Source: Candidatus Marinacidobacterales bacterium (GTDB lineage: Bacteria > Acidobacteriota > Vicinamibacteria > Marinacidobacterales > DATDRI01). From it: a stretch of 64,000 nt of DNA. Positions within the stretch are counted from its first letter, which is position 1; each line of letters begins with the position of its first letter. The stretch covers positions 4,128,001-4,192,000 of the forward strand of contig OZ245365.1 of NCBI GenBank assembly GCA_965226495.1, given 5' to 3'. The notes beneath the pieces were generated by a model. That model did not search any database and was not told where the DNA came from. It saw only the letters and a program-made list of their open reading frames with translations. This document shows positions 1 through 64,000 of the stretch, piece after piece. A program made the position numbers and the translations under genes.

Positions 1-200
1 TGAAGGACCGCGAGATTCCCATCAGCATGTTCTGGCTGGGGACCATCCCCCGCGCCGCAGTACAAGAAGCCCTGCGCACGAGCATTCCCCTACCATCGCT
101 TCACTCGAGTCAATTCGCTCCCTCTCCCTCGCTCACCCTCGCGACCGGGTTGGAGGCGATGACCGCCGCGGTGCTCGAGCTGATGCGTGGGAATGACTAG
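1..200 (+). CDS. M20-family amidohydrolase, C-terminal fragment (5' end outside window)
   Basis: Frame 3 reads KDREIPISMFWLG...LPSLHSSQFAP...TGLEAMTAAVLELMRGND* (TAG 198-200); the PSLHSxxFAP tail is typical of M20D amidohydrolases. Confidence 0.7.
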   Translation, partial: KDREIPISMFWLGTIPRAAVQEALRTSIPLPSLHSSQFAPSPSLTLATGLEAMTAAVLELMRGND

Positions 201-203
201 GGC

Positions 204-209
204 TATAAT
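204..209 (+). promoter_or_regulatory. Candidate sigma70 -10 box
   Basis: TATAAT about 20 nt upstream of the 231 start; no clear -35. Confidence 0.35.
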
Positions 210-230
210 CTCCGTCATGGGAACTGAATA

Positions 231-1979
231 GTGAATTTTTCGCGTGGGCTAGTAGTGCTAGTCTTGGCGGGCCTCGCTCTTCCCTCTCGCCTCGATTCGG
301 ACGCCATCGTGGTGACGAAAGCCATGACCGCCTCCACCATCGCCGAGATCTACATAGAGGAAGATGCGATCCGAGTGGAGCTAGAGATCGGGCTCCCCGA
401 CCTCGAGGGATTCCGTGACCTCCTACCCGACGCGATCTACGAGAAGCTCGGCCACGATCCGCAACCCCTCGCCAAGCGGGTGCCGCGCTTTTTCCGAGAG
501 GATCTCGCTTTCAAAACGGACGGCGGCCCCCCACTTGTGGGAAGGGTCGAAGCCATGGAGGGGCGGCGGCGCGTTCTACGAGACGAGGTGACGGGTCAGC
601 CGCTGCCGGTGGCGGACGACGAAGGTGAGCCAGTCGTCTTCGCCACTCTGACCTACCCGTTCCATGGAAAACCGAAAGTACTTACCCTTCAACCACCCCG
701 CGATGAGCTCGGAAACGCCAACGCCAACATCGGATTCATCGTTTTTCACCGTGGTCTACCGGTCAACGACTTTCGGTATCTCGGCGCCGTGGAGACCCTG
801 CGCCTCAATTGGGCGGACCCTTGGTACTCCCAGTTCGATAACCGTAACTTGCGCCGGCAGTTCGATGCTCCGTTCTCCGCCTTCCTTTACGTGGAACCGT
901 ACGAAGTCCGCAAGGAGATCGTCCTTCGGCCCAAAGATCTGCAAGGCTGGGTGGATCTCGACCTCGAGGGCAAGACGGTCTTGACGGTCGACGAACAGGA
1001 AGCGGTGAAGAAAAGAGTCGTCGAGTTTCTCGCCGCGCGAACCCCGGTTACCATCGATGGCAAGGGGGTAGAAGGCATTCTCGACCGAGTTCACTTCATA
1101 TACCGTAACTTGAGAACCAGCGGCGTCATCGACCCGCCCCGTGACCTCGACTTGATATCGGCGACTCTGGGAGTGATCTTCTACTACCCGACCAACGGGC
1201 TCCCAAAGGAAGTCACTCTGGAATGGGAGCTCTTCGACGATCGAATCGTGAAGGTTCCTGCCTCGGCGACCGACGAAGCCGGTGCGCTGCCCTACTTTCT
1301 CTTTCCCGACGACCCTGTCCTGAAGTGGCAGAACTTCCTCAAGAACCCGACAATCCCCGGTTTGGTGGAAGTCCAAGCGCCACCGACGCTCGGTCGGCTC
1401 TGGTTCGTTCTACTGGCGCTCTTGAGTGTCGCCGGCTTGCTCTTTCTTGCCGCGCGGTATCGCAAGACCGCGGCTCGCAGAGACTTGCTTTCGTGGAAGC
1501 CGTTACTAGGGGCGGCCGCCTTGGTGGGACTCGCTATCTTCGCCATACCACAAGCGGTGAGCCCGTCCTATGTCTCGGATGGTGATGCGGCCACGATCGT
1601 GACCGGCCTCCTCGAGAACATCTACCGCTCGTTCGACTACCGGGACGAGAGCGTGATTTACGACAGCTTGGAACGGAGCGCCACCGGCGAGCTGCTGACC
1701 GACATCTATCTGGAGACTCGTCGTAGCCTGGAGCTCGAGAACCAAGGCGGCGCGCGTGCGAAGGTCAAGGAAATCGAGATGCTGGAGTCTAGCCAAGAAC
1801 CGTTGCCCGGAGAAGTAGGCTTCATCGCTCGGAGCACGTGGAACGTCTCCGGCTCCGTGGGGCATTGGGGGCACATTCACCAACGACGGAACCGGTATGA
1901 AGCTCGTCTCGTGGTGAAGGCGGTGGACGGAGCCTGGAAGATCACCGACCTAGAGCTCCTGCAAGAGGAGAGACTGTAG
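231..1979 (+). CDS. Exported/membrane conserved hypothetical protein with C-terminal HWGHIH motif
   Basis: 582-aa ORF with signal peptide, two hydrophobic segments near residues 390-440 and a His-rich C-terminal motif; first gene of an ABC operon. Confidence 0.75.
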   Translation: MNFSRGLVVLVLAGLALPSRLDSDAIVVTKAMTASTIAEIYIEEDAIRVELEIGLPDLEGFRDLLPDAIYEKLGHDPQPLAKRVPRFFREDLAFKTDGGPPLVGRVEAMEGRRRVLRDEVTGQPLPVADDEGEPVVFATLTYPFHGKPKVLTLQPPRDELGNANANIGFIVFHRGLPVNDFRYLGAVETLRLNWADPWYSQFDNRNLRRQFDAPFSAFLYVEPYEVRKEIVLRPKDLQGWVDLDLEGKTVLTVDEQEAVKKRVVEFLAARTPVTIDGKGVEGILDRVHFIYRNLRTSGVIDPPRDLDLISATLGVIFYYPTNGLPKEVTLEWELFDDRIVKVPASATDEAGALPYFLFPDDPVLKWQNFLKNPTIPGLVEVQAPPTLGRLWFVLLALLSVAGLLFLAARYRKTAARRDLLSWKPLLGAAALVGLAIFAIPQAVSPSYVSDGDAATIVTGLLENIYRSFDYRDESVIYDSLERSATGELLTDIYLETRRSLELENQGGARAKVKEIEMLESSQEPLPGEVGFIARSTWNVSGSVGHWGHIHQRRNRYEARLVVKAVDGAWKITDLELLQEERL

Positions 1980-1991
1980 TCGTCTTCGGAT

Positions 1992-2699
1992 ATGACACAG
2001 CATGGCGCACCGGTCATCCGGGTTACCGATCTCCAGTTCCGCTACGGCGAAGGGGATTTCCGGCTCCAGGTCCCAACTCTAGAGCTCAATGAAGGATCTA
2101 GCACGGCTTTCATCGGTCCGAGCGGCTCCGGCAAGACGACATTACTGCACCTCCTGGCGGGCATCGTGCTTCCCGGAGCCGGCCGCATCGAATCGAACGG
2201 GGTCGAGGTCACCAATCTCTCGGACGCCGAACGACGCGATTTCCGCGTCCGCCATGTCGGCTTGGTCTTCCAAGAATTCGAGCTCCTCGAGTATTTGAGC
2301 GTCCTGGACAACATTCTCCTTCCGTACCGAATTAACGCCTCGCTTCGGCTGGGGGCCTCGGTTCGCGAGCGAGCGGAGAAGCTAGCGGAAGACGTCGGCA
2401 TTCGTGACAAACTGCAGCGCTACCCTCGGCAATTGAGTCAGGGAGAACGGCAGCGGGTGGCCGTCTGTCGCGCGGTACTGCCCGAGCCGGTGCTGCTCTT
2501 CGCGGATGAGCCGACTGGCAATTTGGATCCGGTCAATACGACGCGGGTGTTGGACAGCCTGTTCGGCTTCGCGGAAACCAGTGGCTCCACCCTGGTCACC
2601 GTAACTCATGATCACGAGTTACTTCCGCGATTCGAGCGCGTGGTGGATTTCAAGGAGTTCCACGTCACCGGGGGTACCGCGGAGGGCCGCACCCCATGA
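1992..2699 (+). CDS. ABC transporter ATP-binding protein (LolD/MacB-like)
   Basis: Walker A GPSGSGKT, signature LSQGERQR, Walker B LFADEPTGNLD, VTHD switch. Confidence 0.92.
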   Translation: MTQHGAPVIRVTDLQFRYGEGDFRLQVPTLELNEGSSTAFIGPSGSGKTTLLHLLAGIVLPGAGRIESNGVEVTNLSDAERRDFRVRHVGLVFQEFELLEYLSVLDNILLPYRINASLRLGASVRERAEKLAEDVGIRDKLQRYPRQLSQGERQRVAVCRAVLPEPVLLFADEPTGNLDPVNTTRVLDSLFGFAETSGSTLVTVTHDHELLPRFERVVDFKEFHVTGGTAEGRTP

Positions 2700-3880
2700 T
2701 GCAAACCCTATACTTGGCTTGGCGCTACCTCGCTTTCCACAAGCTCAAGACGGCCATCCTGGTGACCTCCATCACTCTGATCTTGTATGTACCGGTCGGG
2801 CTGCGCGTGCTGGTCGAGCAAAGCTCGCTGGAATTGACGGCACGAGCCGTTGCCACGCCGCTGGTGGTCGGAGCCAAAGGTAGTCCTTTGGAGCTAGTGC
2901 TCAACACGCTCTACTTCCGTTCCGAGATCCCAGAACCCACGAATTACGGGGAGGCGGCGCGGGTCAAGGATTCCGGCCTTGCGCAAAGCATCCCCTTGTA
3001 TGCGCGGTTCGAATCGCGGGGCCATCCCATCGTGGGCACCACTCTGGACTATTTCTCGGCTCGAGGTCTTCGCGTCGAATCAGGGCGCCTCCTCGCGATC
3101 CTGGGAGAGTGTGTCGTCGGCTCGCGGGCCGCTCGGACTCTCGGAGTGGGGCCTGGCGATCATGTGATCTCTTCCCCGGAGAGTGTTTTCGATCTTGCGG
3201 GCATCTATCCGCTCAAGATGCCGGTGGTCGGTGTGCTGGCTTTTTCAGATACCCCGGACGACGATGCTATCTTCGTCGACATCAAGACGACGTGGATCAT
3301 CGAGGGCATCGGCCACGGACACCAGGACTTGGCGAAGCGCGAGGCGGCGCGGGCTGTCCTTTCCCGAGAGGGAAACCAAATCGTGGCCAACGCATCGGTA
3401 GTGCAGTACAACGAGATAACCGCCGACAACATCGACTCCTTCCACTTCCACGGCGACCTCTCCGGCTATCCACTGACCGCGATCATGGCGGTGCCGACCG
3501 ACCAGAAGTCTTCCGCGCTGATGCAGGGCCGCTACCAAGGGGCGGACGAGTTAGTTCAGATCGTGCGTCCGGCTGCGGTCATGGATGAGCTCTTGGGCAC
3601 GATTCTCACCGTGCAAAACTTCGTCGTCGCGGGTGCGGTGATCGTTGGGTTGGCCACGCTTGCTTCGGCGGCCTTGGTTTTCATGTTGTCTCTGCGATTG
3701 AGGCGGCGCGAGATCGAGACTCTCTTCAAGATCGGGGGTTCACGGCTAAGTGTCGGCGCGGTCATGGCTTCCGAGATTGTCGTCGTTCTTCTTACTGGAA
3801 TCCTACTCGCCGGCGGGCTGACTCTACTGACGAGCCAGTTCGGCTCGGCAGCGATTCGAGCCGTCATCCGAATGTCATAG
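2696..3880 (+). CDS. ABC transporter permease (FtsX/MacB type)
   Basis: N-terminal TM, large periplasmic domain, three C-terminal TMs with RRREIETLFKIG motif; overlaps the ATPase stop. Confidence 0.85.
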   Translation: MMQTLYLAWRYLAFHKLKTAILVTSITLILYVPVGLRVLVEQSSLELTARAVATPLVVGAKGSPLELVLNTLYFRSEIPEPTNYGEAARVKDSGLAQSIPLYARFESRGHPIVGTTLDYFSARGLRVESGRLLAILGECVVGSRAARTLGVGPGDHVISSPESVFDLAGIYPLKMPVVGVLAFSDTPDDDAIFVDIKTTWIIEGIGHGHQDLAKREAARAVLSREGNQIVANASVVQYNEITADNIDSFHFHGDLSGYPLTAIMAVPTDQKSSALMQGRYQGADELVQIVRPAAVMDELLGTILTVQNFVVAGAVIVGLATLASAALVFMLSLRLRRREIETLFKIGGSRLSVGAVMASEIVVVLLTGILLAGGLTLLTSQFGSAAIRAVIRMS

Positions 3881-3897
3881 GGAGGCACTGAGCACTG

Positions 3898-4848
3898 ATG
3901 CGAATTGGCCTACTAAGTATTGGAAGCGGGGTCTTTGGAATGGCGTTGCTTGCGTTGGCCTGTTCTGGCTCGAGGCCCGACGAAACGACGGGGGCCGCGA
4001 CTGCAAGCCCTCGCGACGCAAAGCTCTTGGTCTACGCGGTCAACTACCCCCTTCAGTATTTCGCGGAGCGCATCGGGGGCGACTTGGTTCGCGTAGAGTT
4101 TCCGGCTCCCGCGGACGGTGATCCCGCGCTTTGGTCTCCCAATCCGGCGACCGTCGCCGCCTATCAAGAGGCGGACGTCATCCTTCTCAATGGTGCAGGC
4201 TATGCGCAGTGGACGGATCGGGTGACGTTGCCACCGACCGCACTCGTGAACACGTCGGAGCGCTTCGGGGACGACTACATCTATATCGAAAACGCGGTGA
4301 CCCACAGTCACGGCCCGGAGGCCGAGCACAGCCACGGCCAAACGGCCTTTACCACCTGGCTCGATCCGACGCTGGCTATCCGCCAGGCGGACGCCATTCG
4401 CACGGCCTTCGTCTCCGCGCGACCCGAGCACGAGGCGGCGTTTCAAGAGGGTTTCGCGTCCCTCGAGCGCGACCTCGTCGAGCTCGACGAGTCGCTTCAA
4501 GACATCTTTTCAGGAAACGAGCAACCGTTACTGGCCTCCCATCCCGTCTACCAGTACTTGTCCCGGCGTTATGCGATCGATCTGCGTAGCGTCCACTTCG
4601 AGCCCGACGAGTATCCGGACGAAAAAAGCTGGCGGGGGCTGAAAGAATTGTTGGCCGAGCACCCGGCGAAAAGGATGCTTTGGGAGGGGCAGCCGCTCGA
4701 GAAAACACGAAAAACGCTTCAGGAACTTGGCGTCGAGACCCTGGTTTACGATCCGTGCGGCAACAAGCCCGAAGAAGGCGACTTCCTAGAGGTAATGCGG
4801 AGAAACGTTGATCAGCTTCGCGAAATTCTCACCCTCGAGAGCGCATGA
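3898..4848 (+). CDS. Metal (Zn/Mn) ABC substrate-binding lipoprotein, ZnuA/TroA family
   Basis: Lipobox ALAC, YPLQYFAERIGG, His loop HSHGPEAEHSHG, WLDP, SHPVY. Confidence 0.88.
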   Translation: MRIGLLSIGSGVFGMALLALACSGSRPDETTGAATASPRDAKLLVYAVNYPLQYFAERIGGDLVRVEFPAPADGDPALWSPNPATVAAYQEADVILLNGAGYAQWTDRVTLPPTALVNTSERFGDDYIYIENAVTHSHGPEAEHSHGQTAFTTWLDPTLAIRQADAIRTAFVSARPEHEAAFQEGFASLERDLVELDESLQDIFSGNEQPLLASHPVYQYLSRRYAIDLRSVHFEPDEYPDEKSWRGLKELLAEHPAKRMLWEGQPLEKTRKTLQELGVETLVYDPCGNKPEEGDFLEVMRRNVDQLREILTLESA

Positions 4849-5461
4849 CCGCTAGACCTTTATAGAGATACGAGCCAATCCGCGGCCCACACATGTAGAC
4901 GTTTTCCATACGCTCCAGCTCGAAACCAGACTCTTGAATGATAGAGTCTATCTTACGGTTGAGACGGCATCCGCCGGCATACAACCGGTGAAACGGCGTG
5001 AGACGGTCTTGCCAACGTGCCACATCCGGATCGCCGGAGAGGCCATGCTCCACGAAGTGGAAACCTCCTCCAGGTTTCAACACCCGCCCAATCTGCCGAA
5101 GCGCCTGGCCCGGCTCCGGGATAGTGCAGAGAGTCCAGGTGCAGACAACGGCATCCACGGAATCCTCGGCGAGGGGAATACTCTCCCCTTCGAGGTCCAC
5201 GAACTCGACGAACTCAACTGGGAACGAGCAATCCGCCAACCTCCCCACGGCCAGCTTCCGTCCCAGCTTCGCCGGATCCAGCGCATAGAGTTTCTTCACA
5301 TCCGGAGGGTAATACGGCAAGTTGAGACCGGAACCGAATCCAATCTCGAGCACATCGCCGCGCACACCTTCCACGCAATCTCGTCGATGAGGGACGAACT
5401 CGTCTCCAGCCATGAACCGGTCGACGATGCGGGGAAGGATCCGTTCCCGGTAGAAACCCAT
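4829..5461 (-). CDS. Class I SAM-dependent methyltransferase
   Basis: VLEIGFGSGLN motif I, DAVVCTWTLC, RVLKPGG. Confidence 0.9.
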   Translation of the reverse strand: MGFYRERILPRIVDRFMAGDEFVPHRRDCVEGVRGDVLEIGFGSGLNLPYYPPDVKKLYALDPAKLGRKLAVGRLADCSFPVEFVEFVDLEGESIPLAEDSVDAVVCTWTLCTIPEPGQALRQIGRVLKPGGGFHFVEHGLSGDPDVARWQDRLTPFHRLYAGGCRLNRKIDSIIQESGFELERMENVYMCGPRIGSYLYKGLAVMRSRG

Positions 5462-5500
5462 TTTCTAGTGCCTCAATGCGCGCTCAGTCATCGATGAATG

Positions 5501-5601
5501 GCGCGGGGCCCCACCCCCACGCCTCAGTGCTTCGTCGGCTGCGCGACTACGCATGGGCTCATGGCTGCGTTCGCGCGCTTGGCGCCTCGCTCGTCGCTCG
5601 G
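5501..5601. repeat. REP-like element, family A (GGGGCCCCACCCCC core), long form
   Basis: Core at 5505-5518; the first ~70 bp and the terminal CCTCGCTCxTCGCTCGG align with 41889-42038. Confidence 0.75.
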
Positions 5602-5685
5602 TTAACTGTTGTCGGGCCGCCGCCTGGCCACGTCGAGTTTTAGCAACCACATAGTTTGGCGGCCCTCACACGGGCTCGCGCCTTC

Positions 5686-5755
5686 ATCAGTGCGGCGGGG
5701 CCCCACCCCCACCGCCGTCCCTTCGCCGGCAAGCGGCTTCGGGACAAGCTGATGG
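5686..5755. repeat. REP-like element, family A, in a larger hairpin
   Basis: Core at 5697-5710, followed by a GTCCC...GGGAC stem and flanked by CATCAG/CTGATG. Confidence 0.6.
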
Positions 5756-5792
5756 CTCTTCGTGCAGGTGCCGTGCATTCTTGAGCACCCTG

Positions 5793-6578
5793 CTAGTCCG
5801 CCAACTGGCTGAACCCCTCGAGCGACCACTGAGCCGCCATCTCGGCTCTCATCGGGTGGTCCGTGAGATCGAGGTGCAGCGGAGTCACCGAGACCAGACG
5901 ATCCCGAAGCACGGCATTACAGTCGCTCCCTGGTATGTCCTCGTGCTCGTACTCGCTGCCGCCAATCCAGTAGTACTTTCGCCCACGCGGATCCACTTTC
6001 TCGACGACGTCGAACCCGTAGGTGTGCTTTCCCAGCTTGGTCACCACGTAACTTTCCGGATCCACCCCGGATGGAATGTTCACGTTCAGCAACATGTTGG
6101 GTGGAAGAGGCCGAGCCAGGGCGGCGGTCGCCAAGGAATGGGCAAAACGCGCCGCAGGTGCGAAATCGAACTCGTCACGGCTGACCAAACTGAAGGCGAT
6201 CGCCGGAACACCGAAGAGAGAAGCCTCCATGCCGGCCGCCACCGTTCCCGAGTACGTCACATCATCCGCCAAGTTAGGCCCGTGGTTGACGCCGGAAACC
6301 ATGAGCTGGGGACGGCGGTCCTTGAGGATGTGGTTGATGGCCAGATACGAACAATCGGTGGGGGTACCGTCGACCGCCAGCCAGCGCGGTCGGACCTCGC
6401 GAATGCGAAGCGGTCGATGTAGAGAGATGGCGTGCGAGGACGCACTTTGCTGGGATTCCGGAGCGACGACCCATACCTCGCCGAGCGGCTCCATGGCGCT
6501 CGCGAGAGCCTCCAAGCCCTCGGCCAGATATCCATCGTCGTTGGAGATCAGAATTCGAGGCCGTTTAGTGGATTCCAT
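5793..6578 (-). CDS. surE: 5'/3'-nucleotidase SurE
   Basis: ILISNDDG, DGTPTDC, VSGVNHGPN, YSGTVAAG, VSVTPL motifs. Confidence 0.96.
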   Translation of the reverse strand: MESTKRPRILISNDDGYLAEGLEALASAMEPLGEVWVVAPESQQSASSHAISLHRPLRIREVRPRWLAVDGTPTDCSYLAINHILKDRRPQLMVSGVNHGPNLADDVTYSGTVAAGMEASLFGVPAIAFSLVSRDEFDFAPAARFAHSLATAALARPLPPNMLLNVNIPSGVDPESYVVTKLGKHTYGFDVVEKVDPRGRKYYWIGGSEYEHEDIPGSDCNAVLRDRLVSVTPLHLDLTDHPMRAEMAAQWSLEGFSQLAD

Positions 6579-6620
6579 CAGGCGATCATTGTACTCCGGA
6601 CCATGGTATCTTCGGCGAGC

Positions 6621-8450
6621 ATGATCGTCTTGATGTTTGTCGCGCTGCTCCAGGGTTCTATCGACCGCGCCATCCTCGAGACCGAAGACCGACGCGCCGA
6701 AGACGCATCGGTTATCCTAAAAGCACTGGTGTACTCTGATCCCGACGTTCAGCGACTGGCAGTGCGAGCCCTCGGTCGATTGGAGCAACCCCGATACGCC
6801 GACGCGTTAACTCCACTCCTGCGCTCACCCGACAGGGCTGTTCGCATGGAGGCTATCAACGCCCTCGGCCAAATGGGAACCGAACTCGACTTGAGTTTGC
6901 CGCTCGCCGATGAGCAGGACGATGAGGTCCGTGGCGTTTACTACGAAACCATCGGGAGACTTCCCCTCGCCGGCCAGGGGTTGCCTGCCAAGCTCGTTAA
7001 GGGCCTTCAAGAGCCTGGACCCCACGCCCGCACCGGCGCAGCCAAGGGCCTGGAGTCGTACTTCCGCTTAACCGAAAATAAACCCCGGCTCGAGACCCTC
7101 ACCGCTCTACGAGAGGCACTCCGAGCGAATGACTCGTCCACGTTGCGCCAACTGGTTCTATTGACTCTGAACCGCGCCGAAGACCGAGACGCCGCAACCC
7201 TCACCGAAGCCCTGACCGACGGCGATCCCTTGGTGAGGCGTCTGGCCATCATCGGCCTCGAAGTATCAAGCGACGACCCCTCGCCCATCATCCGCTACGA
7301 AAGCTTGAAGGTATCGAAAAATTGCGAGCAGGCCGAGTCGGCTCTTCAAGACCCGAGCGAGCACGTCGTCTTGTTGGCGATCGAACACCTGGGAAACAAC
7401 TGTTCTGCCGAGCGGCTCATAAAGCTGACCGACGAAGGCAAGGATTGGCGACGACAAACGAGAGCGCTCGTTTCTCTGGCCCGCGTGAATCCCGAAGCGG
7501 CAAGAGAACGCCTGTCGACATTCCGCGACCACTCGACCTGGCAGGCCCGCACCTATGCAGCGGCAGCCGCCAAGATATCGGAAGACGAAAAGACCCTCGA
7601 GATCCTCCGACGAGATGCACATCCCAATGTAGTCGCAGCCGCGTTGGTCAGCCCCCTCGACGCGGTGGACGCCTTGGAGAGTCCCGACTACGGTCTGCTG
7701 ATGACGGCACTGGAACGACTACAGGGCTGGCCACAGGGTGGTGCCGCCGTTCCAGCGCTTCTCGAATCGCTAAAGCGAGTGAGCGACCAGAAGCGCGCCA
7801 CCTCCCGGGACCCTCGCCGACAAATACTGGAGCGACTGCGCGAGTACGGCGATGAGAACATCGGCGACAAGCTTCGCTACCTCCTTTCGGACTTCGATCC
7901 TGTCATTGCCGCGCTCGCCGCCGAGATCATTTCTGAGAAGAGTGGACGCACCATCTCACCGCTCACGCTTCGTTTAGAAACAGAGCCATTGCCCCCCCCG
8001 AGCGTCCTCGAAGCCCTCGACGGCGCACGGGCTCGAATCCAAATGAGGGACGCCGGAAGCTTCACCCTCGAGCTCATTCCTGAAGAGGCACCGATAACGG
8101 TCGCTACTTTCGTGCGACTGGCCGAGCAGGGTTATTACGATGGGCTCACGTTTCACCGCATCGTTCCCAACTTCGTCATCCAAGGAGGCAGTCCGGGAGC
8201 CAACGAGTATGCGGGAACCGCTGGATACATTCGAGATGAGGTAGGGCTCTTGTCGCACGAAAGAGGAACGGTCGGGATATCGACGCGCGGCCGCGATACA
8301 GGCGACAGCCAGATCTTCATCAACTTAGTCGACAACTACCGTCTGGATCACAACTACACGGTCTTCGCTAAAGTGGTAGACGGAATGCACGCCGTGGACC
8401 AAATTCAGGAGGACGACATCATCGAATCCATCGAGATCGCGAGAAAGTAG
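6621..8450 (+). CDS. HEAT-repeat protein fused to C-terminal cyclophilin-type peptidyl-prolyl isomerase
   Basis: HEAT repeats (VQRLAVRALG, VRMEAINALG) then FHRIVPNFVIQGG...SQIFIN...YTVFAKV; start 6603 or 6621 (the track's 6432 start overlaps surE). Confidence 0.85.
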   Translation: MIVLMFVALLQGSIDRAILETEDRRAEDASVILKALVYSDPDVQRLAVRALGRLEQPRYADALTPLLRSPDRAVRMEAINALGQMGTELDLSLPLADEQDDEVRGVYYETIGRLPLAGQGLPAKLVKGLQEPGPHARTGAAKGLESYFRLTENKPRLETLTALREALRANDSSTLRQLVLLTLNRAEDRDAATLTEALTDGDPLVRRLAIIGLEVSSDDPSPIIRYESLKVSKNCEQAESALQDPSEHVVLLAIEHLGNNCSAERLIKLTDEGKDWRRQTRALVSLARVNPEAARERLSTFRDHSTWQARTYAAAAAKISEDEKTLEILRRDAHPNVVAAALVSPLDAVDALESPDYGLLMTALERLQGWPQGGAAVPALLESLKRVSDQKRATSRDPRRQILERLREYGDENIGDKLRYLLSDFDPVIAALAAEIISEKSGRTISPLTLRLETEPLPPPSVLEALDGARARIQMRDAGSFTLELIPEEAPITVATFVRLAEQGYYDGLTFHRIVPNFVIQGGSPGANEYAGTAGYIRDEVGLLSHERGTVGISTRGRDTGDSQIFINLVDNYRLDHNYTVFAKVVDGMHAVDQIQEDDIIESIEIARK

Positions 8451-8452
8451 GA

Positions 8453-10285
8453 ATGGGATACAGAAGTCTTCGTGAATGTATCCTCGATCTCGAACAGAAC
8501 GGCCACTTGGTCCGGGTAACCGAGAAAGTCGATCCGCATCTCGAGATGGCGGAGGTCCAGAGACGGGTGTACGAGGCCCAGGGGCCGGCGATCTTCTTCG
8601 AGAACGTGAAGGGCTGTCGCTTTCCCGCTGTCTCGAATCTCTTCGGCACACTCGAACGTAGCCGCTTCTTGTTCCGAGATGCTTTGGATCGAGTGACGAG
8701 GATCGTCCAACTGAAGGCCGATCCCTCGCGCGCGTGGCGAGCGCCACTTACTTTCCTGTCCTCTCCTTATACCGCTTTGACCTCCTTGCCAATGGAGGTG
8801 TCCGACGGACCAGTGCTCGAGGAGACAACCACCCTCGACCAGTTACCTCAGATCAAGAACTGGCCCGACGATGGTGGTCCGTTCATCACGCTGGGCCAAG
8901 TCTATACGGAGAACCCCGACCGCGGGGGTGTCATGAGCTCGAATGTCGGGATGTACCGAATACAACTCGCGGGAAACCGGTACCGCGCCGGAAAGGAAAT
9001 CGGCCTTCACTATCAGATCCACCGAGGAATCGGAGTGCACCACGCCATCGCCGTCCGACGCGGAGAATCGCTCAAGGTAAGTGTTTTCATCGGTGGTCCC
9101 CCGGCCCACACATTGGGCGCGGTGATGCCGTTACCGGAGGCTCTCACCGAGCTCCTGTTCGTCGGAATGCTCGGCGGGCGGCGTTTTCGCTACACGATGA
9201 GGGATGGCTTCGTCATCTCATCCGACGCCGACTTTTGTGTTACCGGGACGATCGACCCGAATCGGACTCTGCCCGAGGGTCCCTTCGGGGATCACCTCGG
9301 TTACTACAGTCTCGCGCACGACTTCCCGGTTCTCACGGTCGACAAGGTTTATCACCGGAGGAATCCTATCTGGCCCTTCACCGTGGTGGGGCGCCCTCCT
9401 CAGGAAGATACGTCCTTCGGAGCACTGATCCATGAGATCACCCAACCGATGGTCCCGGTCGAGCTCCCGGGCGTGAAAACCATTCACGCCGTGGACGCCG
9501 CCGGCGTCCATCCGCTACTCCTCGCGATCGGAAGCGAGCGCTACGTCCCCTACAGTGAACGGAGGCCGCAAGAGCTTCTCACCATCGCCAACGCCATCCT
9601 CGGCTTCGGGCAGTGCTCGTTGGCTAAGTACCTCTTCATCATTGCCGGCGAAGATGACCCGCAGATGGACATTCATGACGTCGAAGCCTTTTTTTATCAC
9701 ACGTTGGAGCGAGTCGACTGGACTCGAGATCTCCATTTCCAGACCCGCACCACCATCGACACGTTAGATTATTCCGGCACCGGGTTGAATTCGGGCTCCA
9801 AGGTCGTCGTCGCGGCGGCGGGACGCAAGAGACGGGAGCTCGCAAACGAACTGCCGTCGCGCCTGGAGCTGCGGGATGGCTATACCGGCAACAAGCTGGC
9901 GATGCCGGGGGTCCTCGTCGTGCAGGGACCCCGTTTCTCGGAATACGAACACGCAGCCAAAGAGCTGGAGGCCTTCACTCACCATCTCGACAAGAGTAGT
10001 GACCTAGAAGGTATGCCCCTTATTGTCTTGACGGACGACGCCGACTTCACGGCGGAGAGCCTGCGCAACTTCCTCTGGGTAACCTTTACCCGCTCCAACC
10101 CTTCCCATGATATCCGTGGAGTCGGAACCTTCATCGAGCACAAACATTGGGGTTGCCGCAAATCCTTAATCATCGATGCACGACTCAAGCCGCACCACGC
10201 TCCGCCACTCATAGAAGATCCCGCGGTCGCGAAGAGAGTCGATTCCCTAGCCGCCAAGGGCAAGAGTTTGCACGGGATCTGGTGA
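8453..10285 (+). CDS. UbiD-family prFMN-dependent decarboxylase, long form
   Basis: NVGMYRIQ, EGPFGDHLGYYS, VVGRPPQED, DTLDYSG. Confidence 0.9.
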   Translation: MGYRSLRECILDLEQNGHLVRVTEKVDPHLEMAEVQRRVYEAQGPAIFFENVKGCRFPAVSNLFGTLERSRFLFRDALDRVTRIVQLKADPSRAWRAPLTFLSSPYTALTSLPMEVSDGPVLEETTTLDQLPQIKNWPDDGGPFITLGQVYTENPDRGGVMSSNVGMYRIQLAGNRYRAGKEIGLHYQIHRGIGVHHAIAVRRGESLKVSVFIGGPPAHTLGAVMPLPEALTELLFVGMLGGRRFRYTMRDGFVISSDADFCVTGTIDPNRTLPEGPFGDHLGYYSLAHDFPVLTVDKVYHRRNPIWPFTVVGRPPQEDTSFGALIHEITQPMVPVELPGVKTIHAVDAAGVHPLLLAIGSERYVPYSERRPQELLTIANAILGFGQCSLAKYLFIIAGEDDPQMDIHDVEAFFYHTLERVDWTRDLHFQTRTTIDTLDYSGTGLNSGSKVVVAAAGRKRRELANELPSRLELRDGYTGNKLAMPGVLVVQGPRFSEYEHAAKELEAFTHHLDKSSDLEGMPLIVLTDDADFTAESLRNFLWVTFTRSNPSHDIRGVGTFIEHKHWGCRKSLIIDARLKPHHAPPLIEDPAVAKRVDSLAAKGKSLHGIW

Positions 10286-10341
10286 ATAGCCATAATTAGT
10301 AGACACTCAGACCGCAAACCGCACCCTACGGAGCAGAGTTT

Positions 10342-11232
10342 TTGACGACGCCGGGAACGCCCGTAAGTGATGATCGCGACAAGCTCGATCTCTCCTTTGA
10401 GTTCTATCCTCCTAAGACCGAGAAAGGCGAAAAGGCCCTCGCCAAGACCGTCGACCGCCTCGCTCAGCTGAATCCGGACTTCGTCTCGGTCACGTTTGGC
10501 GCCGGCGGCAGCGTGCGGGAAGGGACGTTTCAAACCTGCCTCAGCATCGCCAAACAATCAGGACTCACCGCCGCGCCCCATATATCTTGCGTGGGCTCAA
10601 CCAAGGTGATTCTAGGGAATTACCTCGAACGCTATCGAGACGCCGGCTTCAACAGCCTATTCGTCTTGCGGGGAGACGTTCCGAGTGACAAGTCGACGTC
10701 ACGAATCGGCGATTTCTCGCACGCCAACGAACTGGTCGCCTTCGTCAAGGACTTCGGAGGCTTCAAGATCAACGTCGCGTGTTATCCTGAGTTTCATCCG
10801 GAGTCTTCGGATCCGCGAAAGGACCTTGAGCACTTCGTCCGCAAGGTGGACGCTGGAGCAGATGTCGCGGTCACTCAGTATTTCTTCAACAACGCTTCCT
10901 ACTACCGCTTCGTCGAGGATGTACGTCGCATGGGCGTCAAGATCCCCATCGTGGTCGGCTTGATGCCCATCGTGAACTTTGCGCAGATAGCCAGCTTTTC
11001 CGAGAAGTGCGGCGCCGATTTGCCTCTTTGGATACGCAAACGCATGGAGGTCTACCAGGACGACCCGCGGTCACAGCTCGAGCTGGGCGTCGAGATCGCC
11101 ACGCAACAGGCGGAGGATCTCTTGCGAAATGGAGCCCCCGGAATGCACTTCTACACCCTCAACAAGGCCGAAGCCTCGGTTCGCATCTGGGAGCAGCTAG
11201 GCTTACCCAAGTCTCGAACACCTCAAGGGTAA
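10342..11232 (+). CDS. metF: 5,10-methylenetetrahydrofolate reductase
   Basis: SFEFYPPK, FVSVTFGAGG, LRGD, YPEFHP, TQYFF, HFYTLN; TTG start uncertain. Confidence 0.94.
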   Translation: MTTPGTPVSDDRDKLDLSFEFYPPKTEKGEKALAKTVDRLAQLNPDFVSVTFGAGGSVREGTFQTCLSIAKQSGLTAAPHISCVGSTKVILGNYLERYRDAGFNSLFVLRGDVPSDKSTSRIGDFSHANELVAFVKDFGGFKINVACYPEFHPESSDPRKDLEHFVRKVDAGADVAVTQYFFNNASYYRFVEDVRRMGVKIPIVVGLMPIVNFAQIASFSEKCGADLPLWIRKRMEVYQDDPRSQLELGVEIATQQAEDLLRNGAPGMHFYTLNKAEASVRIWEQLGLPKSRTPQG

Positions 11233-11276
11233 CTGCGCGTCTGTGATAGACTGACCGCTCGAATTTGCACGGATGA

Positions 11277-11517
11277 GAGCCTTCAGCCCGCGCGGAGCCT
11301 TCAGCTGCCCGCGCAGCGCGAAGCGCGCAGCAGCCCGGCGACGGGGGTGGGGCCCCAGGCCATTGTTAGGAGCCTTCAGCCCGCGCGCAGTCGCCTGCCG
11401 ACGGAGCGCGAGGCCTGGGGGTGGGACCCCAGGCCATTGTTAGGAGCCTTCAGCTGCCGCGCAGCGCGAAGCGCGCAGCAGCCCGGCGACGGGGGTGGGG
11501 CCCCAGGCCATTAATAG
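11277..11517. repeat. Tandem array of ~74-bp units built on REP family A (BIME-like)
   Basis: 38-bp constant GGGGGTGGGGCCCCAGGCCATTGTTAGGAGCCTTCAGC at 11343-11380, 11417-11454 (one mismatch) and partially 11491-11512, separated by 36-37 bp linkers in A-B-A order. Confidence 0.9.
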
Positions 11518-11527
11518 AGGAGATCAA

Positions 11528-11959
11528 ATGAAAATCGCTACCATCGCTACCAACCGCGGAACCATTCGCCTACAGCTCCACGAGGATAAGACCCCTCGTA
11601 CGGTCGCCAACTTCGAAAAGCTCGTCGGCGACGGCTTCTACAACAAACTCACATTTCATCGAGTGCTCCCCGATTTCATGGTTCAGGCGGGCTGTCCGGA
11701 GGGTACCGGAACCGGCGGTCCAGGCTATACCTTCGAGGACGAGTTTCATTCCGATCTCAAGCACACCGGCCCAGGCGTGCTCTCGATGGCCAATGCCGGC
11801 CCCAACACCAACGGCTCTCAGTTCTTCATCACTCACGTACCAACGCCTTGGCTCGACGGCAAGCATTCCGTCTTCGGTCAGGTGCTTTCGGGCCAAGACG
11901 TCGTGGATGCGGTACAACAAGGAGACGTGATGGAGAGCATTACCATCAGCGAAGAATGA
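11528..11959 (+). CDS. Cyclophilin-type peptidyl-prolyl cis-trans isomerase
   Basis: [41 protein letters not shown]; ATG 11528 after GAGGAG. Confidence 0.95.
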
Positions 11960-12013
11960 GACATTCCGTTTCGCTTTAGGGTCCGCCCCTTCCCAATCCT
12001 AGAGCAGCCTTCC

Positions 12014-13435
12014 ATGGAAACGCAGAGCCAGAGCCTGAACACCCATCAGAAAGCCCTCCGCGTCAACCTCGACAGCAACAAGTACGGAACCTTTGCCGAG
12101 ATCGGCGCCGGACAAGAAGTAGCACGCTGGTTCTTCAGAGTCGGAGGAGCCTCGGGAACGATCGCCAAGACCATCAGCGCCTATGACATGGCGTTCAGTG
12201 ATGCGATTTACGGGACCGCCGATCGTTACGTCAGTCGAAGCCGGTTGGTAGCCATGCTGGATCACGAGTATCGGCTGCTCGAAGAGCGGTTGCGAAATAA
12301 GCGGGGAGAGAACTCCCAGTTCTTTGTCTTTGCCGACACCATCGCCGCCAGCAGTTATTCGAGACGAGGTGCCGGAAACGGCTGGCTTGGCGTGCGCTGC
12401 TTGATGCAGCCTGGAACCACTCCCTCTGAAATCATCATCCACGTGCGGCTTTTGGACAAAGACAACTTGCGGCAACAGGAGGCGCTCGGCATCCTGGGCG
12501 TCAACCTCGTCTACGGCGCGTTTTACCTACATCATGATCCGGGGTTACTGCTCGGCTGTTTGCTCGACGGCTTGAGCGAAGAGCGGCTCGAAGTAGATAT
12601 GGCCGCTTTTAGTGGCCCCGCCTTCGGAGATGTGGACAACCGGCTCATGAGCTTGCAGTTGGTTCACCGTGGACTCACCGGAGCCGCCATGTTCAACGCT
12701 CAGGGTGAGGCGGTGCAGCCGGCGGACGTCTTTTACAAGAAGAATGTCTTGGTCGAAAGAGGAAGCTTTCGACCCGTGACCAAGGCCACTGCAGACATGT
12801 TTCAGTGCGCGCAGAAAGCGTTCTTCTCAGAGCCGGACGTGCGTGAGGACGAGACCATCGCCATCGCCGAGTTAACATTGAGAGATCTCGTTCGCAAAGG
12901 AGAGATCGATGACAAGGATTTTCTCGACCGGGCTGATACGCTCGGTGCCTTGGGGGCGACGGTACTCATTTCTCGCTACGGTAGATACTTCCGCCTTGCC
13001 GAGTACCTATTCGGCCTAACCAAGAAGAAAATCGCCATGGTCATGGGTATTCCGAGTCTGCAGGAGGTCTTCCTCGAAAAATACTACGAAGACCTCGGAG
13101 GCGGGATCTTGGAATCCCTTGGACGTCTGTTCAAGAACGAGCTCAAGCTTTACATCTACCCCACCAAGGACGAAGCCACCGGGAAGCTCATCACTGCCGA
13201 GACGCTTCAGGTCGAGCCTCATTTACGGCACCTCTATGCTCATCTCTACGAGAGTCACGGCATCGAAGACCTAGGGGGATGCAACGTGGAATATTTGCCG
13301 ATCTTCCCAGCCGAGGTCATCGAAAAGATTCAAAGCGGAGACGCCTCCTGGCAGGAATTGGTCCCCGACCAAGTCGCCGAGCTGATCAAAGAACGCGGGA
13401 TGTTCTCCTACTCCGCCCCCAGTACAAAGAAGTGA
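12014..13435 (+). CDS. Conserved soluble protein with nucleotidyltransferase-like C-terminal half
   Basis: YGTFAEIGAGQEVARWFF N-terminus and RGSFRPVT motif resembling the NMN/NaMN adenylyltransferase fold; no signal peptide or barrel. Confidence 0.65.
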   Translation: METQSQSLNTHQKALRVNLDSNKYGTFAEIGAGQEVARWFFRVGGASGTIAKTISAYDMAFSDAIYGTADRYVSRSRLVAMLDHEYRLLEERLRNKRGENSQFFVFADTIAASSYSRRGAGNGWLGVRCLMQPGTTPSEIIIHVRLLDKDNLRQQEALGILGVNLVYGAFYLHHDPGLLLGCLLDGLSEERLEVDMAAFSGPAFGDVDNRLMSLQLVHRGLTGAAMFNAQGEAVQPADVFYKKNVLVERGSFRPVTKATADMFQCAQKAFFSEPDVREDETIAIAELTLRDLVRKGEIDDKDFLDRADTLGALGATVLISRYGRYFRLAEYLFGLTKKKIAMVMGIPSLQEVFLEKYYEDLGGGILESLGRLFKNELKLYIYPTKDEATGKLITAETLQVEPHLRHLYAHLYESHGIEDLGGCNVEYLPIFPAEVIEKIQSGDASWQELVPDQVAELIKERGMFSYSAPSTKK

Positions 13436-14238
13436 ACGGAAAGGTTCACTCGACCGATCGAGTTCCCATCCACTATCGCGTCGAGGGCGACGGCACGCTG
13501 GACTTGGTGTTCGTCCACTGTTGGACTTGCGATTGTCGCTTCGGGGAGCAACAGGTGGCCCACTTCGCGAGTCGGCATCGCGTCGTGACCCTTGACCTCG
13601 CCGGCCATGGCCGATCCGGTCGCAATCGCGAGGAATGGACCATGTCCGCGTTTGGCGACGATGTGCGAGCGGTCATCGAGGTCTTGGAGCTAGACCGCAT
13701 CGTTTTGATAGGTCACTCGATGGGCGGGCCGGTCGTCCTGGAGGCGGCGCGTGGGATTCCCGAAGAACGGCTGCTCGGCGTGATCCCTGTCGATTCTCTT
13801 CACGATCTCCGCGAGGCAATGGATTCTTCGACGATCGACGAGCAGCTTCAGAGATTCAGCCACGACTACCAATCGGCGACCGCGCGTCTGGTCCGGGAAG
13901 TACTCTTCCTCCCCTCCTCGAACCCTACGCTCGTGGAGCGGGTCGTTCGAAACGCAACTTCCGCGCCAGAGAGGATCGCGATCTCCGCCTTGCGAAGCGC
14001 TTGGGCCTACGACGCCCAGCAGGCGGCGGCTGAGGTCCGGGCCCCCATCCGAGCCATCAACACCGACCTATTCCCCACGAACGAAGAAGGGAACCAGCAG
14101 CTTTGCCGAGACTATTCAGTTGTGATCATGGAAGGCCTGGGTCACTATCCGATGCTAGAAGATCCAGGAGGCTTCAACCAAGCCCTCGAAGACGTGTTGA
14201 GAGAGCTCGAGACCCGAGCGAACGGAGTCAAGCGATGA
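13432..14238 (+). CDS. Alpha/beta hydrolase
   Basis: LDLAGHGRS, GHSMGG nucleophile elbow, GHYPMLEDP; GTG overlaps the upstream TGA. Confidence 0.9.
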   Translation: MNGKVHSTDRVPIHYRVEGDGTLDLVFVHCWTCDCRFGEQQVAHFASRHRVVTLDLAGHGRSGRNREEWTMSAFGDDVRAVIEVLELDRIVLIGHSMGGPVVLEAARGIPEERLLGVIPVDSLHDLREAMDSSTIDEQLQRFSHDYQSATARLVREVLFLPSSNPTLVERVVRNATSAPERIAISALRSAWAYDAQQAAAEVRAPIRAINTDLFPTNEEGNQQLCRDYSVVIMEGLGHYPMLEDPGGFNQALEDVLRELETRANGVKR

Positions 14239-14618
14239 GATACAGTCTAGCGGCAGGTCTCCTCCTTCTCACCTTGGCTTGCCCCGCTTGCGACGAGGCG
14301 CTCGACCGAAGCTCGACGAAGCAACCTGCCCCGCTGAAGCAGAGTACTGAGGATTCCGGCCAGGTCACGATTAGCGGCAGCTCGACCGGCTCAGAAGGGG
14401 AGTCGATCAAACTGACCGCCAACGTCGCCAACGCCAGAGGGAACTTGGATTACGATTGGAGACTCGACGGACGCGGCTCGCTGGTGAGTCGCCGATCGGA
14501 CCCGAAAAACGCGACGGTGATTGCGTCGACCCCGGGAACCCTCTTTGTCACCGTGACGGTATCCGAAGGCGGCGTCGAGATCGGCAGTGCGCGCCTAACG
14601 CTCCGGATCACCGACTGA
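14235..14618 (+). CDS. Small exported protein/lipoprotein with Ig/PKD-like domain
   Basis: MRYSLAAGLLLLTLAC signal, then beta-rich LDYDW...TVTVS pattern. Confidence 0.6.
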   Translation: MRYSLAAGLLLLTLACPACDEALDRSSTKQPAPLKQSTEDSGQVTISGSSTGSEGESIKLTANVANARGNLDYDWRLDGRGSLVSRRSDPKNATVIASTPGTLFVTVTVSEGGVEIGSARLTLRITD

Positions 14619-16280
14619 CCCTTCGGCCAGCGAAGTCTCTCGCTCGATCCCTACGACGGATTGCCCACCATCCCTGCGCAAATAGACTTCGACCGCCTTG
14701 CCCCAGTTCGGTTCGTCCTCGCTCCGAGTCCGGATGCAGACCATCAGATAGTCGGCGCCGCTGTCCGGCACGCGAAGACTCGGCTCGGCAGACTCATCTC
14801 TCTGACCGAAAGAGGTGAGTTTCGAAGACTGGTTATCGAACACGAACCACTCGTACTCGTAGGCTTGGACCTCAGCCAAGTTGTGCTCTTGGCCGAGATT
14901 TCGAAACTCGAGCGTCGAACCGTCCACACGAAAGTCATCCAGGGGGTTCAGCTGCCGAAAGTAGTGGGCGACCACTTTGTCACGACGCTCGATGATGATA
15001 TCGGCGAGGAAACGTTCCGACTCGGAGTTCAGATAGATCCCACGGTGAACGATGGCACGGATCGCCTCGTCGGAGAAGCGCGCGATGATCTTGGCTGCCC
15101 AGAAGGCATCGTCGGGGAGCATCCGATCGAACGCCGGATTGGGATACTCCGGTTTCCAAGTGTGGGGCTCGAAAAAATCCGCCTCGATGCGTCCGACCTC
15201 GGCGAACTGGGGGTACGCGTACTTCACGTTCATCCAGGGCCGTTCCCACACGCCGAAGGTGTAGGCCGTCTTCAACATCGGCGGGATCTCGAAAAGATAT
15301 TCGTTACCCGCCCGGGGATCCTGAGGCGAGAGGTTCCTCTTGACGTCCGAGCCGCTGCCCAGAATCGAACCGAAGTCGATGAGGTAATGTTTTACGTAGC
15401 CAAGGCCTTCTTCGCCAACAAACGTATCCATCGTGTTGATGCTTCGGGAATCGTCATGATTGAGCCAGGCACAGAAGACCCGGTAGCCGCGAAGCTCCCG
15501 GCGGTGCTGGTGCGGAAAGATGTCGTTGCCATCGTCGCCTCGCGTCCCGTAAAACCTGAACGGCCCCAGAAGCTTACCCGGAAGCATGAGGCTCGCGACG
15601 GCGCGAACGCTGCCATCGGGGTGATGCGCAGCCTGTTGCAGCATCAACTCGACGTACTCCTCGTCGAGCGGCGCCTTCTTGCCGCCGGGAAGAGAAACCT
15701 CGGCACCCGGCTCGATGGCGAAGTCCTCGGACCGAAAATAGACAATGTAGTTCTCCGGCACGTTGAAGCCGAAGGCGTGGAAAAACAATTTGCCGATGAC
15801 GTCCACCGAGGTCGACAAATTGGGATGAGCCCTCGGATCGAATTTGACGAAGTAGATGTTCCCGCGACGGTCTCGAACGATAACACCGGGAGTAATGCCA
15901 CCTTGTTTTCCAGACGTGATCGTCACCGGCTCCGAGAGATCGGGGCGGCCGACTAGGTTCGGCCCTTTGACCAACTCTTCGATGGACATCGTGCGGGCGC
16001 TCATGCGGTTCGTGAACCAGCTCGAGTCGGGGACCTCACCGAGCGTATTGATATTCAGCGCTTTCGGTATGGGCCCCTCGAGCTTGTTCACGAAGGAGTT
16101 TTCCAAAACGTCATAGGTCGGGCTGAGCTCTAGCTCCGCCGGCGCAGGGATCGGGATGTCGTCGCGATCTTCTTTTATCGGATCGTCGGGATAGAACTTC
16201 TGAGCATGGCCGACGCCCGCGTAAAGAAAAATAGCTAGCCCTGCCACTACTACTGGCTGGATGTGACGGACCGATCTCAT
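14595..16280 (-). CDS. Secreted protein with atypical protein-kinase-like fold
   Basis: Signal peptide (..GVGHA/Q); GGITPG, YFVKFD, WLNHDDSRSIN and YLIDFG in kinase order. Confidence 0.7.
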   Translation of the reverse strand: MRSVRHIQPVVVAGLAIFLYAGVGHAQKFYPDDPIKEDRDDIPIPAPAELELSPTYDVLENSFVNKLEGPIPKALNINTLGEVPDSSWFTNRMSARTMSIEELVKGPNLVGRPDLSEPVTITSGKQGGITPGVIVRDRRGNIYFVKFDPRAHPNLSTSVDVIGKLFFHAFGFNVPENYIVYFRSEDFAIEPGAEVSLPGGKKAPLDEEYVELMLQQAAHHPDGSVRAVASLMLPGKLLGPFRFYGTRGDDGNDIFPHQHRRELRGYRVFCAWLNHDDSRSINTMDTFVGEEGLGYVKHYLIDFGSILGSGSDVKRNLSPQDPRAGNEYLFEIPPMLKTAYTFGVWERPWMNVKYAYPQFAEVGRIEADFFEPHTWKPEYPNPAFDRMLPDDAFWAAKIIARFSDEAIRAIVHRGIYLNSESERFLADIIIERRDKVVAHYFRQLNPLDDFRVDGSTLEFRNLGQEHNLAEVQAYEYEWFVFDNQSSKLTSFGQRDESAEPSLRVPDSGADYLMVCIRTRSEDEPNWGKAVEVYLRRDGGQSVVGIERETSLAEGSVGDPER

Positions 16281-16290
16281 TGCCGTCTCC

Positions 16291-17622
16291 TCAGAAAGAC
16301 GCCGACGAACGAAACAGAAAACGCCAGGTTTCATCGCTCCACGCTATATCCATTCTGACGAGCACAGACTGGAAGTTCTTGAAGCGAAGGCCAAAGCCGT
16401 AGTCCCACTTGAGCGTGGAAAAATCCAAACCTCCCCCCGGTGAGGCCACCGTACCGGTATCGGTGAAAAGGGCGAGCTCCCAGATCTGATTCGCCTCCCA
16501 TCGATACTCCAACTGGTAGAGCATCGCCTCCGGCCCTTGGAAGCGGAAGCTATTGAAGCCCCGCAGCGTGTGGCTTCCCCCCAAGGACGGCTGCAGAAAG
16601 AAGGGGACCCGGTTTCGCGCGTCCGCCTCTTGCAGGACCAACGCGGAGCGAAGTGCCAGGACGCGTTGTCGCGATCCGAGCGGGATGAAGGCGCGGGCGT
16701 CCAGCATGAAGGAGTTGAAGTTGAACGACCCCTCGGTGCGATCGTCCCAACGAGTCATAACACCGGCCACGACGAGACCTTTGTGTGGGTTTCCCGGCTC
16801 GTCGCGAAAATCGAGCAAGGCGTTCACGCCGTAACGCAAGTAGTCCGGTGGATTCGACAGACCCGGGGCCGAGAAATCGTTGTAGACCTCCTGGGTGGTG
16901 GGAACGCTACTTTTCGTACCCTCCCCGAGAGAATACTTCCAATAGCCACCGTTGAGAGTCACCGAGAAGTGGCTACCGAACTGGTACCCGTTCCGTATAT
17001 AGAACGCCGTGCTTCGGAGTAGATAGTTCGAACCATCGGTGACGTCGGACTCGGGTCCGATTCCAAAGTAGAGCGTCTGCGGAAGATAACGGTAGCGGAA
17101 CGTACCATAGAGGGTAAAGGGAGGCATTCCTGGCCTTCTCGGATTCGCCAACTGGTAGAGCTCCTCTCCTCTCCAGGCTCGACTCGGAAGCTGCCGCCCG
17201 AAACTAGGAATGAGACCGAATTGGACATCGTAATGCTGATAGCCATGGATCGAATAGAAGGCCGACCCCGAGAGATCGAGAGAAGTCCCCCCGACGTTGC
17301 GCTTCCAATAACGAGTACCGAACCCGATCCCGGAACCCCGCGCGATCCATGCTGCACGTGGATAGAAACCGTGGAAGTTCGATTCTTGAATCGTCGGGGT
17401 CTCGGCCTTGTCGAACCGAATCAAGTTTTTTTCCACTTTGTTCGGCACGTACGGCTGAGGGTGCTTGGCTTTCTCCTGCCGCTTTCTCCGTAGAGCTTCG
17501 GCGCGAGTCTCAGGAGGAGGACCGGCCGAGTCTTCCAACTGTGAGGAGGATGAATCCTCTTGAGCGTAGGCGGGGATTCCGGATACGACCCACGCCAGGC
17601 CTAGCACGAGGAACAAACGCAT
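16291..17622 (-). CDS. Omp85 (BamA/TamA) family outer-membrane beta-barrel without obvious POTRA domains
   Basis: Signal peptide, LGGSHTLRGF loop-6 motif, LFTDTG, GFGLR, C-terminal Phe. Confidence 0.85.
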   Translation of the reverse strand: MRLFLVLGLAWVVSGIPAYAQEDSSSSQLEDSAGPPPETRAEALRRKRQEKAKHPQPYVPNKVEKNLIRFDKAETPTIQESNFHGFYPRAAWIARGSGIGFGTRYWKRNVGGTSLDLSGSAFYSIHGYQHYDVQFGLIPSFGRQLPSRAWRGEELYQLANPRRPGMPPFTLYGTFRYRYLPQTLYFGIGPESDVTDGSNYLLRSTAFYIRNGYQFGSHFSVTLNGGYWKYSLGEGTKSSVPTTQEVYNDFSAPGLSNPPDYLRYGVNALLDFRDEPGNPHKGLVVAGVMTRWDDRTEGSFNFNSFMLDARAFIPLGSRQRVLALRSALVLQEADARNRVPFFLQPSLGGSHTLRGFNSFRFQGPEAMLYQLEYRWEANQIWELALFTDTGTVASPGGGLDFSTLKWDYGFGLRFKNFQSVLVRMDIAWSDETWRFLFRSSASF

Positions 17623-17684
17623 ATTGGGTGATTATGCACAACAAGGCGGGGTTGTGGTAGCTTGTGGTCGATGCGGAGGTAAGA

Positions 17685-18248
17685 ATGAGCACGTTTCCCA
17701 CGTTTTCAAGATGGGTGATCGTTTCCGCAACCTTAGGCGCACTAGTCTTAGCAGGCGGTACGACCGAGGCACAGATCGTCGCCAACCCCGATTTCTCAGG
17801 AGTTTGGGAGCTCGACGACGGCAAGAGTGACGACGCCCCGGAGGCGATTCGCGTCGCGTTGGGTAACACCGGAGGCCGCAGCAGGGACCAGCACCAAAGG
17901 CAGGCGTTATCGAGCCGGCTGAACTACCTGGCTTATGCGTCCGAAACCATAGAGATTGCCCAAACGTCGCAGGATTTCACGCTCATCAATACTGAGGATG
18001 ACGTGCGCATTCATTATATTGACTCAGAGAAGCATACGCGTCAGAGCCCTGGCGGCGAGAGCATGACTACGGTGACGATGTGGAGCGATGACCTGCTGGT
18101 AGCCACGACCGAAGGCGAACAGATCGGAAAAGTCACGGAGACCTTCGGCTACGAGGGCCACCAACTGGTGCATATTGTTCGCATCAAGCACAAGCTGTTC
18201 GGAGAGGACCTCGTCGTTCGAACCTATTACAATCGGCTCGACGATTAG
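17685..18248 (+). CDS. Secreted hypothetical protein
   Basis: GGAGGT RBS, signal peptide, PDFSGVWELD lipocalin-like first strand. Confidence 0.7.
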   Translation: MSTFPTFSRWVIVSATLGALVLAGGTTEAQIVANPDFSGVWELDDGKSDDAPEAIRVALGNTGGRSRDQHQRQALSSRLNYLAYASETIEIAQTSQDFTLINTEDDVRIHYIDSEKHTRQSPGGESMTTVTMWSDDLLVATTEGEQIGKVTETFGYEGHQLVHIVRIKHKLFGEDLVVRTYYNRLDD

Positions 18249-18355
18249 AAAGATTACCAATCGACAAAACCCGACCTGATAACCGCATTGATCTGGACAG
18301 CCTGGCCTGTTAGGATCAGCAGCTTCTATCGCCAGAAACACGGAGGAACAGAAAA

Positions 18356-18835
18356 ATGAGAGTGTTTTGCACGTTTGTGATCGTTTTGGGTTTGACCGCC
18401 GGGCCGGTGTCCGCGCAGTCGAGCGAAGAACAAGTAAGCGATACGACCGGCACGGAGCTCACGCGGTCGGTCATCCAAGCCAAGAAGAAAATGATCGTCG
18501 CAGCCAATGTCGATCTCACCGAAGCGGAAAGCCAGGGGTTCTGGCCGATCTACAACGACTACCAGAACGGAATGCGCAAGAACAACGACCGGATTCTCGC
18601 CCTGATCGAAGATTTCGCCGCGAGCTACGAAACCATGACCGACGCGAAGGCGGAGTCACTGCTCAAAGAGGCGATAGCTATCGAGACCGATGAGCTTGCG
18701 TTGAAGAACTCCTATATGCCCAAGTTCGGTAAAGTGCTTCCGGCGAAGAAACTGGTTCAGTACTACCAGGTCGAGAACAAGCTCAAGGCGATCATCGACT
18801 ACGAGCTGGCCGAGGCTATTCCGCTGGTCAAGTAA
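18356..18835 (+). CDS. Secreted helical protein (Spy/CpxP-like)
   Basis: GGAGG RBS, signal peptide, LTEAESQGFWPIYNDYQ motif. Confidence 0.7.
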   Translation: MRVFCTFVIVLGLTAGPVSAQSSEEQVSDTTGTELTRSVIQAKKKMIVAANVDLTEAESQGFWPIYNDYQNGMRKNNDRILALIEDFAASYETMTDAKAESLLKEAIAIETDELALKNSYMPKFGKVLPAKKLVQYYQVENKLKAIIDYELAEAIPLVK

Positions 18836-18850
18836 GCCTCTTCATCGTTA

Positions 18851-18882
18851 CCCTCACCCTACCCTCTCCCAGAGGGAGAGGG
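18851..18882. repeat. REP-like palindrome, family B (CCCTCACCCTACCCTCTCCC-N3-GGGAGAGGG)
   Basis: Perfect 9-bp stem between convergent genes; near-identical copies at 59837 and 59897. Confidence 0.85.
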
Positions 18883-18901
18883 AACAAAGGATGAAGAGTC
18901 T

Positions 18902-21208
18902 TTACTGGGTTGCTTCCAACTGCGCGAGAAATTGGAGCGCGTTTGGGTCCTGAGGTGAGAGCGCCACGAGCTTCCGCGCGTACTCCACCGCCGCGGACAG
19001 CTGTCCGGTATCCCGGTTCATCGTTGCGAGGGCGATGAGCAGGTCGCGATTGCCGGGGTGGCGTTCATGTGCGCCGCGGAGCACATCTAGGGCGTGGTCG
19101 GTCTCCCCGACCGAGTGCAGTGCGGCACCGTAAACGTAACTGTAGCGTGGCTCCTCGGGCCGCAACTCCGCGGCCCGGGCTAGAGCCTCTACCGCCTCGT
19201 CGTTGCGCTGCTGCCGAGCAAGAACCAAGCCCAGTGAGTGGTGGAGTGCTCCATCATCGGGGGCGACCACCAATCCTTCACGGAGCACCTTCTCCCCTTC
19301 CCGTTCCCGGTTACTCAGTCGGTACACATCGGCTAGGTTGACATAGGCTGGCGTATAGAGAGGGTCGAGCTCCAATGCCGTGTGTAAGGCCCTCTCCGCG
19401 CTGTCAATGTCCCCCCGCTGCTGATCGATCACCGCCAGATTGAGGTGGTACCCGGCGCGGTCGGCGTTCACGAGTTGTGCGCTCCGGTACTCCTCGAGGA
19501 CGACATCGAGGCTCGCAGTTTGGACGGGAGTCATGAGATCGCTGGGCACCGAAGCCAGTACCCGTGCGGCTTCCAGTCGCACATACCGAACCGCATCGCC
19601 GAGGAGTGGGTAACCCATCAAGAGTCGGGACTGCGGCTCGACCGCCTCCAGCGTGCCCAGCGCCGCGGCGCGAATGAGTGGATCGCCGCTTTCCAAGCCG
19701 CGGCCGATCGTCGGCAGCGATTGTTGGCCCGCTTGCCCGGCGAGCAACGAAAGCGCCGTCGCGCGCGCAATGGCGGGCATCGCGGGATCGTCGGCGAGGC
19801 GCACCAACGCGGCTTCCGCCCGTGGAGCACCTTGCCGCCCGGCGTGTAGGGCCTCCCCGTAATGCCACTCTTCGGCGCGATCGGATCCATACCAACCGGC
19901 CACCGCGTCCGCCGCCCACTCTGCCGGGCGATCGGCATGACATTGGTTACACGCATTGGGAGTGCCGATCTTCATCGTCAAATCCGGGCGCGGGATCCGA
20001 AGACTGTGATCGCGCCGGGGATCCACGACCATGTAGTTCTGCGCCGGCATGTGGCACTCCACACACCTCGCACCGGTCGACTCCGGACGATGAAAGTGGT
20101 GCTCCGGCGTGTCGAACTTCTCGACCAGGTGACAGCTCGCGCACATGGAGTTCCCAGCGCCGCGCACCGTGAGGCGGTGAGGATCATGACAATCTTGACA
20201 GGTAACGCCTTCTCGATACATCTTGCTCTGCAAGAACGATCCGTAGACATAGACCTCGTCCAAGATCTGCCCGTCCGCATGATAGAGGGCATCCTCTAGC
20301 AAAGCTGGACGATGGGTATCCATGAGAGGCCGCCCGTAAACATACTCATCGCTTACTACGGATCGACGCGAGTGACATCGAGCACAGGTTTCGACCTCGA
20401 CCCTAGATTGCCTAGGAACGCTTCGTTTCGCCAAGCCGGTCTCCATGTCCGTAATCCACGTAGCGTTGTCTTCGTCCTTCAACCGCACGACCAATTCGTT
20501 TGGTCCTTCGCGGCTACCTTCTCCCCGCTCCACCGCTTCCGCCCAAGCTACATGATTGGACCCCGGGCCATGGCAGGCCTCACACGACACGTCAATCTCC
20601 GACCATTGGGTTTGGTAGCGATCCTGCTCGAGATCGTAGTTCTTCTGTAGGTTCGTCGAGTGGCATTCCGCGCACATGAAGTTCCAGTTGTAATTCGGGC
20701 TGGTCCAGTGGAGCTCATCCCCAGCCGGAATCTTTTCGTCTGAGTGAAGGTGGAACCAGCGTTGGCCGCCTTCCTCCGCAGGCCGAGCGTCCCAGGCGAC
20801 ACTCAACGCCTGATAACGGCCGTCGGGAAAGCCGATCAGATACTGCTGAAGGGGATCGACTCCGAAGGCATAGGCGACCTCGTAGTCTTGGATCTGCCCA
20901 TCCGCGCCGTCAGTGCGCACGTAGAACTTCCCGTCGGATTTGTAGAATTTCGTCTCGACTCCAAAATGGTTGAAGGCTGCGTCATGGAAGTCTCCCAACA
21001 CTGTCGTCTCATCGGCCTCCTGCATGGCCAGATCGTGGTCGGACCCTCGCCATAGTTCGAGTTGCTGTTCGTGGCATGGTGCGCACGCTGGTGCGCCCAC
21101 GTAGCCAGCGGGCTCCGTGGAAGTGGTCTCCTCCACGGGCTTCTCGCAGGCCTGAACGAACAAAGCGATGGACACGCTTGTGACCACGACGGAAACTGGC
21201 CTATTCAT
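18902..21208 (-). CDS. Octaheme cytochrome c lipoprotein with HEAT and TPR repeats
   Basis: Eight CxxCH motifs (CAPCH, CAECH, CEACH, CARCH, CQDCH, CASCH, CVECH, CNQCH), lipobox VQAC, C-terminal TPRs. Confidence 0.9.
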   Translation of the reverse strand: MNRPVSVVVTSVSIALFVQACEKPVEETTSTEPAGYVGAPACAPCHEQQLELWRGSDHDLAMQEADETTVLGDFHDAAFNHFGVETKFYKSDGKFYVRTDGADGQIQDYEVAYAFGVDPLQQYLIGFPDGRYQALSVAWDARPAEEGGQRWFHLHSDEKIPAGDELHWTSPNYNWNFMCAECHSTNLQKNYDLEQDRYQTQWSEIDVSCEACHGPGSNHVAWAEAVERGEGSREGPNELVVRLKDEDNATWITDMETGLAKRSVPRQSRVEVETCARCHSRRSVVSDEYVYGRPLMDTHRPALLEDALYHADGQILDEVYVYGSFLQSKMYREGVTCQDCHDPHRLTVRGAGNSMCASCHLVEKFDTPEHHFHRPESTGARCVECHMPAQNYMVVDPRRDHSLRIPRPDLTMKIGTPNACNQCHADRPAEWAADAVAGWYGSDRAEEWHYGEALHAGRQGAPRAEAALVRLADDPAMPAIARATALSLLAGQAGQQSLPTIGRGLESGDPLIRAAALGTLEAVEPQSRLLMGYPLLGDAVRYVRLEAARVLASVPSDLMTPVQTASLDVVLEEYRSAQLVNADRAGYHLNLAVIDQQRGDIDSAERALHTALELDPLYTPAYVNLADVYRLSNREREGEKVLREGLVVAPDDGALHHSLGLVLARQQRNDEAVEALARAAELRPEEPRYSYVYGAALHSVGETDHALDVLRGAHERHPGNRDLLIALATMNRDTGQLSAAVEYARKLVALSPQDPNALQFLAQLEATQ

Positions 21209-21313
21209 TGGGGAGTATCATATTCTCGAAAACCGGACGACGCTATTACCGGCCTGTGGTTTTGACCTGGATCGGTCGGTTGGCTAACATGGGCTGTCCC
21301 CAACAAACTTCAG

Positions 21314-21865
21314 ATGAAAATCTTCTCGTTGTTTTTCGGCCTCTTCTTCATCGCCGGAATCTGCTTCGCTCAGTCCCTGGCCGAGGTCGCAGAAAAGGAG
21401 CGACAGCGACGCCAGAAACTCCCCCCGAGCGAAGTGATTCGTGATGAAGATTTGGAGGCTTCCGGAGAGAAGCCCGCATCGCTCGCCGAAAAGGAGACCG
21501 ACGAAAGAACCGTGGCCGAGATTCTAGATGGAGAGGACGGACGGCCCGACGAGGCCGATGAGTCCGACTGGCCGAAGGTCTGGGCGGATTGTCAGGCTCG
21601 CTACGACGCCGCAGAGAACGCCCGGAACGAACGCTTGTATCTGATCCAGAAGGGTCTTCCTATCGGGGCGGACTTGGAACGGATACCCTGCTCAGTGATC
21701 AATGCACGGGGATTCCTTCCCGGGTGGATACGGTACTCCATCGATTGCGAAAGGCTGGCGGAGGAAGTCAAAGAAAAACAAGCGCTGATGAACGAGATTC
21801 AAGAGGAGTGCTTCAACGAGGCACGGATCCGGAGTGTTCCCCCTGGCGCCGCCCGTCTTCAATAG
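21314..21865 (+). CDS. Secreted hypothetical protein
   Basis: Signal peptide then QSLAEVAEKERQRR; coiled-coil-like. Confidence 0.65.
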   Translation: MKIFSLFFGLFFIAGICFAQSLAEVAEKERQRRQKLPPSEVIRDEDLEASGEKPASLAEKETDERTVAEILDGEDGRPDEADESDWPKVWADCQARYDAAENARNERLYLIQKGLPIGADLERIPCSVINARGFLPGWIRYSIDCERLAEEVKEKQALMNEIQEECFNEARIRSVPPGAARLQ

Positions 21866-23850
21866 AAATGGGCGATCGCCACCAAGTACAAAAACCCCAA
21901 CCAGGACGGCCAAAAACCCAACTTGATGAGGAGACTTTCCTCGTACTCCACCGGGCCAAAATTGAACCTCTCCAGAGAAAAAAAGAACGCGTGCAGCGTT
22001 GTCAGCACGAGGATTAAGTAAACGCTGAAGTAAACGTACTCGATAAACGCGACCTCCTGGATCTGAAGGCCGTCACGCAGATGAATGTGGGCCAACAGGA
22101 CGACGAAGAAGAGTGCCGACGTGATTCTCATCACCCCAGACGGGCTGAAGCCCAGCAAGCTCGCTTCGTCCTCGTCCTTGGTGCACGTCACGATCATGCT
22201 GAAGAGCATCACCACCACAACCAACATCGGGATTACGTTCTGTATCGCGACGTTCACCAAGTTTCTCTTGAGCCCGACACGAAAATTAAGCTCCGGAAAG
22301 GTCGCCTCATCCAAGCCGATGCCGAAGTCGGTCTCGTAGTCCAGCAAATGATAGTCGAAGAAGCTGTTCGCAATTCTCCAGCCTGAGAGCTCGAGAGACT
22401 TGTCGAGACCGGGCTTGGAGGTCGGGTTGGTCAAAGTATAAGAGGCGAGGTCGGGAACCAACAACATTCGTCGGTCGAAGTCTTTGGACCACAACCGGAT
22501 CGAGAGCGTACCGTGATCGAACGGATACTTCGCGATATCGAGGTCCTGCCGTAGTGTCGCGCGGAAATACCAGCCCACGGTCTCGACTCCGTTCTGCTCA
22601 CGCCGGTAGGCCTCGGTGAAGCTCGCGTCTACGGCATTGGGAAATTCGACTCCCAAAGGCAGTTCAGCGAGTCGGGCGGGCTCCGAGAACTTCTGCCACA
22701 AATACCCGGTTACAGCGAGCTCGCTCGGGGTCACAAACTTCATCGACTGCACCGAAATGCCGGTGGGGACATAAAACGGAGCTCGGTGTCCCTGAGCCTC
22801 GAACGCGTCTTCCTGGGAGCTCAGAAACGAGTTGAGACCCGCCCCATCGAGGATCTTCACGCGTTGTTCGTCCTCGTGAGGTACCTGTTCGTAGACGACC
22901 CACCGGATGACGAGCGACCCGGCAAGCAACAAGATAGACAAGAGTACCGAGAGTCCCCATAAAACGCGCCGCAGTTGTTCGCCGTACCAATGCGAGGAGA
23001 TCCAAATCGCCACCCCCATCAGCCCGAAGATGGAGAAGATCGAGATCCAGATCACGCGGCGACGAAAAAACCGCCCGATGGTGAGGATTTCGTCTTTGAT
23101 ACGCACCACAATGGCCGACCAATCGACACGACCAACCGGCTCGTAGAAGAACCATGACGACTGGCCCGTCACCATGTTCACGTGGTCCACGAAGCCGCTC
23201 TCCCCTGCCGTCGCTTTTTCGGCCGCTTCCTGCAAAACGGTATCCCCGAGCGCCTCCGCTATCTTGAAGGCTGGAATGTGCTGTCGAACGAAAGCCGTAC
23301 TGGGATGAACCAGAAAATAGCCTTGCTTCGACAGGACGGAGCCGAAACCCGTCTTGCCGAGCTCGAGGCTTTGGATTAGTTCGTGAACTGGCTCCATGGA
23401 GATTTTCAGATAGGCGACACCGGCCGGCGCCCTCTCACCCTCTGTCTCGAGCTCAAAGAAGGGCGTCGAGTACGTCGCCATCAGGCGGTCTTCAGCCGCG
23501 TCCAAAACGGGCTCGCTCCAACCCCCGGCATCCTGTGCCGAGTCACTGATCCCGAGGTCGTGAATTGCCGGAGTCTCCTCCCTGATTTCTGCTATTCGGC
23601 TGAGCAGTGCTTCTCCGCTCAACCGGTCGGTCGAAATCTGTTCCGCTAGATTGTGTAGAATCGCCTCGAGCCCTTGGAGCTTGGCCTCGATCTCGCTCGC
23701 CGCGGTCATGGCGTGTTGCCGGGCCCCATCCTTGGCATCGCGAACCAGTACCCTCCGGTTCCCTATCAGGTCAGATAGCAAATAGAGCGCTATCGAGAGG
23801 CTGGCGATGCCGAGAATCAGAGAGGCGCGAAGGTAGGTCTCTTTACGCAT
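21859..23850 (-). CDS. Cache sensor domain fused to a prokaryotic pentameric ligand-gated ion channel domain
   Basis: TM, Cache-like region (WSEP, TYSTPF, LGKTGFG, FLVHP), two TMs, beta-rich domain with YPFD Pro-loop, four C-terminal TMs. Confidence 0.75.
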   Translation of the reverse strand: MRKETYLRASLILGIASLSIALYLLSDLIGNRRVLVRDAKDGARQHAMTAASEIEAKLQGLEAILHNLAEQISTDRLSGEALLSRIAEIREETPAIHDLGISDSAQDAGGWSEPVLDAAEDRLMATYSTPFFELETEGERAPAGVAYLKISMEPVHELIQSLELGKTGFGSVLSKQGYFLVHPSTAFVRQHIPAFKIAEALGDTVLQEAAEKATAGESGFVDHVNMVTGQSSWFFYEPVGRVDWSAIVVRIKDEILTIGRFFRRRVIWISIFSIFGLMGVAIWISSHWYGEQLRRVLWGLSVLLSILLLAGSLVIRWVVYEQVPHEDEQRVKILDGAGLNSFLSSQEDAFEAQGHRAPFYVPTGISVQSMKFVTPSELAVTGYLWQKFSEPARLAELPLGVEFPNAVDASFTEAYRREQNGVETVGWYFRATLRQDLDIAKYPFDHGTLSIRLWSKDFDRRMLLVPDLASYTLTNPTSKPGLDKSLELSGWRIANSFFDYHLLDYETDFGIGLDEATFPELNFRVGLKRNLVNVAIQNVIPMLVVVVMLFSMIVTCTKDEDEASLLGFSPSGVMRITSALFFVVLLAHIHLRDGLQIQEVAFIEYVYFSVYLILVLTTLHAFFFSLERFNFGPVEYEESLLIKLGFWPSWLGFLYLVAIAHFY

Positions 23851-23916
23851 GTTTCTGGACGGACGCTGAACAAAAGCGTCCCCTCATTTTTCTGGACCTC
23901 CGCAGCGTGAATCGCG

Positions 23917-24555
23917 CTACGGCTTCAGCGATGCGATGTACTCGTTAGCGAGTTTGGTGGTCTCGCCGAGTTTTGTGAACATGGTCGCGGCTTGCGCGTT
24001 CACGTTCTTGGCATCACCGGCGAGGCTCTTCAAAGCAGTGGGGTTGAGGTCGTACCCGAGATAGACCACCTGATCTTGTAGACTCTGGATGAACGCATCG
24101 AACTCGCCGCCCGCCTGCCGTCCGACCCTCAAGATTTCACCGTAGCGGGCGCGTGTGTCATTCAGTCTGTCCTGGCTGCGCTTGCGGAGATCCGGGCTCG
24201 TGACTCCATCCAGACTCTGAGTCCATTCGGCGAAGAACACATGGGCCTCTTTCTCCATCTCCTCGGCCTTATTGCCGACGTTGGCACGTTTCTTCTCCGA
24301 GTCCTTTATCCAATTGCCCAGGTCCTTGTATGCTTTCTTCGTGTCTTCGGCCTTGTTCTGGACTATGGTGTTGTAGAGATTGAGGGTCCGTTCGAGCTGC
24401 TGCTTCGTCTCCTCAATCGCCTTTACAGCGTCCTCGGCACGTTTGGCAAGTTTTTCCGTTTGCTTCACACCACTCTGGGTCGCGGCGACACCGATCGACG
24501 CAAGCAAGAGTGTGGCAACGAGAGCTGGAAAAATAAGCTGTTTTCTATCCTTCAT
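23917..24555 (-). CDS. DUF2959-like exported coiled-coil protein
   Basis: Signal peptide; FFAEW, LQDQVVYLGYDLN motifs. Confidence 0.7.
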   Translation of the reverse strand: MKDRKQLIFPALVATLLLASIGVAATQSGVKQTEKLAKRAEDAVKAIEETKQQLERTLNLYNTIVQNKAEDTKKAYKDLGNWIKDSEKKRANVGNKAEEMEKEAHVFFAEWTQSLDGVTSPDLRKRSQDRLNDTRARYGEILRVGRQAGGEFDAFIQSLQDQVVYLGYDLNPTALKSLAGDAKNVNAQAATMFTKLGETTKLANEYIASLKP

Positions 24556-24659
24556 TTTCTATTTCCTTTCGCGGCGCGCGAAATCGGTTTCACGAGAATC
24601 GTTAATGAGACACCACCTTCGCGGTCCAGTCAAGCGGGGGTGACCGGATGGTGGGGCAA

Positions 24660-26012
24660 TTATCGAGCCAACCCTACCACCAGATCCATGACGTTGGTGC
24701 CGGTTGGACCCGTACGTAGGAGGTCGCCCAGCTTGTCGAAGAAGGTATAGGAATCGTTGTCCTCCAGGAACGCGTCCGCGTCGAGCCCCGCGGAACGTGC
24801 TCTGGCAAGAGTGGTTCCATCGACAAAGGCGCCGGCTGCGTCGGTCGGGCCATCGGTTCCATCGGTTCCAGCAGAAAGAATGGCGATGTTCTTGGCCCCT
24901 TCGATCTTGCGGGCCGCAACGAGCGCGAACTCCTGATTGCGTCCGCCTTTGCCTTTTCCCTTAACCTCGAGAGTCGTTTCGCCGCCCGCGAGCAGCGCGA
25001 CCGGCCCTCGGTTCGACAGCTCGAGAAGCCGTGAGGCGAAGGCGGTCGCTCTATTGTGGGTAGCGCCGACCATGTCGTAGCTAAAGACTTCCGGAGAGAA
25101 GCCAAGGGCTTCGGAGACTCTCTGTGCCGCGTCCAGGGAATGGCGATTACTGGCAAGGATCAGGCAACGGATGTTTTCGAAAAGCGGTAGTCCCGGTTTT
25201 GGGGTCTCGGCGATGTCCCCCCGGGCGCCCCCGTCGAGCCGATCGCGGACCGCTGCAGGGATCTGCCCGGTCGTTTTTGTCAGGCAATAGCGATTCAGAA
25301 TGTCCAGGCAGTCGGCAAAGGTGGAAGGATCGGGCACCGTGGGTCCCGACCCAATCGATGAGAGATCGTCACCCACGACGTCGGATACGATGAGTGTCAT
25401 CGCCTTGGCCGGATAAATCCGTTCCGCCAAGCGCCCACCCTTTACCGCAGACAAATGCTTACGGATAGTGTTTGTTTCCTGGATTGTTGCGCCGCATGCC
25501 AAGAGTGCCTGGGTCGTTTTGATCTTGTGCGAGAGCGTCAACCCCGGTGCCGGTGCAACCAAGAGCGCCGAGGCCCCGCCGGTCAACAAAAAGAACACGC
25601 GGTCGTCGGGGCGAGTGTCTCCTAGATCGTCTATGAGACGAGAGGTCCCTTCGAGACCACGCTCGTCGGGCAGAGGATGGCCTCCCTCCTCGACCACGAC
25701 CTGCTTCAAAGGAAGCCCGTGACCATACTTAACGACGATCCTCCCTCCATCGATCCGATCTCCGACCGTTTCCTCGAGCGCCTGTGCAAGTGAGGCTGCT
25801 GCTTTGCCGGCACCGATGACTAGAAGACGACCGGAGGTGCTCTTCTTAGGTAGGTCCCACGAGACATCAATGTCGGCGACACCGGGGGCTTCGTAATGCC
25901 ACTGGTCGTTCTCGATCCGCGTTCGGTCGAGAAGGAGGCTACGTGGATCGGCGGCGGATACGCCGGCACGGAAGATTTCTTCCGCAATCGTCCGCAGTTC
26001 CAATTGGCTCAT
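24660..26012 (-). CDS. Glycerate kinase type 2 (MOFRL family)
   Basis: GAGKAA, GGHPLPD, TGGASAL, GGETT, GGRNQE, GTDGTDGPTDAAG, TGPTGTNVMD; start MSQLEL overlaps the glk stop. Confidence 0.92.
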   Translation of the reverse strand: MSQLELRTIAEEIFRAGVSAADPRSLLLDRTRIENDQWHYEAPGVADIDVSWDLPKKSTSGRLLVIGAGKAAASLAQALEETVGDRIDGGRIVVKYGHGLPLKQVVVEEGGHPLPDERGLEGTSRLIDDLGDTRPDDRVFFLLTGGASALLVAPAPGLTLSHKIKTTQALLACGATIQETNTIRKHLSAVKGGRLAERIYPAKAMTLIVSDVVGDDLSSIGSGPTVPDPSTFADCLDILNRYCLTKTTGQIPAAVRDRLDGGARGDIAETPKPGLPLFENIRCLILASNRHSLDAAQRVSEALGFSPEVFSYDMVGATHNRATAFASRLLELSNRGPVALLAGGETTLEVKGKGKGGRNQEFALVAARKIEGAKNIAILSAGTDGTDGPTDAAGAFVDGTTLARARSAGLDADAFLEDNDSYTFFDKLGDLLRTGPTGTNVMDLVVGLAR

Positions 26013-27010
26013 CGATCGAGGGCGTGGTAGGCGGCGCCGATGAGCGGAGCTCGAGGATTCAGCGCCACACGAACGCACATGCTTTCGACCAGCTCCGTGA
26101 AGCGCCCTTTGTCTCGATAGCCGTCCATGAAATGTCCCGCCGAAAACGCTGGGAGGATCTTGGGGGCGATTCCCCCACCGATGAAAACGCCTCCCATGGC
26201 GATGCACTTGAGGGCCAAATTGGAAGCTTCCGCCCCATAAATGTTGGAGAACAACTGGAGGGTTCGGACGCTCAAAGGATCTTCGTCTTCGAGGCCGGCC
26301 TGGCTGACAACCGCGCTCGGATTGCCGGCCTCGAGCCTCTCGGTCATCCAATCCGGCTCGGGGGCGAAGCCCGAGTCCCGAAGAAAGCTATAGACATTGA
26401 AGAAACCTGGCCCGGAGAGCACGCGCTCATAGCTGACGTGGCCGTCATACTTATCACGCAGATACTTTAGGAGCTCGATCTCCTCGTCGGTTCGCGGGGC
26501 AAAGTCGGCGTGCCCACCCTCCGAAGCGATGACGTGGTGCCGCCTTCCGTCCCAAAACAGCATCGCTTCACCGAGGCCGGTGCCAGCCGAGACCACCGCG
26601 ACGTTGCCTTTCCGTCCAGGGCTCGTGCCATGGTTTAGTTCATGAAGTTCATCATCCCTCAGATGCAGCATCCCATATGCGGCTGCTTCCAGATCGTTGA
26701 TGAGCCTAGTACGGGGGACCCCCAGCGTCTTCGCTATGTCTTTTTCGTCGAGGTGCCACGGCAGGTTGGTCGGGTCGCTCTTTCCATCGATCACCGCCCC
26801 CGCGATTCCGAAACACGCGGCCTGGATGGACGGCGTCTTTTCCTCCCGAAGAAATTTTTCGAGTATCTCGTCGAGGGCCTCGTGTTCCTGGCTCGGGAAA
26901 ACCGATTCGCGCACGACCCGTAGAGCATCGCCTGTGTTTTCTAAGAGGGTGACAACCGTCTTCGTCCCGCCGATGTCGCCCGCGAGAATGTGGCCGTACT
27001 CCTTGGTCAT
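26009..27010 (-). CDS. glk: Glucokinase
   Basis: [42 protein letters not shown]. Confidence 0.94.
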
Positions 27011-27714
27011 CCCGAGCGCGAATCCTGGACGCTGTCGCGCAACCGATCCATCGCAGCCCGAACGCCATCTTTGGCGCCGAAGACTGCAGATCCCGCGACG
27101 AGGACGCGCGCACCGGCCGCGACCACTTGGGGTGCGCTGGCGGCGTCGATACCGCCGTCGACTTCTAGCTGACACTCCTGGTTCACTCTATCGATCATCT
27201 GACGAATCCGTTGAATCTTCGGAAGCGTACTGGCGATGAATTTCTGCCCGCCGAAACCCGGGTTCACCGTCATGACGAGTACCTGGTCGACATCCGGAAG
27301 AATCTCTTCGATGAACGCCGCCGGCGTTGCCGGATTCAAAACCACTCCCGCACCAATGCCCAACGACTTGATGTGACCAATGGTTCGATGGAGGTGGGTT
27401 GCGCCCTCTACGTGAACCAGTAGCGAGGTGGAGCCGGCCTCTGCGAAAGCCTCCACATATCGTTCGGGGTGATCGATCATCAAGTGCGTTTCCAAAGGAA
27501 GCTTCGTTACTCGTTGGAGGGCCCGAACGACCAGGGGGCCGATCGTGATGTTCGGAACGAAGTGGCCGTCCATCACATCGACATGGATCCGATCGGCGCC
27601 CGCCGACTCCGCCTCTTCGACCTGCTCACCAAGGCGAGTAAAATCGGCCGAGAGGATAGACGGAGCTAGCCTGACAGTCGCATCACCCACGTTGTCGCTC
27701 TTCGACATCGTCAC
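27007..27714 (-). CDS. rpe: Ribulose-phosphate 3-epimerase
   Basis: [35 protein letters not shown]; exact start uncertain. Confidence 0.96.
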
Positions 27715-28342
27715 CTCTTTGGAACAGAACAGTATGGGCCATCCCTAGAAAGAGCCCGCTTCCAACAACACCCGGGATAAAAAGGATCTCCCGCTCTAGC
27801 TCGGCAGGGTTCGCTATCGGACCAACACCGCAATCGAGGATGCAATTCCCATTGTCGGTCTTGAACGCCTTTCCGTCTTTCGTTCGTAGCTCGGGTGCCA
27901 AACCCAATGCTTCGAGTCGCCGACGCGCCAGGCTCATGCCGAACGAGACGATCTCGACCGGAAGGCGGCCGCGTTCGCCGAGCACTTTAACTTCTTTCTC
28001 GACGCCGACCAAAATCACGAGGCGCTTGCTCGACGCGGCTACGATCTTCTCGCGCACCAGGGCACCCCCATAGCCCTTGATGAGGTCGAGCTGCGGATCG
28101 ACCTCGTCGGCACCATCAACGGTGAGATCGAGCTCGCCCGCCTCTTCGAGGGTTACCAGCGGGATCCCGAACTCGGTGGCTAAATCCGCTGTCGCCTGTG
28201 AGGTCGGAACGCCGGTGATGCGCAGGCCGTTTTGGACGCGCTCACCGAGACTACGGACGAACGCCGTTGCGACCCTTCCCGTACCGAGCCCTAGGACATT
28301 GCCTTCTTCTACCGTATCCAGTGCGCGTTCAGCGTTGGTCAT
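27683..28342 (-). CDS. rpiA: Ribose-5-phosphate isomerase A
   Basis: [31 protein letters not shown]. Confidence 0.95.
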
Positions 28343-28362
28343 CTAGTTCTTTCAGTCAGGAA

Positions 28363-31248
28363 CTACAGAACGTCCTGAACAATTCCCCTTAATTTGGCCA
28401 AGTTGCGTTTCACTTCTGGGCCCAGATGCACGCGTAGAACACGACGTCCACGCTCCACCAGAACTTCGAAATCCCCCTGCGCCTGAAAGCGCGTCAGGAT
28501 CCCGAAGGAGTATTTCTGTCCAGGGATCGATAGATCATCGGCGTCCTCGGATGTAATCTGGAGAAAGACCCCACTATTGGGGCCGCCCTTGTGCAATTGA
28601 CCGGTGGAATGGAGAAAACGCGGCCCGTACCCGAGAGTCGTCGCCACCTTCTTCGTGGACCGTACCGAGCGTCGGATGGCGTTCAGCTCCTTCTGGTTCT
28701 CCTCGTTCATCTCCACGTAGGCGTTGATGGCGAAGTAGTCGCCAGCTCCCAGGCGGCCGAGGTGGGCCCTCAGGTATTCTGTGAGATCCTTCGACTTGGC
28801 CGACGACGCGATCGCCTCTGCATTGCGAGCGTCGGCAAACAGGCTCAGATCGCCATCGGCGAGAAGCGGCGTTTCCGAAGGTAACTCGCCGGTCTCCTCG
28901 TAAGCGGCGGTCAGCTTCCGCGTCGCGACCTTGCTCGCTTCCACGTCCGGTTGGTTGAAAGGGTTGATTTCCAGGACCGAACCCGCGGCTGCGGTGGCGA
29001 CCTCCCAGCGGAAAAACTCCTGCCCTAGATCCATGCTCTCCACCAGTGTGATTCTCACCACTGGATGACCCGCAAGCTGGAGGGCCTCGGCAGCAACGTC
29101 TTGCTCCTTGGAAGGAGCGGGAGCGAGTCGGAGATGCACGAACACTCTGTCATCTCCGTAGGCCTCGGGAGGGCCTATCGGCTCGTTATCGATGGGTATG
29201 AGCCCCTTCCCTTCCTTACCGGTCGACTCTGCCAGCAGCTGCTCGAGCCATGCACCCAGCGACTCGATTCCGGGGGACGCGATGATCGTCACCTTGTCGC
29301 GCCCCCGCTTGGCCAGGGTGCCGAGGATGATGCCCAACTCGACGCCGGGGTTGACCTCCGGCGGCACAACCGATGCACAGGATTGCACCATGATCTCGGC
29401 GTTGTCCAAAAATCTCGGAACGTCCACGCCCATCACCGCAGCCGGCACCATACCAAAATGGGACATCACCGAGTACCGGCCGCCAATGGTCGGCACGCCG
29501 TGGGCGATGTGCCGAAAGTGTTCCGCTTTGGCCAGGCGGTGCAGCTTGGTCCCCGGGTCGGTGATGGCGATGAAGTGCGAGCCAGCTCTTTCCGGACCAA
29601 CCACCCGCTCGACCTTGTCGAAGAAGTACTGCTTGAAAACGTTGGGCTCGGTCGTACTTCCGGATTTCGACGACACGATGAAAAGCGTTTTCGCGGGATC
29701 CACCTTCTTCTCGAATGCCCTGACCTGGGCCGGTACCGTCGAATCGAGAACGAGCAGTTCCGGAAAACCATCCACGATACCAAAGGTGCGCCGCATCACC
29801 TCGGGCCCTAGACTGGATCCGCCCATTCCCAAGAGGAGGATGTGCGCGAAACCGCCCGACTGGACATCCTCGACGATGGCCCGTATGTGCTCGGGATGAT
29901 CGAGCTGGCCGCTCACGATGTGCAACCAACCCAGCCATTGATCCTCATCGGTGCCGGACCAAAGCGACGTGTCCCCCCGCCAGAGCCGTCTTACCTTCCC
30001 ACTGGTTCGCCAGTCGGTCAGAGTCTCCTGAACATCCCCCTCTGCTTCCCCAAGGAAGTAGGATTGCTTGGCCAGCTCGCCTGCTAATAGAGACTGTCGT
30101 TTCCGTTCTACCGCGGCGAGAAGCTTGTCGAAAGCGTCCGAGAATTTCTTCACTCCATCGGCGAGCAGATGGTCGGTTACATCCTTCATCGAGATGCCGA
30201 CGTCGGCGAGGGTGACCATCGTTTCCTCCGCTTGCTCGATGTTCTCCGCCCAGTTCTCGGTTAGACTCGGGCGCACGCGGCCTTTGGATCGGAACGCCAA
30301 ATAAGTCTCGGTGGGCACGGTGTTCACGGTGTCTTCGCCGATCAGTTCATCGACGTAAAGAGTCTTGGGATACTTCGGGTTCTTGGTGCTGGTGCTTGCC
30401 CACAAGAGCCTTTGTGTCTTGGCCCCTTTGTCGGCCAGCGTCTTCCACGTCTTTGCGGAGTGAAGCTCTTTGTAGAGCGCATAGGCGACCTTCGCGTTGG
30501 CGATGGCCACCTTCCCAAGCAAGCTCTTCAACTTCTGGCGCCTTTTAGCATCCCTCGTAGCGTCGAGAGCCTCACAGAGCTTCTGGTCGATGAGCGAATC
30601 GATACGACTGACGAAGAAGCTAGCCACGCTCGACACGCGGGAGAGGTCGCCTCCCGACGAAGCGAGCATCTCGAGACCATCCATGTACGCTTTGGCCACC
30701 GCCGCATAGGACTCGACCGCGAAAAGCAACGTGACGTTGATGTTGATGCCCTCTCCAATGAGCTGCCTGATCGCGGGCACACCCTCGGGAGTCGCGGGGA
30801 CTTTAATCATCACGTTCGGCCGACCGATGGTCTTGTGCAGGCGGCGGGCTTCCTCGAGCGTACCTTCGGTGTCGTTGGCGAGGTAGGGCGACACCTCCAT
30901 GCTCACGAAGCCGTCGCGGCCCCCGGTTTGCTCGTAAACGCCGGCCAGGACGTCGGTGGCTAGTTGAATATCCTCGATGGCCAAACCTTCATAAACGCTC
31001 TTGGCGTCCCCGGCATCTTGCGAGACTAGCTTCTTGGTCGCGGCGTCGTAGTCGGTGCTGCCCGCCAGAGCCTTTTCGAAGATGGAGGGGTTCGACGTCA
31101 CGCCCAACAAGCCGTCTCCCTCCACCATCTCCTTGAGCTCGCCGGAAGTAATGAGGCCGCGGCGAATATTGTCGTACCAGATGCTCTGGCCGAATTTCTG
31201 AACGTCGTGAATCAGATTGGACACGTTGCCAGCCTCGAATCTTTCCAT
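28363..31248 (-). CDS. Bifunctional transaldolase / phosphoglucose isomerase
   Basis: N-half GQSIWYD, GVTSNPSIF, MIKVPAT, RLLWASTSTK; C-half GMGGSSLG, SKSGSTTE, GGRYS, EQLLAESTGK, NPFNQPDVE. Confidence 0.94.
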   Translation of the reverse strand: MERFEAGNVSNLIHDVQKFGQSIWYDNIRRGLITSGELKEMVEGDGLLGVTSNPSIFEKALAGSTDYDAATKKLVSQDAGDAKSVYEGLAIEDIQLATDVLAGVYEQTGGRDGFVSMEVSPYLANDTEGTLEEARRLHKTIGRPNVMIKVPATPEGVPAIRQLIGEGININVTLLFAVESYAAVAKAYMDGLEMLASSGGDLSRVSSVASFFVSRIDSLIDQKLCEALDATRDAKRRQKLKSLLGKVAIANAKVAYALYKELHSAKTWKTLADKGAKTQRLLWASTSTKNPKYPKTLYVDELIGEDTVNTVPTETYLAFRSKGRVRPSLTENWAENIEQAEETMVTLADVGISMKDVTDHLLADGVKKFSDAFDKLLAAVERKRQSLLAGELAKQSYFLGEAEGDVQETLTDWRTSGKVRRLWRGDTSLWSGTDEDQWLGWLHIVSGQLDHPEHIRAIVEDVQSGGFAHILLLGMGGSSLGPEVMRRTFGIVDGFPELLVLDSTVPAQVRAFEKKVDPAKTLFIVSSKSGSTTEPNVFKQYFFDKVERVVGPERAGSHFIAITDPGTKLHRLAKAEHFRHIAHGVPTIGGRYSVMSHFGMVPAAVMGVDVPRFLDNAEIMVQSCASVVPPEVNPGVELGIILGTLAKRGRDKVTIIASPGIESLGAWLEQLLAESTGKEGKGLIPIDNEPIGPPEAYGDDRVFVHLRLAPAPSKEQDVAAEALQLAGHPVVRITLVESMDLGQEFFRWEVATAAAGSVLEINPFNQPDVEASKVATRKLTAAYEETGELPSETPLLADGDLSLFADARNAEAIASSAKSKDLTEYLRAHLGRLGAGDYFAINAYVEMNEENQKELNAIRRSVRSTKKVATTLGYGPRFLHSTGQLHKGGPNSGVFLQITSEDADDLSIPGQKYSFGILTRFQAQGDFEVLVERGRRVLRVHLGPEVKRNLAKLRGIVQDVL

Positions 31249-31328
31249 TGAGAATTGTAGAGTGTAAACCGTTCCTCGTTCCCCGTCAGATGTAACCCAT
31301 TAGCAAGCGCCAGGCAAGATGGCCCGCC

Positions 31329-31342
31329 GGGGCCCCACCCCC
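31329..31342. repeat. REP family A core, single copy
   Basis: GGGGCCCCACCCCC next to the stop codon of the 31344-34067 gene. Confidence 0.6.
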
Positions 31343-31343
31343 A

Positions 31344-34067
31344 CTACTTGGTCTCGAGAATCAATTGGTTTCCGTCGATGCGAAAACGATCATAGTCCGG
31401 AAGGGCGACTGATTCATCCGTCCCAGATAGAACGACAAACTGCAAGAGCCTTTCCAGCCGGGTGCTGAACTGTTCGATCCGGAAGTCGCCGAAGCCCGCC
31501 TCTGCAAGGGCTCGCTCGACGTCACCGATCCCTCCCAGCTGCGAAATGATGTCGTCCCGCTGGGCTCGATTCCAACCCCTTAGGTACTCCCCGAAGCCGT
31601 TCCGGGCAAACGCTTCCAGTGCGTCCTCGCGATGGCCCAGCCATTCCAGGGCGGTCGGCGTGACATCTAACACGGTCGGGTAGTGGAGTCCCTTGTCATC
31701 CGGCAGTAGTTCGCCCTCGGGCGTCGTCCGGTAGCGGGAGCGTGCATAAAGAGGACCCGAGCCCACGCCCGGCCCGGAAACCAGCATCAGAGTCTGTTTC
31801 TCAGCGCGGTGAATTCCACCGTGTCCCCCACCATTGCTACCGAAGTTCCAGTTTTCCCGATGCAAGACGAGCAGATCGCCGATGGCCGGGTTGTCGGAGT
31901 ACAGGTAAGACCCGATGCCTGCTACCGCGTTACGATAGTAGTGGCCGCTGTTCGGTGCGGCGCTCCGATCGTTCCACTCGTTATACGTGCCCACCGTTCC
32001 TTCCCCGCGGCCGAGCTCACCGTAGTAGAGCGGGTCGATCGCCGACTGATGGTCGACACGGTATCGGAAGACTAGCTCGTCGGTCCGAACGTCTCGCCAC
32101 ACCGTGATGCGCCCAGAGTTCGACTGCCAATCGATGACGCGGATATGGATTGTCTCCGGGAGCTTTCCGCCGGAGCTTATCTGATCGTTCTCTTCGCGGA
32201 CGAAGATGAGGCCAACACCCGGATGGGCTTTGAGCGCATCGACAACGGTGGTTTTCGAGCGAGTCCCTCCTCGGTAGTCTAGAATCTGTCGGTAGGAAGG
32301 GCGTCGGGCCCAGGTGCATTGGCGGGATTCGACTCCCCGGCAAGAAGGAACGAAGATCTCTGCGTTGTTTCTGGCACCTCCCCCGTAGACGAGCCTCACG
32401 TGGCGCTCGAAAATGCCACGTCTGGCCTTCACTTCACTTTCCGAATAGGCGGGATCGCCCCGCAAGTACAGGTCCGCCAACAAATCGACTGCGGGTTCGG
32501 CAACCTGGTCCAGAGTCATATCGAGCTTTGGGTCGACCAGCAACGTTCGCATAAAGAAAAGCCACCAGTACCGCTCATGCAAGTTGGCTCGAAGGGCGAC
32601 GCGGAGCTCGTCGAAGAATTCCGCCGCCCAGACCCTGGCTTCCGTTGTGCGGAGTCGGATGCCCTCGGGCTGCCAGGAACTGTATCGGTAGGGCTGCGAC
32701 AATCGGCGCGGCATCTCGAGGTAGTCGATTCCGAGCTCGGCTCGGGGGCTAAGCTCCTCCATCTCCGCGCCTGTTTGTAGGCCAAGCGCACTATTTAGCG
32801 AGTCGAGAAAGCTGACTTTCATTGACAGAGGATCGCGATAGGGGTTCGCCTCCGGGCCGGGCGGGACCATCATGCGATGAGTATCCACCATGCCGTGATC
32901 GCCAAACAGGATGAAGAGAGTACGCTCGAAGAGCGAGTCGTCGACTCGGTCACTCTTCATGTAACGCAGGAGATCGTTCCGAGGAGCTTCAAAGCGTCGC
33001 TGCCCCCTAGAGTCGAAACGGATGCTGCGAAACCGATCGATCAAATAGCCGAGCTCTATGTCGATGAAGATCATCGCCAAGACGTAGTTGGGTCGGGTGA
33101 CTCTTAGAAGAGGGACGCTTCCCGGCTTCGCCGCTCCGTCCGACGGATCGCGAGGAACCTGGATTAAAGGAAGCTCGATGCAAAGGCGTTCGTGCTTCCG
33201 GGTCAGCAGACCATGTTGTACCCGTTTGAAATAGCGGTCCTCCAACTGTTCGAGGTATCCGGGATCGTCATCGAGAATTTGGAAGATCGTAGGATCGGTA
33301 TCCTGCTCCTCTCGAATGAAACAGTGTTCCCTCACCGACGAGAAGGTCGTCACTCCTTCCAGGTGGGACATCTCGTCCGCTGCGGCGAGCAATAGATTGG
33401 AGAACGCCGGCATTTTCTCATCCGGGTTGCGAGCGATCCGTTCGTGGATGTCGAGAAAATAGCGCATCGTGGCGTCGGCCTGGTTGTAATAGCTGTGGTC
33501 GTAGACCGCTTTCGCTCCTTCCAGGTAGGCGCGGCCGTAGTTCGCAAAGGGAACGCCCCGTCTGTGCAGGCTCATGCCTGCGACGAGGGTTTCACCGCGA
33601 TGACGGAGGTAATCTTGGATAGTGGGATAGCGTGGGAACTCGAGGCCCAGGGCGTAGTTCAAGACCTCGGCCGGATCCAGCCAGAAGTTACGGAAGTGCA
33701 AGTTGGCGCGACTAAACTGCCACCAGCCCACCACGTACGTATCGAGGCGGGACGTGAGATAGGACTGGATGATCTTCATCGTCTCCGTTTTGTCCACGGT
33801 AGACGCGTCGTAGGAGATGCGGCCTCGCGACAGTAAAAACTCGAAGTGAGGCAAACGGCCGGAGACGAGGAGAGAGCGGAAGACGTCGGCACGGAACCCG
33901 TCGAGGTGAATGAACTGGACGTGGCGGTTGGAGGGAGCGGTGGGGCGGCCCTCCCCGGTCTCGCCGCTCCCGAGACGAGCGGCGACCGTCAAAACGAGGC
34001 CAAACGTTAAAGAGATCGTTAGGCTTCGTGCCCAAGTACAGGGTCTGGACTCTCGGTTTCGAGGCAA
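31344..34067 (-). CDS. Large alkaline-phosphatase-superfamily (nucleotide pyrophosphatase/phosphodiesterase-like) protein
   Basis: IHLDG, DEMSH, FGDHG, GGHGG and DVTPT metal-site motifs spread over 907 aa; N-terminal hydrophobic segment; start uncertain. Confidence 0.75.
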   Translation of the reverse strand: MPRNRESRPCTWARSLTISLTFGLVLTVAARLGSGETGEGRPTAPSNRHVQFIHLDGFRADVFRSLLVSGRLPHFEFLLSRGRISYDASTVDKTETMKIIQSYLTSRLDTYVVGWWQFSRANLHFRNFWLDPAEVLNYALGLEFPRYPTIQDYLRHRGETLVAGMSLHRRGVPFANYGRAYLEGAKAVYDHSYYNQADATMRYFLDIHERIARNPDEKMPAFSNLLLAAADEMSHLEGVTTFSSVREHCFIREEQDTDPTIFQILDDDPGYLEQLEDRYFKRVQHGLLTRKHERLCIELPLIQVPRDPSDGAAKPGSVPLLRVTRPNYVLAMIFIDIELGYLIDRFRSIRFDSRGQRRFEAPRNDLLRYMKSDRVDDSLFERTLFILFGDHGMVDTHRMMVPPGPEANPYRDPLSMKVSFLDSLNSALGLQTGAEMEELSPRAELGIDYLEMPRRLSQPYRYSSWQPEGIRLRTTEARVWAAEFFDELRVALRANLHERYWWLFFMRTLLVDPKLDMTLDQVAEPAVDLLADLYLRGDPAYSESEVKARRGIFERHVRLVYGGGARNNAEIFVPSCRGVESRQCTWARRPSYRQILDYRGGTRSKTTVVDALKAHPGVGLIFVREENDQISSGGKLPETIHIRVIDWQSNSGRITVWRDVRTDELVFRYRVDHQSAIDPLYYGELGRGEGTVGTYNEWNDRSAAPNSGHYYRNAVAGIGSYLYSDNPAIGDLLVLHRENWNFGSNGGGHGGIHRAEKQTLMLVSGPGVGSGPLYARSRYRTTPEGELLPDDKGLHYPTVLDVTPTALEWLGHREDALEAFARNGFGEYLRGWNRAQRDDIISQLGGIGDVERALAEAGFGDFRIEQFSTRLERLLQFVVLSGTDESVALPDYDRFRIDGNQLILETK

Positions 34068-34184
34068 GGCTCCCGCTCCTGTCTCGGGCAGAAGTTAGCA
34101 CGTCGAGCGCGGTGACGTCGAACCGTTGGAGCTCTAGCAAAAAAGGCGCATTCACCCTGCCTTTACGAATTTGCCGCCCGATCC

Positions 34185-34330
34185 TTGTCGAAACTTCGTG
34201 GTGGCCATTTCGGGTTTCAGTGTTCACAAGCACACCAAACGTCCCAGTGACCGCGAAGGGAGGGATCGGCTTGCTTGCTACCTCATGCGGGCCCCAGTGG
34301 ACCTGTCCCGGCTTCGCGTGGAGCGCGATG
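34185..34330 (+). mobile_element. Degraded IS91-like (HUH) transposase fragment
   Basis: SGFSVH...[22 protein letters not shown] resembles the conserved (H)SGFSVH / LARYxxRxPxxLxRL block of IS91-like transposases; frameshifted just upstream. Confidence 0.6.
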
Positions 34331-35612
34331 AGCTGTTGCGGGCTCGGCGCCCGAATTTCCCACCGTTTCCGTGGCTTGCCCCTCCGCCATGGCGCTCGCG
34401 GCTGGATGAAGGGCGGGATTGAGTCCGGCCTCTTCCGACACCCGGGCGATGACGACTGGAGTCGACGACCGGCCCCGCGCTCGGCTCGAATCGAGCCACG
34501 ATCTCGTAGGGGAGCTGCCGCTTCAACAGGCGCTCGATCCCGTGGAGAAGAGAGCTCTCGTCCGGCGAAACGAGCGAGACGGCTCGGCCTTCGCGGCCTG
34601 CTCGTCCCGTACGTCCGATACGGTGAACGTAGTCTTCGGGGACGTGGGGCAGCTCGAAGTTGACGACGTGAGGCAGCCGATCGATATCCAGGCCGCGAGC
34701 GGCGATGTCGGTGGCCACGAGGACTCGAGTTTGCCCGCGCTTGAAGGCCGCGAGCGTACGGGTGCGCACCCCTTGACTCTTGTCGCCATGGATGGCGTCC
34801 GTACGGATACCTTTTTGGCTAAGCTCACGCGCCAGCCGGTCGGCATGTCGCTTGGTGCGGGTGAAGACCAACACTTGTTTCCAGTCGCCGGACCGAATGA
34901 GATGGCTCAGCAGCGTCGCTTTGCGCTGCCGGTCGACGGGGTGGACGACGTGCGACACGCCGTCCGCCGTCGTCTGCTCACTCGCGATTTCTATGCGGCG
35001 CGGAGAGTTTAAGAGTTTGTCCGCGAGCTTCTGGATTTCGTTCGGGAGTGTAGCGGAGAAGAGAAGGTTCTGGCGCGTGGCTGGCAAGATATCGAGAATC
35101 CTGCGGATGTCAGGCATGAATCCCATATCCAGCATGCGATCGGCTTCGTCCAGTACGAGGATCTCGACGCTGGACAAATCCACGGTTCTCTGTCCGACGT
35201 GGTCCAAGAGTCGCCCCGGGGTAGCCACTAGAATCTCAACACCCTTTCGAAGCGTTTGGACCTGGGGAGCAAAACCGACTCCGCCGTAAACGACAGTCGA
35301 TTTGAGCGGCAGGTATTTGCCGTAGGTGTGCACACTCTGTTGAACTTGAGCCGCGAGCTCCCGGGTCGGGGTAAGAATGAGTGTTCGGATGGCGCGGCGC
35401 GATGAGCGGCGCGGTGTGTCGCTCAGCCGCTTCAGCAGCGGCAGAGTAAAGCCCGCCGTTTTTCCCGTTCCGGTCTGGGCTCGCGCGATGACGTCGCCTC
35501 CGTTCAAGATGGCGGGGATGGCGAGACGTTGCACCGGTGTCGGGACGCTGTAACCCTGTTCCGCTACAGCTTGCAAGAGTTCGGCCGACAGGCCGAGGGT
35601 ATCGAATGACAT
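34278..35612 (-). CDS. rhlE: DEAD-box RNA helicase, RhlE-like
   Basis: [39 protein letters not shown]; R/S/G-rich tail; start MSFDTL. Confidence 0.9.
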
Positions 35613-35760
35613 GAAAGTAGACTGCTCCTGAATCGGCCTAACCAGTGCCTGGGGCACGGACCGATCTAGGCAGAAATCTAAAACTTAGGTTGTATTCGGG
35701 GGTAGCCAGTAGGGATAACCGCGAAAGGCTCTCGCGCAGATCGGAATGCGCTGAGATGCA
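35613..35760 (-). promoter_or_regulatory. Structured ~145-nt 5' leader of the helicase gene (candidate cis-regulatory RNA)
   Basis: Nested stems AUCGGUC/GGCCGAU and GUGCC/GGCAC immediately 5' of the AGGAG RBS. Confidence 0.5.
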
Positions 35761-35765
35761 AACTG

Positions 35766-35774
35766 ATTATAGCA
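35766..35774 (-). promoter_or_regulatory. Extended -10 promoter (TGCTATAAT) for the helicase gene
   Basis: Exact TGnTATAAT on the minus strand. Confidence 0.6.
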
Positions 35775-35883
35775 GCATAAGGGACCGAATGCTTCCTTTT
35801 TTTGATGTAAGTTCCACGAAAGTACACTTTTAGGGGGACTTTGGCGTGCGTACGACGAATTCTGCCTTGAGTTTCCACGTTTT

Positions 35884-36055
35884 CGCGTGCACGGCTACCT
35901 GAGCATCTGTGCCGCTCCATTGCCTCTCTTCCGTAGTCGTGCTCGGCCAGATACCCCTCGGTGAGGTGGGGCGCAAGCTTGGCGACGCCGCTCAGCCGCC
36001 GCTCATCCAACTCGCCGATGTGTGTGATCAGCTCTGACTCGACGCGCCGGGATTC
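35884..36055 (-). pseudogene. Internally deleted remnant of an HNH-endonuclease/DUF222-like gene
   Basis: ESRRVESELITHIGELDERRL + SGVAKLAPHLTE + GYLAEHDYGREAMERHR resemble N-terminal, middle and post-HNH blocks of that family as I recall it. Confidence 0.55.
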
Positions 36056-36117
36056 GCCCTCACTTCCACTGCGCCAGCCGGCAACACTTCCTTGAGGGGA
36101 GTGCGCTAGAATCGACG

Positions 36118-37332
36118 ATGTTCGCCGATGTGGATCGCACCTAATCCTAGCCTCGGCGTTCTTCCGTGCCGCCGCCACGGGAATGCTGAGCATCCTGCTC
36201 GGCCTCCTCCTTCCGCTACGGGGCTTCGGCGCCACGGGCGTCGGAATCGTCCTCTCCCTCGGATTCGTCGGCATGGGCCTGGGGACCGCGCTGACCGCTC
36301 GGGTTGGTGATACTTGGGGACGAAAACGCAGCCTCGTCCTTTTTTCGACCCTTTCCTGCTTGGGAGCGCTTCTGGCCTCTTTGCCGAGGACCTGGCATGG
36401 ATGAGCCTGGCGGCCTTTTTAGGGATGTTCAACGGTATGGGGCGAGATCGCGGAGCCGCCTTGGTCTTAGAGCATGCAGCGCTCCCATCCATTGTCGGCG
36501 AAGGGAACCGCACCCGGATGTTTGCCTGGTACAACATAGTTCAGGATTTGGGACACGCCCTCGGGAGTCTTATGGTCGGGCTGCCCTACTTGCTGAGGAT
36601 GATGGGAGGCGTTCCAATCGAGTCGTCCTATCAGATCTCGCTCGGTGTTTGCGCGACCCTTTTCGGGACGGGCATCATTTTCAGTTCGCTCCTTTCACCG
36701 CGCATCGAAACCCGGGCGCTTCCGAGCGCCCGCCCGTTTCTCCCGAAACCCGGAAAGTCCTCTTTCGCCTGTCAGGCCTTTTCGCCGTGGATAGCGTCGG
36801 AGGAGGGTTTTTGACGACGACTCTCCTTTCCTACTGGTTTTTCGAGCGTTTCGGGGTTCAGGAGGGCGAGCTGGCGATTCTATTTTTTCTGGCGCGAATC
36901 GCCAACGCGGCTTCGCATCTAGGCGCCGCTTGGCTTGCCGAACGCATTGGTCTGGTCAATACGATGGTCTTCACCCATATTCCCTCGAGCCTCCTTCTCG
37001 TGTCGGTGACCTTTGCGCCAAACTTCCTGGTCGCGGCAGTCCTGTTCTTAATGCGGGAAGGACTTTCTCGGATGGACGTACCGACGCGCCAGTCCTACGT
37101 GGTGTCGATCGTCGAGCCCGAGGCTCGCACGCTCGCCTCGGGAGTCACCAATCTGACACGCAACCTGGGTTGGGCTGCGTCTCCCGTTATCGCGGGAGCA
37201 CTCATGGCTGGCCGTTCTCTTTCCGCGCCTCTTTTCATCGGAGCAGGAATAAAAATAGCCTATGACGTCATGCTCTACGTGGCTTTTCGTAACTTGCGGA
37301 CTTCGGAGGAGGGCGCGTCGCGGAAAACCTAG
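36118..37332 (+). pseudogene. MFS transporter with three apparent frameshifts
   Basis: MFADVDR / HLILASAFF...GDTWGRKR / FAEDLAW...GRDRG / PETRKVLFRLSGLFAVDS...MDVPTRQSYV lie in successive frames; shifts near 36138, 36378 and 36725. Confidence 0.8.
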
Positions 37333-37381
37333 AACAAGGACGAGGCGAGAAAGAGCAGAGGGCCATGCGGCCAAGAAATTA

Positions 37382-38608
37382 TCAACCGAAATCGTCGAAG
37401 AGGATATTCTCCGGCTCTACTCCTAGGCCGTCGAGCATTTGCATGCAAGCCTTGAGCATGAGCGGCGGACCACAGAGGTAATACTCGATGTCCTCGGGCG
37501 AGGGATGATCCTTTAGATAGTTGTCATAAACGACCTGGTGGATGAACCCCGTGTACCCGGTCCAGTTGTCCTCGGGTAGCGGCTCGGAAAGGGCGAGGTA
37601 CCACTTGAAGCTATCGAAGTCCTTCTGAATCTTGTCGAAGTCTTCGATATAAAACGCCTCGCGCAGGCTCCGCGCCCCATACCAGAAGGTGATCTTGCGC
37701 TTGGAGTGGAGTCGGCAGAACTGGTCGAAGATATGTGAGCGCATCGGCGCCATTCCGGCGCCGCCGCCGATGAAAAGCATCTCAGCCTCGGTCTCTTTGG
37801 CGAAGAATTCGCCGAAGGGGCCTGAGATAGTGACCTCGTCTCCCGGCTTCAAACTGAAGATGTAGGACGACATGATTCCCGGCGGCGTGCCTTCGGGCGC
37901 TCGGGGTGGCGGGGAGGCTACGCGCACGTTCAGCAGGATGATGCCCTTCTCCTCCGGGTAATTAGCCATGGAGTAGGCGCGGGTCACGGGCTCCCCCACC
38001 GTAGACCCGTAGCGCCACACATTGAACTTGTCCCAATCCGCGCGGTACTCTTCTTCGACCTCGAAGTCTTTGTAGTTGACGACATGCGGTGGGGATTCGA
38101 TCTGAATGTAGCCACCGGCCCGGAACGGAACCGATTCTCCCGGAGGAAGCTCCAACACCAGCTCTTTAATGAAGGTAGCCACATTGTGATTCGAGCGCAC
38201 TTTGCACTTCCACCTACGAACATCGAAGACCTCGGCCGGCACAACGATCTTCATGTCCTGCTTGACCTTCACCTGGCACGACAGGCGGACGCCCTCCCGG
38301 GCCTCACCACGGCTGATGTGGTTCTCCTCCACCGGGAGCATGGCCCCGCCGCCCTCTTTGACACCGACCGTGCAAACGCCGCACGTTCCCTTTCCCCCGC
38401 AGGCCGAGGGAATGAAGATCTTGTTGTCGGCCAGCGTGCTCAGGAGCGTTCCTCCCGCCGCGGTGGTAATCACCTTGTCCGGGTCATCGTTCACGGTGAT
38501 GTCCACGTCCCCGGTGGCGACCAACTCTCGCCGGGCAACCATCAACACACCCACCAGCGTCACGATGACGAAGGTGAACATGAAAACGCCGAGTGCAACG
38601 GTGACCAT
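37382..38608 (-). CDS. nqrF: Na+-translocating NADH:quinone reductase subunit F
   Basis: [12 protein letters not shown] 2Fe-2S motif, [20 protein letters not shown]-terminal DDFG. Confidence 0.97.
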
Positions 38609-38620
38609 GGTGTGACGCTC

Positions 38621-39238
38621 CTAGAGCTGGATCCCTCCGAAAGCCATGAACCCGATGGCCATCAGACCGGTGATGATGAACGTGATTCCCAAGCCGCGGA
38701 GGCCTACGGGGATATTGCTATAGCGCAGCCGCTCTCGAATGCCGGCCAGCGCGATGATGGCGAGTGCCCAGCCCACTCCGGACCCTAACCCGAAGACCAC
38801 GCTCTCTCCGAATGCGTAGTTGCGCTCGACCATCCAAAGGGAGGCCCCCAAGATGGCGCAATTCACCGCGATCAACGGTAAGAACACCCCCAACGCCGAA
38901 TGCAGCTTGGGTAGGAACCGATCAAGTGCCATCTCCACAATCTGGACCATCGCGGCGATCGTACCGATGTAGGTGAGAAAACCGAGAAATGACAAGTCGT
39001 AGGAGGCTAGTTCCGGGCTGACCCAGGCCAGCGCCCCCTCCTTCAGTAGGTACGTATAGATCAGAAAGTTCATGGGCACGGTGATGGTCAGAACAAAGAC
39101 CACCGCGCTACCGAGACCGATGGCGGTTTCCACTTTTCTCGACACCGCGATAAAGGAGCACATGCCCAAGAAAAAGGCGAGGGCCATGTTCTCGACGAAG
39201 ATGCTCTTGATGGCCAGGTTCAAGTAATGTTCGAACAT
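38621..39238 (-). CDS. nqrE: Na+-NQR subunit E
   Basis: [22 protein letters not shown]. Confidence 0.96.
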
Positions 39239-39239
39239 G

Positions 39240-39863
39240 TCAATCCGCCTCCACTTGGTCCGGTTTCCAAGTTCTCAAGATCCAGATGAACAATCCGATT
39301 ATGAAAAACGCCGCCGGGGAAAGGAGCATGAAGCCGTTCGGAGTGTACCAGCCGCCCTCCGAGACTAGAGGCATCAGCGTGATCCCGAACAGGGAGCCGG
39401 ATCCGAACAACTCCCTCAAAAACGCCGTTAGCATCAGAATGAGCGAGTACCCCAAGGCGTTCCCTATCCCGTCCAAGACACTCTGCATCGGAGGGTTCTG
39501 CATGGCATAAGCCTCGGCGCGCCCCATGATGATGCAGTTCGTGATGATGAGGCCCACGAACACGGAGAGCTGCTTCGAAATCTCGTAAACGTATGCCTTG
39601 AGAATCTGATCGGTGACGATCACTAGAGACGCGATGATGGTCAGCTGCACGATGATGCGAATATTCGTCGGAATCTGATTTCGAAGCAGACTGACAAAAA
39701 GGTTTGACAGCGCCAGAACCGCGAGGACCGCCACGCTCATGACTAGAGCGGTATCCATTTGGGTCGTCACCGCCAGCGCCGAGCAAATCCCCAACACTTG
39801 ATAGGCGATCGGATTGTTGTTGAAAAGCGGATCTGCGAGCGCGTCTCGCGCCTTGCTAGTCAT
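39240..39863 (-). CDS. nqrD: Na+-NQR subunit D
   Basis: [31 protein letters not shown]. Confidence 0.96.
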
Positions 39864-40648
39864 CCGGTGACTCCTTCCGTTTTCCTCAATCGAGCGAGAT
39901 AGGGGCCGAATCCATTCTCCGCCAGCCAGAAGTGAATCATGTTGGTCACGCCGCGACTGGTAATGGTGGCGCCCGAAAGACCGTCTACTCGGTACGGATG
40001 CTCAGCGGGCGGGCCGGCCGGTCCTTTGATGACGGTAATCTTCGGGCTAAGCTCTTCGTCGAACGCCAAGCGACCGTCCCAGCGCGCCTTCCAAATTGGA
40101 TTGTCGACCTCGCCGCCAAGCCCCGGGGTCTCTTTGTGCTCATAATAAGTGATGCCGCGGATCGTGTTGAGATCGGAGCCATCCAACGCGAGAAAACCAT
40201 AGAGGGTTCCCCAAAGGCCGTATCCCTCTATGGGCAGAATCAGAATCTGAATGGCACCGCTGCCATTTTGAAGCTGGTAGACCAAGGCCTTGTCGGCGAG
40301 GCGCTGGACCCGTGAGCGATTGTCGGGAGCCGCTCGACTGGTATCGGGATTCATCGCCGCCCTCCGATAATCGAACGTCGTCGGATCGATATCAGGAGCC
40401 TCTTCTCCCGTATTGAGATCGATGACCACCTGCCGGATAGGCGTGAAGCGCTCCTCGATCTCTTGGCGGCTCAGCTTCTCGCCCTCTTTCGCCAGCCCGG
40501 CGGCAATCAGCACATTCCGCTGTTTGTCCAACGCAGCGTTGATAGCTTGCCGGTCTTTCAGAGAGACTGCCGCCCATGAAACGAACACTGCGCAGCAGAC
40601 CGATATCACTGCCGCAAACCAAAAGTTGTATTGGACGCTATGTTGCAT
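39860..40648 (-). CDS. nqrC: Na+-NQR subunit C
   Basis: [28 protein letters not shown]-attachment motif. Confidence 0.96.
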
Positions 40649-41858
40649 AGCGAGCCTTCCTACGTTTTATATTAGCCCGGATTGCGAAATGGTCAATGAC
40701 CGGGGCGAACACGTTCATTAGCAGGATCGCCAGCATCATCCCTTCTGGATAGGCAGGATTGACGACCCGGATCAGAATCGCCAGCACCCCTATCAGGAAG
40801 CCATAAATATAGGCCCCTTTTTGGGTTACCGCGGCGGATACCGGGTCGGTCGCCATGTAAACCATGCCGAAGGCCCACCCGCCCAGAACGAAATGCCACC
40901 AGAAAGGCACGTCGAAGAAGGGATTGGTCGAAGAGCCAAAACCGTTAAGGACCAGGGTCATGGCGATCGTTCCGAGCGCGACGCTCAGCATGATGCGCCA
41001 GGAACCAATCCCAGTGAACACGAGAAGGAGGGCTCCAGCCAAACAAGCAAGGGCGGACGTTTCTCCCATCGACCCCGGGATGAATCCGACAAAGGCATCC
41101 CACCACGTGACCCCCTCGGCGACGACTGCCTGGCCACCTTCGACCGCGTTCGCTAGCCAGGTTGCGCCGCTCACCCCGTCGACCGAGGTCACCGCGGCGA
41201 TCCATACTTGGTCTCCGGTGATCTCGGCCGGGTAAGCAAAAAACAGAAACGCGCGGGCGGTGAGGGCCGGGTTCAAGATGTTGAAACCCGTTCCTCCGAA
41301 GACCTCTTTCCCGATAACGACGCCGAACGTGATGCCGAGGGCGACCTGCCAGAGGGGGATGTTGGGCGGCAGAATGAGCGGGAACAAGAATCCAGTAACC
41401 AAGAGACCCTCGTTCACCTCGTGCTTGCGGATGACGGCAAAGATAACCTCCCAAATACCGCCGACCGCGAACGTGACGATGAACACCGGGAAGAAATAAA
41501 GCGCCCCATGCACGATGCACGCCCAGGCGTTTCCGGGATCGAAGCCTAGCTCCAGCGCTCCCATCACCTGGGTCTGCCACGTCACCAGCGGAGCGGCACC
41601 CTTTGAGATCGCGAGATTTGCCTGGAAGCCGGTATTGTATAAGGCCATGTAAAGGCAGCCGACCAGCGAGATCACGACCGTCATCATCATGCGCTTGAGA
41701 TCGAGACCGTCGCGCGCATGCGAGGCATGCTGGGTGACCTCGCCCGGAGTGAACAAGAAGGTATCGTTCGCTTCCCAAAGCGGGTAGAGCTTTTCGAGCT
41801 TGCCGCCCTTCTCGAAAAGCTTGGCTTGTTTGTCGAGTAGGTTGCGTAAGAATTTCAT
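40638..41858 (-). CDS. nqrB: Na+-NQR subunit B
   Basis: [24 protein letters not shown] motif, [15 protein letters not shown]. Confidence 0.96.
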
Positions 41859-41888
41859 GAGTTAGAGCTTGTTTTCTTTGTTTAGTGC

Positions 41889-42038
41889 GCGCGGGGCCCC
41901 ACCCCCAAGCCTTGATGCTCCGTCGACTTCGCGACTACGCATCGGCTCAAGGCTGCGCTCGGGCTTTGCACCGCTAACCCTCGTCATTAGTCACTCGCGA
42001 GCTCCTCGCTCGCTCGCCGCCCTCGCTCTTCGCTCGGG
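41889..42038. repeat. REP family A long element between nqrA and nqrB
   Basis: Core at 41893-41906; aligns with 5501-5601 with an extra internal segment. Confidence 0.75.
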
Positions 42039-42134
42039 CGTAACCCCGGCCGCATTCCCTTGGCCGCGCAGCACGTGTGCCAATTCCTCGCGGCCGACGG
42101 CTAGCCAGACGACCGTTGTCCCATTCACGTTTGG

Positions 42135-43514
42135 CTAGCCTTCTTTCTCGATGGTGGTGAGGACGTCACGGAGATACGGTCCGTATTCGTTCTTCCCTGG
42201 ATCCACGAAAGTACACAACCCAAGATCCTCCTCGTCCAGCTCCAGGCACCCGAGCTCTTCAGCGCGAACGACGTCGCGCATCAGAAGCGACCGGAGCAGA
42301 AACGTCGGAAGGATGTCCATCGGCATCACCTTCTCGTACATCCCAATAGGAACGATGGCGCGGACTGATCCGTTGGTGGACGTCGTGAACGCGAACTTCT
42401 TCCCCGGAATCAGCTTGGAAACAAAAGTATTAATGGTAGAGAACTTGTCGAAGCCCGGTCCCAGCCAACCGAGAAATTCGCGTTCGCGCTCCTCGCGAAG
42501 AACGGTGATTTGCCGATCGTAGCGTCCGAGATAACCCAAGGTCTCTCCGGAAGCCTCGCGTCCCGAAAAGACAGAGCCTGAGATGACACGGCTCTCTCCG
42601 TCCTGTAGCTCACCCCTGAGGAGATCGTCCGTCGACCCGCCCACCCTTGCACGCACCAACCTAGGCTGCCGTACCGCCGGACCAGCGATTGCGATCACGC
42701 GCTCCACGTCGAGCTTGCCGGTTTGGAAGAGCTTTCCAATCGCCACCGTGTCCTGATAACCGGCATGCCACACCATCTTGTTCCGATCGACGGGATCCAG
42801 CTGGTGGATGTGAAGGCCCGCTGTACCGGCGGGGTGAGGGCCCTGGAACTCCTCGTGGTGAAACTGATTATCTCTAGGTATCGGGACCTGACTTCCCGGT
42901 GACGTACAAACGAAGACTGGCCCGTCAGTCAACTTGGAGAGTGCGATGAGCCCGTGCTCGAAATCGGAATGTCGGCCTTCGAGTGCGACGTCAACCGAGG
43001 GCGCCAGAGGGTGGGTGTCTATCGCGGTAACGAAAATGGAGCGCGGCTTGTCGTTGGGATCGGCGACTCGGCTGAAGGGACGCCCGCGCAACGCAGTCCA
43101 CATCCCGGACTCGATGAGAAGCCGGGCGACATCGTCTCGCGAGAGACCACCAGGGTGCTTCCCGGTGAAGGACGGGAAAGAGGCTTCTTCGGGCCCCCCG
43201 CTCCGACCCCCTTTCTCGCTCTGACTCAGCTCGATGACGATGGATTGAAAAGCCCGGCGTTCGCCGCGATGAATAGCCGCTACCTTGCCGGCGCCGGGCG
43301 ACGTGTAGCCCACGCCAGAGGTCTTCTTGTCCTCGAAGAGAAGCTGGCCGCGCCGGACGTCGTCCCCCACCTCTACCCGCATAGTAGGCCGCAACCCCGC
43401 GTAGTCGCTGGCCAGGAGCGCGACCTTCCCGGGGGCGCCACCATCCTGAACGGCTTGTATCGGCTCCCCCGAAATAGGCAGCCGGAGCCCCTTATTGATC
43501 TTGTGCAGTCCCAT
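42135..43514 (-). CDS. nqrA: Na+-NQR subunit A
   Basis: [38 protein letters not shown] end. Confidence 0.96.
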
Positions 43515-43778
43515 CTATCCGTCTAGTATCGCGCGCTGGCTACCGACAAAACCTATATTTTAGCGTACCCGCCCATATCCCGAACATCATTATTGCGACT
43601 AGTCTGGATCGCCGCCCGCCCCGGATCAGAAACGCCAAAGTGAACGGCTACCAGTCTTGGTCCAACTTTATCTCGCAGGGTCGAAAAGCCACCGGCGAAG
43701 CTCTAGAGCGCTAGCGGGGTGCTCAAAAGACTCACTGCCCGACTGCCTGGCTGCTCCCGAGTTACAATAGTAACAGTG

Positions 43779-44744
43779 ATGCTTTTCGCAAGCCCTTGGA
43801 GCGCACACGTCATAGGGCTGGTGGCCTTTGGGACCCTCCTCAGCGGCCCGCCTAGTTACTCGACCCCGACAAGAGCAACAACGTCAGCTCCCGCCGCCCG
43901 ATGGCAAGAAACGACGCATCGCTTCTCGGTGGACGTCAACGCCGTAACCTTGGACGTTGTGGTGACCGACCAAAAGGGTCGCTTCGTTAAGGACCTGAAG
44001 CGGGAAGATTTCGCGATTCTAGAAGAGGGTGTTCCGCAGGAGTTGACTTACTTCACCTCCGGCAACACTCCGATCACTGTACTGCTTCTCTTAGATAGCT
44101 CAGCCAGCGTGCGCTCACACCAAAAGGAAGTCCAAAAGGACGCCAATCGGTTCATCAACAAGCTGCAAAAGGGAGACCAGGCTCGAGTCGGCTTCTTCCA
44201 CAACACGGTCGTGTTCGGTCCACGGTTCACGGACGACATGGACGAGCACATCGCCATGATCAACCGCATGCGGCCGCAACGTAGCACTCATCTTTACGAC
44301 GCCCTCTTGAGCGCCCTCCAAGAGCTCGCCGCCTTGCCAGATCGCAAGGCTCTGCTCGTGTTCACCGATGGCGCCGATGAAGGCAGCAAGGCAACCCGGG
44401 AGGATGCGCTCGAAGCGGCGCGGCGATCCCTAGCATCGGTTTACTCGGTCGGCCTCGTGGGGTGGAACCTCGAGGACGGCATGAACACTAACCAAAAGCT
44501 GCTCACTCAGGTAGCCGAGTACACCGGGGGCCGCGCCTTCTTTCCGCAAAAGGAAAAGGAGATGCGGCAGGCCTTCGATCGAATCCGGGACGAATTGCAC
44601 CGAACCTACCGCATGGCGTACTTCCCCCAAGAAAGCCACGGCGACGACGCCTGGCGCTCAATCGAAGTCCGACTCGCTAAGCGCAAAAATCTCGTCGTGC
44701 GGACCCGCCTGGGCTACTACAGTTATTCTGGCAACACACAGTAG
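43779..44744 (+). CDS. VWA-domain protein (Acidobacteria-type)
   Basis: VVVTDQKGRFVKDL, MIDAS DSSAS, LYDAL, FTDG, TGGRAF; start 43719 or 43779. Confidence 0.88.
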   Translation: MLFASPWSAHVIGLVAFGTLLSGPPSYSTPTRATTSAPAARWQETTHRFSVDVNAVTLDVVVTDQKGRFVKDLKREDFAILEEGVPQELTYFTSGNTPITVLLLLDSSASVRSHQKEVQKDANRFINKLQKGDQARVGFFHNTVVFGPRFTDDMDEHIAMINRMRPQRSTHLYDALLSALQELAALPDRKALLVFTDGADEGSKATREDALEAARRSLASVYSVGLVGWNLEDGMNTNQKLLTQVAEYTGGRAFFPQKEKEMRQAFDRIRDELHRTYRMAYFPQESHGDDAWRSIEVRLAKRKNLVVRTRLGYYSYSGNTQ

Positions 44745-45509
44745 ATGATGAACCCGACTCGCCTCGCACTACTTTTCGTCATACTCTCCGCCTTTACACA
44801 GGATCCGGATCGGCAGCTCCGCGACTGGTCGGCCTCGGGACAAACGGAAGCGGTCCGCAAACTCTTGGCCGAGAGCGAAACGGTAGATGTCAGCTACCGC
44901 GATGACATGGGTTGGACTCCTTTGATGTACGCGGCCGAGGCTGGTCACACTGAGATCGTCGCATTGCTCATCCAAGCCGGCGCCAACGTCCACTCCGAGA
45001 ACAACCACGGCGAAACTGCCCTTCATCTCGCGGCAGAAAAGGGTCGTACGAACGTGACGCGGATTCTTTTGAAGGCGGATGCCGATTTCGAGGCTCAGGA
45101 TGGCAGCGGTCGAACGCCGCTATACCGCGCGTTCGAGAATCGTCACGGGGACATTACCGAGCTTCTGCAGGAAGCCGCTCTGAAGGAGGCCGACCGGAAG
45201 GCTTCGGTCGAGACGGGGCGCGTAACGCAGGGCACGCACCCTCCGAAGCTCATCGAGTCGGTCTCGGCCGAGTACACGAACATCGGTTTGAAGCGGGGTA
45301 TCGAAGGAACTGTCGTCCTCATGATCCTCGTCCGCCGGGATGGATCGGTCGGGCCGGTGGGCGTCTCGGAAGGCATCGAAGAGAGCCTCGACGAAAGCGC
45401 GCGGAGAGCCGTCAGGAAATGGAAGTTCGCGCCCGCGACGCGAGCTGGGAGCCCCGTGGAAGTCATCATGGAAGTAAAGATAGACTTCAAACTTCCAACG
45501 GAGCCGTAA
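44745..45509 (+). CDS. Ankyrin-repeat protein fused to TonB C-terminal domain
   Basis: GWTPLMYAA, GETALHLAA, GRTPLY, then IEGTVVL...LDESARRAVRKWKFAPA. Confidence 0.88.
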   Translation: MMNPTRLALLFVILSAFTQDPDRQLRDWSASGQTEAVRKLLAESETVDVSYRDDMGWTPLMYAAEAGHTEIVALLIQAGANVHSENNHGETALHLAAEKGRTNVTRILLKADADFEAQDGSGRTPLYRAFENRHGDITELLQEAALKEADRKASVETGRVTQGTHPPKLIESVSAEYTNIGLKRGIEGTVVLMILVRRDGSVGPVGVSEGIEESLDESARRAVRKWKFAPATRAGSPVEVIMEVKIDFKLPTEP

Positions 45510-45538
45510 GCCCGGTTAACAGAAGGGCGAGGTTTTTT

Positions 45539-46720
45539 TCAGTTCTTGACCGGAGCGGTGGTGGTGAGCGTATCCAGCTTCGCGCGTGCTGACAAGTAGT
45601 TGGGATCGACTTCGAGGGTAGCGCGGAACTCTTGGATGGCCTTCTCTTTGTTCCCTTGTTTCAAATAGCACTGGCCCAGATAGTATCGAGCATCGGCGAG
45701 CTCCGGCTCTTTGGAAATAGCCTTCTTGAACTGCCGGATCGCTTGGTCGTACTGCTCGAGTCGGTAGTGAGCCACGCCCAAGTGGTGAAAGAAATACGCG
45801 TTCGACCCGGAGTTTTTGGTAGCGAGTTGGAACTCCTTCATCGCTTCCTCCTCCCGACCCTGCCTAAGGTAGGCCGCCCCAAGATTGGAATACGCGTCGG
45901 CGAAATCCGGGTCGTCCTCGATCGCCTGCTTGTACTGCTCGATCGCTTCGTCGATGTGACCGCGACGCCTTAGAGCCACGCCCAGGTTATTGCGAGCACG
46001 CACGAACGTCGGCATGATCTCTAGCGCGAGCTCATACATATCCAGCTCTTTCTCCAGAGGATCGAAACCGAGATCCTTCCCTTCTGTCTCAGTGAAGTAA
46101 CCGTAGAGGAAGCCTTGGTTGTTGTAGAAGTTCGCGATCGCCTCCAGGTCATCGATGACGTTGTATCCAATGTATTCTCGCTCGGGCGTGCGCGTGAAAT
46201 CGATAATGGCGACCTTGGTCCCTTTTCGGTACCCGGCCGTGATGTGCCCATTGTTGACAATGACCTCCGCCTCTCTCGACACGCGCTCGATCATCGTGAC
46301 GTCGACGTAGACCGCCTCCACCCCTACCTCTCGGGCCATGCCTACGAAGAGATTCGAATACGCAAGGCAATTCCCGCGGCCCTCCCGGAATACTTCCTTC
46401 GCGGTCTTGTTGGAAAGCCAGTCGTATGAGATGGAAAGGCCGGTCAGATCGATAATCTTGTTGACGATCGCGTGCACTTTCGCGCTGTCACTCGTTGCGC
46501 TGTGGGTGATGTCATGGGCGACCTGGCGGATCTCGTCATCGATCTCGAAAGGGATAACGACCTGCTCTCGCATTTGAGTGGAGACGCGATCGTCATACGC
46601 CGCGGTGACCTCGTCGGGCGTGTAGATCTTCTTCTCCGCCGAGACGCAAGCGTTCAACAGGAGAGTTGGAAGGCTAGCCAACAAAAGTAGCCGAACGTGG
46701 GTGCAGAGCATCGGTGTCAC
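45539..46720 (-). CDS. Transglutaminase-like domain lipoprotein with TPR repeats
   Basis: Lipobox LNAC; GNCL / GHI / IDF Cys-His-Asp triad; C-terminal TPRs. Confidence 0.85.
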   Translation of the reverse strand: MTPMLCTHVRLLLLASLPTLLLNACVSAEKKIYTPDEVTAAYDDRVSTQMREQVVIPFEIDDEIRQVAHDITHSATSDSAKVHAIVNKIIDLTGLSISYDWLSNKTAKEVFREGRGNCLAYSNLFVGMAREVGVEAVYVDVTMIERVSREAEVIVNNGHITAGYRKGTKVAIIDFTRTPEREYIGYNVIDDLEAIANFYNNQGFLYGYFTETEGKDLGFDPLEKELDMYELALEIMPTFVRARNNLGVALRRRGHIDEAIEQYKQAIEDDPDFADAYSNLGAAYLRQGREEEAMKEFQLATKNSGSNAYFFHHLGVAHYRLEQYDQAIRQFKKAISKEPELADARYYLGQCYLKQGNKEKAIQEFRATLEVDPNYLSARAKLDTLTTTAPVKN

Positions 46721-46731
46721 CGACAGAAGCC

Positions 46732-46740
46732 ATTATAGCA
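46732..46740 (-). promoter_or_regulatory. Extended -10 promoter (TGCTATAAT)
   Basis: Exact TGnTATAAT 11 nt upstream of the GTG at 46720, implying a very short leader. Confidence 0.5.
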
Positions 46741-46824
46741 CGGACCTTTCGCCGCAAGCGGTAGCCGACCCACGAACAACCGAGCGCGGCGCCAGCCCCT
46801 GAAGAGTGCTATATTTGGCGGTTC

Positions 46825-48051
46825 ATGTCTCCTGGGAACAGTCTCTTTTCGGCCCGGTTCTTCGTCATTTGCTCTTTCAATTTTACAGTTTTCCTGTCCG
46901 GTTTCATGCTGTTCCCTACCGGCCCATTTCATATTCTCGACTTAGGGGGCAATAAGTTCACGGCCGGGCTCTTCTTGGCCTTTCTGACCTACGCCTCCGC
47001 ATTTTCGGCTCCCTTCACGGGCGCATTGGCCGACCGAGTCGGCAAACGCCGCGTCCTGATCGTGGCCAGCCTGACTCTGGTGGTCATCTCCGGCTTATAC
47101 GCGGTGAGCCCGACCTATACCATCTTGTTGTCGTTGGTTCCCATTCACGGGTTTTTCTGGTCAGGCCTCCTCGCCGCCTCAGGCGCCTATCTCGTAGACC
47201 AAATCCCCGCCTCCCGTCGCGCCGAAGGACTGGCGTTTTGGGGGCTCGCGACGGTAGCCGCGATCGCCGTCGCACCGCCCCTCGCCTTTTGGCTCTACGA
47301 TTCCGGCGGCTGGCTGTGGGTTTGCATTGCGTCGGCGGTGTTCAACGTCGCCATGGCGGGGATTGCCCTCAACCTAAAGGACGGACCGCACCCAAGTGCG
47401 CCAGGTGAGCCAAGTGAGAAAGCCCGCTTGGAAACGACTTTCGTCGAATGGCGCATTGTCGGAGTTTCTCTAACTCTCTTCCTCTTCAGCTTCGGCTACG
47501 GCGGAATCACGAGCTTCGTGGCCCTTTACGCGCAGGAAAGCGGCACCGTTCCCAAGAGCCTTTACTTCACGGTGCTCGCTATCGTCATCTTGGTCACTCG
47601 CCCACTCCTCGGGCTCTTGGCCGACCGCATCGGACATAAGAGAGTCTTCATTCCCTGTCTTGTGTCCATGGCGGTGGGGCTAGCTCTCCTGGTACCGGGC
47701 GGAACACGTCCTTGGCTTGTGAGCTCTGCGATCTTCTTCGGCATCGGTTTGGGTTCGGCGCTTCCCGTCTACACCGCTTTCATCATGCAACGTGTATCCA
47801 CAGCTCGGCGGGGAGCGGCGTTCGGCGGCATGTTGGCAGCCTTCGACACCGGCATCGGTACCGGCTCAATGACGCTGGGGTATGTCATCGAGGCGACCAA
47901 CTATGGAGTCGCGTTCGGTATCGCGGCCATACTTGCGACGCTGTCGCTTCCCTACTTCATCGTGTCGGAGCGAAGGTTTCTAAGAGAACCAAGAAAGAAG
48001 AAAGAAGAGCCCGGTTATACTACGGTCGAGCCGAAAGGAGAGATCCCATGA
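46825..48051 (+). CDS. MFS transporter
   Basis: About 12 TMs; GALADRVGKRR and GLLADRIGHKR motif A. Confidence 0.92.
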   Translation: MSPGNSLFSARFFVICSFNFTVFLSGFMLFPTGPFHILDLGGNKFTAGLFLAFLTYASAFSAPFTGALADRVGKRRVLIVASLTLVVISGLYAVSPTYTILLSLVPIHGFFWSGLLAASGAYLVDQIPASRRAEGLAFWGLATVAAIAVAPPLAFWLYDSGGWLWVCIASAVFNVAMAGIALNLKDGPHPSAPGEPSEKARLETTFVEWRIVGVSLTLFLFSFGYGGITSFVALYAQESGTVPKSLYFTVLAIVILVTRPLLGLLADRIGHKRVFIPCLVSMAVGLALLVPGGTRPWLVSSAIFFGIGLGSALPVYTAFIMQRVSTARRGAAFGGMLAAFDTGIGTGSMTLGYVIEATNYGVAFGIAAILATLSLPYFIVSERRFLREPRKKKEEPGYTTVEPKGEIP

Positions 48052-49277
48052 CCTCCCTGGACCGCCGCAGTTTCCTCAAAACCACCACCGCCGGATTGGC
48101 CTCATTGGCAGCTGCCCGCGGCGAGGCGCGACCGGCCAACTCGGCCAACTCGTCCAATGATGACCCCCTCGGAGTACGCGCGGAGTTCCCGATCACCAAG
48201 GCCCAGGCCTATCTCAATACCGCTTCTTCGGGTCCCTTTCCCCGTGCGGTGAAAGAGGCAGCCTTGGCGTTCGTGGAGGAAAAAACCCTACGGCCGACCC
48301 CCGGTAGCCGCCATGAAACCCGAGCAAGAGCCCGAGCCAAGTTCGCCAAGCTCTTCGGCGCCAAAGAGGAAGAAGTGGCCTTCCTCTATTCCACAAGCGA
48401 CGGGGAAAATCTGGTAGCCCGCGGCCTCGACCTGCAGGCAGGCGATAACGTCGTGATCGACGAGCTTCATTTCATCACCAGCTTCGTACTCTTTCGCCAG
48501 CTCCAGAAGGAAAAAGGAATCGAGCTACGCGTGGTGCCACAAAGGAAAGGGCGTTCCGAGATCGAAGACTTCGAGGCGCGCATCGATCGACGCACGCGAC
48601 TCGTTTCCGTGGCGTGGGTCTCGAACCGCAACGGCTATCGACACAACATCCGCGCCCTCGCCGACCTCGCTCACGCCCACGACGCGTTGCTGTATGCCGA
48701 TGCTATCCAAGCGTTCGGCACTTTTCCGATGCGACTGCGCCAAGAAGGCGTGGATTTCGCGACCGGCAATTCGTACAAGTGGATCTACGCCGGCTATGGA
48801 GTCGCACCCTTTTTCATCCGCGAAGAGCATCTCGACCGCATCCGACCGGATCGCTACGGTCATGCCCAAGTGGCGGAGTCACTCCCCGACTATCAATACC
48901 GACTGCAGAAGACGGCTCAGAAGTTCGAGTACGCGAACCCGGCCTACGGTCCCCTGTATCAGCTCGATGCCGCCCTTTCTTTACTCGAGGAAGTTGGGCT
49001 CGACCGCATCGAAGCCCACGGCGTGGCGCTGGCCTCCGAGCTTCGCGCGGGAGTGAACAAGCTCGGATTCGAGGTATGGACCCCCCCGAACAACGCCTCG
49101 CCGATCGTAACGTTCCCACACGGACAAAAACCCGCGGCCTTGCGGCGTCTTCTGGAAAAGGAGGCGGTGGTCGTCACGCTTCCCGAGAAGGAAACACACA
49201 TACGAGCCGCGATGGGCATGTTCAACAACCAGAGCGACATCAATCGACTCTTGAAGGTTCTCGAGAGAATCGCTTAG
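48048..49277 (+). CDS. Tat-exported class V PLP-dependent enzyme
   Basis: DRRSFLK twin-arginine signal, YLNTAS, DAIQ, SYKW PLP lysine; AGGAG RBS. Confidence 0.88.
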   Translation: MTSLDRRSFLKTTTAGLASLAAARGEARPANSANSSNDDPLGVRAEFPITKAQAYLNTASSGPFPRAVKEAALAFVEEKTLRPTPGSRHETRARARAKFAKLFGAKEEEVAFLYSTSDGENLVARGLDLQAGDNVVIDELHFITSFVLFRQLQKEKGIELRVVPQRKGRSEIEDFEARIDRRTRLVSVAWVSNRNGYRHNIRALADLAHAHDALLYADAIQAFGTFPMRLRQEGVDFATGNSYKWIYAGYGVAPFFIREEHLDRIRPDRYGHAQVAESLPDYQYRLQKTAQKFEYANPAYGPLYQLDAALSLLEEVGLDRIEAHGVALASELRAGVNKLGFEVWTPPNNASPIVTFPHGQKPAALRRLLEKEAVVVTLPEKETHIRAAMGMFNNQSDINRLLKVLERIA

Positions 49278-49298
49278 TAATCAAAGGAGGGTACTCAC

Positions 49299-49760
49299 AT
49301 GAAACCATGGTCTTTCAAACAACTCGCCATTGGAGCGGCGCTGGGCGGATTGCTCACCGTATCCGCTGGGTTCCAGAAGTCTGAGGCGCCGCGGTACATC
49401 ACCTTGCCCGAGCGCACCGATGATCGGCCTTACAGCAATGCCGTGCTCGTGGGCGACACGCTCTATCTTTCGGGAGCGATAGGGATCGATCCGAAGACCG
49501 GCAAACCGCCGGCGGACGTCAAAGAGGAAGTCAAGATCGTCATGGATAGCATGAAGCGGCGGCTCGAAATGGTGGGAATGACGATGGACGATCTGGTAAG
49601 CGTCCAGGTCTTTTGCCCCAACCTCGAGCTCTACGACGAGTTCAATGCCGTCTACCGAACGTACTTCAAAGAGCACTTCCCGGCCCGGGGATTCATCGGC
49701 TCCGGTCCCCTCTTGGCCGAAAGCAATTTCGAAGTCATGGGGATCGCCGTCAAGCGCTAG
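49299..49760 (+). CDS. RidA (YjgF/YER057c/UK114) family protein with signal peptide
   Basis: PYSNAV, LYLSG, FNAVY, FPAR (catalytic Arg), FEV; hydrophobic N-terminal extension. Confidence 0.9.
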   Translation: MKPWSFKQLAIGAALGGLLTVSAGFQKSEAPRYITLPERTDDRPYSNAVLVGDTLYLSGAIGIDPKTGKPPADVKEEVKIVMDSMKRRLEMVGMTMDDLVSVQVFCPNLELYDEFNAVYRTYFKEHFPARGFIGSGPLLAESNFEVMGIAVKR

Positions 49761-49819
49761 GACGCACTCGACTACTCCTTCGGTCCGGCCACTTCGTCGA
49801 GGAAGGGCGCGAGCGCCAA

Positions 49820-50210
49820 GGGCGAGGTCCACTATCCTTGGACCGACGACGTCATCGTGCGCTACGCGTCGTCGCTCGATCTCCCCTTCTCCCCTTTGGG
49901 GAGAAGGATGGGATGAGGGGCTATTCCTCGTCCATGGGAGAGTAAGTGTTAGAAGCAGGAACACGACTCGGCTCGTACGAAATCGTCGCGAGCATTGGCG
50001 CGGGCGGCATGGGCGAGGTCCACTATCCTTCGACCGACGACGTCATCGTGCGCACCGCGTCGTCGCTCGATCTCCCCTTCTCCCCTTTGGGGAGAAGGAT
50101 GGGTTGAGGGGCTATTCCTCGCCCATGGAAAGTAAATGTTAGAAGCAGGAACACGACTCGGCTCGTACGAAATCGTCGCGAGCATTGGCGCGGGCGGCAT
50201 GGGCGAGGTC
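49820..50210 (+). repeat. Tandem duplication of ~190 bp containing a family-B-like palindrome and the kinase 5' end
   Basis: Units 49820-50010 and 50011-50200, with GGGCGAGGTC at 49820, 50011 and 50201; palindromes at 49883-49920 and 50074-50111. Confidence 0.92.
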
Positions 50211-52517
50211 TATCGAGCGAAAGATCTCAAGCTCGGGCGTGACGTCGCGATTAAAGTATTGCCGAAGGAATTCGCTTCAGACCCCGAACGCCTTAGGCGA
50301 TTCGAGCAGGAAGCGAGAGCCGCCTCGGCTCTCAACCATCCCAACATCATTACTATCCACGACATAGGCGAGCAAGACGGCACGCACTACATTGCGATGG
50401 AGCTGGTGGAGGGGAAGACGCTACGTCAAGTACTCGAAGACGGTCCGGTCCCCACCACCAAAATGCTCGACTTCGCGAGCCAAGTCGGGCAGGGCCTCGC
50501 GAAGGCTCATGCCGCAGGCATCGTCCATCGTGATTTGAAGCCCGATAACCTGATGGTGACCAACGACGGCTTCGTGAAGATCCTCGATTTCGGGTTGGTC
50601 AAATTGTCGTCCCAACCCTCGAATCCCGACTCGCAAATGGCAACGATGAGCAAGATGCGAACCCAAGAGGGTGTCATCCTCGGTACCGTGCAATACATGT
50701 CCCCGGAACAGGCCGTGGGCCGGACGGTCGATTTCCGCTCTGACCAGTTTTCTTTCGGATCGATTCTCTACGAGATCGCGACCGGCAAACGCGCCTTCGA
50801 GCGCGAGAGCTTCGCACAGACGTTGACCGCGATTATCGAGAACGACCCAGAACCCGCGACGGCACTCAACCCCAATCTCCCCAAGCACCTCGGCGTCATC
50901 TTGAAACGCTGTTTGGCTAAAGATCCGAGCGAGCGTTACGAATCCACGCACGAGCTGGCCAGCGAGGTTGGACTTGTGAGCGCGGAGGATGTCGGCTCCC
51001 GAACGAAGGGCCTGCGATGGACCGTGGCTGGGATATTGCTCGCAGGGCTTGCTGTCGTCGTCGGGCTCAACGTGGATGGACTCCGTGAACGGCTGCGCAG
51101 CATGCCGAGCAAGACGGCTCCGGCACCACAGATGATCGTTGTCCTCCCCTTCGAGAACCTCGGCCCATCCGAGGACGAGTACTTTGCGGCGGGCATGACC
51201 GACGAAATCACGAGCCGCCTCGGTGCGGTCAGTGGGCTCGGTATCATCTCGAGGAAGAGTGCACTACGCTACGCTGGCACCGAAAAGTCCATCGGCGAGA
51301 TCGGCGAGGAGCTGGGGGTCGGCTACATTCTCGTTGGAAGTGTGCGCTGGGCCAGCGGCGGAGACGGTCCTACCCGAGTACGAATCACGCCGGAGCTCAT
51401 CCGCGCCTCAGACGGCACGCAGCTTTGGTCCGAGCCCTACGATAGGGTCATAGAGGATATTTTCGAGGTGCAATCGGACATCGCCGGCCAGGTCATCCAG
51501 CGGCTGGGCGTAACGCTTCTCGACATAGAGCATGCCCCTCTCACCTCCCGACCGACCGAGAACCTGGAAGCTTACACTCTCTACCTAAAGGGGCGGCACT
51601 TCTGGAACAAAAGAACCGAGAAGGACATCCAGACCGCCCTCGACTATTTTCAACAAGCCGTTGATCTGGACCCTGGTTACGCGCTAGCTCACGTCGGAAT
51701 CGCCGACGTTTGGATCTTTCGCGGATGGTATAGCGTCCTGGCCCCGAAGGAGACTTTCCCGAAGGCCAAGGCGGCGGCGCTCAAAGCGTTGCAGTTCGAC
51801 GAGACGTCGGCAGAAGCGCACACGTCACTCGCCCATATACACTTCGAGTTCGATCACGACTGGGAGGCGGCAAGGAAAGAATACCAGCGCGCCATCGAGC
51901 TCAATCCGCGCTACCCCACCGCCCACCACTGGTATGGCGGCTTCTTGTCAGCCATGGGGCAGCATAAGGAAGGGCTGAGCCAAGCCGAGAAAGCGCGGGA
52001 GCTTGATCCGCTATCGCTGATTATTAATACGTGGATAGGCCTGCGTCACTACTTCGCGGGACGGTACGAGGTGGCCATTGAGGAATACAAGAAAGCGCTC
52101 GAATTGGGTTCCGCTTTCGCACCCGGGCACTGGCATTTGGGGTGGGCCTACGAGCAAGCGGGCCGCTATCCGGAGGCAATCGCGGAAGCGCAACGAGCAA
52201 TAGAATTATCGAACGGCAGCCCACTCTACATTGCCTCACTCGGCCACGCCTTTGCCAAGGCAGGGCATGAAGAGCAAGCGCGAACGGTTCTCGAGCAGCT
52301 GGAGCAGGAGTCTGCAACAAGACACGTGTCCGCGTACCACGTTGCGGTTATTCACGCGGCCCTAGGTGATACCGACGAGGCGTTCGATCGGCTAGAAGGA
52401 GCTTTCGAGGAGCGTTCCCCTTGGATCGGCTATATGAAGGTCGACCCTCGGGTCGACCCACTCAGGTCAGACCCGAGGTTCGATGACATACTTCTTAAAG
52501 CGCGTCTCGACTTTTGA
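50136..52517 (+). CDS. Hanks-type Ser/Thr protein kinase with TM, TolB-like and TPR domains
   Basis: GAGGMGEVY, VAIK, HRDLKPDN, DFG, YMSPEQ; IVVLPFENL; TPRs; LRSDPRF end. Confidence 0.95.
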   Translation: MLEAGTRLGSYEIVASIGAGGMGEVYRAKDLKLGRDVAIKVLPKEFASDPERLRRFEQEARAASALNHPNIITIHDIGEQDGTHYIAMELVEGKTLRQVLEDGPVPTTKMLDFASQVGQGLAKAHAAGIVHRDLKPDNLMVTNDGFVKILDFGLVKLSSQPSNPDSQMATMSKMRTQEGVILGTVQYMSPEQAVGRTVDFRSDQFSFGSILYEIATGKRAFERESFAQTLTAIIENDPEPATALNPNLPKHLGVILKRCLAKDPSERYESTHELASEVGLVSAEDVGSRTKGLRWTVAGILLAGLAVVVGLNVDGLRERLRSMPSKTAPAPQMIVVLPFENLGPSEDEYFAAGMTDEITSRLGAVSGLGIISRKSALRYAGTEKSIGEIGEELGVGYILVGSVRWASGGDGPTRVRITPELIRASDGTQLWSEPYDRVIEDIFEVQSDIAGQVIQRLGVTLLDIEHAPLTSRPTENLEAYTLYLKGRHFWNKRTEKDIQTALDYFQQAVDLDPGYALAHVGIADVWIFRGWYSVLAPKETFPKAKAAALKALQFDETSAEAHTSLAHIHFEFDHDWEAARKEYQRAIELNPRYPTAHHWYGGFLSAMGQHKEGLSQAEKARELDPLSLIINTWIGLRHYFAGRYEVAIEEYKKALELGSAFAPGHWHLGWAYEQAGRYPEAIAEAQRAIELSNGSPLYIASLGHAFAKAGHEEQARTVLEQLEQESATRHVSAYHVAVIHAALGDTDEAFDRLEGAFEERSPWIGYMKVDPRVDPLRSDPRFDDILLKARLDF

Positions 52518-52584
52518 CAACAGGAGCGCCGATGCGTGCGCCGGCTACTCCCCATCGGCGCGAATTTAGGCTGCCGCTCGCCTT

Positions 52585-52905
52585 CTAACTTCCCGGAGAC
52601 TTGTAGGAAACGGCCTTCTTGACCGCCTCGTCCATGTCTTGTGGCGTCATCAGGGCGGTGGTCTTCACCTTCACTGCGCCGGAGGCGTTTGTCGCCAGCG
52701 ACACCGCGGTGACGGTCGCGTGATCCGGTGCGTCGAGAACGAGATAGACATCGTCATCTCCGAGCGCAAAGTAGAACGACTCCACCTTGCCCCCAAGAGG
52801 CGCCAAAGCCTCTTCGACGGCTCGAACCCGCTTCGATCCGCCGTCCTTGATTAGCCCCTTCACACCCTCTGTGGTGTAGGACCCACGAATGAGGTACTTA
52901 GCCAT
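52585..52905 (-). CDS. GYD-domain protein
   Basis: YTTEGVKGL, LGGKVESFYFALGDDDV; GGAGG RBS. Confidence 0.85.
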   Translation of the reverse strand: MAKYLIRGSYTTEGVKGLIKDGGSKRVRAVEEALAPLGGKVESFYFALGDDDVYLVLDAPDHATVTAVSLATNASGAVKVKTTALMTPQDMDEAVKKAVSYKSPGS

Positions 52906-53051
52906 GACTCCTCCTTCCGAGAGATTGGGACTCTCCGATCATCAGGAGTCGGACCCGCGAAGATGGAAGTAGTTAGGAGGCCCCGGGTTCGCCCTTTGGG
53001 TGCCCCGGAGGAAATTTTCCCTGCAGGAACACATGCCCAAGGGGTAACGGC

Positions 53052-53080
53052 AGCATAGGAGTAGGCCTCCGCGGAGTCAA
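53052..53080 (-). promoter_or_regulatory. Sigma70-type promoter for the GYD gene
   Basis: TTGACT (53075-80) - 17 nt - TATGCT (53052-57). Confidence 0.6.
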
Positions 53081-53128
53081 GTGCTCAGGTTGGCGGCTGG
53101 AACCGTTTCTAGCGTGCGAGGCCGAGTG

Positions 53129-53989
53129 CTAGGAACACTTGCCGCAAAAGTCGCCGTGGCCGTAATGCGCGGGCAACGCAGACTTGGATATCGAGAGCGT
53201 TTTCTTGTTCTTGTGACATACGAGGATCTTATTGGAGTTCTTCGGATCGGTTACGCTGCATTCCGGAACGTTCGTGTCGCCGACGTCCGTCCGGTCGTCG
53301 TCTTCTTCTTCCTGTAGCTTGATTTCCCGAGCGAAGACACCCTGGGTACCATCGACCATCCGCCACTAGCCTTTCACGTGTACGCGCTTCCCTTCCACGT
53401 CTTCCAAGTCGATTCTACGATTGCCTTTGCGTATGGCGGTCTCGCCCCCGCTCGAGACGACGAGCTCGTCGTTCACGCGAAGGGTTCCGTTGTTGGCGTG
53501 GCCGTCCTCTAACTGTACATCACTTGCCATTCCCTCGAGCTCCACGTCACCGTGGCCAATTCCGTTGCGCTTCTCCATGAGCAGGATTACCGTACCGTCG
53601 TCGTTCAAATCCACCAAGATGGAAAGCTGCTGGTTAGGCATGACTTCCTTGAACCGAATCCGGCCGATCCGAGTCCCATTCGCGTCTCGGAAGATGAGCG
53701 TGAAGACACCTTCTGGGAGTCCCCGGAGTGTGAAAGAACCGTTGGAGCCGACCGCAACTCGGATCCCTGTGTCGTTGCCGTCACTATCCAAGACTTCGAC
53801 GGTGACTCCAGCGAGATCCGTCGCGGACTGTGCCCGAAGCGCCAGCGGCGAGCGTCCGTCCGATGCGAACCGCCCAGTTAAGTTGACTCCATCTTGCGAG
53901 GGAGACGTCGGGCTAGAACCACCACAACTAACCACGAGAGAGCTCAACAGCGCGACAGCAAGTAACGTCCAGATTGTTCGATGGAGCAT
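53129..53989 (-). pseudogene. DUF5666-like lipoprotein interrupted by an in-frame TAG
   Basis: Lipobox VVSC; ...RVHVKG*WRMVDGTQGVFAREIKLQ continues in the same frame across TAG 53366-68 to a CH...AHYGHGDFCGKC tail. Confidence 0.7.
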
Positions 53990-54204
53990 GATCGTCTCCC
54001 TTGGACTCCGGCACACTTCCCGGGTTGTGGCTGGGGACCAATAGATCATGGTAGCAACGAGGGTCCGGAGACGACATGATCTGGGTCACTCAATGGACCC
54101 TCAAATTCTGTGTGGAAATTCCAACACTCGTTGGCACGAGCGCTACAACTCAGGAAAAACCGGAAGGATTCGGCGAAGTATTCGGCGTTGGTGTTGGCGC
54201 TCGC

Positions 54205-55344
54205 TTATCTCAAGCTCTGCGCCGCTTCCACCATGACTTGAAGCTTGCGAAACGCTATCTCGGAGCTAGCGATGGGACGGTTCGAGAAAGTACCGAAGCC
54301 GCAGTCCGGGTTGAGGAAGATGCTTTCCGCAGGATAATGCGCCAGCGCGCCCTCGACGCTGCGGCGGATGGTTTCAGGAGATTCCATTTCGTCCGTGCGC
54401 GGATTGACTACTCCGAGACCCAGCTCCTTGCCATCGAACGGGAGGACGTCGCCCGCTCGCTCGGTGGCGTATTCTAGGACGAGCTGTCGCGCGTCCATCC
54501 GACCCAGACTCGACCGCAATGGATGGTAGCTCCCGCGCAAAAGCGTCGACTCGTCCCGGCTCCAGTTCCCGCGGCAAACGTGAACACCGGTACGCACGTT
54601 GTCAAACCCTTCGAGCACTCGGTTGATCAGTGTGGTGGCGAACTCCAACTCTTCTTCTGGATCCTGGCGCGCGGCTAGCGCCGCGCACATGAACGTTCGC
54701 GTCTGACCTTGGGTAAATACGAGCTCCGTCAATACCGGCTCGTCGAGCTGAATGAAGCTGGCGCCGGCCGCAATCAGGTCCTCGATCTCCTCTCTTAGCA
54801 TCGCCACGACATCTTCCGCCAGCAACTCCTTTGTGGAATAAACGCCTCGGGTGATTTCCTTGACGAACATCGAGCGCGTGAGAAGGTACGGCCCGGGAAG
54901 CGGCACCTTGATGGGTTTGTTGGTATGTTTTTTCAAGAACGCGAGCTCGTTCAGAGCCAGTGACTCGCGGCGACGAATTTTCCCCACGCAGCTCGGATTG
55001 CTGAGCGAGTAAGCAGGCACGTCCAAAGTCTGCAAAATCTTCTCGAAACCGGCCCGGTCCTCGACGACTTCCGCCAACTCGGCAAGAGTCATGAGCCGAA
55101 CGCCCTCGAGCTTTTCGGCGACGAACGAATAGAAGTTATCCCGCCGTTGCTCGCCGTCGGTCACGATGTCCACGCCGGCTTCCTCTTGCTGGCGAAGAAC
55201 TTCCAAGACCGCCTTGTCGGCGGCGAGATCGAACTCCTCCAGAGGAAGTCGACCGAGGCGCTTCAGTTTCTGCGCCTTCAATAGCGCGGGCGAGCGCGGC
55301 CAGCTCCCCACGGTTGTGACGGGGAACAGCGGTAGCTCGGTCAT
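54205..55344 (-). CDS. Single-domain cobalamin-independent methionine synthase (MetE C-terminal-like) family protein
   Basis: TVGSWPR, TDGEQRR, IQLDEP; Zn ligands HVC, E (LEYA) and PDCG; 379 aa only. Confidence 0.88.
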   Translation of the reverse strand: MTELPLFPVTTVGSWPRSPALLKAQKLKRLGRLPLEEFDLAADKAVLEVLRQQEEAGVDIVTDGEQRRDNFYSFVAEKLEGVRLMTLAELAEVVEDRAGFEKILQTLDVPAYSLSNPSCVGKIRRRESLALNELAFLKKHTNKPIKVPLPGPYLLTRSMFVKEITRGVYSTKELLAEDVVAMLREEIEDLIAAGASFIQLDEPVLTELVFTQGQTRTFMCAALAARQDPEEELEFATTLINRVLEGFDNVRTGVHVCRGNWSRDESTLLRGSYHPLRSSLGRMDARQLVLEYATERAGDVLPFDGKELGLGVVNPRTDEMESPETIRRSVEGALAHYPAESIFLNPDCGFGTFSNRPIASSEIAFRKLQVMVEAAQSLR

Positions 55345-56165
55345 CCGCGAGTCTTCTCGAAGAAGGATTGCTTGTCGACCGCGTCAGATAAAGGTTCGAA
55401 CCCGCTCGTGCGCGCGGGCAGCCACTCTTTCAGGCCTTCGAGATCCATCATCTCGCGATGCTTTGGATTGTCGTAGCTCATGGAGAAGAGCACGTCCAGC
55501 CATTTCTTCTCTCGATCCGGAGGAAAGTCCTCACGTACTGTAAAGACACAATGGTCGAAGCGATCGGTCGAGGCTAGGATCTCGAACTCGCTAGCGTTGA
55601 CAGTGCCGTCCTTGGTCCACCCGTCCCAGTTCAGATCGATCATGGCCGAGCAGTGCGCCTCCCCTTTCTCGAGACACCTGAAGGCCTCGAGCTCACCACC
55701 CACGTGGTCGCCATGCTTTCCTACGAGAACGTCGAACCGCTTGACGTGAAAATCGTCTCCCGCCGTCAGGCCGTGGCGCTCTAGAAAACCCAGGGGGATC
55801 AATGTGGCCTGAGGCGAGTCTTTGGCTCCAACCGCCACTGTCTTGCCGCTCAAGTCCGCTACCTTGCCGACCCCGGAACCCTTGCGAACGACCAGATGCG
55901 TTACGCGGTCCCGGTCGGAATCCCGCATCGCGATGGCACGACAGGTACCACCGGAGGCCCGCTGAGAGTCGAGCCACGCGAGGGGCGAGTTCCAGGCCAT
56001 CTCGATGTGTCCTTTGACGAGCGCATCCACCTGCAGCTCGTAGTTCGTGTAGAACACGACATCCATGGGACAGCCGTGCTCCTCGAAGAACTCGCGGATG
56101 ATGTCCCAGATGACCGAGACTTTCGGATCGTACAAAACGGCGCCGACGATCACCGGCTTACTCAT
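55341..56165 (-). CDS. PhnD/SsuA-fold substrate-binding-like protein without signal peptide
   Basis: GAVLYDPKV start, AWNSPLAW, DLSGKTVAVG, DSPQAT, GKHGDHVGGE, FDHC. Confidence 0.8.
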   Translation of the reverse strand: MSKPVIVGAVLYDPKVSVIWDIIREFFEEHGCPMDVVFYTNYELQVDALVKGHIEMAWNSPLAWLDSQRASGGTCRAIAMRDSDRDRVTHLVVRKGSGVGKVADLSGKTVAVGAKDSPQATLIPLGFLERHGLTAGDDFHVKRFDVLVGKHGDHVGGELEAFRCLEKGEAHCSAMIDLNWDGWTKDGTVNASEFEILASTDRFDHCVFTVREDFPPDREKKWLDVLFSMSYDNPKHREMMDLEGLKEWLPARTSGFEPLSDAVDKQSFFEKTRG

Positions 56166-57316
56166 TAGAAGAGCTCCATGCCGCAAAGGGCGCGGCCGAT
56201 GAACTCGTGCGCCACATCGGTCGTCGGAGCCATGATGCCGGAGGCCCTAGCGTCTCGGAAATGCCGCTCGACGGCGACGCGGCGGCCGAACGCGGCTCCG
56301 CCACATGCCCGCATACCGATCTCAGTAACCGCCATCGCGGTTTCCGAAGCCGCCGCCTTCGCTTCAAGGACCAGAAGTTGAGTGACTTCGTTCGGCTGCT
56401 CGACCGAATCGATGACGCTGACGAGATGCGCGCGGCCCCGGTCGGTTTCGATACGCATCCGCGCGAGTCGGGCCCTCAGGTTGGGAAGCTCCGATAACGT
56501 CGACCCGAGGTGTTCGAATCGGCTGGACGTCAAGTGTTTCGTGGTGGCCTGGACGGCCGCCTCGGCGATTCCCACTGAGATGGCAGCATTCCCAATCTGA
56601 AACCACGGAAGCACGACCCCCAGCATGGTATCGAATCCCTTGCCCTCGTCGGAGAGCGCACGATCGGAAGGGATTGAGACGCGCTCGAGCTTCATGGGAG
56701 CGCTCGCGTTTCCTCTCATGCCGTGGGCGTCCCACGAGCCCGAGACATCTAAGCCCGCATCTTCAGCGAGCACGAGGTACAACATGCTCTCGGTAGGGGC
56801 GGTGCCGTCCGCCCAACCGGTGGAGACCACGTAGCCCGCGGCTATTCCTGCCGACGTAACGAATGACTTGTCCGCAGTGATATGAATTTGACCGTTCACT
56901 TTCTCCGCGCGGCTCACCGGGGCCCAGAAATGACTGCGGGAGCCTCGCTCGCTCCAGGCCAAGGTGGAGAGATGATCGCCTTTTGCCGCCGCTTCCAGAT
57001 ATTTAGCGGTGGTCTTCGATTTCGCGTTGTAGCAAGCGATGCCGCACAAATGCATCATGTAAATCATTCCGGTAGACGCGCAACGCTGCGAGAACTCATC
57101 GAGCACCGCACATCCGACACGGGGGCCTTGCCCCATGCCTCCATATTCCTCAGGTACATTCAGGCCAAGAAAACCGGCATCGCCGAGTGCACGGATCCCT
57201 TCGGTGGGAAAGGTGCTTTCCGAGTCTACGCGGGACGCATGGGGTGCAAGACTCTCGTCGGCCAGCTTTGATGCGCGGTCGATGATTTTCTTTTCTTCTG
57301 AATTCAAGCGGTACAT
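56165..57316 (-). CDS. Acyl-CoA dehydrogenase-fold flavoprotein
   Basis: VPEEYGGMG, LAWSE, KSFVTS, GMRGNAS, ERHFRDAR; start MYRLN after GGAG. Confidence 0.88.
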   Translation of the reverse strand: MYRLNSEEKKIIDRASKLADESLAPHASRVDSESTFPTEGIRALGDAGFLGLNVPEEYGGMGQGPRVGCAVLDEFSQRCASTGMIYMMHLCGIACYNAKSKTTAKYLEAAAKGDHLSTLAWSERGSRSHFWAPVSRAEKVNGQIHITADKSFVTSAGIAAGYVVSTGWADGTAPTESMLYLVLAEDAGLDVSGSWDAHGMRGNASAPMKLERVSIPSDRALSDEGKGFDTMLGVVLPWFQIGNAAISVGIAEAAVQATTKHLTSSRFEHLGSTLSELPNLRARLARMRIETDRGRAHLVSVIDSVEQPNEVTQLLVLEAKAAASETAMAVTEIGMRACGGAAFGRRVAVERHFRDARASGIMAPTTDVAHEFIGRALCGMELF

Positions 57317-57348
57317 GGGTTTAGACTCCTCCGGTAGGCGGCCAACTA

Positions 57349-57798
57349 TTAGAGCACAACTTTCAACGTGAGCTCCAAATCCACCACCGGCCGCAAGGTG
57401 CGCACCAGAGGCGATTTGGCCAACACTTCGTCCCAAACACGGCGTACCTTTTCTTCTCCGTCGACAGAGCTCGCATACACCTGGATGCGGATCCTTTCGA
57501 TTCCGGGATGGCCTTCTTCCCCGACGACGTCTAGGTACGTCAGCGGGTTGTTGACCGCACCGTGGACCACCGCCTCGACGTTATCCACTTCGACCCGGCG
57601 TTTTTTTGCGAGAGTGAAAAGACCGTTCGCAACATCCGACCCGAGGGCTCCAAGCACGTACTCGAGAGAGGTGATGTGCGGATATTCCTGATCGAACTGT
57701 AGTGGCGCGCCGACCGCGAATTGGTGTTTCCTAACGAAAACGGTCGCCAGGTTCTTGTCTCTGGCGCCGACTCTCAGGTTCCACTCGAAAGGTTCCAT
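57349..57798 (-). CDS. OsmC-fold protein lacking cysteines
   Basis: LEYVLGALGSD and KSPL at the usual OsmC/Ohr Cys positions. Confidence 0.7.
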   Translation of the reverse strand: MEPFEWNLRVGARDKNLATVFVRKHQFAVGAPLQFDQEYPHITSLEYVLGALGSDVANGLFTLAKKRRVEVDNVEAVVHGAVNNPLTYLDVVGEEGHPGIERIRIQVYASSVDGEEKVRRVWDEVLAKSPLVRTLRPVVDLELTLKVVL

Positions 57799-57883
57799 CG
57801 TCGCTGTGCTCGCGTCGAGCCTATCATAGCGTGGTCACAACGCTCGGTCTCACATCCAGGAGGAGGACGCCGCGGCGTCCAGC

Positions 57884-58729
57884 TTACGGCACGATCCCGA
57901 AGATGCGGCTAGCCGCTCCGGAGCCACCCTGAATCTTCATCGGCGCCACCACCAACCATGCGCCGGCGGCGGGCAGAGCGTCCACGTTGGCGATCAGCTC
58001 GATCTGGTACTTCCCGGCCCGGTGCATCTCGATATGCACTTGATTGAAGGGATCCGTCTTTAGAGAAATGGCTAGAGCGTCGGTGGACAGAGAGTCGGCT
58101 GCAACGGCGTTGATGTCGCGGTTCTCCAAGAGCCATCGAATGGCATCCGGGGAAAATCCGGGAAAGTGCAACTCTCCGGCCTCGTCCAAACCTAGAAACG
58201 CCATCGGATCGGAATACTTGGCACTCCAACCGCTGTTCATAATGATCACCGCGCCCGGGGGGATCTCTCCATTCGCCTGCTCCCACACCTCGAGGTCATC
58301 AACCGACACCATGTAGTCCGAATCAGCCGCGGCTTTCGCCTTCACATCCACGACCACCGCAGGCGCCACCAAGCGCTCGAGCGGTATCTCATCTATGGCT
58401 TCTTTGTCTTTGCCGGGAAACCAGTGGTTCGGAGCATCCACGTGCGTCCCCGAGTGCTCCGTCACCTGATACCAGTTCCAGTACCAGGTGTTCATTCCCG
58501 GTTCGTTCCATTTGGAGATCTCGTTGAGCTTGAACGGAACGCCCTGCCCCAAGTGGGGAGGCGCCTGAAACTCCGGCATCCCTTCATGGTACGGATGGGA
58601 TAGGTCGACCAGAGAGTAGTTCCCTGCCGCGAGCACGTCTGCGATCGTGGGCGCGGGTGTCTCAGGGGGCGCGCAAGAAGTGAGCCACGCGATTCCCCCG
58701 ATCCCAAAGACAAACGTCATGGGTCTCAT
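57884..58729 (-). CDS. Cyclase / kynurenine formamidase family lipoprotein
   Basis: EHSGTHVDAP metal motif, FPGFS, GGSGAASR; lipobox LTSC. Confidence 0.9.
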   Translation of the reverse strand: MRPMTFVFGIGGIAWLTSCAPPETPAPTIADVLAAGNYSLVDLSHPYHEGMPEFQAPPHLGQGVPFKLNEISKWNEPGMNTWYWNWYQVTEHSGTHVDAPNHWFPGKDKEAIDEIPLERLVAPAVVVDVKAKAAADSDYMVSVDDLEVWEQANGEIPPGAVIIMNSGWSAKYSDPMAFLGLDEAGELHFPGFSPDAIRWLLENRDINAVAADSLSTDALAISLKTDPFNQVHIEMHRAGKYQIELIANVDALPAAGAWLVVAPMKIQGGSGAASRIFGIVP

Positions 58730-58855
58730 TTTTCCTCCCCGTTGTCCTTCAACGCCGGCGACTCTTTGCTGGCCCACCAACCATAATAAAAACGAACATC
58801 CGGATCAAAGCCCGGAAATGACAGCCTGACCGTTTGCCGCTAGTATGAGGCGGCC

Positions 58856-60235
58856 ATGGTCACGGAAGTAAAGCCGTCGAGCTCCGAACGCCATTTCCTC
58901 AAGGCGCTCGGCCCCGGTTTGCTGCTCGCCGCAGTAGCCGTCGGCGTATCCCATCTCGTCCAGTCCACACGCGCCGGAGCGGTGTACGGTTTCGCGATGC
59001 TGATATTCATCGTGGGCGCCATCGTGACGAAGTACCCGACCTACCGATTTGCACCCCAATACACCCAGGCCACCGGCGTCTCGATGGTCGAGGGATTCCG
59101 GCGCCAAGGCCGGTGGGCGCTCGCCCTGTTTGCGCTAGTCTTCCCCATCCCGGCGCTCGTCGCGGTTGCCGCAGTGACGATTGTAACCGCCGGGGTCGCC
59201 AAGGCTACCTTCTTTCTTGGTGCGAGTCCGGGCAATATTGCCGTCGCGATACTGGCTATCACCGCCGTGTTGTTGATCACCGGGCGGTACCACTGGCTCG
59301 ATCTCCTAATGAAGCCGTTGATGCTGGTCCTCACCCTAACGACGGTGGCCGCGGCGTTGTTGGTACTGCCACATGTCGATTGGTCTCTTTCCGGAGACTT
59401 GTGGCCGGACACATTCGACATGAGGACGATACTATTCACCGCCGCTCTGATCGGATGGATGCCCGCGCCACTCGAGTCGGCCGTCATCCATACTTTGTGG
59501 TTGAGAGCCAAGGTTCAGGACACCGCCTACCGGCCGAGTGCAAGAGAATCGTCCCTCGATTTCCACATCGGTTATGTGGCTACTCTGCTACTGGCGGTTT
59601 GTTTTCTGGTGCTCGGGACCGGCGTTATGCATGGTAAGGGCATTGCATTCGAAGAGAGTGCCGGAGGCTTCGCCGCGCAGGTGATGGCCCTTTATACGGA
59701 GACCCTGGGCGACTGGAGCCGGCCGCTTATCGCTGCGGCAGCGCTGGCGGTGATGTACTCAACCGTGATCGCAGCGATCGATGGATTCTCGAGGATCACC
59801 GCCTCGACCATCTTGTGTTTTCGGGGACCAGAGGGGCCCTCACCCTACCCTCTCCCAGGGGGAGAGGGAATAGAGGAAGAACGGCACGATCAAATATCCT
59901 CACCCTACCCTCTCCCAAAGGGAGAGGGTACAAGGGCGCGCGGTGTGAATGCGTGGAACATTCTCTACGTCGTTTCGATCGTGGCGTTTTGTGCGGGGGC
60001 AGTTACGATCCTTATGTTCTTCCTGAGATCGTTCAAGACGCTGATCGATATCGCGACAACCCTCTCGTTTCTCACGACGCCGGTATTGGCCTTTCTGATC
60101 CACCGATCCATCATGAGCGCCGATGTCCCCGCGGAAGCGAGACCCGGGCGGGCTTTCTGGGGCTTTAGCGTGTTCTGTATCGGAGTGTTGACGACCTTTG
60201 CCGTCGGGTATTTGTTACTGCTGGTCGTGCGTTGA
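58856..60235 (+). CDS. Nramp-related (APC superfamily) membrane transporter
   Basis: LGPGLLLAAVAVGVSHLVQSTRAGA, GWMPAP, about 11 TMs; lacks canonical DPGN. Confidence 0.85.
   Translation: MVTEVKPSSSERHFLKALGPGLLLAAVAVGVSHLVQSTRAGAVYGFAMLIFIVGAIVTKYPTYRFAPQYTQATGVSMVEGFRRQGRWALALFALVFPIPALVAVAAVTIVTAGVAKATFFLGASPGNIAVAILAITAVLLITGRYHWLDLLMKPLMLVLTLTTVAAALLVLPHVDWSLSGDLWPDTFDMRTILFTAALIGWMPAPLESAVIHTLWLRAKVQDTAYRPSARESSLDFHIGYVATLLLAVCFLVLGTGVMHGKGIAFEESAGGFAAQVMALYTETLGDWSRPLIAAAALAVMYSTVIAAIDGFSRITASTILCFRGPEGPSPYPLPGGEGIEEERHDQISSPYPLPKGEGTRARGVNAWNILYVVSIVAFCAGAVTILMFFLRSFKTLIDIATTLSFLTTPVLAFLIHRSIMSADVPAEARPGRAFWGFSVFCIGVLTTFAVGYLLLLVVR
59837..59928 (+). repeat. Two family B palindromes inside the transporter CDS, 60-bp period
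   Basis: 59837-59868 and 59897-59928 nearly identical to 18851-18882; encode SPYPLPGGEG and SPYPLPKGEG. Confidence 0.92.
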
Positions 60236-60263
60236 GATGTTTTTCCTTGGAAAGGACGAGTCC

Positions 60264-61643
60264 ATGATCCCCGATCTTCGCGCTGTGCTGAAAGTCTTCG
60301 AATCCAACAACGAGTTGATTCGAATCAAGGAAGAGGTGGAGCTCAATTATCAGATTACCGCGTTCTGTCGCCTAGTATCCGACGCGGATGGTCCCGCCCT
60401 TTTGTTCGAACGGATCAAGGGACACACTGTACCGTTGGCGGTCAACCTTTTCGGCACACGACGACGCATCGCGCTGGCCTTAGAGACTACTGAACACGAG
60501 ATGACTGAGCGGAATCTGGAATGTCTCAAGAAACCCTTGCCACCTAAGATGGTGGAAGCCGATCTCTCTGACTGGGTGGTCATGAAAGGCGAGGACATCG
60601 ATCTGTATAGCCTTCCGCATTCGATCTGGAACGTGGGAGACGGGGGGCCCTTCGTGACGGCGGGTGTCGTCATGGCTCCGCAGGCCAGCGGCGAGTACAA
60701 CGCCGGAATTTATCGGATGCAGATACACAGTAAGAATACCTGCGGGGTTTATATGGCCCCCGATCACCACGTGCGGCGACTGCTCGAGGCGCCGGGTCGG
60801 ACGAAACCGGTTTCGATCTCGGTCGCCCTAGGACCTCCTCCGGCGCTCTTTCTGGCCGCCAGTTCCGATTTCGCGGTCAACGAGAGTGAAGTTTCGATAG
60901 CGGGTGCGCTCCAAGGAGAACCCTTGGAGTTCGCGGCCGGTCTGACGGTGAACGTACCGTGGCCGGTTCGGTCCGAGATCATCATCGAGGGCACACTGGA
61001 TGGAACTCTGGCCGAAGAGGGCCCTTTCGTCGAGTTCACGGGTTATACGACGGGGTCGGGACCTGCTCCGGTCATGAATATAACGGCCATCTATCACCGC
61101 CCACAACCGATCTACCATGCCGCCTACGTGGGTAAGCCGCCGAACGAGACGGCGACGGTCTGGCGGGAGATAGAAGAAGCGAAAGCACTCCGGGTACTCC
61201 AAGAACGTTTCCCCATCGTGAAGGGAATGCATCGACCGCCTCAGATCGGGCGTGACTTCTGGTGTGTCATCTCCGTGGACTCCGAACGCGCCAAACCCGG
61301 GATGATTGGAAACCTGCTACTCGGCGCCGCCTACTGCCTTCCGCGTCCGAAGTTCTTAATCGTCGTGGACGATGATGTCGACATTTACCGGATCGAGGAC
61401 GTGCTGTGGGCTTTGAGCATGCGCGTGAACCCCCAGCGCGACAGTTTTTTTGCACCCAATACAATGACATCCGGTCTGGATCCATGCGGACCCACGCCCC
61501 CTCTAACCTCGAAGCTTTTGATCGACGCTACCAAGAAAAAGGGGTTCCGCGGCAGGCTCGGGGTGCCGACCGAGGAAGCCTTCGACTTCGCACGCAAGAC
61601 GTTAGCCAAATACCTAAAGACGGAAGCTAAGGGGATCAGCTGA
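60264..61643 (+). CDS. UbiD-family prFMN-dependent (de)carboxylase
   Basis: YNAGIYRMQ, EEGPFVEFTGY, GKPPNE, VVDDDVD; ATG 60264 after AAAGGA. Confidence 0.9.
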   Translation: MIPDLRAVLKVFESNNELIRIKEEVELNYQITAFCRLVSDADGPALLFERIKGHTVPLAVNLFGTRRRIALALETTEHEMTERNLECLKKPLPPKMVEADLSDWVVMKGEDIDLYSLPHSIWNVGDGGPFVTAGVVMAPQASGEYNAGIYRMQIHSKNTCGVYMAPDHHVRRLLEAPGRTKPVSISVALGPPPALFLAASSDFAVNESEVSIAGALQGEPLEFAAGLTVNVPWPVRSEIIIEGTLDGTLAEEGPFVEFTGYTTGSGPAPVMNITAIYHRPQPIYHAAYVGKPPNETATVWREIEEAKALRVLQERFPIVKGMHRPPQIGRDFWCVISVDSERAKPGMIGNLLLGAAYCLPRPKFLIVVDDDVDIYRIEDVLWALSMRVNPQRDSFFAPNTMTSGLDPCGPTPPLTSKLLIDATKKKGFRGRLGVPTEEAFDFARKTLAKYLKTEAKGIS

Positions 61644-62608
61644 TGGAATTCGGCGTCTACTTACCCCACGCGGGACCCCTCTGTGACGCGGAAGCGGTCC
61701 GCGATGTCGCTCAAGCGGCGGAGGAGCTGGGCTTCGCGTCAGTTTGGGTCAACGACCACATTCCCCACACGCTCCAGTGGTCAGAGAAATTTCTATGTGT
61801 CGGCTCGCTCGATGCGCCCAACAAGCCCGATCACCTCGAAGCCGTTACCTCATTGAGTTATGTCGCCGCCTCGACGAAAAAAGTAAAACTCGGCTTTACT
61901 GTCCTCGTCTTGCCATTCCGCTCGCCGGCGCTCTTGGCGAAGCAGTGTGCCACACTCGATGTGTACTCGGGAGGGCGCCTGATCTTCGGCGTCGGCGCCG
62001 GAGGGGTCGAACCGGAGTTTCGAGCATTGGGCATCCCCTTCAAGGGCCGCGCCGGCGAAACGGTTCGCTCGATGCGCTCGATTCGCAAGTATTGGGAAAC
62101 GGGTTCCCTCGATGCGCAAGTGGAGGGTGACGATTTGACGTTCGAGCTACTTCCGCGTCCGGTGCAGCAACCGGCCCCGCCTATTTGGTTCGGTGGCCAC
62201 ACTCCCTGGGCTCTACGGACCACCGCGCGCCATTCGGACGGTTGGCTCCCTTTTGCGCTCACCTTGAAGGAGTTCCAGGCGAAGCTGCAAGAACTAGACA
62301 CATTGCTCTCTGAGCTCGAGCGTCCGCGCCCGACTCTCGCCACCCAACACTTGATAGTGATCGACGAGGACGCCACGCGAGCCGAAGAACGGGCCGCCAC
62401 AACTCTGACCGCAAGGTTTGGAGCGTTGGATAAAGGACTCGAAAAGTCTCTGGTGGGCAGCCCCAATCAAATACTCTTGAAGCTCCGAGCCTACAAAGGA
62501 CTTGGCGCGGAACACGTGGTGTTGGGCTTCATAGCCACCACGGTGCCCGAAATGCTGGATGACATGCGGCTCTTCTCCACAACGATCCTGCCAACCTTCC
62601 AAAGCTGA
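61643..62608 (+). CDS. Luciferase-like (LLM) flavin-dependent oxidoreductase
   Basis: AEELGFASVWVNDH, LAKQCATLDVYSGGRL, PRPVQQPAPPIWFGG. Confidence 0.9.
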   Translation: MEFGVYLPHAGPLCDAEAVRDVAQAAEELGFASVWVNDHIPHTLQWSEKFLCVGSLDAPNKPDHLEAVTSLSYVAASTKKVKLGFTVLVLPFRSPALLAKQCATLDVYSGGRLIFGVGAGGVEPEFRALGIPFKGRAGETVRSMRSIRKYWETGSLDAQVEGDDLTFELLPRPVQQPAPPIWFGGHTPWALRTTARHSDGWLPFALTLKEFQAKLQELDTLLSELERPRPTLATQHLIVIDEDATRAEERAATTLTARFGALDKGLEKSLVGSPNQILLKLRAYKGLGAEHVVLGFIATTVPEMLDDMRLFSTTILPTFQS

Positions 62609-62623
62609 AAAAGTGAGCCCCCA

Positions 62624-63085
62624 TTGAGTTCGTCCTCGCCGGTAGCGACCGAGCTAACCGAAGCCCAGTTCGAAACGTTGCAGCAGGGCTGCGCCGGTCT
62701 GCTAGTGACGGTCGAAGCGAATCGTTTTCCGACCACCGCCTTCGTATGGACGGTCGCTGCATCGCGCACGAAGGTGCGGTTCGGTGTCGAAGGAGGCACC
62801 ACCCAGGCCAACCTCGAACGGGAGGGAATGGCTTCTCTCCAGATCATCGGCGCCCGCAATCGCGTCTTTTTGATCAAGGGAAAGACGACCTTGGCGAAAC
62901 CGCGCCTCGAAGCCGTGCCGTTCGAGAGCGCAATGATGAGCTTGGAGGTGGCAGAGGTTAAGGATCAGACCTGGCCGGAGGTCTCCGTTCGTGAGCTCGC
63001 CTACGAATGGAACCCCGACCGTCGTGAAGAGTGGCTTGGCATCGAGCAAGCCGTCTACCGAGAGATGAGGGAGTGGAAGGACTGA
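62624..63085 (+). CDS. Pyridoxamine 5'-phosphate oxidase-like split-barrel protein
   Basis: LLVTV...PTT, TQANLERE...SLQIIG pattern; TTG start. Confidence 0.6.
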   Translation: MSSSSPVATELTEAQFETLQQGCAGLLVTVEANRFPTTAFVWTVAASRTKVRFGVEGGTTQANLEREGMASLQIIGARNRVFLIKGKTTLAKPRLEAVPFESAMMSLEVAEVKDQTWPEVSVRELAYEWNPDRREEWLGIEQAVYREMREWKD

Positions 63086-63101
63086 AGCGTCCGCGACCTG
63101 C

Positions 63102-63701
63102 TCAGTTTTTCGATGGTTCTCCGGCTGACATCACGCCGTCCCAGCGAGGCGCCTCGTCGAGACGAATCCCCAGCTGATCCAAAACTCGCATCACCGTCTG
63201 ATCGACGATCTCCGCGACGGTTTCTGGGCGATTGTAGAACGCTGGCACCGGCGGTGAGATGATGACTCCCATCCTCGCTAGCTTCAGCATGTTCTCGAGG
63301 TGCACCGCGTTGAGCGGTGCCTCGCGAACGACGAGCACGAGTTTCCGCTGTTCCTTCAAGGTCACATCCGCCGCCCGGTGAATGAGGTTGTCGCTCACGC
63401 CGTTAGCTATGGCGCCGAGCGTTCTAACGCTACACGGAACAACGACCATCCCCGACGTTTGAAACGAACCGCTCGAGATCCTGGCTCCCTGATCGTTCTG
63501 GGCGCAGGTGTAGCTGGCTATCTTCTGCACCTGCTCGACGCTGTACGACGTCTCGTGGATGAGGGTTCGCGCACCCCACTTGCTGATGATCAGGTGCGTC
63601 TCGACATCCGCTTGGCGGAGCATCTCGAGAGCCCGAACACCGTAGATCGTCCCGGTGGCGCCCGTGATGGCGACAACGATTCGCCGAGTCGACTCACTCA
63701 T
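63102..63701 (-). CDS. ubiX: Flavin prenyltransferase UbiX
   Basis: IVVAITGATG, ISSGS, PCS, RAADVTLKE, REAP, PAFY. Confidence 0.95.
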   Translation of the reverse strand: MSESTRRIVVAITGATGTIYGVRALEMLRQADVETHLIISKWGARTLIHETSYSVEQVQKIASYTCAQNDQGARISSGSFQTSGMVVVPCSVRTLGAIANGVSDNLIHRAADVTLKEQRKLVLVVREAPLNAVHLENMLKLARMGVIISPPVPAFYNRPETVAEIVDQTVMRVLDQLGIRLDEAPRWDGVMSAGEPSKN

Positions 63702-63767
63702 AGGACAACAAGTTACCTCAGGTCCATGAGAGAACGCGAACCCGGCGACATTCACCGCGGCGCGCGG

Positions 63768-64000
63768 TTACTTTGTAAGATCGAAGCTCTTGGCGCCCCC
63801 GGCAGCGCGAGCGATGGCCTTGATGCCGTTGTTGCGGGCGGCCTCGGTCGGATAAACCTGGCTCGTCCCGATGACCTGATGGTTCCGGGCCTTCATAACA
63901 AAGCGGTGCTTGCCCGAAGCAGCCGGCTTCGCCTCGAAGCATTTCGCGCTTCGGCAGTTCTTCTTCACGGAAGCGGCGCCATTGTTTGCGCCGGCTTTTG
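63768..64000 (-). CDS. YegP/DUF1508 family protein, 3' part (5' end outside window)
   Basis: KAGANNGAASVKKN...FVMKARNHQVIGTSQVY...NNGIKAI tandem DUF1508 pattern. Confidence 0.85.
   Translation of the reverse strand, partial: KAGANNGAASVKKNCRSAKCFEAKPAASGKHRFVMKARNHQVIGTSQVYPTEAARNNGIKAIARAAGGAKSFDLTK

What the first reader, a model, noticed from the sequence alone, without database searches (positions are those of the whole stretch)
54205..57798. Four-gene operon of non-canonical folds ending in a core MetE-like enzyme: candidate new sulfur/methyl-transfer pathway
Seen: co-oriented genes, the last three overlapping (TAATG, ATGA). (1) OsmC fold with no Cys, so not a thiol peroxidase. (2) Acyl-CoA dehydrogenase fold with GIMAPT where MCAD has the catalytic YEG, and no Glu in the alternative helix position (LPWFQ). 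(3) PhnD/SsuA fold with no signal peptide, no permease or ATPase nearby, and KHGDH and DHC motifs. (4) 379-aa MetE-like protein with intact His/Cys/Glu/Cys Zn site but no N-terminal half. Known: ACAD-fold proteins include organosulfur monooxygenases (DszC-like); binding-protein folds act as cytoplasmic enzymes (MqnA, MqnD, Thi5); core MetE-like proteins (MesA-D, epoxyalkane:CoM transferase) alkylate Zn-bound thiols using non-folate donors, some needing partners. Inference: an uncharacterised pathway that activates an organosulfur or methylated compound and transfers the alkyl group to a thiol, perhaps a folate-independent methionine synthesis route.
Basis: partly seen in the sequence, partly recalled or inferred. 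Interest (0 to 1): 0.8.

Follow-up and report, generated by a model that had tools for sequence, protein, structure and literature searches.

The report
Conserved MetE-like sulfur/methyl transfer operon
Four neighbouring genes form a gene set conserved in many bacterial phyla and some archaea, built round an uncharacterised relative of methionine synthase whose helper proteins fit no described pathway, so it probably marks an unknown route for putting sulfur or a methyl group onto homocysteine.

Summary
On the minus strand lie an OsmC-like gene (57798..57349), an ACAD-like gene (57316..56165), an SBP-like gene (56165..55341) and a core MetE-like gene (55344..54205). The TAATG and ATGA overlaps and every cited motif are present.

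The set is conserved. Among 53 loci with enough flank that encode a 57-72% identical MetE-like protein, the OsmC-like gene is adjacent in 52, the SBP-like in 41, and all three partners in 37. These loci span about ten bacterial phyla and Nitrososphaerota.

The MetE-like protein keeps the Zn ligands and the homocysteine-binding residues. It also has an extra invariant Cys220.

Sister loci lack the SBP-like and ACAD-like genes and carry TusA, DsrE or rhodanese instead; one such locus is a second copy in this genome. The scan had already noted that sister cassette on other DNA.

Cysteines covary with the variant. The OsmC-like Cys55 becomes Asp/Glu, and the MetE-like protein gains Cys119, exactly where SBP-like and ACAD-like genes are present.

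Relatives of the SBP-like protein are fused to FMO-type flavin monooxygenases.

Best reading (0.4): a cysteine-relay system in which the flavoprotein/SBP-like pair replaces persulfide carriers.

I found no publication on it. Interest is high.

The parts
57349..57798 (-). OsmC-like protein, 149 aa, no cysteine. The position of the OsmC peroxidatic-type Cys is Asp55 (codon 57636..57634).
   Evidence: Pfam OsmC E=1e-9. AF2 model pLDDT 95; Foldseek top hit 1lql, E=1e-10, TM 0.80. Adjacent to the MetE-like gene in 52 of 53 loci with enough flank. Position 55 is D/E in 49 of 49 loci with an SBP-like gene and Cys in 16 of 17 without.
56165..57316 (-). ACAD-fold flavoprotein, 383 aa, of the Rv1679/FadE16-like family. 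It has no catalytic base: Ala363 (codon 56230..56228) and Phe239.
   Evidence: Pfam ACAD N, M and C domains. NCBIfam NF049984 421.4 bits, below its cut-off of 600. Alignment to 8i4p puts Ala at the 'YEG' Glu. Column counts are A 40, G 4, E 3 of 47.
55341..56165 (-). Cytoplasmic SBP-fold protein, 274 aa, of the Rv1680-like family. Invariant His151, Asp153, His154, Asp204-His205-Cys206 (Cys codon 55550..55548).
   Evidence: Pfam Phosphonate-bd 108 bits. NF049985 247.5 bits, below its cut-off of 400. AF2 pLDDT 93.7; Foldseek hits PhnD, PtxB and HtxB at TM 0.7-0.8. 70 invariant columns in 25 orthologues. Motif kept across distant representatives, 7 of 20 long ones fused to FMO-like domains.
54205..55344 (-). 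Core MetE-like Zn enzyme, 379 aa. Zn ligands H255, C257, E291, C348. Homocysteine binders S14, E65, D201. Extra invariant Cys220 in an RTFMC insertion (codon 54687..54685). Variant-specific Cys119 (codon 54990..54988).
   Evidence: Pfam Meth_synt_2 115.3 bits. Alignment to T. maritima MetE 1t7l. Invariance in 81 of 81 sequences. Cys119 in 56 of 58 loci with an SBP-like gene, against Ala/Val in 20 of 20 without. RTFMC is absent from 1ypx.
57799..57883 (-). Intergenic region upstream of the operon; presumed promoter region, not demonstrated.
   Evidence: Read: an 85-nt gap after the upstream cyclase-family gene. The consensus scan found no promoter on this strand. No Rfam family was found in the window.

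Best explanation
The four genes encode one cytoplasmic system. Its catalytic centre is the MetE-like protein. This is a Zn enzyme that binds a homocysteine-type amino-acid thiol, as MetE does, but it also carries a reactive cysteine (Cys220) in a family-specific insertion.

In sister loci this enzyme and its OsmC-like partner are fed by persulfide carriers (TusA, DsrE, rhodanese). There the OsmC-like protein supplies a second cysteine.

In the present variant those carriers are replaced by two proteins. One is an SBP-fold protein with an invariant His-Cys and a His/Asp cluster in what was the anion-binding cleft. The other is an ACAD-fold FAD protein that cannot act as a dehydrogenase, because it has no catalytic base. 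The second cysteine has moved onto the enzyme itself as Cys119.

Proposed mechanism, all steps inferred:
1. The flavoprotein oxidatively activates a small sulfur compound held by the SBP-like protein. This gives a persulfide, or a similar adduct, on Cys206. One possible route is a sulfenic acid on Cys206 that captures sulfide.
2. The adduct passes to Cys220.
3. At the Zn site it is joined to the amino-acid substrate, giving a homocysteine-type thiol.
4. Cys119 resolves the enzyme-product disulfide.

The net effect is an oxygen- and flavin-dependent way of feeding sulfur into homocysteine/methionine metabolism. It is held as an accessory, horizontally spread module.

What is shown: the conservation of the gene set, the residues, the folds, the alternative partner sets and the cysteine covariation.

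What is inferred: the cargo (sulfur rather than methyl), the direction of the reaction and every chemical step.
For: Gene-set conservation:
- Among 53 loci with at least 3.5 kb upstream and 2.5 kb downstream flank, the OsmC-like gene is adjacent in 52, the SBP-like in 41, the ACAD-like in 37, and all three in 37.
- The loci come from Chloroflexota, Acidobacteriota, Planctomycetota, Myxococcota, Gemmatimonadota, Armatimonadota, Nitrospinota, Latescibacterota and Nitrososphaerota.

Catalytic residues:
- The Zn ligands (H255, C257, E291, C348), two of the three homocysteine binders (E65, D201) and Cys220 are invariant in 81 of 81 sequences; the third binder, S14, is Ser in 79 of 81.

Sister loci with a 57-60% identical MetE-like protein:
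- Bacillota carry TusA, DsrE and a TusA::OsmC fusion.
- A second copy in this genome, and L075, carry rhodanese upstream of the MetE-like gene and an OsmC-like gene downstream; this genome's copy also has an AhpD-like CMD gene further upstream.

Covariation of the catalytic/resolving kind:
- OsmC-like position 55 is Cys in 16 of 17 loci without an SBP-like gene and Asp/Glu in 49 of 49 with one.
- MetE-like position 119 is Cys in 56 of 58 loci with an SBP-like gene and Ala/Val in 20 of 20 without.

Partner proteins:
- The ACAD-like protein lacks both known base positions.
- Among named NCBIfam models its hits include 3-sulfinopropanoyl-CoA desulfinase and SfnB.
- The His205-Cys206 pair and the acidic/His cluster of the SBP-like protein persist through a superfamily of 1052 representatives at E<=1e-10.
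- 7 of 20 long members scanned are fused to FMO-like flavin monooxygenases. This ties the fold to a flavin oxygenase partner.

Regulation and distribution:
- A LysR regulator, and no S-box, lies at the Bacillota loci.
- The module is patchy. In this genome's own phylum, 7 of 251 genomes have an SBP-like hit, this genome included, and only 2 of those are at 61% identity or more, again counting this genome.
- The tree disagrees with taxonomy.
Against: - No experiment and no solved structure exist for any of the four proteins.
- All characterised members of PF01717 are alkyl (methyl or epoxide) transferases, not sulfur transferases. This point is recalled, together with Price et al. PMC7857596, of which I read passages.
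- The positions of Cys119 and Cys220 relative to the Zn site were not measured, because the tools give no coordinates.
- An ACAD-fold or FMO-type flavoprotein making a protein persulfide has no precedent that I know of.
- The genome already has three full-length Cys/Met PLP enzymes, so a further homocysteine-forming route is not needed.
- The SBP-like/ACAD-like pair may not be functionally equivalent to TusA/DsrE/rhodanese. It also occurs without the MetE-like gene, next to diiron or radical SAM proteins.
- One distant SBP-like relative sits beside a PF02574 homocysteine S-methyltransferase. That points towards methyl chemistry.
Confidence: 0.4

Rival explanations
1. The system is a B12- and folate-independent methionine synthase. 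The MetE-like enzyme methylates Zn-bound homocysteine. The flavoprotein and the SBP-like protein generate or carry the methyl donor in an oxygen-dependent reaction, as proposed for MesX with MesD. In that case His205/Cys206 of the SBP-like protein, or Cys220, could carry the group.
For: - Family precedent: MetE and MesA-D are thiol methyltransferases. MesD needs a partner protein and O2, and is often next to a flavin reductase (PMC7857596, passages read).
- Of the homocysteine binders, E65 and D201 are invariant in 81 of 81 and S14 is Ser in 79 of 81.
- This genome has MetH and no MetE N-domain.
- Of 47 carrier genomes, only 2 have a full-length MetE frame, while 32 have the B12-dependent MetH domain. 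A B12-independent backup would therefore be useful.
- The flavoprotein lacks a dehydrogenase base.
- FMO fusions of the SBP-like fold exist.
- A distant SBP-like relative is coupled to a PF02574 homocysteine S-methyltransferase in one marine lineage.
Against: - TusA, DsrE and rhodanese, the partners in sister loci, carry sulfur and not methyl groups.
- A plain methyl transfer needs neither an extra invariant Cys nor a resolving-type second Cys.
- There is no SAM riboswitch or T-box in 9 Bacillota loci or in the window.
- No MesX is present in this genome (the control genomes did not ring either).
- No methyl donor can be named.
Confidence: 0.3
2. The system is a thiol-redox or salvage system. 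The MetE-like enzyme binds homocysteine that is tied up as a mixed disulfide, persulfide or S-oxide. It releases free homocysteine with its Cys220/Cys119 pair. The OsmC-like, SBP-like and flavoprotein partners serve as redox partners, in protection against sulfane-sulfur or oxidative stress.
For: - The catalytic/resolving cysteine covariation.
- The OsmC fold belongs to thiol peroxidases.
- An AhpD-like CMD protein lies at the second copy in this genome.
- Sulfur-stress type partners (TusA, DsrE, rhodanese) appear in sister loci.
Against: - The OsmC-like protein here has no Cys at all.
- ACAD-fold proteins are not known disulfide reductases (recalled).
- The very high conservation of the SBP-like protein, 70% mean column identity, suggests a specific ligand rather than a general redox role.
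Confidence: 0.12
3. The SBP-like/ACAD-like pair is a general module that builds or modifies a small metabolite or cofactor held on the SBP-like protein. It is used by different downstream enzymes: the MetE-like enzyme here, and diiron or radical SAM proteins elsewhere. On this reading the operon makes a specialised thioether or natural-product-like compound rather than homocysteine or methionine.
For: - Five genomes of this genome's own phylum have ACAD-like plus SBP-like genes without MetE-like or OsmC-like genes.
- There the third gene is a TusA-like::AurF-like diiron protein (L171-L173), or a radical SAM protein lies convergently next to the pair (L175). An ATP-grasp ligase is nearby in L172.
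- NCBIfam recognises the Rv1679/Rv1680 pair as families of their own.
Against: - The MetE-like protein keeps exactly the homocysteine-binding residues.
- No further biosynthetic genes are conserved around the operon.
- The MetE-like/OsmC-like pair also works with wholly different partners.
Confidence: 0.13
4. The genes are unrelated neighbours: a stray fatty-acid ACAD, a decayed transporter binding protein, a stress protein and a spare MetE fragment.
For: Each protein on its own would receive such a routine annotation.
Against: - The same set in the same order, with overlapping stops and starts, recurs in about ten phyla.
- Identity is 60-74% for the SBP-like and MetE-like proteins.
- Partner-dependent residue covariation is present.
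Confidence: 0.02

Closest known systems
MesD/MesX core methionine synthase (Price et al. 2021, PMC7857596; MesD structure 3rpd)
   Same: A core MetE-like enzyme without a folate-binding half. Zn and homocysteine residues are conserved. It depends on an adjacent, uncharacterised partner and on oxygen or flavin chemistry. It is found beside MetH in aerobes.
   Different: 3rpd matches at only 85.8 bits, over residues 5-206. No MesX (PF08908) was found in this genome. The partners here are OsmC-like, SBP-like and ACAD-like. The extra invariant Cys220 and the sulfur-relay sister loci have no counterpart in the passages of that paper that I read.
MetE C-terminal catalytic domain (T. maritima 1t7l, 1xdj)
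   Same: The Zn ligands H/C/E/C, and the S, E and D that bind homocysteine, align.
   Different: There is no N-terminal barrel. There are two insertions, at about residues 84-106 and 209-220, the second holding RTFMC. HMC-Y-S-D is replaced by HVCRGNW. Several invariant Arg residues are new.
1ypx / YxjG-YxjH-like 'methionine synthase II' proteins (function untested, as far as my searches show)
   Same: About 375 aa, aligning over the full length (7-376). Shares the HxCRGN and LEYxxER(S/A)GD motifs.
   Different: Only 71 bits. The RTFMC cysteine is not conserved in 1ypx. NCBIfam PRK06520 and PRK06233 score 116 and 93 bits against cut-offs of 313 and 576.
Rv1679 (FadE16) / Rv1680 gene pair of Mycobacterium tuberculosis (NCBIfam NF049984, NF049985)
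   Same: The same pairing of a base-less ACAD-like protein with a signal-less SBP-like protein. These are the best NCBIfam hits of both proteins.
   Different: Both score below the family cut-offs (421 of 600; 247 of 400). No function is published: search returned 5 papers, of which I read passages of one, and that one calls Rv1680 a putative phosphonate transporter component from structural likeness alone.
TusA-DsrE-TusA::OsmC-MetE-like cassette
   Same: An orthologous MetE-like protein (57-60% identity) with the same Cys220, and an OsmC-like partner.
   Different: That cassette uses cysteine-bearing sulfur carriers, and its OsmC-like domain keeps a Cys. This operon has SBP-like and ACAD-like partners instead, Asp55 in the OsmC-like protein, and Cys119 in the enzyme.
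Periplasmic PhnD/PtxB/HtxB binding proteins, and binding-protein-fold enzymes such as Thi5 (the latter recalled; Thi5 also appears at rank 44-45)
   Same: The same two-lobe fold, TM 0.7-0.8.
   Different: No signal peptide and no transporter genes. The anion-binding S-T-S-S stretch of PtxB aligns to D-S-P-Q here. A His/Asp/Cys cluster is invariant.
3-sulfinopropanoyl-CoA desulfinase (5af7) and other ACAD-fold enzymes without the dehydrogenase Glu
   Same: ACAD fold. That the desulfinase also lacks the usual catalytic Glu is recalled. It is a named NCBIfam hit (129.7 bits) and a PDB hit at 93.6 bits.
   Different: Far below the equivalog cut-off of 600. Ordinary short-chain ACADs score higher (125 bits). 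The substrate is unknown.

Membership tests
Cobalamin-independent methionine synthase MetE (full length) | Two (beta-alpha)8 barrels, with an N-terminal folate-binding domain (PF08267) | tested here: not met
   379 aa, with PF01717 only. No PF08267 match anywhere in this genome.
PF01717 catalytic-domain superfamily | Zn ligands His/Cys/Glu/Cys | tested here: met
   H255, C257, E291 and C348 align to T. maritima MetE and are invariant in 81 of 81.
Core methionine synthases (MesA-D) as a functional class | Homocysteine-binding Ser/Glu/Asp (E. coli S433, E484, D599) | tested here: met
   S14 (79 of 81), E65 and D201 (81 of 81) align to these positions. The residue list comes from PMC7857596.
MesD | Close similarity to ACIAD3523/3rpd (the paper used BLASTp at 390 bits or more) and an adjacent MesX (DUF1852) | tested here: not met
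   85.8 bits to 3rpd, over residues 5-206 only. PF08908 was not found in this genome. Note that no control genome rang in that search.
MesA/MesB/MesC | Association with corrinoid proteins in anaerobes; family-level similarity | tested here: inconclusive
   The best NCBIfam 'methionine synthase' model scores 186 of 406 bits. No corrinoid protein gene was seen in the 16 ORFs scanned around the operon. Sequences of MesA-C were not available for direct comparison.
Methionine synthase activity | Methyl transfer to homocysteine | not testable with these tools
   Needs complementation or an enzyme assay.
Acyl-CoA dehydrogenase (true dehydrogenase) | Catalytic Glu at the MCAD-type or the IVD/LCAD-type position | tested here: not met
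   Ala363 aligns to the Glu of 8i4p, and Phe239 sits at the alternative position. Across the 44 cluster-linked orthologues the counts are Ala 40 and Gly 4.
Rv1679 family ACAD (NF049984) | Score at or above the curated cut-off of 600 bits | tested here: not met
   421.4 bits, E=3.4e-126. A relative, not a member.
Rv1680 family SBP-like protein (NF049985) | Score at or above the curated cut-off of 400 bits | tested here: not met
   247.5 bits and 246.9 bits. A relative, not a member.
ABC-transporter phosphonate/phosphite binding protein (PhnD/PtxB) | Export signal, neighbouring permease and ATPase, anion-binding Ser/Thr motif | tested here: not met
   No signal peptide. No transporter genes within about 8 kb. 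The PtxB S-T-S-S stretch aligns to D-S-P-Q. Only the fold is shared.
OsmC/Ohr thiol peroxidase | Two catalytic cysteines | tested here: not met
   The fold is met, but the protein has no Cys. Asp55 stands where sister loci have Cys. By my mapping of the OsmC motif, which is recalled, Ser129 stands at the second Cys position.

The most novel reading that the evidence does not exclude
The MetE-like enzyme is a PLP-independent, persulfide-dependent homocysteine-forming (C-S bond-forming) enzyme. The SBP-fold/flavoprotein pair is a previously unknown oxygen-dependent machine that turns sulfide, or a small organosulfur compound, into a protein persulfide. It would be the functional equivalent of rhodanese/TusA/DsrE, and the founding example for a superfamily of more than a thousand cytoplasmic 'binding-protein' enzymes that work with flavin oxygenases.
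Probability: 0.25. Interest if true: 0.9.

Novelty: new variant of a known kind. Interest (0 to 1): 0.75.

Why it matters
Core MetE-like enzymes with unknown donors are an open problem. Even for MesD/MesX the substrate is unknown.

This operon defines a second such system, and it is widespread: about ten bacterial phyla and soil ammonia-oxidising archaea. It has a wholly different partner set. It also has a natural 'experiment': two partner sets, sulfur carriers versus the SBP-like/flavoprotein pair, serve the same enzyme. That makes the cargo question directly testable.

The operon also gives a first functional handle on three things:
- the Rv1679/Rv1680-type gene pair;
- a large family of cytoplasmic binding-protein-fold proteins with an invariant His-Cys;
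- their fusions to flavin monooxygenases.

Whichever cargo proves right, annotation pipelines now call these genes 'methionine synthase', 'acyl-CoA dehydrogenase' and 'phosphonate ABC transporter substrate-binding protein'. For at least the last two that is wrong.

Tried and rejected
- **Complex prediction.** MetE-like plus SBP-like, run with alignments A1 and A2, gave no verdict (ipSAE 0.00). It counts neither for nor against binding.
- **Rfam.** On the window and on 9 Bacillota loci I found no riboswitch, only rRNA and tRNA.
- **Promoter and terminator scan**: nothing above the shuffles.
- **Apparent SBP::MetE-like fusion in L046**. This was an artefact of my ORF extension; a stop separates the two genes.
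- **P0180** (ACAD C-domain plus SBP-like in one 470-aa protein) may be a read-through or a fragment. I did not use it.
- **Metagenome scan with one SBP::FMO protein** found nothing. The repeat with alignment A4 gave 79 loci. None had MetE-like, OsmC-like or ACAD-like neighbours by tblastn.
- **MetE depletion test within this genome's own phylum.** I dropped it because only 2 of 251 genomes carry a close SBP-like gene.
- **Neighbourhood clustering**. No further gene family is conserved around the SBP-like/ACAD-like variant. My greedy ORF caller mis-called some high-GC loci, so all counts rest on tblastn.
Not seen in the 81 sequences here (all Cys) and not otherwise tested.
- **Literature.** Searches found no paper on this gene set. 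Supplementary files of PMC7857596 were closed and may list further MetE-like families.

Full report
**1.

Searches show four co-oriented genes on the minus strand.
- An OsmC-like gene, 57798..57349, 149 aa.
- An ACAD-like gene. The mechanical ORF begins at 57436. The likely start is ATG 57316, just after GGAGG, giving 383 aa.
- An SBP-like gene, 56165..55341, 274 aa. Its ATG shares a base with the ACAD stop (TAATG).
- A MetE-like gene, 55344..54205, 379 aa. Its ATG overlaps the SBP stop (ATGA).

Pfam confirms the four folds. The predicted structures of the two small proteins are confident:
- The SBP-like model has pLDDT 93.7. Foldseek matches it to PhnD, PtxB and HtxB at TM 0.7-0.8.
- The OsmC-like model has pLDDT 95. 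Its best match is 1lql at TM 0.80.

- The OsmC-like protein has no cysteine.
- In the ACAD-like protein, Ala363 lies where solved ACADs have the catalytic Glu. Phe239 lies at the alternative position.
- The SBP-like protein has KHGDH at 150-154 and DHC at 204-206. It has no signal peptide.
- The MetE-like protein has the Zn ligands H255, C257, E291 and C348, and no N-terminal half.

No ABC permease or ATPase lies within about 8 kb.

The flanking genes are on the same strand but are separated by gaps: 85 nt on the upstream side and more than 150 nt on the downstream side. They are not conserved with the set. They are a secreted cyclase-family protein at 58729..57884 and a lipoprotein-like ORF at 54049..53366.

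**2. The gene set is conserved far beyond chance**

- The MetE-like protein belongs to a large, tightly conserved family. One search returned 7913 hits, and the best 120 are 68-97% identical.
- A scan of one genome per species found 498 relatives, and 80 loci were fetched.
- By tblastn, 53 of these loci have at least 3.5 kb upstream and 2.5 kb downstream. In these the OsmC-like gene lies within 3.5 kb in 52, the SBP-like in 41, an ACAD-like in 37, and all three in 37.
- In the 37 loci whose MetE-like protein is at least 61% identical, the SBP-like gene is present in 37 and the full set in 33.
- The order OsmC-ACAD-SBP-MetE is the commonest. In Planctomycetota and some other lineages a more distant ACAD-like gene (40-46% identity) sits elsewhere in the locus.
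- Carriers include Chloroflexota, Acidobacteriota, Planctomycetota, Myxococcota, Gemmatimonadota, Armatimonadota, Nitrospinota, Latescibacterota and two Nitrososphaerota archaea.
- The protein tree scrambles taxonomy and nests the archaea among bacteria (quick tree, because the careful search did not finish).
- In this genome's own phylum, only 7 of 251 sampled genomes have an SBP-like match at E<=1e-30, counting this genome. Only one other genome reaches 61% identity.

Together these results indicate an accessory module spread by horizontal transfer.

**3. What the residues say**

I aligned orthologues taken from the loci.

MetE-like protein:
- The Zn ligands are invariant in 81 of 81.
- Of the three homocysteine-binding positions named by Price et al., E65 and D201 are invariant in 81 of 81, and S14 is Ser in 79 of 81.
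- Cys220 is also invariant. It sits in an RTFMC insertion just after the DEP strand. MetE lacks this insertion, and the nearest solved core protein, 1ypx, lacks the cysteine.
- Several arginines that MetE does not have are invariant too: R17, R67, R216, R258, R296 and R316.

SBP-like protein:
- It is even more constrained, with 70% mean column identity and 70 invariant columns in 25 sequences.
- The invariant positions include H151, D153, H154, D204, H205 and C206.
- The PtxB anion-binding S-T-S-S stretch aligns to D-S-P-Q.

ACAD-like protein:
- It keeps the usual flavin-contact motifs. That identification is my reading of the alignment, and the motifs themselves are recalled.
- In all 44 cluster-linked orthologues it has Ala or Gly at the base position.

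The OsmC-like protein is the least conserved of the four.

**4. Sister loci change the picture**

Where the MetE-like protein is 57-60% identical, the SBP-like and ACAD-like genes are absent, but the OsmC-like gene stays.
- In Neobacillus, Schinkia and Alicyclobacillus the operon is TusA, DsrE, TusA::OsmC fusion, MetE-like. A divergent LysR regulator is seen in the Neobacillus loci.
- This genome carries a second copy (57% identity) outside the window. The gene order there is an AhpD-like CMD protein, a two-domain rhodanese, the MetE-like gene and an OsmC-like gene. L075 also has rhodanese upstream of the MetE-like gene and an OsmC-like gene downstream.
I reached both points independently. I did not test its claim that the cysteine is selenocysteine in some bacteria.

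The two variants differ in a telling way.
- OsmC-like position 55 is Cys in 16 of 17 loci without an SBP-like gene, and Asp or Glu in 49 of 49 loci with one.
- MetE-like position 119 is Ala or Val in 20 of 20 loci without an SBP-like gene, and Cys in 56 of 58 with one.
- Cys220 is constant in both.

This is the pattern of a catalytic cysteine with a second, resolving-type cysteine that is supplied either in trans or in cis.

**5. The SBP-like/flavoprotein pair is a module in its own right**

- NCBIfam's best hits are the Rv1679 (FadE16) and Rv1680 'SBP-like' families, but both score below their cut-offs.
- A profile of the SBP-like protein finds 1052 representatives at E<=1e-10. The R-D-x-D, D-S-P-Q, G-x-H-x-D and D-H-C positions persist through them.
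- I scanned 20 long representatives. 7 carry an FMO-like flavin monooxygenase domain fused to the SBP-like domain, 4 are tandem SBP domains and 1 has an ACAD C-domain. One fusion is confirmed on a contig (L098). Some fusion contigs look eukaryotic.
- Five genomes of this genome's own phylum have ACAD-like plus SBP-like genes without MetE-like or OsmC-like genes.
  - In three of them the next gene encodes a degenerate, Cys-less TusA-like domain fused to an AurF/ferritin-like diiron domain.
  - In one, a radical SAM protein lies convergently next to the pair.
- The same diiron protein lies near the OsmC-like and MetE-like genes in three Dehalococcoidia loci.
- One marine lineage couples a distant SBP-like protein to a PF02574 homocysteine S-methyltransferase.

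**6. Tests bearing on 'methionine synthase'**

- This genome has a full MetH (a 1231-aa frame) and no MetE N-domain.
- It also has three full-length Cys/Met PLP enzymes.
- Of 47 genomes with the SBP-like/ACAD-like variant, 32 have the MetH activation domain and 10 have PF08267 over its cut-off. Only 2 of those are full-length MetE frames.
- 6 genomes have neither. Their completeness is unknown.
- There is no SAM riboswitch or T-box in 9 Bacillota loci or in the window.
- The system is therefore not the sole methionine synthase of most carriers, but it could serve as a B12-independent backup.

**7. Interpretation**

| Claim | My estimate |
|---|---|
| One conserved functional system | about 0.95 |
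| A homocysteine-type amino-acid thiol binds at the Zn site | about 0.7 |
| Cysteine-relay chemistry through Cys220 | about 0.55 |

The identity of the cargo is open. I put sulfane sulfur first, at 0.4, for four reasons.
- The natural cargo of TusA, DsrE and rhodanese is sulfur.
- The catalytic residues of the enzyme are identical in both variants.
- A resolving cysteine fits a two-electron step such as persulfide sulfur becoming a thiol.
- Flavin oxygenases acting on soft sulfur nucleophiles could plausibly load Cys206.

The methyl-transfer reading is at 0.3. It keeps the family precedent, the MesD/MesX analogy and the MetH-only background. Two further rivals, thiol-redox salvage and a specialised metabolite, share most of the remaining probability. 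The reading that these genes are chance neighbours is excluded.

**8. Novelty**

My searches found no paper that describes this gene set, the Rv1679/Rv1680 function or the SBP::FMO fusions. The only related text is Price et al. 2021, of which I read passages. I file the system as a new variant of the 'core MetE-like enzyme with partner proteins' kind. If the sulfur reading is right, it would be categorically new chemistry for this fold.

Noticed in passing
Own genome outside the window: G000:C1:3257328-3260489 (= L087:5329-8489): A second copy of the MetE-like gene (57% identity, with RTFMC). It is flanked by an AhpD-like CMD protein and a two-domain rhodanese upstream, and by an OsmC-like protein downstream. 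A COX1+FixO haem-copper oxidase-like gene pair lies just upstream, and the same pair lies next to the MetE-like locus in L066 and L075, which belong to other phyla or lineages.
   Followed up: partly
Own genome outside the window: G000:C1:1239850-1240920 (-) (L003): A third MetE-like paralogue of the 1ypx/YxjG type. It has an in-frame TGA exactly at the Zn-ligand Cys of the HxC motif (reads HL*RGN). It is either a selenoprotein candidate or a pseudogene. SECIS elements and the Sec machinery were not checked.
   Followed up: no
window 60198-63755: A UbiD-family decarboxylase (60198-61643), a TIGR03619-type F420-dependent LLM oxidoreductase (61643-62608, start overlapping the UbiD stop) and a UbiX-like flavoprotein on the other strand (63755..63102). 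Together they form a prenyl-FMN decarboxylase set next to an F420 enzyme.
   Followed up: no
window 58856-60235: An Nramp-like membrane protein that only just passes the family scores. It has an inserted, internally repeated Pro-rich stretch (SPYPLPxGEG twice) in a loop. It is divergently oriented to the cyclase-family gene.
   Followed up: no
L171:7899-9095, L172:5728-7011 (-), L173:7750-8994; also L065, L068 and L082 at about 5085-5990: A family of about 400-aa proteins with a Cys-less TusA-like N-domain and an AurF/ferritin-like diiron domain (two ExxH motifs). It follows ACAD-like plus SBP-like pairs, and elsewhere it lies beside OsmC-like and MetE-like genes.
   Followed up: partly
P0157, P0161, P0210, P0233, P0245, P0256, P0270; contigs L092-L100, L107, L110: SBP-like domains with the D-H-C motif fused to FMO-like flavin monooxygenases. 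Several contigs have matches spread over more DNA than the protein needs, which suggests introns and a eukaryotic (algal?) origin.
   Followed up: partly
L168:6025-8934 (and the near-identical L169): In a marine contig, a PF02574 homocysteine S-methyltransferase, a distant signal-less SBP-like protein (S-H-C-C motif, start overlapping the upstream gene) and a creatinase/prolidase-like M24 protein lie in a row.
   Followed up: partly
window 47712-49277: A class-V aminotransferase / cysteine desulfurase-like ORF (Aminotran_5, 147 bits) about 5 kb from the operon on the opposite strand, next to an MFS transporter (46825-48051). It is not conserved with the operon in other loci.
   Followed up: no
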